From Botryllus schlosseri (lineage: Eukaryota), in assembly GCA_051294905.1 (NCBI GenBank), contig CM119372.1, positions 20,834,001 through 20,898,000 of the forward strand: a stretch of DNA of 64,000 bases, read 5' to 3'. The notes beneath the pieces are model-generated. The model did no database searches. It worked only from the letters and a program-made list of their open reading frames with translations, and was not told the origin of the DNA. Of this stretch, positions 1 through 64,000 are shown one piece after another. The position numbers were made by a program, and so were the translations under genes. Numbering within the stretch: position 1 is the first letter of the stretch; each line of letters opens with the position of its first letter.

Positions 1-835
1 GTGTATATATCTTCAAGTCGAGTAATAGGAGTACCGTCTGTTATGGCATGGCATCTGGCAACAGTAATGATGACTTGTGGGTTCAAAATTGTATCTTTTT
101 TGCGGCCGCTAGGAAACCAGTTACACCCCATCCTGTATGATTTGGTATGTCTGGACCATGGCTATTTCGTAGCGCTTGTGGGGGTCGATCACATGACAGA
201 GCTGTCGTTCCATGACTATTAGTAGACTTGTCCGATATGTTTTTCAAGGCTGAACTATGATCATGAACACTGAACAATCAGTTCTTCGAGGCTTTAGCAG
301 TAGAAATACAAAATAATAATAATAAATAATTAATAATAATAATAAATAATAAATAAATAGATAGCCCTGCCCATAAAGCTGTTTCGGAACTGGATTGTAC
401 GTTCAGTTCTGTAAATCCCGTCTGAAACACTTGCTGGATTAGAAAGTTTCGTTAGTCAGCATGCTAGACTTCTGCAAAGCAATGGCGTCTACTGAATTGT
501 GAATCTCCTATATACAGTGTGTTTGGTAGATTTCTTATTTAGATTCTCAGGGTGACATTGACATGTGAAATTGTGAATAGCTGGTCATTCTGAAGAGAGC
601 TTTCGATCCGGCACTGATGTTTTGTTGCGTCTACTTTCAGTAAGCGAAAGATGTTTTCATGGACGTATGCCCGCAAAAAGTAATACTTTCGAGAAATGTA
701 TCATTGACAAGTTTGAACTGCGAATGTGTTGCAGATTTCTCTTTTTAGCGAATCCTGCTTGTAGCCGACTTACACCACGAGACGCTGTCGACGTATGAAT
801 TTCATGAGCGGTTTTTTATTCCTCTTCCTGTGCAG

Positions 836-2153
836 GAGCGTGCAAACGTCGCCAATTTCCCGGGACATTCGGGACCGATCACGGACATCGCGTTCTCTGA
901 AAATGGATACTACCTGGCGACGGCGGCGGACGATTCGATGGTCAAGCTTTGGGATTTGAGGAAATTGAGGAATTTCAAAACCCTCACCATGGACGATAGA
1001 CACGAGGTACAAGCTGGTTTGAAATGGGATGTTCATTTCAGGAAATGCATTCATACTTAATGCGGTCAATCCTGATTTGATGTTTTTATCCTCTGCAGCT
1101 ACACAGAATTTATATTCCGCTCAATTACAAGTAGAAGTAGTCATTTCAGAGGCATGTTCAAACTTCTTCAAGTAGAAGCGGAAAATGCAGGTTTCAAAAA
1201 CTAAAGTAGGTTCGAAGAGTAAATTCGGTTGAGGGGTCGTGTGACTGCTGTGACGCTACAAATAATTACAAATATATTCATATTCATGATATGGCAACTG
1301 TAATTGTTTCACTCTTATATCCCAAAACATTCTAGCGTATTAGATCCAAAGTGTTGTAAGCAAAAGTTGTAGCAGTCTGAGAACTTGACCGCCGGGGTAG
1401 GCAGTTCAAGTGGGTAATCTTACTTGGGTACCAGATGTGGTCAAAGTAGTTCTTGTTGGTATTAGAGTAGAAGTAGCAATTTTCAAGTATGTAATTCAAT
1501 AATAATATTTTTCGACTATTTGTCTAGAAAACTGAAGTACTGGAAAACTGAAGTAGAATTGGAAGTAATCTAAAATCTTAATTACTTGAGTTAGCATTGC
1601 AAAAGACAAAAGCTACTCGAGTACTCCAAAAAGTAGACGCACTTGGTTGCTGACGCTCACCACCTCTGAGTAGAATTATGGCGATCTAAATTCTACACGA
1701 GCAGAATACGGTAGCGATTTTCGAGTAAGTAGAAAACGTGAAAATGCATTTTAGGCCTAATTTTGTTAAAAAAAACTGAAGTGTGAAGTAGAAATGAAAA
1801 TATTCTTGATAATAACCACTTGAGTGAGTAGTGCAAGTTCGCAAAACCTGCAAGAAAAGTAGAGTACCTCGCTGCCGATGGCATTGTCCAGCACTCTGAA
1901 AAAATAGAGGTTCTTTGTTACTGAACGCCCTTTGGAACCGTTTCAGATCAAGTCTCTGACTTTCGACAAGTCCGGCTCGTACCTGGCGGTCGCTGGCTCG
2001 GACGTGCAGGTCTACCTGTGCAAGCAGTGGCAGGAGCTGAAAACCTTCAAGGAGCACGGCGGGCTCGCTATGGGCGTGCGGTTCGGCGAGAACGCCAGCT
2101 TCCTGGCGTCGTGCAGCATGGACCGCACTCTGAAATACTACGGGTCCGCTTGA
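836..2153 (+). CDS. PRPF19: Pre-mRNA-processing factor 19 (WD40 C-terminus), last two coding exons; 5' part lies upstream of the window
   Basis: Exons 836-1006 ([49 protein letters not shown]) and 1947-2153 ([65 protein letters not shown]). Canonical AG/GT boundaries; recognisable Prp19 WD40 repeats. Confidence 0.93.
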
Positions 2154-2894
2154 GGACGGAGACTTGATCTTTTACTGGCTCTTTTTTATGATGGCATGCG
2201 ACTTTGTCGCTGTTCAAATTGCGCAGTCACAATCTTGTGTTCTCGCGGTGATGCCGTTTCTGGAATCCCTCAGTCCTGTTTGGGCAGCGGGTTGATCGCG
2301 ACATGAGCTTGAGCATATTATAGCTGCCATGAATCACTTTTTGAGTAAAACTTCGCCGAGATCGCTTTTGGGAGTTATTTTGACCTGATTGTTGTGGTTG
2401 TTGGTGGTTCGCAGGGCTGTGCGGTTGGTTCCCTTAACTGTTGACCCCAAGGCCAGGCATTTTCAATTTATGAACATTCCAGCCGATTTTACTGGAAAAT
2501 CGTGTATTGCAATCATGTTCTTTCGGAGTTCAGCACGATGAAGAGCAGCCTTCCGGATAGATGCCAATTTATCACGCCTTAAACATAACGGTAGTCGTGT
2601 GTCGCCGGATAGATAAATAGATACATTTATTTGTCACACCAGTGAAAATCCCGTACGAGCCAGGATGACGACAAGAGACAGGGATCAGACTAAGGGCTGA
2701 CTAATCGTCTAGTAGCGCTCTGCAGACCTAGGCCTACCTACTAAGGACAGTACGAACGTGAAAGGTTCGGGCTCGTAAGAAAACGAGCTTTTATACGAAG
2801 TTCTCTGTGAGCAGGAACGAAATGCCAGTTCTAAACACTGTCAATTTATTCAATACGTGACGGACCAAGGGATTATCTTGAGTTGCAACTAGGG

Positions 2895-5359
2895 TAGGGC
2901 TACCATATTTTTGTGAAGCAAATTCCGGACGCTCATCAGCGCCCACTAGCGGATTTTAAAATGGAGGTGTACCACTTTGACCGTAAATATGACGTCACAC
3001 TAACAAAGCATTGCTCATCGATTGTATACACCAGGGGCGTCCAACCTTTTAGGCCAAAGGGCCGCGTGACATTTACGAACCACGGGCCACTTGATGTTAA
3101 TAACCGTTTGTTAGATCACGGCGAAAACAATACTTATATTACTACGCGCCAAAATCGATTACAATTGTGTCATGAAAAGTCAGTGTGCAGTGCACTCAGG
3201 TCCCAACAGAAGTTTATAAACGTATTCGCATGGTTGTAACCAATACAAGGTTTATAAACGTATTCCTGTATTCGGTCAATAATAATGTCACTTGCATATA
3301 TTGCGGGTCGAATCTATACACCGCTAAGCTCATTTGGCAAGGACTGATTAATCGGTTCTTGGGCATATTAATATCGAATATTTCGGGCTTCGGCAAATAT
3401 GCGTCTAGCATTTTGCGCAAAGGTTTTATAGCCCACAATCTTTCTGCCATTGCAGACTAGAACATGTTGGACAACACGTTCTCTCATAATTTCGAACATG
3501 GTCAGACTCAATTCTGTAAATTGGGCGTATTTTTAAATTTTCATCTTCAGGGGGGTACCAATACTAAAACAAAGAAATCGAGTGACCATAAATAGCGTGG
3601 TCAGGCTAATCAAATTTTTAGTTGGCCTTGCCAGTTCACAATAAATTATATGGCTAATTAATTTTTTCTGTTATAACTAATTTCGAGAATTACGTCGCGA
3701 GCCACTCAAAACCTTCTCGCGGCCAGATTTGGCCCGCCGACCTCGGGGTGGCCGCCCCTGGTATATACTATACAGGAATGGAGTGGAACATAGGTCATGA
3801 ATTGGGTCATCTGTAATGTGAGCTCTGGTGATTTCTACTTGCTAGGGTCTGCGATAGATTCCTCCACGGTCCGGGTGAAATCATCTGGCGGGCCGTGTCT
3901 GGCCTGGCAGGATTGTGTTCGACAGCCCTGCTATACTGTTAGGCCGGTGCGGCTATCTGTTTATGTGTTTTAATCAGATCCTGAACAACATTTTTTCAGT
4001 CCCCTTCTGCCCAAAAAAACACTGATATTGGGCCCACCATAGGGTAGTCGATGTAAATTGTCAGGCACTTACTATATGCATTATGCTGTTGAATTTTATG
4101 TTTGAATTCTGTCAATAATATTGATTTTTCCATATTAGGCTACTATAAAATGCACCAGCAAGTTGCACATCCGGTGATCTCTAACCTTTCATGGTCGCGA
4201 CCTCATTTCCCACTTGAAAATATCCCGTGGCAAAGCTCAAAACTTGATAAACTGATTACTAGGGATGGTGTGAACCTCTGAAAGGTTCAGGTTCGTGTGA
4301 ACGCGAACCTTTTTGAAAGGTTCTGTGCGAACGCGAATGTGAACCTCATGACGTCACGTGACGTCATATTGCTAATTCCAACTTTACATTTCAGTGAAGT
4401 GATAGGCTTGCGATACCTAGAGACCACTCGGGCCACATAATCTAGGCTTACCATATTTCAGCAACCCAAATTCCGGACACTCTTTAGCGCCCACTAGTGG
4501 ATTTAAAAATGAGTTATGACGTCACGCTAGCAAAGCTTTGCTCGTAGACCAGAGGTGGTCACGATCCGATTCAGGAGTATGTGACTGTGTGTTGTGTAAC
4601 CGGGACCGAAAGCACATGTTTTCAGCCCCTTCTCGCCCAAATAAACAATGATTTTGAGCCCACACTATAGGGTAATCGATGCAACTTCTGGGGGGGGGGG
4701 AGCTTTTGCTATAGGAATCTGGTTTCTATATGCATCTGGGTGTGAAATTATTTGAATGAATTCTGTCAATAATATTGGTCGTTCCATATATTACTACTAT
4801 ACTCTTCGCCCACATGATCAGATCCAATTTGAAAATGTACCGTGGCCCAGATCAAAATTTGACGAGCTGATTACTAAAAGAAGTCAGCACCTTTGCCCAG
4901 ACTTACTCACGGGCTATTTTGGAAGCTGATTACGTTCAACATATTCGCAAACCCCACAATAAAGGCATACGAACCCCCCCCCCCCCCCGTTTCGACCACT
5001 ATCTTTGAATAAAGCACTTAAACGGCCTAAACGATCTCTAAGAATATACTTTTCTCCTATAATTGCGATTAGGCTTATTCCAGCAAATAAAGGTATATAT
5101 ATTTTGTGGCAGTTTTTGCGAGGGTGGTAGTCTCCATATTAAATTCAATAAATGTGATAGTAAATCGCGCGCAGCGCGAAGAAAAATATCATGCATCAGC
5201 ATAAATATTCCAAAACATATTGTTTTTATACTGATTTACGAAAAAAATTATCGTCAAAATTCCGGACATTTGGCATATTTTAGAAATTCCTCCCGGACGC
5301 TAGATTGAACAGTGAAATTCCAGACATGTCCGGGAAATTCCGGACGTTTGGCAACCCTA
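2895..5359. mobile_element. Non-autonomous hAT-type element (TAGGG[C/T]TACCAT...GGCAACCCTA family), composite
   Basis: TSD AACTAGGG at 2887-2894 and 5360-5367. Same family as 43087-45510. Contains a second left end near 4443 and a CAGGGG MITE. Confidence 0.8.
3032..3760. mobile_element. CAGGGG-ended (Charlie/MER-like) hAT MITE
   Basis: TIR CAGGGGCGTCCA...GGCCGCCCCTG with GGCC-rich subterminal motifs; flanks GTATACAC/GTATATAC (7/8 TSD). Confidence 0.7.
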
Positions 5360-5410
5360 AACTAGGGTTAGTTCGGATATCAATAATTTTTACTATCCGG
5401 ATAACGGGTG

Positions 5411-7144
5411 TAGGGTGGAGTGAAAATTACTTTTTTTTTCAAATCGAAAAACGGGCTTCCTCAATCCTGACAAATGCCCTGAAACTTCAATGACAAGTGA
5501 CTTCAGGGTATTACCCCCATTTCCCAGCCGGCAACCCCCCAATTTCTGCGCGTGGGGGGGGGTAAAATGGCCCATCTCGGCAACCGCTTGTCGTAGAGTC
5601 ATGATATATAGCTCAAAATCTGTGGAAGCATCATGTTTCTATCTGTCTTAAGAAGAAAGTTTTCTCTATTGTGAATACAAAATGAGTTATAGCCAAAAAA
5701 CAATATATACACACATTTTTGTTGAAATTCAGCATTTATTCTGACGAATTGTGATCCGTCATCAGTTTTTTTTGAAAAGAAAAGTAACACTCTGACAATA
5801 CCGAATATTGGGCCCATAATAGACACATATTCACAACACAGTCCTTTTAAAATCGGTTCAAAACATCAAAATGAAACACTCACATATTTAACGACTTATT
5901 GAAAATGCATTTTTGTGTCAAATTTTTTCATCAGTTTACGAGACTTAGTTTTTTGGCGAATGAGTCCATCTCGTCTTTCAAATCCCGAAACTTGTTCTGA
6001 TGCTTCTGTTACGAGCTTTACATGTCGTTCCACTGTTTGATTGTGGCATGGATGAAACAAAATCAGAGGCTTCTCGCGGCATTCTTCTAACTCTTCATCA
6101 GTTACGTGCTCAATCGCTGGAGGAAGTTGTTGATAAGGTTCAATACAACCAACTCGTGGTATGCCTTTGCTTCCAAGTTCAACTTTGGGACACATAATAA
6201 ACGAATAGGACCGCAGTTCAATTGGTTGGAACTGCTATGACATACGTGCCATAAGTGAATTTTGTTCAGCGGCATGTTTTCGAATTCACTTATGGCACGT
6301 ATGTCATAGCAGTTCCAACCAATTGAACTTCGCTCCTATTCGTTTATTCTGTGTCCCAAAGTGGAACTTGGAAGCAAAGGCATACCACGAGTTGGTTGAT
6401 ATTGAACCTTATCAACAACTTCCTCCAGCGATTGAGCACTTAACTGATGCAGAGTTGGAAGAATGCCGCGTGAAGCCTCTGATTTTGTTTCATCCATGCC
6501 ACAATCAAACAGTGGAACGACATGTAAAGCTCGTAATAGAAGCATCAGCACAAGTTTCTGGATTTGAAAGACGAGATGGCCTCTCATTAGCCAAAAAATT
6601 AAGTCTCGTAAACTGACGAAAAAATTTGACACAAAAATGCATTTTCAATAAGTCGTTAAATGTGAGTGTTTCATTATGATGTTTTGAACCGATTTTAAAA
6701 GGACTGTGTTGTGAATATATTTGTATTATGAGCCCAATATTCGGTATTGTCAGTGTGTTACTTTTCTTTTCAAAAAAACTGATGACGGATCACAATTCGT
6801 CAGAATAAATGCTGAATTTCAACAAAAATGTGTGTATATATTGTTTTTTTTGGCTGTAACTCATTTTGTGTTCACAATAGAGAAAACTTTCTTCTTAAGA
6901 CAGATATAAACATGATACTTCCGCAGATTTTGAGCTATATATCATGACTCTACGACAAGCGGTTGCCGAGATGGGCCATTTTACCCCCCCCCCCCCCTCC
7001 CACGCGCAGAAATTGGGGGGTTGCCGGCTGGAAAATGGGGGTAATACCGTGAAGTCACTCTTTATTGAAGTTTTAGGTCATTTGTCAGGATTGTGGAAGC
7101 CCTTTTTTCGATTTGAAAAAAAAGTCATTTTCACTCCATCCGTA
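5411..7144. mobile_element. Palindromic (fold-back) element made of two 3' ends of a hAT (hATm-like) transposon
   Basis: Arms 5411-6261 and 6283-7144 are diverged inverted copies around a 21-nt spacer. Each carries an outward-reading transposase C-terminus (HPCHNQTVERHVKLVTEAS...RRDGLIR; ORFs 5896-6195 - and 6323-6616 +). Terminus TAGGGTGGAGTG. No clear TSD. Confidence 0.75.
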
Positions 7145-7325
7145 TATTTGGAATTTAGCTAACCGATATCCGGATAATCCAACCCTAGTTGCAACATCAG
7201 TGACGTTCGATAATGCAATGGTGCCTTTGTCTTCGCCCCTGTCTATATAGGACAGGGGTGGACAACCTTTTTGCTATTCACGGCCTCATTTCGATTACTT
7301 ATGTAGCATACGCCCGCATTCCAGG

Positions 7326-8195
7326 CAGTGATGGGATCAGGTCACTACCTTCGAGTCACGAGTCATTGCATATTTTGATTCGAGTCAAGTCAATCGATTT
7401 TCGAAGGTGACTCGAGTCAAGTCAAATCACTCGATTTTTGGAGGTGACTCGAGTCAAGTCAAGTCAAGTTGCCTTTTCGAAGTATGAAGGATGGTTACGT
7501 CATTACATTTCGCCAGCTATCTGAATTGCAGATTGATTAGTCATTGATTCTGAACCGACGAACGAATATCGAGTTAAATATACATGCAATACGGGGTTGT
7601 ATCGCTTACAGATCCGTAGAACTGTTAAACTGCGTAAGTTATTACATAGCCTCAGTTTATAGTTACCAGCCAGAATAAAGAAACGAATTGATAAGATGCA
7701 ATACATTACCCATTTATACATATTAATATGATACAATTCGAGTCTGAGTATATAGCCTAAACTATATTCGAATTAAATTTCAAAATAAAACAAAAGGTTC
7801 GGTTAAGGTAACAACAGAGAACAGAAAGAGATATTTTGGTATTAAACTACTTAACTACTAGTTTACGACAACGTAAGCTGTAAGCTTCGATCGCTTCGTC
7901 TGTGGTCAATATATTTGTGAGAGAATAATGCAGGCTCAGTAAAACGCACGATCATTGAATGATTGGTCGCTCTCACGGGTTACGCCAGCGATTTACGAAC
8001 AATAATCCGAACATGCAAGATACAGTGATTTTTCTCGACGCCGATTACTTGATGACTTGAAATTGACTCGTGAATTTTGCTCCGAGTCACGAGCCAATCC
8101 ACATTTCTGATACGCCGAGTCAAGTCAAGTCAAAGCAAAATGACTCGAGTCAAGTCAAGTCCTACAAAAAGGTGACTCGAGTCATCCCAACACTG
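7326..8195. mobile_element. GAGTC/AAGTC-rich hAT MITE
   Basis: TIR CAGTG(A/T)TGGGAT...ATCCCAACACTG; perfect TSD ATTCCAGG at 7318-7325 and 8196-8203. Sibling copy at 40268-43066. Confidence 0.85.
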
Positions 8196-9452
8196 ATTCC
8201 AGGACATAGCCGCGATGAACTGACTGGACGCCAAATATCCATGTCAAACTATACCCATGTCCATTATCGGTAAACTCCGAACTAAACTATTTTGTCATAT
8301 CGCCTTACTACACTAATCGAAATTTCTATCAAATATGTATCGTTTCTCAGCTCATGCGATCAAATTTATCGGTAGAATTGATAGAGGGAGTTTAGAAAAT
8401 TCAGGTCAAGTTTTAAATGATGTAGATGACGCATATTCGGGTGAGCCAACTGTTATTAGTCACTTTGTTGCATGCTGCTATATTTTGACCTCCCAACAGG
8501 ATGTCGGTATAGTGATAAGATATTGGAATCTCCCAAACGTACCAGAAACAAATTTATTTCGTGAGGAGCACACGATTCCGATAGGCCTACGTGGTGGATC
8601 ATTTCCCTCCGGTTTTTGCATTTGTATTCTGGGGCTCAGATTGCAAAAGCCGCTACTATATTAAAATCGAGAAATGATGTCGAATTGAAGCGCGCACAGC
8701 GCGAAGAAAATTTTAAGATCATGCAATTAAATCTCTCAAAGACTAATTAATCTCTCAAAAATTCGGAAGTCAATTCGTCAACTCAATTTTCATGTCGACG
8801 GCGGCCAAAACATACTTATTGAATTACGAGTCCACGGCCGCACAAATTTCCTTCTACGGCGACTCCAGATATAGGATGTAGAGAAGCAGTAAGCTATCAG
8901 AGCCTACCTTTGATGCGATTTGTATAATGCCGCTTCGAATTTGTCATATAGCAAAATCTTACGATAAATTCGAATAGATCCGAGGTCATATTCCATTATT
9001 CAAAACCAAAATACCGACATGTCAAAGCGTAGTGGTGAGTGTTGACGACACTTACGCTGGCGGGCCTGGTTAAATTCCCACCGTCGGAGGTTTATCTGGG
9101 ATCGTCTGCCAACGTCGCCGTTCTTACGACGACAAAAATCCCAGAGTAAGAGCTATGATGTCGAACGTTGCACACTGCACACTCCTAGACTTAAGTTCCC
9201 AAACGGTTTCATACGATATTAAGTTGTAGTTTTTTCATAATTGCTAATACGGTTGGACTCGGTCTGTACATTAGTCATATTATTTGGGGGTACTGCCCCC
9301 AAAGACTATGTTTTATGTAGCTTTACGAAATACGTTTGGGTAGCCTATACGAGCTTCGTACATTTTAAGAACTTCTGTTTCACTTTTTGCTAAAACACGG
9401 TTATGATATGACGTTCGTGTCATATCAGGGCAAGCGTGCCGGGGGTTACCGG

Positions 9453-9792
9453 TAGTGAGGAGCATGGACCGGAGCCGGATTGGATATCCGATCGTATTTT
9501 TTCAATTTTGGCCGGGCCGGATCGGAGCCGGACTTTTTTGATAAGGCCAGAATCTTTATGGATAAGCATGACGTTTGTAACTAAATCACCACCAACCAAC
9601 CACACGCAAGTAGTCGCCAGTGCGAGAAGAAACGAGCCATATTTTCGGATTCACGGAACCACTGTACCGTGTTGGGACGGATTTCTGGCAGGTCTTATTC
9701 ATTTTTGACCGGATCCGGATCGGAGTCGGATCAGAGAATTGGCAAACCGGATCGGAGTCGGACCAGATAATTTGTAGATCCGCTCCGCACTA
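9453..9792. mobile_element. CCGGA-rich MITE
   Basis: Ends TAGTGAGGAGC...GCTCCGCACTA with many CCGGAT/ATCCGG motifs; GTTACCG occurs near both flanks. Confidence 0.6.
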
Positions 9793-9918
9793 TAGTTACC
9801 GACCCCCGATATACAGAAATTGACTATAACTTTTCATAGAAACAAACAATAATAACTGTCTATTTGACATATTCAGAGCCGCAAGAAGGGTAGCTTGGAG
9901 CTGCGGTTGGGAATCACT

Positions 9919-10042
9919 GGTGGGTGTCTGATTCCATAGACTACTCCGAGTCGCTTCGACATCTTCCTATCTTTTCATTGTATAGCATTTTGTGGTGTAT
10001 TGAACTGATAAAATTGCTAATAAACCAATGATGATGATGATG
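9919..10042 (+). mobile_element. Severely 5'-truncated copy of the CR1/L2-type LINE (3' tail only)
   Basis: Near-identical to ~59166-59283 (GGTGGGTGTC...GCTTCGACATCTTCCT...AATAAACCA) and ends in (ATG)n. Confidence 0.85.
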
Positions 10043-11811
10043 TCACTGCTCTCGACAGTCGAGGCTCGCATACCGAACACGAACGAGTACCGATATTCGC
10101 ACCATCCCTACTATACCTACGCCTGTTCAGCTACTATTGTATCGTACGATAGCGTTAGTAGGCCTGAGTTCCTTGTGATAAGCTCGCGGTCAAAATATTT
10201 CCAATACCAAGTGGACTACCGAGCTAAGAAAAGATATTTACAGTGCTGGGAGTCTTCAGATAACCGACTGATCTATGCGCGATTTGCAATTTGTGGATGT
10301 GGCATTGCATTCGGCGTCAGTTCATATGAAGGATAAATTGATGAGTTTACATTAACATTGCATTCATACATTGAGATATAGGCCTACTGAGTGATGCGTT
10401 AATCCGTTTTCTGGCGGATATCTGAGAGCGATAAGATAAGATAGCTGAAGCACCGGCGTAGTTTCAGTACTGTTACTACGGAAAACGAAATAGTTCTGCA
10501 ATATAGTTGCATTATGATTGGATTGTTCCCCATAATAAAAATGCGTATAAGTTCGAGAACATTTACTTTACCAAAGACTGCGAAGGGAAATTACTCACAG
10601 AGCGTTACAATATCTTATCATTTGTAACTCTTTTAGTCGCTATTAGGTCTCGCGCGGCAAGCAAAAGACCTCTTGCTCTGCAATCAGATCCGTAGGGAAT
10701 AGAACCAGAGTATAGTCTATCTGCACATGTGCAGATATCTTGGACGTAATTATTCATCGCGTGAAGCGATCCGGGTGAGATTGTAAAGATGACTATAGTT
10801 ATGACTTTTGAGGAGACGGTATTGTGAATTGTGTTGTGAAGCTTGGGTATTGGTTCAACTTCTTCATTGACTTACAGTACGCAAAAACAATATTATGTTA
10901 GCGCGTAATCTTTTGGGAACTATAGCGCCCATAATACGTTAGTTTGTTTTTGTTTTCTATTAATTCATGCATAGCACCGGCATAACTGAAATCTACGTTT
11001 TGTGCCACTACATATAGTATTTTGGTATCATTTCCTACATGTGGACTCAATGCCGAGAGATACAGAGGGTTGTAACAGTATAATCTTCAAGCTGAGAAAG
11101 TTTTAAGAGCAGCGAAATCTGAATTGAAAATGGTCTATACAAGAGATGGATAGAGCATGTGAATTGTCAAAACTTTTGTAGGCGAAATGTTGGTACCCGT
11201 TACCTAATGTGTCGCGATAAGGGCTGGGCTAAATCCAGTAACTGGGTGACTCGGTTCTGATTCGAGTATCACTCATTATGATGTCATAACAGTATAAATG
11301 ATGATTGATGACGAAAGTTCAAACGTGTACCGGGGCCTACAATATCGATATCGTATCGTGCCGATATCGTAGGCCCCGCATGTACGTCTTTTTGCAACCA
11401 CTAAGAATGCGGTGGCAGTTCTACATCATATCAAAGCTAAGTTCGGCACCATACCTATTTCATTGCACTTTGTGACAATGATGTGGGTTGATCCGGAGGT
11501 TACAGAAATGTCATTTCCGCTGACGTGCGTAGCTTTGTTCTACATGTCTCGTAAGCAGCGATACGATCAATCGAGGTTTGAAAATTCTCGATTTGATTCA
11601 GATTCCAATACTCGGAACATTCTGCCTGGCCCTAGTCGCAATGACTAAACTTGAGTAACTATATATTGCTAACATGACGAATTTCGCAGGAATGTGACTG
11701 CGCCATACAGAACAGTGAACACCATAGCGCGACGCTAGTATCTCACCGATATAGAGTCATTTATTTCACGTCACATTGTGTTGATTCGGTATTCGTTCGG
11801 GTTACCATACT

Positions 11812-14800
11812 ATGGCGGCCACCGAGGAAAGGGAGACATGGAAAAGAAAAATTGATTTCGCAGTTTCAATCGGTGGTGGCTTCGTCGGTTTGGGAAACGT
11901 CTGGAGATTCCCATACCTGTGCTTCAAGAATGGTGGAGGTGATACGTTTCTCTAGCCGTGGGTCGAAACGTAATTACCAAAATATTGAAATTCTTAGGAG
12001 CATTTCTTATTCCTTATATTCTTTTCGTGGCTTTGGGTGCACTTCCGGTTTTCTTTCTCGAAATCGCCCTCGGCCAATACGCAAGGCTAGGAGGTGGAAT
12101 GGCCTGGAAGATAGCACCTGTACTGAAAGGTAGGCCTTCGTAATTGTACAAATGTACATGTACGCGGATGTGCGATATTTATGGAACGCGTATTGAGTCT
12201 TCCATTCGTTGTCCAGCCAGAACAGATAGAGAGAGCCAACGTGCTATGCCCCGGGGAAACTAATCACTTTACCACAATTCGTACAATGGACCTCGAAAAC
12301 TAATGCAGATGTATCGGATTACATGTATTTCTAATTGGATTATTCGATTGCAATAATCGACTGGTGAATAGTGCAGAGGCGCCCGAAGTGAGGCCCACCT
12401 GGCAATTTATAACGGTCCGTGACTGGCCTCTTAAATTGACCCTTAACCAAAACCCCATCAGTAAAACTTTTCACCCATTTTTCAAATTGAAATGTTTAGC
12501 TAGTAATCAACCCACACCCATCACCGCGCACATGATGAGCAACAGATTTATTCCCTTCCGTTAAAATGTTATAGGAATGGTGCTTGATGCCCTTCCGGTC
12601 GAAAAATGTGATATCGGGGAATTCGATATCTATGACGTAATAACTCGTCCCCGATAAGACGAGATATTTCGTAGTTTTGCGTGTTTGGCTGAACCAGAAA
12701 TTACAATTTGTGGCCTCGGCAAGGCTGGTGTTTTTCCACTCTATTTGAGGGAATATTCTTGGGTAGGTCCATTGTAAAAGGTCAAAATATATTGGCTCCT
12801 GCGCCATGTCATAAAACCAATGTCCGGTATGACCAATGACCATATGTCACCAATTTGCAATTGTCACACTTCAGCCGCTACTGAAAACGTAGCCAAAGCA
12901 TTTCAAATAATTATGTCATCAATAGTACTACCGTGCCGCAATCCAAATCCCGATAGAATAGAATACAGAATACAATGGTAACACTACCGGCATGTCGAGT
13001 GAACCCTGCTTATATTGAAGTGTGCTATTTCATAAGAAGGCATGATTAACAAATGACTTCGGCACGTGTTTAAAAGATGGGCTTAGGCATGGGCGGCATT
13101 AGCGAGACTCTAATGAATACATTTACGTGACCAAACTATACCTCATTCGCCACTGGATTCGTGCTGTCCTGTAACCGCCACTTATTATTATTTTTTGATC
13201 CTTGATTGTTTTTACTCGTGGTGCTGAAATGTTATTTCTTACAATGCTGTTGCTATGTAGGCTATATGCCATTTTTGAACCACATGCATTCTTTGCACAC
13301 CATCATTCGCCGTGTTGCAATTCGTCGGATTACCGTTACACTTTTTTTCTTTCTAGGTATTGGGATATCTTCAGTCCTGATCAATTACTATTTCAACCTC
13401 TACTACGGCGTGATTCTTGCATGGGCTTTGCGGTATTTCTTTGCGTCAATGTCGCGGGAATTGCCCTGGTCGACATGCGGTAATTCGTGGAATAGCGAGT
13501 CTTGCTTCGTCTATGGAAAATCTCACAATATCACACACCAGATCGAAGTGAATACCACAGAATTGAAAATATCTTCCGTCGTTGAATTCTGGGAGTAAGT
13601 AGTTGGTAGCCGCCTATGCAAGTAGTATAGTAGATCGGTCGCATGCGGCCATTGGTTCTTATGGACGGGGTGGCGAGCTAACGAGAAACCGGGGGTGGCG
13701 AACTAACGTTTTCGTCTTATGGCGGGGGTGGCGAACTAACGTTTTCGTCTTATGGCGGGGGTGGCGAGCTAACGTTTTCGTCTTATGGGCGGGGAGGCGA
13801 GCTAACGAGAAACCGGGGGTGGCGAGCGGCTTTTATGTCTTATGGCGGGGGTGGCGAGCGGCTATTGTGTCTTGTGGTCGCACGGTAACCCTTTTCAGCA
13901 TAGACAGCGGTCGCACGCGGCTTCGTTGTTGGCATGTCGTACTTCGTGTTGAATATGTATCAAGTAAATAGTCATGTGAATGAACCTTTGTTAATGTGTA
14001 TATCGTCGTGTATTATTACACGGTCTCTACTGATTCACCATGTGTTCTTATGGGTGCGGTCGTGATTCGCACTTTCAGGCATCTCTCGCGTGGTGTTCAA
14101 TATCTACGAGTCACCAACAATAACCGCACAAACGGAAACGTGGCTTGTTGTGAGGATTAAGCAGTGCGACCTATATTTCGAATGACCTGCGCGCTGAATT
14201 GTTTCACGGCCAACCGCGTGCTACTATCGATTATTACACTATTCCATTCAGTGCGAAATAGTTTGCTAAATCTAGGAGTCACTTCCGAGGTAATATTTTG
14301 GTAATTAGTTTACCACAGAGTCGGCGTAGACGGCGATTCGAATATCAACAATAACCGCGTTCACAAACTAACACTTCAAAAATGTGTGAAATAGTTTACA
14401 AAACCCCGCGATCGCTGACAAGATAATGTCTCGGACATAACCATCTTTCGCGACTTGGTGTTACAGGCATATCGATCGCTCACGCGGAGAAATATTCGTA
14501 GGCATCACTCGCAGAATTATATTTTGGTAATTATTTTGTCACAGAACCGGCGTAGACGGTGATTCCAACACCAACAATAACCATGCACACAAACTAACAC
14601 TTCAAAAAGCGTGTGAAATATTTGTAAAATGCTACGATCACTCACAAGATAATGTCCCAGACATAACCATCATTCGTGACTTGATGTTACATACATACCA
14701 ATCGCTCACAAGGTAATATTTTGATAGTTTGGTACGGAACTTGATTTCACTCGTAAGATTTATTAAGTAACGAATAACAGACCACCAGTGTCGGTAACTT

Positions 14801-17800
14801 GAATAGCGACAAATTGTCACTTATTTCCGCTCTGACCCTAATCCTTTGTGAAGTGAACGCTTATTCAAAAGGGTGTGATATAATTTTAAAATCCAACGAC
14901 CACTCACCGGATAATGCTTCAGACATAGCAATCCCTCATACCCGCTCACAAGGTAATATTTCGGTAATTAGTTTGTCACAGAACCGTCGCAGGCGGTGAT
15001 TCGAAAACCAACAATTTGTCACTCGCCCGCGATCGCTATATGTTTCACGCCTCCAGAATAGTGGCTGACTTTAGTTGCGTGATAAGATCCATGAAAATAT
15101 TCAATCAATGTGTTAGTTTATCAACTTGAAATGAAACTCACTACACAAATCAAGTCGATTCGTATCTGAATGTTCTAAATCGGTACAACTCTAATCCTTT
15201 GACAAATCCCTTAACGCGTTTTTTGTTGACGCGAACGTAACCCGAATATTACTGACGCCGACTTTCAGCCGCATCGAATTATTCGCACATTCGCCGCTGT
15301 TTTCACACTTATAGAATCAATACCAACTATAACTCTACAAGAATCAAGAATCACAAGTATGTGCATTACACAGTTATTGTCTTTATTAACTTGAAATCAA
15401 ACACTTAACAAAAACACGCAACTAATCATTTGGCAACTCTAGCATTACCAAAAAATTCCAGTATTGTTGATTGAAAATCCTTGAGTCATTATTATCAAAA
15501 ATGTTATAGTACCGCATCGGAATCCATTCGCGGGATGTACTAAAGGTAAATCCAGATAATCCAAAATGAAATATTTGGACTTTGACATAGTCTGAATTGA
15601 AATATATTGACAAACATGACTACCAACTTTGATCCAGTCACATTTCAAGATCATACTTTGAAACAATCCTTGAAACTTACAACTCTATTCACGACTGAGT
15701 TTTCCGTTTATCAGTTTCAGTAAATACTATCGCGATATTTTAATGTGTTACTACACACAATAGAATCAATCAATGAAATAACACCTGTTGTAAATATTTC
15801 TAACTTGACAACCACTTGTGCATACCGCGATCGACTTGTGACGCGATGAGTTAAATCGGAATATTTCAATCTATTTGTCGAAACCTTGAACAAACTATCA
15901 GGTTATTTTTTGTTGCAATCGAGTGAACGGAAATAGTATTACGTCTCAACATTTCAACATCTTCCCATACACAAAAGAGTAAAACACAAAAAACCTTGTC
16001 AAGTCAATCCGTTTGTAACTTACCCAACCAAAACAAAAAGTAGACAAGACTACGCAAGTAATCACTACAACCAACAAACATATCAAGTTCGGTTTTAGGC
16101 ATATACCACCAACTCGTCTTATTGGAATGTCAGAAACTCTTTACGGTCATAGTTACAACCACATAAACTAATTTACCCTTCCCACACGTCATGATCATTC
16201 CTGAAATCAATACAAACTCGACCACTGACTTGAGTTAACCACAAAACGGCATCAAGTTTTTAATCCACTTGTAGCTGACAGATTATTCGAATACATCGAT
16301 GGAGAATATTATTGAACTCGTCGGTATTGTTACTTCAACAAATTACACCGACTGCGAAAGTTAATATCGAATGGTAAGACTTGATCACATATTTGTTGAA
16401 CACAGACATGACAAAGAACATGATCGGGATTTTATAAACTAGTCATATTACTTTTCACATCTATCAATATCAGAATACAAGTCATCAAACTTTTTGTTAA
16501 ATGTAACATAGCACTCTTGGAATCGGATTCGTTATAGTCGTACAAATTGTATTAAACCCAACATCAAAACAAAAGGACTTTTTTAGTTCATTGAAATCAA
16601 ATCATTCGTCTTCGACTTGTGCTTTTTTAGATTGCCCGCGACAATTCGTTTCGAGTGAGTTGTAACCAAAGTCAAGATATCTTTGTGTCCACAGATATGG
16701 AAGATGAATATAGCTAACACAATCACGAATCGACGTTTCAGAGTATTTCACAGATGTAATAAACTTGTTAGTGTCACCTATCTAAAAGTACGCACGCGTT
16801 CGATTTCCATACCGACTGTTGGGATGTTTAGGATTCACTTACAATAACCACGGGTGAGGATTTAACATCAACGTCGTTACTGGTGGTATTCACAACAGAG
16901 AATCGAAACATTACACAGTGTGAAAATATATCTTTGATATCAAAGCATTATCCCAAGCACACGATTAATAGTCAACTCCGTTCACACTTTCTATAGAACG
17001 TGCTAAATGTAAAATATCACGAGGTTGCACTCTAAGACTTTGATCATTACAAAAGTAAATTGGAATATGTTTGCTGGATGCATTCAATTCAGCTAGAAAT
17101 GTCTAGTGCACAACAATCGTAATATCAAGGAAGTACTTGCTATCACTAAACGTGTTTTGTATCGTTGTTCATTTGTAGCATTGATTGAAATTGTTTTTGA
17201 ACACTCAAATAATAATTCCCGACATGAAACCAAGCCGCTGAAAGTCGTTACCATAACAAAGAAACAATTTGTACGATGTTTGGCAAATGTACCCTATAGT
17301 TAGGTGTACTAGAATTATTTGTGTAACACATACACCGACAATGCAATCGAAATTTTTTCCGTTGTCATTCGCTAAAGTAAATGTCATCACAATACTCTGT
17401 CACTAAAAGACGTTACTCGGACGTGCTTGAATTCTAGGCATAGTTCTGATTTACCCAACACAAGACCCAAGGACAACCCTAGTTTCAGTCGAACACAGAT
17501 ATCCAAAATATCGCACACTTCGCTATTCCTAAAGCGCAAACACCCGATACAAAATATTACTTGTTGTGTTGTTGCGGCATCATCTTCACAATATCACCCT
17601 CAATACAAATGATGTTTATGTGTGACATGCTATTGATTTGAATCACACCCACCTGACGGAAGAGGATTTACTCAATCTTTACAAAATGGATATTGACCAA
17701 CATCACATCGCCGGATTGTATCTGTTTTGCTGGATACGAGTTATGTTAGTTTAACAGTAAACAAATTTCACCCTCTTGGATTATGAACTCAATGCGTTAG

Positions 17801-20800
17801 CAGTCATTCAATATTTTGTTTGTGTCAACTAGTTACTTGGTATGTTACTCCACAACTCTTACAAAAGTACGAAGGATATTAACATCACACTAAGTAATTA
17901 ACTTTACTCGATATTCTCGCATTACGAAACTAAAGAATGGTTGGTTAGACTCTACAAACTGTTTCGATATCACAAGACCTTTATTGTCTGAATGGGTGTT
18001 CATCTATCTTAATAATCAAATAGTTCAACACAGAACTAGTACTAACAGAAACATCAGAGTTGTTTACACAAAAGTTTGTATGTGTACAGTATGCGAATAC
18101 CATGTGTAAGTCCAGCACAATTGCGGTATCCATCCGAGTTTAGTTAACACAAATTTATTACAACGGACCCACGTAAACTTTCGTGAAAGAAAAGCATACT
18201 CACTTCCGGATGGTTCTATCAATGCCATAACAATAAATCAGCTACTCCAACAAAAGAGTACATATGTTTTCTAGTCGCGGTCCCTAAATCATACACACGA
18301 AACAATCTACTTTTGCTAACGAAAAGTGCTGAGTCATCACATAATCACCCTCACAACAAAACAGCTAGTAGATATTATCATTCAAAATATTCCTAACCCT
18401 TTACACACCAGTGACAAATCATACAACGAATATGTTTTGTGGGTCGAATTGTTGTTCAGTGTCAAGTCTGCCTGTTGAAACTTACATTAAAACAACACAG
18501 TCACAATTCAATTAAAACCACGAATCTATTTTCATTTCGTCACATACAGAAAAATAAATTTTCTTTCCCCAACACATACTTGTAACCAATCGCTTTCAAT
18601 AAACACACAACTTCATAAAAGTATTTACTTTCTACAACATAGACATTCCGATGTAGTCAAGAAATATTTTTATTAATCAAAATCTTCGACTTCTGTTTAC
18701 GGTGTTAGTGTGTGCATGTCATACACGTGGGGCCCGTATTAAAATGGACACGACACAACTGAATGTAAGGAGATAGAAGTCTATCGCATAGATTTACATG
18801 TGGTCTTCGCTACGGTTTCAAAAAAACGAATCATCTCTTTTGCATTGATCTAGACCGAGCAAGTTAGTTAATGACCATGATTGTGTTTGTCATATGCGAA
18901 TGATAGGGTTACTGTCAAATCTACATACAACAACCTTCTGGCACTCGTAATAGCTATTTCATTCTCTCCCTTCGTAGTCATATACCCCCAACTCGGCTTT
19001 TTTGTTCATCGACAGCTGCGTTTAACAAGACCAACGACACTGAACCCACGACGTTTACCTATGTAAAATTACCACTTTCACTTGGCAGTCCGTCGTTTAC
19101 CTGGCTAAACATATCATTTTCACTTGGAAATCTATTTTTTTCCAGAGTAAGAAACCTTTTTCACTTGGAAATCTATTTTTTCCCTGGGTAACAAACCTTT
19201 TTCACGTGGAAAGATATTTTTTCCCCGGGTAACAAACCTTTTTCGCTTGGAAATATATTTTTCCCTGGGTTAAAAACCTTTTTCACTTGGTGGTCCGTCG
19301 TTTACCTGAGTAAAAATATCATTTTCCTTTGGGGATCTGGCGTTTACCCAGTGTAACAATACATTTTCTCTTGGTCATCTAGCTTTTCCTAGAGTAACAA
19401 AACCATTTTCATTTTGAAATCTGACAAACTCACCTGACAATTTGATATTTTTGTATATTGTTACAACGGATAGCGACAAAATATACACCAACAACAACAA
19501 CTCCAATACATTTGTGTAATCGCATATTCACTTGTGCTGATGCAACCCATCAAAATCATCGGTTACCCACATGCAATGTGCTGTTGTACATCGACGTTTA
19601 TGTTTTTGAAAAATTGGACAATAGGCTTCGATAGTTCTGTGATGTCCGGGCTCGTGCTTTGGATTTTCCAGAGTCAAAATGTCTGAATAAAACACCTCCT
19701 TGACGATGGTTGGTATGTGGATAACGGTGTTCGGAAAACGGTTGGATTTATGTCACCCATCGCGATAACAATTCCAGGTCGAGTTTTCCCCCGCGTGTTT
19801 ACTATATTGTGTCTTTATTGGTCAATGTATGTCTCGAGATTCAGTTTGAAATCGGAAACCCTGATAAAGTATGTAACCGGATCCGGATATCAACTCTGAA
19901 TCGATAAACCAATGAACAATATTCAAAGTAAACATGTTACACCCTGTGTTTCCACGAAAAAATACCATCCAGACATACGTCGCGCTTGTTTCCCCACATC
20001 AGTATACGCGTAAATGGAGGTGTGTGACATTGCATGCAATGTGTTGGCATACAAACATCGGGGAGTAATCCTTCGATCCACAGACATTATCATAGCCGGT
20101 AGTTTTGATGTAGATCGAATGTCATCACACCCGATAACAATACCAATAAGCCACATTGCAATGACTCTGAGTCAATCTGAAACATGACATACAGACACAC
20201 AAACATGGAACCCTAACATGGGTTATTCGCACGACGGTGAAAGTGAACTATACAGCATATACCAATAGAGCGTTCACAGACATTCACCGTGCACAATCAT
20301 ATACCCAGATTTTTGTTGGATATGTACGAAACCGATAAATCGATACATTTCTTTTCCTTCAACGTCAATAATACAAAGGTCATTCCAATTCATCGCTCGA
20401 ATGTGAGGTTCGTCGGGTGTAAAATCCATGTCAAATAACACCAAAGTGTGCCTTCCGTGTTTTATTATTTCCACCGTCGCATCTTGTCTGTGTCGTAACA
20501 CTATGGTGCAGGGACTTGAAAAACGGTACTTTGTAAAACGGATTGACATGTTCTTCGGTATGACCAACTGAATAGCCTTGTGGTGATGACAGTTTCAAAA
20601 TGCTCCGATATGACGAGACCAACCCCGATCTCGCGTGGTGACGACCGTTTTTTTTTTGTAATGTTACCGGACGAACTGGACAAACCCTTACGATGGTGTG
20701 TTTTATGATTGTGTGTGAAATCACGAGGTAGTGTGGTATACGATTGTAGTCTTCATTCCACAGAAACACACCTTATTGGATCACAGTATCAGTCCGAGAT

Positions 20801-23800
20801 TTGCAGAATCACTGTTCACGATATTTATCTGGAGTCGGTATGTGCGAGTAGCGACATCCATTCATCGTGACTGAAAGACTGATCGCAATCATTTCGAGCA
20901 CCGTACTTCGATAGTTCACCTAGATCAAACGCTGTAGTCTCAGCAGAAAACTTCGGTATCGACAACACGGTGGATATCGACCGATGTATCCAATTGGTCT
21001 GGGTGATCTGTCTGGAAATAGGGTCATGACTATCTTGTAATGTTACAACGCGATAAAACCATCGAGTAAATCAGTGAACGGTGTGGAAATATCGATGTAA
21101 TAGCGCGGACTCAGAGTCATTGCAATGTGGCTTATTGGTATTGTTATCGGGTGTGATGACATTCGATCTACATCAAAACTACCGGCTATGATAATGTCTG
21201 TGGATCGAAGGATTACTCCCCGATGTTTGTATACCAACACATTGCATGCAATGTCACACACCTCCATTTACGCGTATACTGATGTGGGGAAACAAGCGCG
21301 ACGTATGTCTGGATGGTATTTTTTCGTGGAAACACAGGGTGTAACATGTTTACTTTGAATATTGTTCATTGGTTTATCGATTCAGAGTTGATATCCGGAT
21401 CCGGTTACATACTTTATCAGGGTTTCCGATTTCAAACTGAATCTCGAGACATACATTGACCAATAAAGACACAATATAGTAAACACGCGGGGGAAAACTC
21501 GACCTGGAATTGTTATCGCGATGGGTGACATAAATCCAACCGTTTTCCGAACACCGTTATCCACATACCAACCATCGTCAAGGAGGTGTTTTATTCAGAC
21601 ATTTTGACTCTGGAAAATCCAAAGCACGAGCCCGGACATCACAGAACTATCGAAGCCTATTGTCCAATTTTTCAAAAACATAAACGTCGATGTACAACAG
21701 CACATTGCATGTGGGTAACCGATGATTTTGATGGGTTGCATCAGCACAAGTGAATATGCGATTACACAAATGTATTGGAGTTGTTGTTGTTGGTGTATAT
21801 TTTGTCGCTATCCGTTGTAACAATATACAAAAATATCAAATTGTCAGGTGAGTTTGTCAGATTTCAAAATGAAAATGGTTTTGTTACTCTAGGAAAAGCT
21901 AGATGACCAAGAGAAAATGTATTGTTACACTGGGTAAACGCCAGATCCCCAAAGGAAAATGATATTTTTACTCAGGTAAACGACGGACCACCAAGTGAAA
22001 AAGGTTTTTAACCCAGGGAAAAATATATTTCCAAGCGAAAAAGGTTTGTTACCCGGGGAAAAAATATCTTTCCACGTGAAAAAGGTTTGTTACCCAGGGA
22101 AAAAATAGATTTCCAAGTGAAAAAGGTTTCTTACTCTGGAAAAAAATAGATTTCCAAGTGAAAATGATATGTTTAGCCAGGTAAACGACGGACTGCCAAG
22201 TGAAAGTGGTAATTTTACATAGGTAAACGTCGTGGGTTCAGTGTCGTTGGTCTTGTTAAACGCAGCTGTCGATGAACAAAAAAGCCGAGTTGGGGGTATA
22301 TGACTACGAAGGGAGAGAATGAAATAGCTATTACGAGTGCCAGAAGGTTGTTGTATGTAGATTTGACAGTAACCCTATCATTCGCATATGACAAACACAA
22401 TCATGGTCATTAACTAACTTGCTCGGTCTAGATCAATGCAAAAGAGATGATTCGTTTTTTTGAAACCGTAGCGAAGACCACATGTAAATCTATGCGATAG
22501 ACTTCTATCTCCTTACATTCAGTTGTGTCGTGTCCATTTTAATACGGGCCCCACGTGTATGACATGCACACACTAACACCGTAAACAGAAGTCGAAGATT
22601 TTGATTAATAAAAATATTTCTTGACTACATCGGAATGTCTATGTTGTAGAAAGTAAATACTTTTATGAAGTTGTGTGTTTATTGAAAGCGATTGGTTACA
22701 AGTATGTGTTGGGGAAAGAAAATTTATTTTTCTGTATGTGACGAAATGAAAATAGATTCGTGGTTTTAATTGAATTGTGACTGTGTTGTTTTAATGTAAG
22801 TTTCAACAGGCAGACTTGACACTGAACAACAATTCGACCCACAAAACATATTCGTTGTATGATTTGTCACTGGTGTGTAAAGGGTTAGGAATATTTTGAA
22901 TGATAATATCTACTAGCTGTTTTGTTGTGAGGGTGATTATGTGATGACTCAGCACTTTTCGTTAGCAAAAGTAGATTGTTTCGTGTGTATGATTTAGGGA
23001 CCGCGACTAGAAAACATATGTACTCTTTTGTTGGAGTAGCTGATTTATTGTTATGGCATTGATAGAACCATCCGGAAGTGAGTATGCTTTTCTTTCACGA
23101 AAGTTTACGTGGGTCCGTTGTAATAAATTTGTGTTAACTAAACTCGGATGGATACCGCAATTGTGCTGGACTTACACATGGTATTCGCATACTGTACACA
23201 TAAAAACTTTTGTGTAAACAACTCTGATGTTTCTGTTAGTACTAGTTCTGTGTTGAACTATTTGATTATTAAGATAGATGAACACCCATTCAGACAATAA
23301 AGGTCTTGTGATATCGAAATAGTTTGTAGAGTCTAACCAACCATTCTTTAGTTTCGTAATGCGAGAATATCGAGTAAAGTTAATTACTTAGTGTGATGTT
23401 AATATCCTTCGTACTTTTGTAAGAGTTGTGGAGTAACATACCAAGTAACTAGTTGACACAAACAAAATATTGAATGACTGCTAACGCATTGAGTTCATAA
23501 TCCAAGAGGGTGAAATTTGTTTACTGTTAAACTAACATAACTCGTATCCAGCAAAACAGATACAATCCGGCGATGTGATGTTGGTCAATATCCATTTTGT
23601 AAAGATTGAGTAAATCCTCTTCCGTCAGGTGGGTGTGATTCAAATCAATAGCATGTCACACATAAACATCATTTGTATTGAGGGTGATATTGTGAAGATG
23701 ATGCCGCAACAACACAACAAGTAATATTTTGTATCGGGTGTTTGCGCTTTAGGAATAGCGAAGTGTGCGATATTTTGGATATCTGTGTTCGACTGAAACT

Positions 23801-26800
23801 AGGGTTGTCCTTGGGTCTTGTGTTGGGTAAATCAGAACTATGCCTAGAATTCAAGCACGTCCGAGTAACGTCTTTTAGTGACAGAGTATTGTGATGACAT
23901 TTACTTTAGCGAATGACAACGGAAAAAATTTCGATTGCATTGTCGGTGTATGTGTTACACAAATAATTCTAGTACACCTAACTATAGGGTACATTTGCCA
24001 AACATCGTACAAATTGTTTCTTTGTTATGGTAACGACTTTCAGCGGCTTGGTTTCATGTCGGGAATTATTATTTGAGTGTTCAAAAACAATTTCAATCAA
24101 TGCTACAAATGAACAACGATACAAAACACGTTTAGTGATAGCAAGTACTTCCTTGATATTACGATTGTTGTGCACTAGACATTTCTAGCTGAATTGAATG
24201 CATCCAGCAAACATATTCCAATTTACTTTTGTAATGATCAAAGTCTTAGAGTGCAACCTCGTGATATTTTACATTTAGCACGTTCTATAGAAAGTGTGAA
24301 CGGAGTTGACTATTAATCGTGTGCTTGGGATAATGCTTTGATATCAAAGATATATTTTCACACTGTGTAATGTTTCGATTCTCTGTTGTGAATACCACCA
24401 GTAACGACGTTGATGTTAAATCCTCACCCGTGGTTATTGTAAGTGAATCCTAAACATCCCAACAGTCGGTATGGAAATCGAACGCGTGCGTACTTTTAGA
24501 TAGGTGACACTAACAAGTTTATTACATCTGTGAAATACTCTGAAACGTCGATTCGTGATTGTGTTAGCTATATTCATCTTCCATATCTGTGGACACAAAG
24601 ATATCTTGACTTTGGTTACAACTCACTCGAAACGAATTGTCGCGGGCAATCTAAAAAAGCACAAGTCGAAGACGAATGATTTGATTTCAATGAACTAAAA
24701 AAGTCCTTTTGTTTTGATGTTGGGTTTAATACAATTTGTACGACTATAACGAATCCGATTCCAAGAGTGCTATGTTACATTTAACAAAAAGTTTGATGAC
24801 TTGTATTCTGATATTGATAGATGTGAAAAGTAATATGACTAGTTTATAAAATCCCGATCATGTTCTTTGTCATGTCTGTGTTCAACAAATATGTGATCAA
24901 GTCTTACCATTCGATATTAACTTTCGCAGTCGGTGTAATTTGTTGAAGTAACAATACCGACGAGTTCAATAATATTCTCCATCGATGTATTCGAATAATC
25001 TGTCAGCTACAAGTGGATTAAAAACTTGATGCCGTTTTGTGGTTAACTCAAGTCAGTGGTCGAGTTTGTATTGATTTCAGGAATGATCATGACGTGTGGG
25101 AAGGGTAAATTAGTTTATGTGGTTGTAACTATGACCGTAAAGAGTTTCTGACATTCCAATAAGACGAGTTGGTGGTATATGCCTAAAACCGAACTTGATA
25201 TGTTTGTTGGTTGTAGTGATTACTTGCGTAGTCTTGTCTACTTTTTGTTTTGGTTGGGTAAGTTACAAACGGATTGACTTGACAAGGTTTTTTGTGTTTT
25301 ACTCTTTTGTGTATGGGAAGATGTTGAAATGTTGAGACGTAATACTATTTCCGTTCACTCGATTGCAACAAAAAATAACCTGATAGTTTGTTCAAGGTTT
25401 CGACAAATAGATTGAAATATTCCGATTTAACTCATCGCGTCACAAGTCGATCGCGGTATGCACAAGTGGTTGTCAAGTTAGAAATATTTACAACAGGTGT
25501 TATTTCATTGATTGATTCTATTGTGTGTAGTAACACATTAAAATATCGCGATAGTATTTACTGAAACTGATAAACGGAAAACTCAGTCGTGAATAGAGTT
25601 GTAAGTTTCAAGGATTGTTTCAAAGTATGATCTTGAAATGTGACTGGATCAAAGTTGGTAGTCATGTTTGTCAATATATTTCAATTCAGACTATGTCAAA
25701 GTCCAAATATTTCATTTTGGATTATCTGGATTTACCTTTAGTACATCCCGCGAATGGATTCCGATGCGGTACTATAACATTTTTGATAATAATGACTCAA
25801 GGATTTTCAATCAACAATACTGGAATTTTTTGGTAATGCTAGAGTTGCCAAATGATTAGTTGCGTGTTTTTGTTAAGTGTTTGATTTCAAGTTAATAAAG
25901 ACAATAACTGTGTAATGCACATACTTGTGATTCTTGATTCTTGTAGAGTTATAGTTGGTATTGATTCTATAAGTGTGAAAACAGCGGCGAATGTGCGAAT
26001 AATTCGATGCGGCTGAAAGTCGGCGTCAGTAATATTCGGGTTACGTTCGCGTCAACAAAAAACGCGTTAAGGGATTTGTCAAAGGATTAGAGTTGTACCG
26101 ATTTAGAACATTCAGATACGAATCGACTTGATTTGTGTAGTGAGTTTCATTTCAAGTTGATAAACTAACACATTGATTGAATATTTTCATGGATCTTATC
26201 ACGCAACTAAAGTCAGCCACTATTCTGGAGGCGTGAAACATATAGCGATCGCGGGCGAGTGACAAATTGTTGGTTTTCGAATCACCGCCTGCGACGGTTC
26301 TGTGACAAACTAATTACCGAAATATTACCTTGTGAGCGGGTATGAGGGATTGCTATGTCTGAAGCATTATCCGGTGAGTGGTCGTTGGATTTTAAAATTA
26401 TATCACACCCTTTTGAATAAGCGTTCACTTCACAAAGGATTAGGGTCAGAGCGGAAATAAGTGACAATTTGTCGCTATTCAAGTTACCGACACTGGTGGT
26501 CTGTTATTCGTTACTTAATAAATCTTACGAGTGAAATCAAGTTCCGTACCAAACTATCAAAATATTACCTTGTGAGCGATTGGTATGTATGTAACATCAA
26601 GTCACGAATGATGGTTATGTCTGGGACATTATCTTGTGAGTGATCGTAGCATTTTACAAATATTTCACACCCTTTTTGAAGTGTTAGTTTGTGTGCATGG
26701 TTATTGTTGGTGTTGGAATCACCGTCTACGCCGGTTCTGTGACAAAATAATTACCAAAATATAATTCTGCGAGTGACGCCTACGAATATTTCTCCGCGTG

Positions 26801-29800
26801 AGCGATCGATATGCCTGTAACACCAAGTCGCGAAAGATGGTTATGTCCGAGACATTATCTTGTCAGCGATCGCGGGGTTTTGTAAACTATTTCACACATT
26901 TTTGAAGTGTTAGTTTGTGAACGCGGTTATTGTTGATATTCGAATCGCCGTCTACGCCGACTCTGTGGTAAACTAATTACCAAAATATTACCTCGGAAGT
27001 GACTCCTAGATTTAGCAAACTATTTCGCACTGAATGGAATAGTGTAATAATCGATAGTAGCACGCGGTTGGCCGTGAAACAATTCAGCGCGCAGGTCATT
27101 CGAAATATAGGTCGCACTGCTTAATCCTCACAACAAGCCACGTTTCCGTTTGTGCGGTTATTGTTGGTGACTCGTAGATATTGAACACCACGCGAGAGAT
27201 GCTTGAAAGTGCGAATCACGACCGCACCCATAAGAACACATGGTGAATCAGTAGAGACCGTGTAATAATACACGACGATATACACATTAACAAAGGTTCA
27301 TTCACATGACTATTTACTTGATACATATTCAACACGAAGTACGACATGCCAACAACGAAGCCGCGTGCGACCGCTGTCTATGCTGAAAAGGGTTACCGTG
27401 CGACCACAAGACACAATAGCCGCTCGCCACCCCCGCCATAAGACATAAAAGCCGCTCGCCACCCCCGGTTTCTCGTTAGCTCGCCTCCCCGCCCATAAGA
27501 CGAAAACGTTAGCTCGCCACCCCCGCCATAAGACGAAAACATTAGTTCGCCACCCCCGCCATAAGACGAAAACGTTAGTTCGCCACCCCCGGTTTCTCGT
27601 TAGCTCGCCACCCCGCCCATAAGAACCAATGGCCGCATGCGACCGATCTACTATACTACTTATGCATATACACACCCAGCTATATCAGTAGTTCTTAACC
27701 TGGCTGGTACCGATCGAACCTCATGGGTTGTTCGGCGGGGGTCAAGCATATAAGATAATCATACCTATTGTTACAAGATATCTGGGCGAGCGATAGGCCT
27801 ACTATACGAGTATGGTAGATGTGACAGCGAGGACAAACAGCGGAGTTTGATGCGGAAATGATATCGCGCAATCCTGAAATCTTGTCAAGGTTGGTCAGTA
27901 GGGTTGTTCAAAAATAACTTTTTTTCCAGATTTCAGTCATTCACTGATTAAATTGTCAGGTTACCCTAATAAAGGCTGCACATCAAATTTGGTTCAACTC
28001 TAACAAGTATAAGCCGTCGCAGAGCCAATTTAAAATTTTGATTTATTAAGAAAAAATAAAATTGGAAATTATCTGTCAACCCCATGAAACTGTTGAGTTG
28101 TCTTTAAAAACGATGCAAAACAAATTTGACTCAATTCCAACCAGTAGAAGCGGAGTTATTTGAGTTTTTCGTTGATAATTCTCGGATTATCCTTGATTGA
28201 TTTGACCTTTTTCCGAGTGTCATCTATGAAACTCGAGATTGTAGTAATGTTGTCTGTACGTTTGTGGCTTTCTGTATTTAGAAACGGTGTACTTGGTATC
28301 TCCCCGGGAATCGGAGACATAGGAACCATACAGTGGAAACTTCTTCTCTGTCTTATAGGCACCTGGATTGCTATATATTTTTGCATATGGAAAGGTATCG
28401 AATGGACTAGCAAAGTAAGATGATAGTTTTGATTTACAAAAGGGAGGGAATGACAACGATATATTCTGCATTCAGATTGTATATGTGACAGCTTCTTTTC
28501 CACTGTTGATGCTTTTGGTTTTGCTTGTACGGGGACTCACCCTTGACGGTGCCGTAGATGGAATAGTATTCTATCTGAGGCCAGACCTGGCAAGGCTGGG
28601 TGATATTCAGGTATATCATTGTATTTGACCTGCATAATTACTGCATTCATTAATTTCGATGCAAATCAGATTCGCTTTGCCTTTTTAATGTAGTAATCCT
28701 AATCCATATATCTATTTATCGTAATCAAAGACTGTTGGATAAAACCATCTGGTTCTGGGTGGATGGTGATCAATGTTGACTGTTGGGTATCGACACACGA
28801 ACCTAATTTGACTAGGCTGCTCTGAAATCTGCATTTTACATTGGACGACCTGAATGTTCTTGACTCTGAAACCTCTCCACATATTTTGGTATCATTAAAA
28901 TCGAGATAATCAAAACCAGCAGACCAAAAGTTCTGCAGCTTTAATTCAAGGTACAACGCGATGATATTTACGCGGCTCATGCACGCACTTTCGACTGCAT
29001 GTATACGTACGACCCCAATGTAACTTTCCGTACCAAATGCGAGGTCAATCAGGTGCTTCAGGTCATTATCATGTGATCACGCCCCGTATAGTAACGTAAC
29101 CCATTTATATTGCTATATATATTTAATATTAGTATATTCTAGTTATTGTTACCGCGATGAGTGGGATTCTTCCGAATGTCCCGAAAGTGGAAATTTGAGT
29201 CTTTTACATAATTTGATTTCCAGGTGTGGTTAGATGCAGCCGCACAAGTTTTCTTTTCGTACGCCCTTTGCAAGGGAATGATGACAACAATGGGAAGCTA
29301 CAATCAGTATAGATATAACAGCTACAGGTGTGAATATATCTATGTTTGTTATATTTCACCTGTATAGCAAAGAAAGTAGACCAGTCGTTCTCAACCGCGG
29401 GGGTCCGCAAAACCTCTAAATTTGTAAAATGATTGCTAACCTATAATTTGTATTTTTTTTAAATAGGGAAGGCATGAGACAGTTTCGATTGATAATTGCT
29501 AAAACTTCAGGACTCAGATCATTAGAATGGTCGTCTGAGATAAAATATTCTACTGTGCAAACCCATTTCAGTTGCCAAATTGCCAATAGCCTTCACTCTA
29601 CTGCTCTACAGATACAAACATATTGCTGTTTAGAGACGTTTTGTTGGGTCATCTGAAATAGAAATTCCTGATTTTTCCCTATATTCTATCCCAATGAAGG
29701 GATTGAAACCTCGCCACGAAATCCATTTTCTCCTGTGATATACATAACAGTGGCGGCTCGTGACAATATCAGGTGGTGGGGCAAGGGCTGCAAGCGACTT

Positions 29801-32800
29801 TTTATCAAGATGACGTGACAATGGCGTTTTCCAACGTAAACAAGTAGGTTGTCAAGTCAAGGTTGTCAAGGTTGTCAGTAGGTTATCAAGATGACGTGAC
29901 AATGGCGTTTTCCAACGTAAACAAGTAGGGTTACCATACGTCCTCTTTTAAGAGGATTTGTCCTCTTTTTTGACTTTTTTGAAAGTGTCCTCGGAGGACG
30001 CCCTTTTGTCCTCTTTTTTGAGATTTTGTCCGCTCCGGCGGGTATTTCGGAGTGAAAAACGGTTATTTTAGCTCTGGGTGGAAAGATGACCTATTTTTTA
30101 GTTATCCACCTAGCAATGCGGGAAGAAAAACGGTACTTTGAGCTCTGAGCGGAAAAGATGACCTTTTTTTTTAGTCAACCGATCACAAAGTGGGAAAAAT
30201 TCACCGGTTTTTGAAAATTCTTCTCCGGTTTTGCAAGTCTCAAATTTCTGGAAAAGTGTCCTCTTTTTAGATTTCCAAAATATGGTAAGCCTATGTTACG
30301 GTAACATGAATTTCCCGACAACAGTGATTTTAACGTATGTGCCACGAGAGGTCTGCCGGTGAGCTGTGACTTGAAGTGTGGTAACTGCGTAAACGGCGTA
30401 CGGAACAAAGATTCAACACGGTTCATGTTCGCACTAGACCTGACTAATTATCTGCAGAAATGGAAATGACTATATAACTCGAGAGATTGCGTAAGCCTAA
30501 TTGGAAAGGTCAACGAGTTCGGACACCAACGCAATTGTTATCTCATACATTGGGCCTGTCATATTGAATCCAAAGCACCAGTCTGAAGAACTAAGAATAG
30601 CAGCCTCGGAAATTCGGTCTCGGTACAGCATAGGAGATTTTGGCCTTGAAACTGGAGACTGTAACACGACACATATGGCTTTATTACTGTCTATAGGTCT
30701 GCTGCGAAATCGCATTTGAAAAATATATTACCGAATGTATACGTGGATGAAAGCCGTACACTGTTACATGACATCATCTGCCCTAATCATTGAGTGTCAA
30801 CCTTGAGACTTGGCACAGCGTTCGATACTAAAATCAAAACACACCGTGCAAAAGCTCATGACAGATCTAGGTAAGGAGCATCGTTAAAATCAATAGAGAC
30901 CAATACCGGCTTTGCGTAAAATCTGTTCGCGATAAATGACGAGTCGGCTCTCACTCGACTTAGGAAGCGAAATTACCACTAACATAGTTCAGTGACAAAC
31001 TTAAAACTTGGTACAGCGTTCGATACTAACATTAAGACTTACCGTGCCAAATGTCATAACCTATATCAGTATTGAACATCGTCAAAATCAATGGATACCA
31101 ATACCGGCTTTTGAGTAAAATCTGTTTGCGATACATGACGGATCAGCACACACTCAACTTCGGAAACGGAATTACTACCCTAAACTTTAAGTAGAAACCC
31201 TGAAACTTGAGGCAATGTTAAATAACACCATCACGACATGACACACCAAGTTTCAAGAGTTTTCATGGTGTGAAACACCATCAAAATCGACCTATACCAG
31301 CAAAGGTCGACTAAACGCATATGACGGTAACCGAGTTCAGATATAGATACGATTGTTACATCACACCTTAGGGGCACAGACCTATTGTGCCCCGGTTGCT
31401 CGGTAATTTTATGAATAGGAGAGAGCAAATCCCCGTTTCTTTATTGTGCGCGGCTTTGAGAGAATAGACAGTGAAAGCTTGTTATGAGCGCTACCGGGGC
31501 ATGCCCCGGCTAGGCATTCGCAAAGCGAAAACACAGAAGAGAATTCGATTTTCGCAGAGACTTCGCTATACATGGGCATTTACAAGCGAAAGGACAAGAA
31601 GAATATGATTTTCGCTGTGATTTCGGTATATATAGATTGTTGTGCGTCTATAACTGGTAAAGAATTGTTATTGAACAGAATTTTAGGTGGGGCAATGCCC
31701 CAGTTGCCCTATAGGACGAGCCGCCACTGATACATAACCACTATTCCAGAATAACATCAGGGTGAGGAGCTAGATAGAAATAACTAAGCTGGACGTTAGT
31801 CGTCATGTGTTCGTCAACAACGCTGTTTCTCAATTTCGGTGCCATATGTGTTGCGATCACACCAAAAGGTGTCGTCGGAAGCGTTACGCGTTAATATTAC
31901 ATTCGCCAGCACCTATTTTTGTGGAAATATTTTCGGTACTCGTTCATACCAAATCGAAGACGCGGATTTTCAAGACAATAAATACGGCCGCAAATTTCGC
32001 TTCGAAATAATAAAGGTCCGCGAAGACAAAAAGATTGAGAACCACTGAAGTAGACTATATGATTTGCGATATGTTTCATTTCACTACTTTAAAAGTTTTG
32101 CGTGTGTGTGTGTTACGAGCGAGTCTAAATCGCGTCAACCAGGGAAGACATCGTACTAACGTTTACCATTGCCGGATCTATTTCATTCTGGCATTTCGGA
32201 TCAAATATCGGGTCTCCACTTCGTTATAGATGGCCATTGGCCATACCGAGGTCACCCACACAATTACTTACTAGAAACATTTGACATGATGTTCAACGTA
32301 TCATGATCGAAATTTGTCACTCCCACAGCATATTGTCGGAAAATAGCAAGCTACTCTCTTCTGTGTATATCTGCTCTTAAGGTTGTAAACATATCATAAT
32401 CGGGATACGGGAGTATTTTGAGACGTGGCTATATGTTAGACGTGTCTGTCCCATAAATGCTTGTTACTCTTTTCGATAGCCGCAGTCTATATTACAATTC
32501 TTGCAGTAGTTGTGGCATGAGGCTCGGTTGCGAATGTATCGTATTCGCCGTACTTGTGTGATGATCAGGTACCTCGTTGTATTTAACATTCAGATATCCT
32601 TTGTGATCTTATCACCAATGTTCGAACAACTCAAGGTGTTGTCGTACTGGAATCACTGTCGCCATGCTATTTCATCACCTTCGACCGATTAACGGATGAT
32701 TCAATGCTTAAATAAAATGCTTTCCCGAATCCAGGCTATATATATTTATGTATGTGTGGTTAGTGGTTACGCCGCAGAATCATCATATGCTATGTAACTG

Positions 32801-35800
32801 GTCCAAATAGCGCCTGCAAAATCCTAACCATCGGGAATAGTCTGATTTAACCGGATACAAGCCATATAGGCCAACATGTAACATTCAATTGAGCTCATTG
32901 ATACATAACTTCGCAATGTTTCAGAGATTGCATATTTTTGGCACTTTTCAACAGCGGTGTAAGCTTCGTGTCAGGATTCGCGATTTTCTCAATACTCGGA
33001 TTCATGGCAAAAGAGCAAGTAAGCAGAATTAGAGCCCGACCGATATTGGATTTTTGGGCCGATACCGATAAAACCGATATCTAACATCTTCACCGATAAC
33101 ACCGATATATTCAGCCGATATTCAAATAAAGGGGAATCTACCTCAAAAGGCGCATTTTCAAAACTTCAGAGCATTTATTTCAACAACTTTACAGCCATTG
33201 TCATACTTGAACATGAAATAGACTAGAAAGGATGCATCTGGGCACTTCGAAAGTGTAAGCTGTACGAAATATAGCAATATTCCCAGTCTAGCGGTAAAGA
33301 ATTATAGTTTACCGACTTCCTACCATCATGTTGTGACGTCACGAAAATGGCCGATATTTTATCAGCTCCAATGGCCGATACCGATAATTCTTTCAAAGTG
33401 TAATATCGACTCGATATTATCGGCGAACCGATAATCGGTCGGGCTCCAAGCAGGATACATTCGATTCGCTACATTGTATATCAATATGAATATTGTGTAG
33501 TCGACATAGGTGACTATACTTTGATCAGATACTCCTTCGCGGTTGAACCATTTATTGATAATCAATTCCCGCTCTTTCCGATGTACCAGGGTCAGAACAT
33601 TACGGAAGTAGCTGAATCCGGGCCCGGTTTGGCGTTCATCGCCTATCCTAAAGCTCTCAACTTGATGCCATTGCCTCAATTTTGGGGATGTCTGTTCTTC
33701 CTTATGATTTTTATTCTTGGAATCGATAGTCAGGTGAGTCGTCTATACATAGTGCTACACAATTAAATCAATTTGCCCATGCTCACATGAATGGCCTACA
33801 AATCAGACGGAGTTATGCGTAAATGATGCGATGTTCCTGTATTTAGTTAGCGTCAAATTACTACATGTCTATTGTCTATATCAGTGATTCCCAACGTGCG
33901 GGCCATTATGAGAAACAAGGGGGCGAAAATCCCAAAGGGGGCAACTGGGGGGGGGGCGAAAATATTAAAACGTCCTGCTGTGAGATAGATTTAATTACCA
34001 CGGCCAAAAAAATACACGTTAAAATTGTTTACAAAGTCAAAAAAAATTTTGTCACCTGCATTTCGTTTGTATCGTAAACGCTTGCACTGTCGATGAGCTT
34101 ATCATATGACATTTTGCAGCTTTTAGCCTTCGTTATAGGCCTAACGTTGTAGACGGCATATTATTTGGTAATTGTGAATCATAAACGGTCAAATGAATCA
34201 AATAGGTTGACATTGAGTTATGCTGAACGTACCGCAATATTCTAACTTTAGCAAAGCTGCGTGGGCATGGGTTCTTATACAAAGAAGCGCATGATGAAAA
34301 ATTGTGATGTAGAGAACATTGTCAGAATGAAGCAACACGCTGTGTCACCAGCAGTGTACGCACAATTTCAGCTGCTGTTGCTGAACGTTCTTTCTCCATT
34401 CTTGGCAAGCTACTTAGTAAGGACAGACAGTTCCAACAAGAAATGAAGATAAGTAGTACAATTCTAACATGAGGTCAAACTAATTGACCTCACGGCCGTA
34501 TCGCAACTCCGTCGTCAAAGCATCTCGATGGTGCAGGCGAAAAAGAATATCATATCTCTCTCTCTCTCTCTCCATCATATCTGATAATTAAGCTTATTTG
34601 GTTCAAAACCTATAACCTCCGAGCACATTGCATAATGCACGGATTGCACACACCTGTCACACTTACATATGATTTTCAGTTCGTCGCTCAGGAGACGCTG
34701 ATGGCCGCTTTCGTAGACTTGAATCCGAAATTTTTCAAGAAAGCCTGGAGAAAAGAAACGTTTCTAGCACTTCTCTGCCTCACGCAATTTGTCGTCGGAA
34801 TTAGCATGGTCACAAATGTACGTATAGACTTGTACGAATATTGTGACAGGAGCTAACCGCATTTGTTTGTTATATGAAATTAATTTGAAATATTTATATG
34901 CTCTCACATTGGTAGCAGAAGGACCAGTGTCTCCGCATACGCCTGGCCATCGCTAGAATATATCAAAACTGAGTTCCGCAATTTTCGATGTAGGGTGGAG
35001 TTTACGTGTTGAATATATTCGATAACTACGGCGCGGCCGGATGGTCTGTTGTACTCATAGCATTCTGTGAATGCGCTTCCGTGGCCTGGATTTTTGGGAT
35101 TGACAAATTCTGGAATCGTGTTTGCGATATGATTGGATATCGGCCATACCCATGGTTCAAATGGTGTTGGATGGCATTGACACCGATAGCATGCTCAGTA
35201 AGTACTAATAACAGTTGACATTTCAAATATAAATTTTGGCGATGAGGCTGATACAAATAGTACGAAAATACCATATGTAGGCTATTCTCCATATGCCTAT
35301 TTTACAGTTGACTTATATAATGTATTGCAAACAGGTTGTGTTCGTTGCAAGTCTAGCTACATATAAACCTTTCACTTACAAACTGACGCATCGAACCTAC
35401 ACCTATCCTCCGTGGTCCGTCGGCGTAGCTTGGCTAATCGCGATGTCAGGAATGATTTGGATACCGGGATACGCAGCGTATAGCTTCATTTCAGCAAAAG
35501 GAACCGTTAAGGAGGTATTAAATATGAGATAAATTCTCCGAAGCTAGCATCTACGAAGCTTGCTCATTCCAGAAATTAAAGAAGATAACAACTTCTGAAT
35601 TGATCGAGCCATCTGTTGAAAAGTGCAGTTCCATCGGTAATATATTTATACACAATACATGTCTAAAATACAAGCCCCGATATTTAATCCCCGCCAAGTG
35701 CACCGAGTAAAAACTCAAACACCAAGGACGACCGCTGCACCGCCGTATCGTATTAACGATTATCACACGTACTCCTATTTTCCCTTACTCCATTTCCGGC

Positions 35801-37730
35801 CGGGAACATCGATGATCGATAACACGTACCTCTTATAACTGGAACATTTTGCTACTGTCCGCATAATAGCAAGCAAAGCAAGCAAGTAAATATTACTCAT
35901 TGTGCATATGCCGATCTGAACCCTTATAAGTTCGCATCAGAGTAGAGGTTCCCAAACTAGGTGTCGCGACTGCAATGGGGTCGTTTGCTTATTGTCTGGG
36001 GTCGTGGAGACGAAAATTAAATACCAATGACATTAGAAGAATGTCAATTAAGCGACTCATTTCTGAATATTTTAGTTCATTTTTCAAAATAGAATGGAAA
36101 ACTATTGCGAATCATGCAAACAAGGTATCAGATCAGCCGAAGCGGCCTTTAAAGCGCCAACTCCTATGGCGCAAGGTTGGTGTCTGGTACGGATGGTGCG
36201 AACCCCTAAAAGGTTCAGTTTCGTGCGAACGCGAACCTTTTTGAAAGGTTCTGTGCGAACTGCGAACGCGAACGTGAACCTTGTGACGTCACGTGACGCC
36301 ACATTGCCAATCCCAACCCTACATTTCAGGCCACATAAGCCACAATGCTTAATTAAGTACTTGCGGACGTTTTAAACGTCCCCAAATATGTCAACCTGTG
36401 AGCAATCAAATGCTATAATAAAATCAATATCTTCCGTCGCTTTGCCAACAATTTCGACGGGGACTTACAAGGGAACATAAGCTTACGCCTTAACGGTGTA
36501 GGCCAGACCGCACAATGTATTCGGCGCTTGACTATTGCTACATTGGTATTGAGCAGAGTGTAAAACGGGTTTCTGTACTTGCAACCGATATTAGCCTACC
36601 CCATAAACAAGTTATACAGTAGCCAACATCCCAATCGCATTGATTTGGTTTTTATGATGCAAACATATCAAATCAAGATTGATCCCATGCGCCTGCTAGA
36701 TTTTCTTTTACGTTAGACAACGACGATGTCTTCTATGTGTCAATTTCACTGATTGTTGGAATAAGCACTATTCGCTGACTCCCCAAATGTAATTTATTTC
36801 GTTCCTGATGTTGTGTTATTGCGGGTCATGCTCACAGCAGAGAGTCACGATAATATCCACAAACGGGAAGCTGAATATTTCGAGCGAACTTTTGTAACAA
36901 AGAAAGTGAAATATTTGAGATTGGCAAGGTGCATGCTCGTTGAGTGTTGATTTTTTTGATGCTGACAGTGCCATGCATAGAGTTGTCCGAAGTTTATTGC
37001 AAAGAATTTCAACCAAAGATGTTATAATGACATGAAAAATTGTAATATATGAAAAAGGTTCACAGTCCAGAACGCATCAAGGTTCGTTTGTGAACGTGAA
37101 CCTCACGTTCACACCATCCCTAGTGTCTGGTCATTAGTATGATCAATTAAAGTGTCGGGATAGCATATAGAAAGCAACAGGACGGTTATTTTCCTTACTG
37201 AAAATTACAAGAATCCATATGTGTTAACAAAATAATACATTCACAGGAGATACGTAGGCTAATGATCACGTAAATAAACACGTAGTAATCAGCTCTCCAA
37301 ACTGAGAGGTGGGGTCGCGAAACAATTTCTAATCGAAATTTGGGGTCGCGACCATAAAAAGTTTGAAAACCACTGATCTATAGTTTCAATCTCGCGATGT
37401 CGTATGAATGATCAATCTGATGACACGCAATTTTGAAAAATTTAAACCGCCTTATCGGGTTTAGGTTACGTGACTCTCGACGATTTCACACAATACGTAT
37501 CGGCTGAGTAAGGCATAGTATACTGGCCCATCGTCGCGACATCATGGCTGAAGCAAGCGTTGTCTACGCGACATATGCTATATTTTAAAATGCTATACTA
37601 TAGAATAGAAATAGAATACATAACATCAGAAAATAATGTTTTTATTCTTACAGGCAATGGTTGTTCTCCAATCAAATATGAGTCAGAGGAATTGGCTCAA
37701 CTCTATCAGCAAGTCAAGTCGGAAACCTAA
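11812..37730 (+). CDS. SLC6 Na+/Cl- dependent transporter of the taurine/GABA/betaine group (TauT-like TM1)
   Basis: Exons 11812-11938, 11998-12129, 13357-13594, 28282-28414, 28476-28610, 29224-29327, 32925-33018, 33590-33733, 34680-34817, 34994-35197, 35335-35514, then probable 35573-35636 and 37654-37730 (stop). All GT-AG and in phase. Motifs [63 protein letters not shown] at 37851. The last two exons are less certain. Confidence 0.92.
13658..13860 (+). repeat. Subterminal GC-rich ~33-bp tandem repeats of the Polinton-like element (mirror at ~27421-27623)
   Basis: Unit CTTATGGCGGGGGTGGCGA(A/G)CTAACGTTTTCGT with interspersed AACGAGAAACCGGGGGTGGCGA variants. Confidence 0.9.
14280..15015 (+). 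repeat. Degenerate ~200-240-bp direct repeats inside the arm (mirror ~26266-27001)
   Basis: Anchor GGTAATATTTTGGTAATTAGTTT...CACAGA..CGGCGTAGACGG.GATTC recurs near 14289, 14516, 14712 (partial) and 14952. Confidence 0.75.
19070..19420 (+). repeat. ~40-42-bp tandem array inside the arm (mirror ~21861-22211)
   Basis: About 8 units like TTTCACTTGGAAATCTATTTTTTCCCTGGGTAACAAACCTT. Confidence 0.85.
29748..31729. mobile_element. hAT-type non-autonomous element in an SLC6 intron, containing a nested TAGGG MITE (~29926-30293) and ~200-bp internal repeats
   Basis: TIR CAGTGGCGGCTCGT...ACGAGCCGCCACTG; perfect TSD ATACATAA at 29740-29747 and 31730-31737. Confidence 0.85.
33030..33448. mobile_element. 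CCGATA-rich MITE, 11 nt after an SLC6 exon end
   Basis: TIR TAGAGCCCGACCGAT...ATCGGTCGGGCTCCA; flanks AGCAGAAT/AGCAGGAT (7/8 TSD). Confidence 0.75.
36190..37122. mobile_element. GAACC/GTTC-rich MITE (partial sibling near 4260-4400)
   Basis: Ends GGATGGTGCGAACC...GTTCACACCATCCCTA; shares GAACGCGAACCTTTTTGAAAGGTTCTGTGCGAAC with the 4260 copy. Confidence 0.65.
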
Positions 37731-38797
37731 GCACTCAACAAATGTTCAATTGTGTACCTATTGCATAGGCTACCTCGATATTTCTGCTGTATATTGATGA
37801 GTGACTATAAAATTGACAATATCACAAAAATATATTTTTTACTGAATTTGAATAAAAGTTTTGAACTAGGCAAATGGTACGAACTCGAGTCGTGAACTTA
37901 TTGCTGATTCGTATCATTCCATTCCAGAGGTGAAGAAAGTTGTTGCTGGGGCTTCTCAAGTAGAAGTATAGAGAAGTAATGCAGTATATTATGCTCAGTG
38001 GCTCGTTACGTAGCGACAGAAAAAGCGGGTTTTAAGGTATGCCAGATCTAGTTGAAGTGGAAGTAGAAAACGAAAAGTTGAAAAACTACTCGAATAAGAT
38101 AGTTGAAGAAGTTGATTGGGAAGAGGTGTTATACAAACTTCTGTTAGTCAATCACCCACAAAAATGACTTAAATTTGTTAAATACATATTTGTGATGCAG
38201 AGTATTTCAAAAAAGTAGAAACACCTTTTCGTTAGCCTACTGACTTCCTTTGTTCCATTCATGGCAAATTGTGTGTGACTCCAACAGTAATTAACTTGCT
38301 ACTTCATAAGTACCGTTGAAATGAATGTGTCGGATTCCCTCCATATAGCATGCGTGTGCTGGATAATCCAGGTAATTGATAAGCTGAGCGATATTCAACA
38401 ACCTTAATGCACTCATCGGCTATCCCGTGATTTATCATCGCAGACAAATGACTTAACCATGGTGGGGGTTGATGGGAAAGAGTTTTGAGGATGATTCCAG
38501 CCGTCATATTTCATTTGCTGTTGTTTTTATGTTTCGTTTTGAGTTAAATCCATTTTCTGGTTACATTTTATCGATTTTTTTACCCCACTCCCCAATTGAA
38601 AGGAAATTCACCCAGGAGTAATTCATCCCAGCGCGCTCTATATGCTTCAATAAATACAGAAAAAGGCATTAATCTTTCTTATTTTTCGCCCTCGACAAAT
38701 AATCTAACGACCAACGTCGACTACAGCAGATGCTTTCAATCTTCTTTCAACCTTTTGCAATCATCGTTCCAAATATGGGTTGTGAGCAGGTCTAGAA

Positions 38798-40264
38798 CAG
38801 GGGTGGGCAAACTACGGCCCGCGGGCCGCATGCGGCCCACAAGACCGTTCTGTGCGGCCCGAGGGACTCTGAAGATACTTATTAAAAATATTGATAAAAT
38901 CGAAGTAATTCAGGGTCTCGATTAAACTTTTTCTTACTATATATCACCATGATAATTGTAGAGCCGTGGTTCTCAAACTGGGGGGTGCCACTTGGGGGCG
39001 TGAAAGCATCTGAAGGGGTCGCGAAGCTGAGCGCGAAGTTATTGCGCTAGCTATTGCTTTGTATTTAGTATGAATTTCATATTTAAAAATCTCACATCTA
39101 CGGTCGTAACCTTTCATGCCATCAAACTATCCGCCAGGTTTGCTAGCATCCTGGTTGCGTTTTGTGATATGACGGTAAGGGGGCGCGAAATCCTTCACCA
39201 TCAGAAGAGGGGGGGGCGTGTCTTAAAAAGTTTGACAACCACTGTTCCCAGTGTGGAGCTCTGGCCCCTTCTCTCTCATGTCTGTATATCACGTGACTTA
39301 TATCTTTCTTCTCGCTACCACGTGACTTACCATTTATCAGCTCGTGCATTTCAATTACAAACTAGACTCATCTGCGATATCCTACTGTATATTCCATGCA
39401 TATTCGACCAATATATCTATCTGAGGCAATACTGTCATTGCATTCACGGTTGAAGTTGTCAGATCAAGGACTTAACGCAGGAACGTGCGTCTTACTACCC
39501 ACGAGCTAAGTATATCCACCCAGACACAAATTGCGTGGGACTCAGGTTACAACTCTAGCAGGTATCAGACGACACACCCTTCTGCACCAGGTAAATACTT
39601 CCTACATTACTTTTTGTGTTTAATTTTTGTCGCGACAGCTCGATCTGAAGGCCCACGCAGTTTGAAAGGTTTCAACTGCTAATCATCACAGAATTCCTAA
39701 ACGAGATTTACATAATTCGGATCACGAGTGTGATTTCAGATCGGCCACTCCAGTTCTAATTATTTCAGTGATGTGCTTATAAAATAAGATTCGTGCATGT
39801 CTTAGGGAGATTCGTTCTGTGTGAGTGTAGAATTTGGGTATTTATATTTTATATACACATAGTAGAAGCGCGTTAAGCTAACATGGTTAAGATGCTGTCA
39901 GCATTGTGTGTCCTGGAACTGAACCAAAAGTAAAATAAGTAAGTAAAGTAAGTAAACCTATGAACAGAACGCTGCTCACAGATTTCAATCATGATCTTAG
40001 AATAGGGATATAACCGACTGGCATCTCTATCGTTTTGACAACCAGCGTATGAAATCTCGCCACTGTTTCTGACGCTGTACGATATCATCAAAGCAATGTT
40101 TGGTTTGTTTTTGAATAAACATATACATCATCCCCATATCCTCACTATATAATCAAATACCAATATTGCATTTTTGTTTATAATCCCGATTTTATATAGT
40201 GTGGCCCGCGAATGAATTCAGATGTTGAATGCGGCCTGCTGGCTCAGAAGTTTGCCCACCCCTG
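38798..40264. mobile_element. CAGGGG-ended hAT MITE with an internal MITE (~38965-39244)
   Basis: TIR CAGGGGTGGGCAAAC...GTTTGCCCACCCCTG; TSD GTCTAGAA (38790-38797) versus GTCTAGAG (43072-43079, displaced by the next insertion). Confidence 0.8.
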
Positions 40265-40860
40265 GTCCAGTGTTGGGATCAAGTCACTACCTTCGAGTCA
40301 CGAGTCATCTCGAGTCATTGCAGATTTTGACTCGAGTTAAGTCAAGTCAATCGATTTTCAAAGGTGACTCGAGTCAAGTCAAGTCACTCGTTTTTTGGAG
40401 GCGACTCGAGTAAAGTCGAGTAAAGTCAAGTCAAGTCACGAGTCAAGTCACAATTCAAGTCAAATTGAATTTTCGATGTATGAGTGATGATTCAAAGTCA
40501 TTACACTTTGCTGGCTGTGTGAAAGACAGATTAATTGATCAATGCTGATCATTTATCTTGAATCAAATAACGAATATCTAGTTAAATATACCTGCGAAAA
40601 GACGTTGTATCACTCACGCACACGTAGAACTGTTAATAAAATACGTGAGTAACTGCACAGTCACATGCTACAGTCAGTTATTATCAGCCAAAATATAGGA
40701 CATAATCAACATCTATACATCCGTGAGTAAATAAACGCCCAAACTATAATTGTTTGATTTAAATCATAGGCTACATAAAGGTTGGTAAAGGTGAGCACTG
40801 CGCAACGTAAGCATTGATCCGTCTAAGAAACAGAGATACATTGCTATTTAGAGTAATCTT

Positions 40861-40918
<58 letters not shown>

Positions 40919-40920
40919 GA
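40861..40920 (+). repeat. (TAC)n microsatellite, ~19 units
   Basis: Direct reading of the sequence. Confidence 0.97.
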
Positions 40921-41136
40921 CAACGCAAGCTGTGATACTTTAGTTTGCGGTCTATTTATTTGTGATCTAACAATCGAGGATCAGTGTATCGTACGATCAG
41001 TGAATGACTGGCTGCTCTCACAAGTGACACCGGCGTATCTCGAACGATCCGAACATATACAAGATACAGTGATTTATTCGACACCGTTTACTTGATGACT
41101 TGAAATTGACTCGTAAATTTTGCTCCGAGTCACGAG

Positions 41137-42919
41137 CAATGTTCCCTCTAAGCTGCGCACGTGCGCAAATGCGCAGTGCTGAAACGGTCTCTGCGCACAG
41201 AAAATCTAGGCTGCGCACAAAAAATCCGAATTGATGATTTTTTTTCAGTCGTTGTGCACTGTTGTCCAAGGGACCGCGCAGGCGCGCAGAAAAATTATAG
41301 GGAACATAGCCAGGGGAAAATAGTGCAATCGCTGATGTCTGAAGCCGAGGTACAAGTGCTGCCCGCACAGGTAGATATTGCGCTCCATGAAAAAATGAGA
41401 ATCTGCAATCACGTGCGCCTCACGAACGAGATTTTTCTTTTAGTATGGTTTCGTACGCGTGAGCGATACTGATTTCATTTCAATAGCGCAATCTTTTCTG
41501 GGAATGGCGAAATAACATGGTTTAACAAAGTTATATATAACAATGGGCTAGCTCAAAGTTAATCTGCGAGAAACTAACGAATAGTCTTTTTCGCGTGGCA
41601 TGAACATTGTGTAAGATTTACTGTACAATTACATGCCGTGAATTTTCGAAGTCATCACCTCCATCAGGCGAATCTGATCACGTATGATGAGATAGGGTAA
41701 TATCAATGCCAAATTAACAAATTATCTATGCCAAATTAACAAATAAGTGCGGTTCTTTTACCTTGAAATGGTTTTCGGAGCATGGGAAAACGGTAGAAAA
41801 AATTGTAAAATTAGTTGAGATTTTTTCTTTTTCGAGCGGGAAAAGTCTGCTCTGCAAAATATGTCTAGAAGCAAAATATGGAAAAGAATAGCATACATTT
41901 TCTTAGGAAAGCCACCGCACTCGAACTGAAGCCAAATCACCCTCAAAATATGCACCAAAGCACACGTGTGATATCCATGATATCGAGGTTTATCGCCATG
42001 GCGCGTGAATGCTTCTTAACCCTTTGCGACACCACAGAGTCGCACTTGTGTTATGGTGCATATCCTGAAAATATTCAAATGCGGTGGCTTTCTGAAAATA
42101 AATGCCCTCAATAGCTTATCTTCAAGTCGAGACCACATCATGTTTAGAGCGTAGTTCCCTTTCTTCACTTATAATGTGATTATCTGGTGTCATGCAATAA
42201 AAGTAAATGTAAATGCTGTACTTTGATTCTATCAATGAATCATGTGACTCGAATGGATACACGCACGTCTGGGTTACGCACAGGACCAAAACTGCCGCAC
42301 CCCAAACCACTCAATTAGGGGACCCGATCTCCAAGGGGAGCCAAAATTTTTCGTGAATAAACATGAATCATGAAGTATGTTTTGGGAAATTACTGCAATT
42401 TTTTCAAAGAAGAAATGACAGCGTCTAAGTTTAGTACGTTTGGGCGATTTCAATATCTTCTGACACAGTAGATAGGAGGACACGAAATAGCATCATGTAC
42501 CGAAGTCATTATACCCACGGGTACGCCCAAAGATGTTTGATTATCATTTAGGGGTCCTACCTTTTCGAACACACTCCACTCGATCAGCTCTACCGGTAAA
42601 TCTGATTACGTGAGCAGAGAGAGGATAAATATTAATGGCAATATATATGCAATTCCCGATCATATTGACCGATTCAAGCATGAGTTATATCGAATTTTCG
42701 CGATTCGCGCGTCCAGGCTATACACCCACCAAAGGGACACCCAAAGTAGATGATAAGTTGCGGCAAAAAACGTAGGTGCCGAGGGGGGTCTGGGGGGCTT
42801 CGCCCCCCAGAGGTTCGGTTTATCACCATATGGGGACGTGGTTGCGCACTGTTGTTCATGGGCCTGCGCAGTAAGTTGACGTGTTTGCGCAGACTGGTGA
42901 AAAATTAGAGGGAGCATTG
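41137..42919. mobile_element. CAATGTTCCCTCTAA-ended hAT element nested in the GAGTC MITE
   Basis: TIR CAATGTTCCCTCTAA...TTAGAGGGAGCATTG; perfect TSD GTCACGAG at 41129-41136 and 42920-42927. The empty site is visible in the sibling near 8085-8095. Confidence 0.88.
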
Positions 42920-43086
42920 GTCACGAGTCAATGCGCATTTTTAAAGCTGCGAGTCAAGTCAAGTCAAGTCATTTTTCCAAAGTGACTCGAGTCAAGTCAA
43001 GTCATACGAAAAAGTTGACTCGAGTCTGACTCGAGTCAAGTCATGACTCGAGTCATCCTTACACTGCCCTGGTCTAGAGTCTAGGC

Positions 43087-45510
43087 TAGGGTTACCATAT
43101 TTTTGTAATCCAAATTCCGGACGCTCTTGAGCGCCCACTAGCGGATTTCAAAATGAGGTAGATGAATATGACGTCACACCAGCAAAGCTTTGTCTATTGA
43201 CTAGAGGTGGTCACGATCCGGTTCAGGAGTATGTGTTTGTCTGTTGTAAGTTGTAACCAGGGCGGAAGCCACATTTTTTCAGCCCCTACCGCCCAAATAA
43301 ACACTGATCTTGAGCGCACCGTAGGGTAATCGATGCAACTTCTGGGGGCCTACTATAATGCATCTGGTTTCTATATGCATCTGGTCGATCGTTAAATGAT
43401 TTCAATGAATATGTAAATAATATTGATTCTTCCATATATTATTATATAATTTGATCCTCTCTCCGCCCACATGATCAGAGTTAGCGGTAGAGATGGTGGA
43501 GAATGATGACTTCGAAAATGCAAGGAGCGTAATTGTACATCGTTGGGTCATGACCAGGCCTGTTTATTTTTGGATATTGGGTTTTATTTTTGGAGATTCT
43601 CCAAAAATAAGATTTGAAAACATCCAAAAATAAGCTTTTTTTGGTTGATTTTTTTCAAGTTTTTTAGTGAAATAAACGAGTCAGAGCAGTGTAAATACTG
43701 CTGAAACAACCAGGAAACTCACAAAAACACACGCAAAACAGCATGTGTGTGAGGCAGGGGGTCTCCGAAACGCCAAAAGTAGGCTACATCCACTCACAGG
43801 AAGGACCATGAGGCGTGGCGAAAAGGGTTGAAGAGGCGGCATGGTTTGAAATCGTACGAGTGTGGTGCGGGCTGGACCTTGTGGCGCAGGCCGAATACCG
43901 CCACCTCTACAGCAATCACTTCGTCCACATGATGATGGGACTGAATGCTGGTTACCTCAGACAGCAACAGGACTTGATCCAGGAGATGAAAAGTACGTAC
44001 CCCAAGTTTGTTGACACCTGTTGGTTGTCAATTAAGAAGATGACCACTTGGTTAACTAGACACCGTACCCAACTCCTCGGAGTTATAAACGAGAATAGTC
44101 CGGCCTGTGCACCTTAGCCGCAGTGGTGGATCCAACTGATCGTCCTCGATTGCATGGCCACGAAACTGAGCACCACCGTCACGAAGCTTCAGGGACTTGC
44201 CCATCTGATTGTGGAGCAGCAAGAGGAGCTCCATCGCCTGGTCGAACGCCTTCAAGCACAGTGCCCAGCTGAGGACTGGGACAATCACACCCACGGCAAG
44301 GAAGGTTTTCTGGTTAGACGGTGCTGGGCTATCAAGTTCACTGAGGCACGCAACTTCGTGGAGGATCAGGGGTGTGCACTGTGCAGTCCTCAACGTTCTC
44401 GATAATATCGACGAAGAGGAGAAGCAGTCCACGTTCGAGGCAGCAGGGATAATTTATTGCAGGGCTCATCGACGGCATAAAGAAAATTGAAGTTGCCTGC
44501 CCTGTGGTGCAACCTTGTAGGCAGGACAGAACAAACACTTCTTGCTCTTTTAGATTCTAATATTATCAACAAGAGTGATACATATATATATGCTACTTTA
44601 TTTGCAGCTCAGTGAATTGATCGACAAACACCGGGGTGGGCACCTGAGTAGATACAGAATATCAAAGACCAATTCCAGTCCATATCTCTCCGATACAAAA
44701 TGGACGTCACTTTCAAGCGCTTGTCAGGAGCAAAGGTTTGGAAGATTTAAGAGTTTGAAACCATCCGACAGTTCTTTGGACCCATATGGTTTGATGTTTC
44801 CCACAACTGCGACGGTCGAAGCCGATTACTCGAAAATCAACTGGGAGAAGGGTCTCTACCAGGCGTCACTGACTGATTTTTATTTGGAAGCCATTCTTCA
44901 GGCCAAAGACTTTGTGAAGAAAGTATTGGAAAGTTAGATGAAGATCACTGATGATGTCGATGTGTTGAAGGACATAAATACATGATAATAACATACTTTC
45001 GGTGAAGTTTTCTAGTAGTATTAGGGCTTAAAAACACCTTCAATTCTTATTGTTGGAGATTCTCCAAAACTAAAATTTGAAAACATCCAAAACTAAGCTA
45101 TTTTTGTTATTTTTGGAGAAATCCAAAAATAAACAGGCCTGCGGTCATGACCAAACGGCTTAAACCGACTCTATGAATATACGGTTATCTTGTAATTGCG
45201 ATAACAACGAGACTTATTTCTGTAACTGAGTATTATTTTTATTTATTTGTTGATCGCAGTTTGCGAGGGTAGTAGTCCCCATATTAAAACCAATAAACGT
45301 GATACTAAATCGCGCGAAGCGCGAAAAAAAAATTAATTTAGCTTACATATGTGCCCAAAAATAATATTGTTTCTGTTGATTTAGGAAAAAATTATGAACT
45401 TACTTCAAAATTCCGGACATTTAGGCATATTTTAGAAATTCCTCCCGGACGCAGTTTTAACAGTGAAATTTCGGACATGTCCGGGAAATTCCGGACGTAT
45501 GGCAACCCTA
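43087..45510. mobile_element. TAGGG-family hAT-type element with a nested transposase-bearing element
   Basis: TIR TAGGGTTACCATA...TATGGCAACCCTA; perfect TSD GTCTAGGC at 43079-43086 and 45511-45518. Confidence 0.85.
43554..45142 (+). mobile_element. Internally deleted hAT-like DNA transposon with a decayed transposase (43815-44937)
   Basis: TIR CAGGCCTGTTTATTTTTGGAT...ATCCAAAAATAAACAGGCCTG; direct repeat GGTCATGA(C) on both flanks. Broken reading frames include VRVWCGLDL, YLRQQQDLIQEMKSTYPKFVDTCWLS and FPTTATVEADYSKINWEK...SLTDFYLEAILQAK. Confidence 0.75.
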
Positions 45511-45612
45511 GTCTAGGCGAATGGGTATAACGGAAAATTTTCATGTTGGTTATTGGGCTGCAACCACAAAAATATCGGTAGCCTTTGGAGTCTGGACTAC
45601 GGAGATACATGG

Positions 45613-46040
45613 CTGAGATGAGCGGATTTGAAATTTCTATGTCCTAATCCAATCCAAATACGAACCTTCAAATCCAAATCCAAATCCTAATCCATAACTT
45701 TTACATATTCAAATCCATGTCCAATCCTAATCCGATTCCAACTGGAAATTCAGAAAAAAAAACTAATTTATGCAATGGAGGGATTCGAAAATTTTCTTTG
45801 ACAACCAACGATTCACTTGATTCAGTATTACCTAGTAACCATAAGTACATTAATAACTGATTTGAAGAAAGTTTGTCGCCATTCGCCACACGACATTTCA
45901 ATCTCCCAGAAAATAGATAAATCCAATCCAAATCCTAATCCGTTCTGAAAAAAATGTCTAATCCAAATCCAATCCAAATCCGACAAAATTCCACAAATCC
46001 TGTTTTTTCAAAACCTAATCCTAATCCATGCTCATCTCTG
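45613..46040. mobile_element. AATCC-rich MITE
   Basis: TIR C(T/A)GAGATGAGC...GCTCATCTCTG; perfect TSD ATACATGG at 45605-45612 and 46041-46048. Confidence 0.85.
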
Positions 46041-46243
46041 ATACATGGTTCATTATTACATCAATGGTAGCACGTCAAAAGGTTATGCCTCGCCGATTTC
46101 CTTTCTCGTTGAAGCGCTAGGTGGCGCAGGGTCACCGATGATATAATGATATTTCTTATCTAACATTTGCAGAGGATATCGCGCTGAATGAAAATATTGG
46201 AACTGATCTGAAATTGGTATAGTTTGGTAGTAAGAGTGAATAA

Positions 46244-46330
46244 GCTTGGTACGCTTGCTTGCTTGGTACGCTTGCTTGGTACGCTTGCTTGGTACGCTTG
46301 CTTGGTACGCTTGCTTGCTTGGTACGCTTG
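46244..46330 (+). repeat. Tandem array of six TTGGTACGCTTG(C) copies at the LINE 5' junction
   Basis: GGTACG cores at 46248, 46265, 46278, 46291, 46304 and 46321; a single copy follows the LINE at 48373-48385. Confidence 0.92.
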
Positions 46331-48372
46331 ATGAGCCTTGACCAAGAGAAGGCGTTCGATCTGGTCAATCATGATTTTATGATGAATTTGATGGATCGCC
46401 TAAACCTAGGCAAAAACATTTGCGGATACATTAGCAAGACTTACGAATCTGCCAGGAGCAGTGTTGTCATAAACGTAAAAATATCGGAAGAGATAAAACT
46501 AGAGAGAGGTATCAGGCAGGGCTGCCCAATGAGCATGGCTCTTTATGCAATTGTGGCAGACCCCCTGGCCAGATGCATAATGAAAGATGATGGGATCAGG
46601 GGCATAAAACTGGGAAATCATACATTGAAAATCCAACAATATGCCGATGACCTCACTGCTTTGGTGACAAATACCGAATCTATCAAAAGAATATTCAAAA
46701 AATGCAATGACTTCCAAGAAGCAACCGGACAAAAAATTAATAAAAGCAAAACACAACTGCTCCCAGTAACATCGAGAGCAAGAAACCTAATTGAAAACTC
46801 GGCATTCAAAGAATTTAGTAGAAACCAAATTAAGATACTGGGACATCTAATTGGGAAAAATAACGAACAAGAGATGTGGGATAAAATTAGAGTAAAGGTC
46901 AGAAAAGTTTTGAACATGTGCAAATGTCGCAGACTCACTTGGGTGGGGAAGATGACAATTATAAATAGCTTGGCGGCATCACTGTTATTGCACACCGCCC
47001 GTGTATACCCGCCCAAAGAAGAGCTGATCAAGAAGTTAGAAAGAGACTTTTTTGAATTTCTATATTTTCCTGAGAAAATTGAGACAATCGCGAGGAAAAC
47101 ACTGATTAAAAGGAAAAACGAGGGTGGAATAGCAATCCCCTATCCTCGAACAAGAATACTTGCAAGCAAGCTAATAATTCTAAAAGGATTAGCAAAGATG
47201 GATAAGCCATCAGAATTTTGGCATCGATACCTTATGTATCAATTCGGCTCTAAAATCAAGAGCATAAATTCGGAACTTTATACAAATGAAATACCCCATA
47301 AAAACAAACCCGACAAACATTGGCTTGATATCATCAACGAGAATAAACAGCTGGGGTGGAATAGAGATGAATGGAGCAAAACGACTTTCAAGTCACTCTA
47401 CTTGAACCTAACTAAACAGCACGAAAAAGAAAACGAATGTACAGGAACAAATAAAAGTTGGCTAAAAGTAAACAAAATAAAAAGCAATGATAAAACATAC
47501 TTAACGAACAAAGAAAGAGAAATAAATTTCAGACTTGCAAACAACGGATATATTTTTGGGGACCTGAAATACAGAAGAGGAATGTTGAGGGTGAGGAATG
47601 GTAGAATGGAAATCTACCGTTGTAAATTCTGTGAAATGACTGACACCATCGAACATGTCTTCCTATATTGTGCAACGACCAGAGACGTACTATCGAAGGT
47701 CGAAAAGGCGATAGGTATAGATAAGATTGAGAATGAAACAATTCTATACAATGAGGGCGATCGAGTCGACATGGTGATGACGCTAACAGCAATTTACAAA
47801 AAGAGGATATTGAAAACGAAAAGAAGCTTGGACATTGAAAACTCGCTACTAAAACAGGAGAAGATTTGGAAGGAAAGTACAGTAGCGAAAATACTAACAA
47901 AAACGTATAAAAGATTGGAAAACGTACACCAAAATCCAAAAGAAGGAAAAATCATCAAGAAATGGAAAGACAACATCGAAAAATCTATGATGAAAAGAAT
48001 GGAATTCAACAAAACGCACCTCTTACCACCACTAACGAGCGACCGACCAGATGATCACCTGAAGCCGATCGAAACAGACGAACCTGTCGAAAGAAGGGAA
48101 AATGACGAACCGAGCCCGAGCTCGAAACACGACGAAATTGCAAACGACGACGAGCCGCGTGACGAGCCCTTGCTCGGAACAAGTGATCCCGATTCGACGA
48201 CGGATGACGAAGCGAGCGCGTGCTCGGACCGGACGACGACGTGCAGAGTTGACGAATCCTGAATCCTGAAAGATGAAAAAATTCGATTTTGCAATACTAT
48301 ATATATATTGAATTTATTTGTATTGAAATTTTAAAGCAATAAATTATGGCAGAAGGCCGAAAGATAAAAAAA
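46331..48372 (+). mobile_element. 5'-truncated L1/Tx1-clade non-LTR retrotransposon (RT + CCHC zinc knuckle)
   Basis: Open frame from SLDQEKAFD through RGIRQGCPMS, QYADD and CKFC..DTIEHVFLYC to the stop at 48262. AATAAA near 48338 and a short A tail ending at 48372. Confidence 0.92.
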
Positions 48373-48520
48373 TTGGTACGCTTGCTAAGCTGGGAAGAAG
48401 TATTATGCAGCATGCAAGTCAAATTTAGTCAAGTTCAAATTTAGATGTCGTTTCATCACAGATGCATTAACTACATCTTGATATTCTTTGTTCGAAATAG
48501 CGTTACATAATTAAAAAATA

Positions 48521-56604
<8,084 letters not shown>

Positions 56605-57611
56605 CGAACTTATGGACGATGCGTTTCAAATTATATTTACGTAATATACTGTTTTTGACTCACACGGAGGCGGTGTTGAGCTCTTGCGGGTATTGAGTTT
56701 GTTGTATGTGAAGCAGGAGATTGTGTGGGTTCTACTATATGTCTCTTCATTTTGTATGATACACTTTGGAGCGAACGGCACGTCGGAGGCAGGGTTTTGC
56801 AACATGAAACAAAAGAATCCAGCAAGCTTGACTTCGAAATAACATGATTCGTAATGTTCAAACGGGAAGGTGTTTTCATCGGCCCCCCTTCACTTTAATG
56901 TTGCTAGTATAGGGTTGCGTTTGATGTAGCATAGAATTAACATATCAACGGAAATTCCACAAACTGCTGTAAATAATCATTTTCTTGATAATATAGGGCT
57001 AGATAAGAAAGCACTCGTTGAAGAATCGTCCGAATGCTGAGATGAACGAGTCAATGCCTCTGTTGATCTCGACCATCCGATGGGTTATATTATACTTGGA
57101 GACTGGGGCACTTAGGACTGAGTAAGTATAGCTGTCTATACTAATATAAAAGCAATAACTATACTTCCGATGCTGTGACAATGTGTCTGCATTCAGTAAT
57201 TTAGCATCCATGATCATTATATTGATTCGTTGCGCATATTAGTCATCAATCTAAATCAGTGGTCCTTAACCTTTTTTGCTCCAGCGCCCCTCTTTCAAAA
57301 ATTGTCGTGCTCTAGCGCCCCCCACCCCCATATTGTCCTCATTTTTCAAGTTTTTGAAAATGTCCTTCGAGGACGCCCAAATGTCCTCCTTTTTGGCAAT
57401 TCGTTCTCCTTACAGCTTTTAGAGCTAAGATGGTGGATAGTTTTGAGTGAAAATGGGCATAAACGATGCTAAACAGGAAATCGTGTTTCGAACGTAATCG
57501 ACGAATTTCTTTTGTCTACCAACGGAAAATCTAGAAGAAAAACTGTATTTCGGGAGTTGAGCCTGAAAGTTGACCCTTTTTTTAGTCAACCAACCGCAAT
57601 TTTCAATCAAT

Positions 57612-59283
57612 ATATGGCCCATTTTTTCAACTTCATGATCGAAAATGGAGTCTACCCAAGCTATCTAAAAAAAGCCAGAGTAGTCCCTGTACACAAAGCT
57701 GGGGATAGAACTAATGTCACCAACTACCGTCCGATATCCGTTCTCCCATGCATCGGGGTTGTAGGCCTATTCAAAAAGTTGCTCCTCTCCCGCCTGTCCT
57801 CATTCCTCGCCAAAATGTCTATCATTTCCCCTCAACAATTTGGCTTCCGAAACAAACACCAAACCGTACATGCCCTCTTAACAGTGGCCGAGCAGTATTA
57901 TGAAATCTCAGAGAAGCGAAATGTGGGATGTAGCATTTTTCTCGATCTAAAAAAAGCGTTTGACTGCGTGGATCATAAAATTCTCATCTCGAAATTGGCG
58001 CGTTACGGACTTCGGGGCCCACAACTTGAGCTCATGAAAAGTTACCTCACTGGACGCCAACAAATGGTTGCGATCTCAAACACCTTGTCCTCTCCTCACC
58101 TGGTGACCTGTGGTGTGCCCCAAGGCTCAGTACTTGGACCGGTCCTCTTCACCTTATATGTCAACAACATTTTTGAAACCTCCTCACTGAACACCACACT
58201 GTTCGCTGATGATACTCACCTTCTCTCTTCCGCATCTTCTACGGCAGAGCTGGATGCCCTGACTGGTGACCAAATGCCTAAAGTCCATGAGTGGACGGCC
58301 CAGAACAACCTTTGCATAAACGCCTCGAAAACCCAATTGCTGACAGTAAATTCAAAAAATAACCTAACCGTTAATATCGCTGGTCAGCCCGTTTCCAACA
58401 CAGATAATGCCAAATATCTCGGGGTTTTACTGGGCTCGAACATGTCCTGGAAGAGTCATATTCTGTCCCTAGAAACTAAATTATCACCGAAGTGCGGCCT
58501 GTTCTACAGCCTTGGGCGCTTCATGCCAGCATGGGTTCTTCTGATACTCTTCAAATCCTTAATCCAATCGAAGTTACATTATGGCATCCTCTGTTGGGGG
58601 GCTGCCAGTAAAACTGCACTCAAGCCACTGCAGAAACTACAGCATAAAGTACTCCGAATCATAGCTAGGGCCCCAAAGGGGCCTGGCTGCCCATCCAATA
58701 AGTCGCTGCTGAAGAGATTCGGCGTCCTAAACATAGAAGATATGCGGAAACTAGAAATCGCCAAGTTTATGTATCAGTTTCACTGCGGTCGTTGCCCCGA
58801 ATACTTCAATGACTTTACCTCTGAGTCAAAAGCGCACAAGTACAACACACGCGCGTCCACGTCGTCCAAATATCATATGATCGACCGAAAAGATCATCGC
58901 CGTATCAAATATGCCGGACCTGATGTGTGGAACAGTATCCCGCCGGCCATCAGGCAGTCGACGAGCATGTCCACATTCAAGTCGAAATACAAGCAATTAC
59001 TACTAAATAAATACAGTCCATCCTCAAGATTACCGGACCACGACTGACCTATCGATCTCGCTTCCCCCTGACATGCCGCCCTATTTCTTGTCGCTTCCTT
59101 TTTCTATACTATCTTCTTTACTTTCATTCAGTGTGCATGCCTCCTCTTTACATCGCCTAGGCCAAGGTGGGTGTCCGATTCCATAGACAACTCCTAGTCG
59201 CTTCGACATCTTCCTTTCTTTTCATTGTATCGCATTTTTGTGGTGTATTGAACTGATAAAATTGCTAATAAACCAATGATGAT
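57612..59283 (+). mobile_element. 5'-truncated CR1/L2-type LINE (RT), inserted within a GTCCTC-rich TAGGG MITE
   Basis: Open frame with NYRPISVL, QFGFR, FLDLKKAFDCVDH, GVPQGSVLGP, FADD and KYLGV to the stop at 59047; 3' UTR ends in ATGATGAT. Flanks (~57333-57600 and ~59290-59378) match the 29926-30293 MITE. The 5' boundary is approximate. Confidence 0.9.
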
Positions 59284-61266
59284 TTTGTGGTACATTTACC
59301 ATTTTTCCGGATTTTACTCCGGTATTGTAAGTTTGAAAACGTGTCCTCATTTGTCCATTCCAAAATATGGTAACCCTACGTAACAGCACTTTGTCAGTCC
59401 CCCTAAAAACCGATTGTCTTGGGCATCCATACCGTCATAAACCAAACTTCTGGGGGCTTCGCCCCCAAGAACCCCGTCGCGTGATTGCGATGGTCAGCAA
59501 AGTTTGTGTGGCCTGGTCGCCGTAGGCGCCAAAATTTTAGATAATGTATGCATGAATAGGTGGTAATTGCATATATATGTCGCTATAAACTTTTTATTCT
59601 CTCAATCCACGTAATCAGATTTTACCAGTAGGGCTGAGTGAGCTGTTTTCTTGGAAAATGAAGGCCACGTAATCAATAATTAAACATATTCGGGAATGCC
59701 CGTTGGTACGATTAGCCTACTTCATTACATGTTGTTATTTTGTTACCTCTTGTCCGCTATATCGTCAAAAAATACTGAAACGCATAAACGTATTGAACTT
59801 GAATAAGTACACGATTCAAAATTGGTATTTCTTCACTGTCAAATAATTTTTCTCTGATGGATATTATTTGTCCTGTGGGGTGCAGATTGCGACGACATGA
59901 TAATTCTGCACGAGCGATTTAAGCACATATGGACAATTAGACTAATATACATCGAAGTTTACGGTCAACATAAGGGCAATCCTCTTCGGCTAAGGTTTTT
60001 TCGCTAGCGATCTTTTTGGCACACTTCTCAGAGTCCTATATTAGCCAGAAGTTCATGTCTTCGTGCATTGTGGCGTGGTAATGGCCAACGCCGAAATGCC
60101 TATCTCTATTTTCTATAATTATGCGTATTTTTTCGTGGGGAGTCGTAAAAACTTGATGTATAATTTATGATCATTCACCGGAATAATTTGGGCCGCCTTT
60201 GAGCTCACCAACCCCCCCTCGCGATTGGGAGTTTGGGTTGCAGCAGTTTTGGTCCTGGTAAGAGGTCAAAATCTAGTCGGTCTTTTCGGGACTTTAGTAT
60301 TAAAAATATTTCGCGATTTAATAGCGCTCGAGGACCACTCAACTATAATAAACCATATAATAATTGTATTTAGTATATTCAGGGTCAAATCAAGATTGGT
60401 ATAACAACAATTGGGCACGGTCTCATACCCTGTGATTCGAACCATATGTACAGCACATCCCGAATTCACATCTGCGATTGGCAATACGGGGGGGGGGAAT
60501 TAATAGTATTGGATTTTTTTTAGTGCTTTGTGTGACTAAGTGAGTCAACTGATAATGGGAAGTATATATCTGCAGTATGCACACATTGAATTAGTACTGT
60601 ACCCAGCTATTAATTTTAACATGAATGTATTCCAAACAAAACAACTCATATTATATAACGTTGATGGCTAATTCCATTATAATTTAACAGGGGCTGTAAT
60701 GCATACCCTCAGAATTGTCCAATATTTACAAATGTTATTCTTTTTTGAATTCCAAGTTTATTAAAAAAAAAAAATTGAAAAATGTTCAGCAGTTCAAAAG
60801 ATATTGCGATTTAAAATCCTCTCGTCACTAGGTGGCGCTACTTTCAAAAATCTTTGAAATCGATATTTTTCGCTTAAATGATGGTAGAGAACCAATTAAA
60901 ATGTCCAATTAACCAATTCTGGGGCCAAGGAATTCAATAAAACCAACTGTTTCGCCCTAAACTCAATGAAAAAAAAGTTACGGATGAAAAAAAAAATGGG
61001 GGGGACGGGCTTGAAAATGTCTGTGGGATACGGCCTACACAAAAAAAAATTATTGTGAAATGTGCTTTCAAGGAGTATGGTTGATAAAAAGCTTGATTTT
61101 AAATTCCCCAGTTATTCCACCGTGAAATATGCATTACATAAAAATTTCATGGTCCCAACCCATATCCCTGCTCACCGTAAATACTATTATCACCAGTCAA
61201 ATATATGAATAAATTTATCAGTTTTGGTTTTTGAAATTTTTCAAGTAGAATCCGTGCTGAACCACT

Positions 61267-61531
61267 GCATCAACAATAATAGAAGCAAGTAACAAAAGAC
61301 ATATTTACAATTGATCTTGAAATGTGGCAAGTCGACGATCCAAAATGCATGCCAAACACGAAACAATAAATATGTTCGGATTTTTGACTTTTGACTATAC
61401 TAAGAGACAAAATGCAATTTCAACATATTTATTGTTTCGTGTTTGGCATGCATTTTGGATCGTCGACTTGCCACATTTCAAGATCAATTGTAAATATGTC
61501 TTTTGTTACTTGCTTCTATTATTGTTGATGC
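61267..61531. repeat. Perfect inverted repeat: 110-bp arms, 45-nt spacer
   Basis: 61267-61376 is the reverse complement of 61422-61531; no mismatch seen by eye. Confidence 0.92.
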
Positions 61532-61658
61532 GGTTACATTTTGTTTATTACGTTCTTATGGTATGTTAAATTCCACAATGGAAAGCACATAGCGGTAAGA
61601 AGGCGTAACACTCGAATTTCATAAGCTCAATAATTTCGAATTTCAATTTCGCTTCGCT

Positions 61659-64000
61659 TCATCGGAAGGTGCACCCCATTATGTTGTTCTTTACGTTCGA
61701 GATGATGTTTTCTAGTTGGGGGTCTTGCAGGATCGGTTTCCTCATCGTTATCCTCCGCTTGAACGAATTCAGCAGCCACTGGCGATCTATCTTGCGCGTC
61801 TCTTGTAGCTTCTTGTTTCTTCCAGTCCATATCGCCTGTTTGAACATAGAGATTAGGATCATTAGAGTTCGCTCATGGCCTTCCCTGATTGGTCGTTTGG
61901 GTGACATATGAAGTATGGTCTGCATGTTCGCTCTTTGTTCGGTATTTGCCGTGACTTGTTCCCACGCTCCTAAAATGAGGTTTAGAACTGGTGTAATTGT
62001 ATCACACTGGGTAAAAATATGGACATGAGATTCAGTTCGGATTTCGCAGAGTGCACACTTATCAGTTGGTTCGACCAGGCGTGCGTTCAACTTATTCATG
62101 GTTGGAAGTATTTGATGCGCCGCATCCCAGTTGAGGTCTCTTTGTTTCCGCGTTAGGTATTTTGCACGTACGTTCTTCCAGCTCGGGCCTTCCATGTCCA
62201 TGATTTCCCTTTTGTGTTGCCTTACGATTGTCGCCCGGTATATGTCCTTCGACATTCCTTTTTCGTAGTCTGCGTCTAGGATTTCCAGTTCCCTCATTGT
62301 TTCGTTCACTTCCACCCAGTGTGGTTGCGGCTGAAATGCATGAGGTCTGTCATTAGATAGTTTGTTCTTTCTGTACCTGTTAAGGATGATTGCCAGCTGG
62401 TGCTCCATACGTCCGTCCCATTCTGTCTCCGTGTTTTTGCCCGAGTTTTTTAAATACCGGATTGCAGGCTTGATGAAGATGAGGTCCGTAATTCTTGGTA
62501 TATCGGTCAAGCCAAGTCCTCCGATTTCCTCCTTTTGAATAATCTTGTTGTAATCCGCCCTCTTCTCTATGCAGAACAGGAATGACATAATGAGTTCTCT
62601 TAGTTTGGCCTTCAGGTCCTTCGGCATTCTCGAGGTGGTGGCGTGATATGCGAACAAAGGAAGAATATTGGTCCTTATTAGTTCTATTTTTTCATACCTT
62701 TGAAATTTCATCTTTTTCATTTCTCGGATGCGTCGATCTGTTTTGCCAATTGCCGCTTCCCATTGCTGTTCTGTTGCTTGCAATTTGTTGCCTATTGTTT
62801 TTCCTAATATGCTAACCTCATCGGCCCATTGGATCGCCGTTGCTGTATTGTATTGGCCTTCTGCTCCAAATTTTATTCCTTTTGTTTTTTCCCAATTAAT
62901 TTGTAGTCCGCTTGCCTTCCCGAATTGGGTGACGATGCGCACGGCCTTTTCGCAATCTTGTACTTTCGCCAGCGTTATTGTCACATCATCGGCGTACGCC
63001 GGGGTGGTGATTCTGTTCTTGAGTCCGGTCAGTTTGTACCCGGCTAGGTTCTGGTTGAGGCTCTGTAACAAAGATTCGGTGGCAATGGTGAACAAATACA
63101 TGGAAATAGGGTCGCCTTGTTTAATTCCCGTCTGAATTTCTATTTCGTTACCAATTCTCCCCCCAACTGAGACTCGCGATGTGCTCTTTTCGTATACTTG
63201 CCGGTAGAATTCACGAAAGGTTGGCCCGAAGCCTGCTGATTTTAGTGCTTCCTGTAGGTAGTTGTGATCTACAGTGTCGTAAGCCTTTTTGAAATCGATA
63301 GATATTATTGCGCCTTGTTCTTTGGATCTCATTTCTGATGCTGCTTCCCTGATCAAGAGGTTCAGCTGCTCGATGGTGTTGGGCGGGTTTACGAATTGGT
63401 GCCGATGCGTGATGTTCGGCAGCGCCGCCTTTACTCTGTTGGAAAGAGTTTTGCTTAGTATTTTATAGTCACAGTTCAAAAGTGTTATTGGTCTGTAATT
63501 TTCTATATTTTTTGCATCACCCTTCTTGTAGATGACCTTAAGAATTCCTCTTGCGAGGCCGCTCGATACTTCCTGCGTAGTGTAAATTTCATTGAACACT
63601 TCGGTCAAATCTTCGGCTATCGTGTCCCTGTTCTCAATGTAAAATTCCGCGCTGATCCCATCCTCCCCCGGGGTTCGATTCCTGTTTTGTTGTGCGATGG
63701 CTAAGCGGACCTCGTCTTCGGTGATGGGAGCGTCTATATTCTCCTGCTGCTGCATCGTCAGCTGTTTTTCCTGGTACCTGAGAAAACTACTTGCAGTTTG
63801 TTGGTTTGTTTGTTTCTCACCGTATAGTTCCGTGTAGTATTTTTCGATGATTGTTCTTATTTGTTCATCATCCGAGGTTATTGTTCCATTTTCGTCTTTT
63901 AGTTCTTCGATGTTCACCGCCTCCTTCCTCTTCCTTATTGTCTGACAGAGGAAGTACGGATTGTTGTCCAGGATCGTTTCTCGCTTGGCTTTTGCTTCTG
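61659..64000 (-). mobile_element. L1/Tx1-clade LINE ORF2 (RT + CCHC), continuing beyond the window
   Basis: At least 752 aa uninterrupted: PGEDGI, NYRPITLLNCDYKILSK, SIDFKKAYD, GIKQGDPIS, AYADD, CALC...ESHVHIFTQC. The frame stays open to the window edge. Confidence 0.93.

What the first reader, a model, noticed from the sequence alone, without database searches (positions are those of the whole stretch)
13615..27666. 14-kb fold-back Polinton/Maverick-like element: 93% terminal inverted repeat, no intact core genes
Seen: 6,553-bp arms with only ~8 substitutions found by eye (13665, 13740, 14078, 14504, 14610, 17961, 18078, 20048 versus their mirrors), a 934-bp spacer, AGTAGT termini, subterminal GC-rich tandem repeats and a perfect 6-bp TSD (TATGCA). 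Known: Polintons/Mavericks have AG...CT ends with short terminal repeats for protein-primed replication, 6-bp TSDs made by a retroviral-like integrase, ~15-20 kb length, and TIRs usually about 1 kb or less. Inference: this is one end of a Polinton copied back on itself, analogous to a snap-back defective-interfering viral genome, and integrated by a helper's integrase. Its near-full length could reflect capsid packaging constraints, which would make it a satellite/parasite of a Polinton virus.
Basis: partly seen in the sequence, partly recalled or inferred. Interest (0 to 1): 0.93.

Follow-up and report, generated by a model that had tools for sequence, protein, structure and literature searches.

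The report
Gene-less palindromic parasite of Polinton elements
This 14-kb stretch is a real mobile element built as one giant hairpin-like palindrome with no genes, which carries the same ends as virus-like Polinton/Maverick elements living in the same animal genome and seems to be copied and inserted by their enzymes.

Summary
It is not a one-off snap-back. It belongs to a very abundant family: 1,644 matching termini and 290 matching spacers in the 495-Mb genome, with 22 palindromic copies checked. The arm/spacer junction is the same in 27 of 30 copies and the two arms evolve in lock-step. Gene-bearing Polintons in the same genome have collinear termini and 6-bp duplications. They encode pPolB, a chromodomain integrase, an ATPase and a double-jelly-roll capsid protein, and many copies have open frames. 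Only about 0.4-0.65 kb of each arm is recognisably Polinton. Palindromic copies cluster at 13.7 +/- 0.6 kb, close to the gene-bearing elements. That fits, but does not prove, a packaging or replication size limit. Verdict: a non-autonomous, Polinton-mobilised foldback family, a new variant of a known kind. This scan had already noted the family elsewhere in this genome.

The parts
13615..13620 (.). left copy of the 6-bp target-site duplication TATGCA
27661..27666 (.). right copy of the target-site duplication TATGCA
13621..27660 (.). whole foldback element, 14,040 bp, ends AGTAGT...ACTACT
13621..20173 (+). left arm, 6,553 nt
   Evidence: 8 mismatches to the right arm, no indels
21108..27660 (-). 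right arm, reverse complement of the left arm
20174..21107 (.). 934-nt asymmetric spacer (the loop); family-specific, not a separate element
   Evidence: 40 further places at 86-93% identity; nearly all sit at the centre of palindromes; a 22-mer of it occurs 290 times in the genome.
13621..13922 (+). terminal region collinear with the terminus of gene-bearing Polintons, including the (AGT)2 end motif and the repeated CTTATGG..GGGG / GGWGGCGARC motifs
   Evidence: 93-96% identity over parts; 81% over arm nt 1-302; 5 against 6 and 7 against 5 motif copies.
27359..27660 (-). mirror copy of the Polinton-type terminal region
13690..13877 (+). subterminal tandem repeats with periods of 33 and 32 nt (mirror at 27404-27591)
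15261..15509 (+). arm nt 1641-1889. Weak similarity (69%, E 2e-24) to the inner edge of the Polinton's left inverted repeat plus about 165 nt beyond it, on the capsid-gene side.
14293..14709 (+). 226-nt tandem repeat, 1.8 copies (mirror at 26572-26988)
19117..19410 (+). 41/42-nt tandem repeats in the inner arm (mirror at 21865-22164); copy number varies between family members
20163..20173 (.). innermost 11 nt of the arm, GACTCTGAGTC, self-complementary. The arm/spacer junction is conserved across the family (mirror at 21108-21118).
20454..20475 (+). 22-nt spacer word conserved in 27 of 29 other spacer copies
13206..13594 (+). host exon of an SLC6-type (SNF family) transporter gene. A GTAAGT donor-like site follows at 13595-13600, so the element lies about 26 nt into the intron.
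   Evidence: PF00209, profile positions 77-160, E 2e-21; sequence
28274..28420 (+). next SNF-family exon (profile positions 158-205). Without the element the intron would be about 0.6 kb.

Best explanation
The element is a member of a large family of gene-less, non-autonomous derivatives of the Polinton/Maverick elements resident in this animal genome. It keeps the Polinton terminal region: the (AGT)2 end motif and about 300 nt of repeated motifs. These presumably serve as the origin for protein-primed replication and as the integrase recognition sites. Everything else is one giant palindrome, two arms of about 6.5 kb around a loop of about 0.9 kb. It is inserted by a Polinton integrase supplied in trans, which explains the 6-bp target duplication. 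It is probably also copied by the Polinton polymerase. The palindrome arose once, because the arm/spacer junction is fixed across the family, and has been inherited since. The two arms are kept alike during propagation. The most likely cause is that a single strand of such a molecule folds into a full-length hairpin, in which mismatches are repaired or one arm is copied from the other by intramolecular template switching. Shown: the structure, the target duplications, family membership, shared termini with gene-bearing Polintons, co-evolution of the arms, and the narrow length range. Inferred: mobilisation in trans, use of the polymerase, the hairpin homogenisation step, and any packaging.
For: Structure and duplication. 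Mobility: all 4 terminus pairs whose flanks I read have a different perfect 6-bp duplication, namely TATGCA, CACGTT, GCCGTG and GACGGC. Abundance: the 44-nt terminus pattern occurs 839 times forward and 805 times reverse, against 0 and 0 for the reversed control. A spacer 22-mer occurs 290 times against 0. Inherited palindrome: 8 of 10 terminus pairs are inverted repeats through all 1.7-1.9 kb held, at 99.5-100%. A copy on contig C7, only 75-93% similar in the stretches that align, has 6.8-kb arms at 99.98-100% identity and a 4,073-nt insertion in one arm only. In 8 of the 22 contig C1 pairs of 12-15 kb the spacer word lies at the midpoint. All 6 further pair midpoints fetched are homologous to this element's inner arm and spacer. 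Single origin: the arm/spacer junction is the same in 27 of 30 copies. Lock-step arms: 57 of 60 arms have their own partner as nearest neighbour. Median distance is 0.59% within a copy, against 4.35% (same side) and 4.31% (opposite side) between copies. Helper: an element at C7:28247263-28260677 (13,415 bp, duplication GTCGTC, 636-nt inverted repeats) has collinear termini. It encodes an rve plus chromodomain integrase (E 5e-16), an A32-like ATPase, a DNA_pol_B_2 fragment (28.8 bits against a cut-off of 25.8) and a 432-aa double-jelly-roll capsid protein (pLDDT 88.6; Foldseek E 1e-16 to 1e-13 to iridovirus, Sputnik, PBCV-1 and mavirus capsid proteins). The capsid gene has 97 scored matches, 85 of them without stops. 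The polymerase fragment has 150 matches, many lying in open frames of 1,200-1,300 aa. Three C1 terminus pairs enclose both genes. Published Maverick features match: (AGT)2//(ACT)2 ends and perfect 6-bp duplications (PMC8097293, passages).
Against: No movement, replication or dependence on a helper was observed; all of this is inferred from sequence. About 5.5 kb of each arm has no detectable relation to the one Polinton interior I compared, so the origin of most of the element is unknown. The gene-bearing copy that I read in full has a broken polymerase gene, with an in-frame stop and a frame change, and no protease was identified. Intact helpers are inferred from open-frame lengths in the search tables, not from whole elements that I read. 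The public runs gave only short contigs, and none spans the palindrome. The genome search with PF03175 found no polymerase at all. One search shows that result to be a false negative, and it warns that the other negatives from that tool are weak.
Confidence: 0.85

Rival explanations
1. Encapsidated satellite. The foldbacks are packaged into capsids made by helper Polintons, like defective or helper-dependent genomes of adenoviruses. Their length is held near that of the helper because only near-genome-length DNA is packaged stably. The palindrome is the way a half-size gene-less replicon reaches that length.
For: Length is narrow. 22 of 39 terminus pairs on C1 lie at 12-15 kb (mean 13,702, SD 567); only 3 are shorter, and the 14 longer ones include nested cases. 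Copies that align only in parts, at 75-93% identity, keep the total length: 14,040 bp here and 14,273 bp for the C7 copy without its insertion. Spacers meanwhile vary from 332 to 997 nt. Gene-bearing elements measure 13,415, 15,407 and 17,263 bp. The helpers carry open capsid genes. Analogy in print: helper-dependent adenovirus genomes below about 75% of wild-type length rearrange to grow, and a 15-kb vector is packaged as direct and inverted dimers (PMC4189039, passages). Maverick sizes vary by about 10%, which the authors read as a capsid constraint (PMC8097293, passages).
Against: No virion or extrachromosomal data exist. A narrow length range can also follow from recent bursts from a few similar master copies, or from a length optimum of protein-primed replication. 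I measured few gene-bearing elements, and they range from 13.4 to 17.3 kb. No packaging signal is known for Polintons.
Confidence: 0.3
2. An ordinary cut-and-paste foldback transposon of another superfamily, structurally like Drosophila FB. It only resembles Polintons at its tips, and chromosomal gene conversion keeps the arms alike.
For: Foldback architecture with tandem repeats in the arms. No Polinton gene remnants in the arms.
Against: The similarity to the Polinton terminus is not just a 6-nt tip. It covers about 300 collinear nt with the same repeated motifs. The same 17-nt terminus variant flanks both a gene-bearing copy and a foldback pair (C1:32844841/32859018). Both kinds make 6-bp duplications. 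Tandem arrays cover only about 0.9 of 6.55 kb of an arm. Older copies have arms down to 86-94% identity. So conversion in place does not keep the arms identical, and homogenisation goes with propagation.
Confidence: 0.05
3. Assembly artefact: a foldback chimera of long reads collapsed into the assembly.
For: No contig in 4 public runs spans the palindrome, and I could not inspect raw long reads.
Against: Perfect target duplication. 8 arm mismatches. Hundreds of copies with the same junction and different flanks. An insertion in only one arm of another copy. Short contigs from run X2 follow both flank/element junctions without a difference for 29 and 28 nt, just under the tool's 31-nt criterion for bridging.
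Confidence: 0.02
4. Host-exploited hairpin. Transcription through the palindrome, here from within an intron of a transporter gene, gives long double-stranded RNA. That RNA feeds small-RNA silencing of Polintons, and this explains why the family is retained.
For: A perfect 6.5-kb hairpin would form in any read-through transcript. The arms share the terminal region with Polintons. The element lies in an intron of an SNF-family gene, in a transcribed context.
Against: Only non-coding terminal sequence is shared with Polintons, so small RNAs would not hit their genes. About 800 mobile copies with target duplications look like a parasite rather than a host device. No RNA data were examined.
Confidence: 0.08

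Closest known systems
Maverick/Polinton elements of animals (vertebrate survey, PMC8097293; defined as encoding pPolB and a retroviral-like integrase, PMC5499653 abstract)
   Same: (AGT)2//(ACT)2 end motif, perfect 6-bp target duplication, inverted termini, and total length within the reported 12.7-24.6 kb. The termini are collinear with gene-bearing Polintons of the same genome.
   Different: No genes at all. The inverted repeat takes up 93% of the element (6,553 nt), against 46-1,447 nt (mean 402) in that survey. Copy number is in the hundreds, above the gene-bearing elements.
Helper-dependent ('gutless') adenovirus genomes that are packaged as inverted dimers, and subgenomic left-end DNA in incomplete adenovirus particles (PMC4189039 and PMC5033970, passages; Daniell 1976 is cited there but I could not read it)
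   Same: A protein-primed linear DNA that lacks genes, depends on a helper, and reaches near-helper length as an inverted duplication.
   Different: Those are laboratory or within-infection products. This is a germline-integrated, long-lived family with a fixed junction. Packaging is not shown here.
Foldback transposons (Drosophila FB and similar); features recalled, apart from a mention in PMC6431247
   Same: Very long inverted arms around a loop, tandem repeats in the arms, no coding capacity in most copies.
   Different: Arms are mostly unique sequence (about 14% tandem repeats). The duplication is 6 bp, against the 9 bp I recall for FB. The termini belong to a self-synthesising element.
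MITEs and other non-autonomous DNA transposons
   Same: They keep only the cis-acting ends of an autonomous partner and outnumber it.
   Different: MITEs are short. This family keeps the length of its partner, and short derivatives are rare (3 of 39 pairs).
Earlier notes of this scan on the same genome (e1-7786796, e1-7786340)
   Same: The same family: gene-less 13-15 kb palindromes with Maverick-like ends and arms evolving in lock-step.
   Different: Those concern other loci. Here the link to a gene-bearing Polinton with the same termini, the fixed junction, the genome counts and the length distribution were tested directly.

Membership tests
Polinton/Maverick in the strict sense (autonomous) | [quoted passage not shown] | tested here: not met
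   No frame above 122 aa. None of 78 frames has a Pfam match. No translated similarity to the Polinton polymerase region.
Polinton/Maverick in the strict sense (autonomous) | encodes a retroviral-like (rve) integrase | tested here: not met
Polinton/Maverick in the strict sense (autonomous) | encodes capsid morphogenesis genes (double-jelly-roll capsid protein, penton, ATPase, protease) | tested here: not met
Polinton/Maverick in the strict sense (autonomous) | 6-bp target-site duplication | tested here: met
   TATGCA on both sides
Polinton/Maverick in the strict sense (autonomous) | repeated end motif 5'-(AGT)2//(ACT)2-3' (PMC8097293) | tested here: met
   AGTAGT at 13621-13626 and ACTACT at 27655-27660
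Non-autonomous derivative of the resident Polinton lineage | termini homologous to those of gene-bearing Polintons in the same genome | tested here: met
   Arm nt 1-302 align collinearly with both ends of the C7 element: 81% overall, 93-96% over parts, with the same motif array. The 44-nt terminus pattern flanks 3 pairs on C1 that hold capsid and polymerase genes.
Non-autonomous derivative of the resident Polinton lineage | many copies at different sites, each with its own duplication of the same length as the partner's | tested here: met
   4 of 4 foldback pairs read have distinct 6-bp duplications. The gene-bearing copy has GTCGTC.
Non-autonomous derivative of the resident Polinton lineage | potentially functional partner present | tested here: inconclusive
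   Open frames: the capsid gene is 432 aa without stops in most of 97 matches. Polymerase matches lie in open frames of 1,200-1,300 aa in dozens of places. The only whole gene-bearing copy I read has a broken polymerase, and no protease was found.
Non-autonomous derivative of the resident Polinton lineage | mobilised in trans by the partner's enzymes | not testable with these tools
   needs experiment or population data
Foldback (FB-type) transposons | long inverted arms built largely of tandem repeats (recalled) | tested here: not met
   Tandem arrays cover about 0.9 of 6.55 kb per arm.
Foldback (FB-type) transposons | 9-bp target duplication (recalled for Drosophila FB) | tested here: not met
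   6 bp here and in 3 other copies
Copy-back or inverted-dimer defective genomes of protein-primed viruses | inverted duplication of one genome end | tested here: inconclusive
   Similarity reaches about 165 nt past the inverted repeat on the capsid-gene side only. Most of the arm is unrelated to the Polinton compared.
Copy-back or inverted-dimer defective genomes of protein-primed viruses | length held near that of the helper genome | tested here: inconclusive
   Foldbacks measure 13.7 +/- 0.6 kb. Gene-bearing elements measure 13.4, 15.4 and 17.3 kb. Few helpers were measured.
Copy-back or inverted-dimer defective genomes of protein-primed viruses | packaged in helper capsids | not testable with these tools
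   no particle or extrachromosomal data

The most novel reading that the evidence does not exclude
The foldbacks are true satellites of an endogenous Polinton virus. They are gene-less genomes replicated by its protein-primed polymerase through a full-length hairpin intermediate, which keeps the arms identical. They are packaged into its capsids, which holds their length near that of the helper. Their abundance and conserved length would then be indirect genomic evidence that Polintons of this animal form virions and have their own defective-interfering-like parasites.
Probability: 0.3. Interest if true: 0.9.

Novelty: new variant of a known kind. Interest (0 to 1): 0.68.

Why it matters
Polintons/Mavericks are thought to be viruses, yet their particles have not been seen in animals (PMC8097293, abstract). 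Non-autonomous relatives are barely described. Five full-text searches found no paper on gene-less or palindromic Polinton derivatives; the only use of 'non-autonomous polinton' concerned Tlr1. Here a parasite of the parasite outnumbers its helper. From the 1,644 termini I infer that elements with these ends make up roughly 2% of the assembly. The family keeps the helper's length rather than shrinking like a MITE, and it shows strong concerted evolution of 6.5-kb arms. That gives a concrete handle on two open questions. The first is whether Polinton DNA passes through a size-selective (capsid) stage. The second is whether its replication goes through single-stranded hairpin intermediates. It also matters for genome work: hundreds of 14-kb perfect palindromes are hot spots for assembly error and instability, and this one sits 26 nt into an intron of a transporter gene.

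Tried and rejected
2. The genome search with Pfam PF03175 found no polymerase in the genome. One search shows this to be a false negative, so I do not use it.
3. Interim idea: the centre (about 19019-22262) is an independent 3.2-kb foldback element nested in a larger one. Rejected, because almost all spacer copies sit in palindromes that run to the ends of the loci held, and pair midpoints carry the spacer.
4. Translated comparison of the arm with the C7 Polinton found no decayed gene remnants.
5. Public runs gave only short Logan contigs. None spans the element, no empty-site joint is among the 15 joints shown (95 more not shown), and junction contigs reach 29 and 28 nt into the element, below the tool's 31-nt rule. 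This gives neither support nor refutation. Summed contig depth inside the element is hundreds to thousands of times that of the flank, which the tool warns is not a copy number.
6. The Atlas look-up placed the 225-aa and 301-aa Polinton frames nearest to unnamed Preplasmiviricota clusters; the nearest named cluster is the Sputnik minor capsid protein at 0.95. This is a lead only. No protease was identified.
7. Kapitonov and Jurka 2006 and Daniell 1976 are not held; I cite them only as cited by papers I read.
8. One terminus pair (C11:23886017/23899449) has arms only 80-92% alike and was left unclassified.

Full report
The window contains one inverted repeat, 13620-20173 against 21108-27661, with 934 nt between the arms. 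Compared base by base, the arms differ at 8 positions and by no indel. The outermost pair belongs to the duplicated target. The element proper is therefore 13621-27660 (14,040 bp), reads AGTAGT...ACTACT at its ends, and is flanked by TATGCA on both sides. Subterminal repeats of 33 and 32 nt lie at 13690-13877. There is no frame above 122 aa. None of 78 stop-to-stop frames of 45 aa or more has a Pfam match below E 0.01.

2. CONTEXT
The element lies in an intron of an SNF-family (SLC6-type) transporter gene on the + strand. The frame 13206-13595 matches profile positions 77-160 of PF00209, and the next matching frame, 28148-28420, continues at 158-205. A GTAAGT donor-like site follows the first exon at 13595-13600. 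The insertion point is thus about 26 nt into an intron that would otherwise be roughly 0.6 kb. The genome is a 495.5-Mb eukaryotic assembly of 219 contigs.

3. A FAMILY, NOT A SINGLE ACCIDENT
The terminal 300 nt have 71 scored matches elsewhere, many in +/- pairs 12.6-18.1 kb apart. The spacer has 40 further matches, most of them full-length, at 86-93% identity. Further evidence:
- A 44-nt pattern of the terminus occurs 839 times forward and 805 times reverse in the genome, and never in the reversed control.
- A 22-nt spacer word occurs 290 times, with 0 in the control.
- Of 10 terminus pairs for which I held both ends, 8 are inverted repeats through all 1.7-1.9 kb held, at 99.5-100% identity. 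One has only a 637-nt inverted repeat, and one is unclear.
- All 4 foldback pairs whose flanks I read have their own perfect 6-bp duplication: TATGCA, CACGTT, GCCGTG and GACGGC.
- A copy fetched whole (C7:28631000-28650400) aligns to this one only in parts, at 75-93% identity. Its own arms nevertheless match at 99.98% and 100% over 6.8 kb. A 4,073-nt insertion sits in one arm only, and the spacer is 660 nt.
- Among the first 100 termini listed (all on contig C1), stack pairing gives 39 pairs. 22 lie at 12-15 kb (mean 13,702, SD 567), 14 are longer (15.4-41.8 kb, including a clear nested case), and 3 are shorter.
- In 8 of those 22 pairs the spacer word lies within about 180 nt of the midpoint.
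- I fetched the midpoints of 6 further pairs. All 6 are homologous to this element's inner arm and spacer. Three are symmetric palindromes with spacers of 956, 978 and 332 nt, three have an off-centre axis, and none resembles a Polinton interior.

4. THE FOLDBACK AROSE ONCE AND THE ARMS CO-EVOLVE
In 27 of 30 copies the arm ends in the same words (...GCAATGACTCTGAGTC) and the spacer starts with the same two different ends. The junction was therefore made once and inherited. I compared the 600 nt next to the spacer across 30 copies, orienting each copy by its spacer. 57 of 60 arms have their own partner as nearest neighbour. The median distance is 0.59% within a copy. Between copies it is 4.35% for arms on the same side and 4.31% for arms on opposite sides.

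So there are no separate left-arm and right-arm lineages. Changes that distinguish lineages are present in both arms. A star-like burst followed by decay in place would make within-copy and between-copy distances equal, so it is excluded. Older copies, with arms down to 86-94% identity, show that arms do drift apart once a copy sits in the chromosome. Homogenisation therefore goes with propagation.

5. THE ENDS ARE POLINTON ENDS, AND GENE-BEARING PARTNERS EXIST
One terminus pair (C7:28247263-28260677, 13,415 bp) has inverted repeats of only 636 nt, the duplication GTCGTC, and a row of frames on one strand. Those frames include:
- an rve integrase with a chromodomain (E 5e-16 and 1.5e-7);
- a P-loop ATPase with weak A32-like matches;
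- a DNA_pol_B_2 fragment above the Pfam cut-off (28.8 against 25.8 bits);
- a 432-aa protein with 134 homologues, several named 'F54H12.2-like' by their sources.

That 432-aa protein folds with pLDDT 88.6. The model matches double-jelly-roll major capsid proteins: iridovirus 8hif at E 1e-16, Sputnik 3j26 at 1e-15, PBCV-1, and mavirus 6g44 at 3e-13, plus adintovirus and adomavirus entries in the viral library.

This copy's polymerase is broken, by an in-frame stop and a frame change between frames of 167, 202 and 193 aa. Elsewhere in the genome the picture is different. The capsid gene has 97 scored matches of 305 candidates, 85 of them without stops. The polymerase fragment has 150 matches, dozens lying in open frames of 1,200-1,300 aa. 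Three C1 pairs with pattern-matching termini enclose both genes; they measure 15,407, 17,263 and 20,922 bp.

The foldback arm aligns collinearly with both ends of the C7 element over nt 1-302 (81% overall, 93-96% over parts) and over nt 357-396. Both carry the same array of CTTATGG..GGGG and GGWGGCGARC motifs. Arm nt 1641-1889 weakly match the inner edge of the left inverted repeat plus about 165 nt beyond it, on the capsid-gene side (69%, E 2e-24). Nothing else matches, at nucleotide or translated level. The end motif and the duplication are those reported for vertebrate Mavericks, whose inverted repeats measure 46-1,447 nt and whose length is 12.7-24.6 kb (PMC8097293, passages read).

6. HOW IT MOST LIKELY WORKS
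Shown: a gene-less palindrome with Polinton ends, inserted with the Polinton-type duplication. It is present in hundreds of copies beside many gene-bearing Polintons with open reading frames.

Inferred: the integrase of those Polintons inserts it in trans, and their protein-primed polymerase copies it from the (AGT)2 ends. The repeated end motif is thought to allow 'jumping back' (PMC8097293, discussion passage).

The lock-step arms need a step in which one arm templates the other. A displaced single strand of such a molecule must fold into a 6.5-kb hairpin. Mismatch repair there, or intramolecular template switching of the polymerase onto the nascent arm, would homogenise the arms while leaving the junction untouched. 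I give this step about 0.4.

7. THE SIZE QUESTION
The family does not shrink. Copies that align only in parts, at 75-93% identity, keep 14.0-14.3 kb while spacers vary threefold, and short derivatives are rare. This resembles helper-dependent adenovirus genomes. Below about 75% of wild-type length those genomes rearrange to grow, and 15-kb vectors are packaged as direct and inverted dimers (PMC4189039, passages). Recent bursts or a replication optimum explain it as well, and I measured few helpers. I give the capsid reading 0.3.

8. RIVALS
An unrelated foldback superfamily is disfavoured by the 300-nt collinear terminus and by terminus variants shared with gene-bearing copies. An assembly artefact is disfavoured by the duplications, the arm mismatches, the one-armed insertion and the hundreds of copies; however, no read spanning the locus was available. 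A host hairpin-silencer role is untested.

9. KNOWN OR NEW
By definition Polintons encode the polymerase and the integrase (PMC5499653, abstract). This element is therefore not a Polinton but a non-autonomous derivative of one. Five full-text searches found no description of gene-less or palindromic Polinton derivatives. Repbase could not be consulted, and Kapitonov and Jurka 2006 is not held. This scan had already noted the same family at other loci of this genome (e1-7786796 and e1-7786340). What the present work adds is the direct link to gene-bearing Polintons, the fixed junction, the counts and the length distribution.

VERDICT
The element is a new variant of a known kind. Interest 0.68.

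Noticed in passing
Another contig starts exactly at 27661. That is what an empty-site allele with a single TATGCA would give under a 30-letter contig overlap. The letters were not shown, so this stays open.
   Followed up: no
L061:4597-8669 (C7:28635596-28639668): A 4,073-nt insertion in only one arm of another foldback copy. It contains a 654-nt self-complementary stretch of its own (5141-5794, 84%).
   Followed up: no
G000:C1:32992130-33018942: A 13,440-bp terminus pair (32997234/33010673) with the spacer word at its midpoint lies inside another pair with identical termini. Net of the insert, the outer pair is again about 13.4 kb. This is one foldback nested in another element of the family.
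   Followed up: partly
whole genome: Matches to the polymerase fragment fall into identity classes of about 92-100%, 72-79%, 63-71% and 37-41%, many in open frames of 1,100-1,310 aa. Several distinct Polinton lineages coexist. A second capsid lineage (80% identity, 447 aa) appears.
   Followed up: no
whole genome: the genome search with Pfam PF03175 reported no polymerase in this genome, yet a frame fetched later scores above the family's cut-off. Family searches of this large genome can miss abundant genes.
   Followed up: yes
window 46244-48259 (+), 57473-59044 (+), 61662-63998 (-): Three long frames with reverse-transcriptase domains (RVT_1; the last also has zf-RVT). They coincide with strong AT-skew excursions at 47-48 kb and 62-64 kb. 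These are retroelement copies downstream of the transporter gene.
   Followed up: no
window 749-1057 (+): A frame matching the Prp19-type WD40 domain (E 6e-24), probably an exon of a neighbouring host gene.
   Followed up: no
L025/L026 (C2:27814198/27826928) and L018 (C12): These foldback copies are inserted into other retroelements. The frames flanking them carry endonuclease and reverse-transcriptase domains.
   Followed up: partly
L043, L045, L051: Where an arm's symmetry breaks off early, the flank often reads like the same short terminus (..CCCACCCCTG). This suggests a second common transposon that inserts into foldback arms.
   Followed up: no
L063:1416-2090 and 2084-2986 (- strand): Two adjacent frames of the C7 Polinton (225 and 301 aa, overlapping by 7 nt) point to the same Atlas clusters. 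They may be one penton-like gene split by a frame change, or two paralogues.
   Followed up: partly
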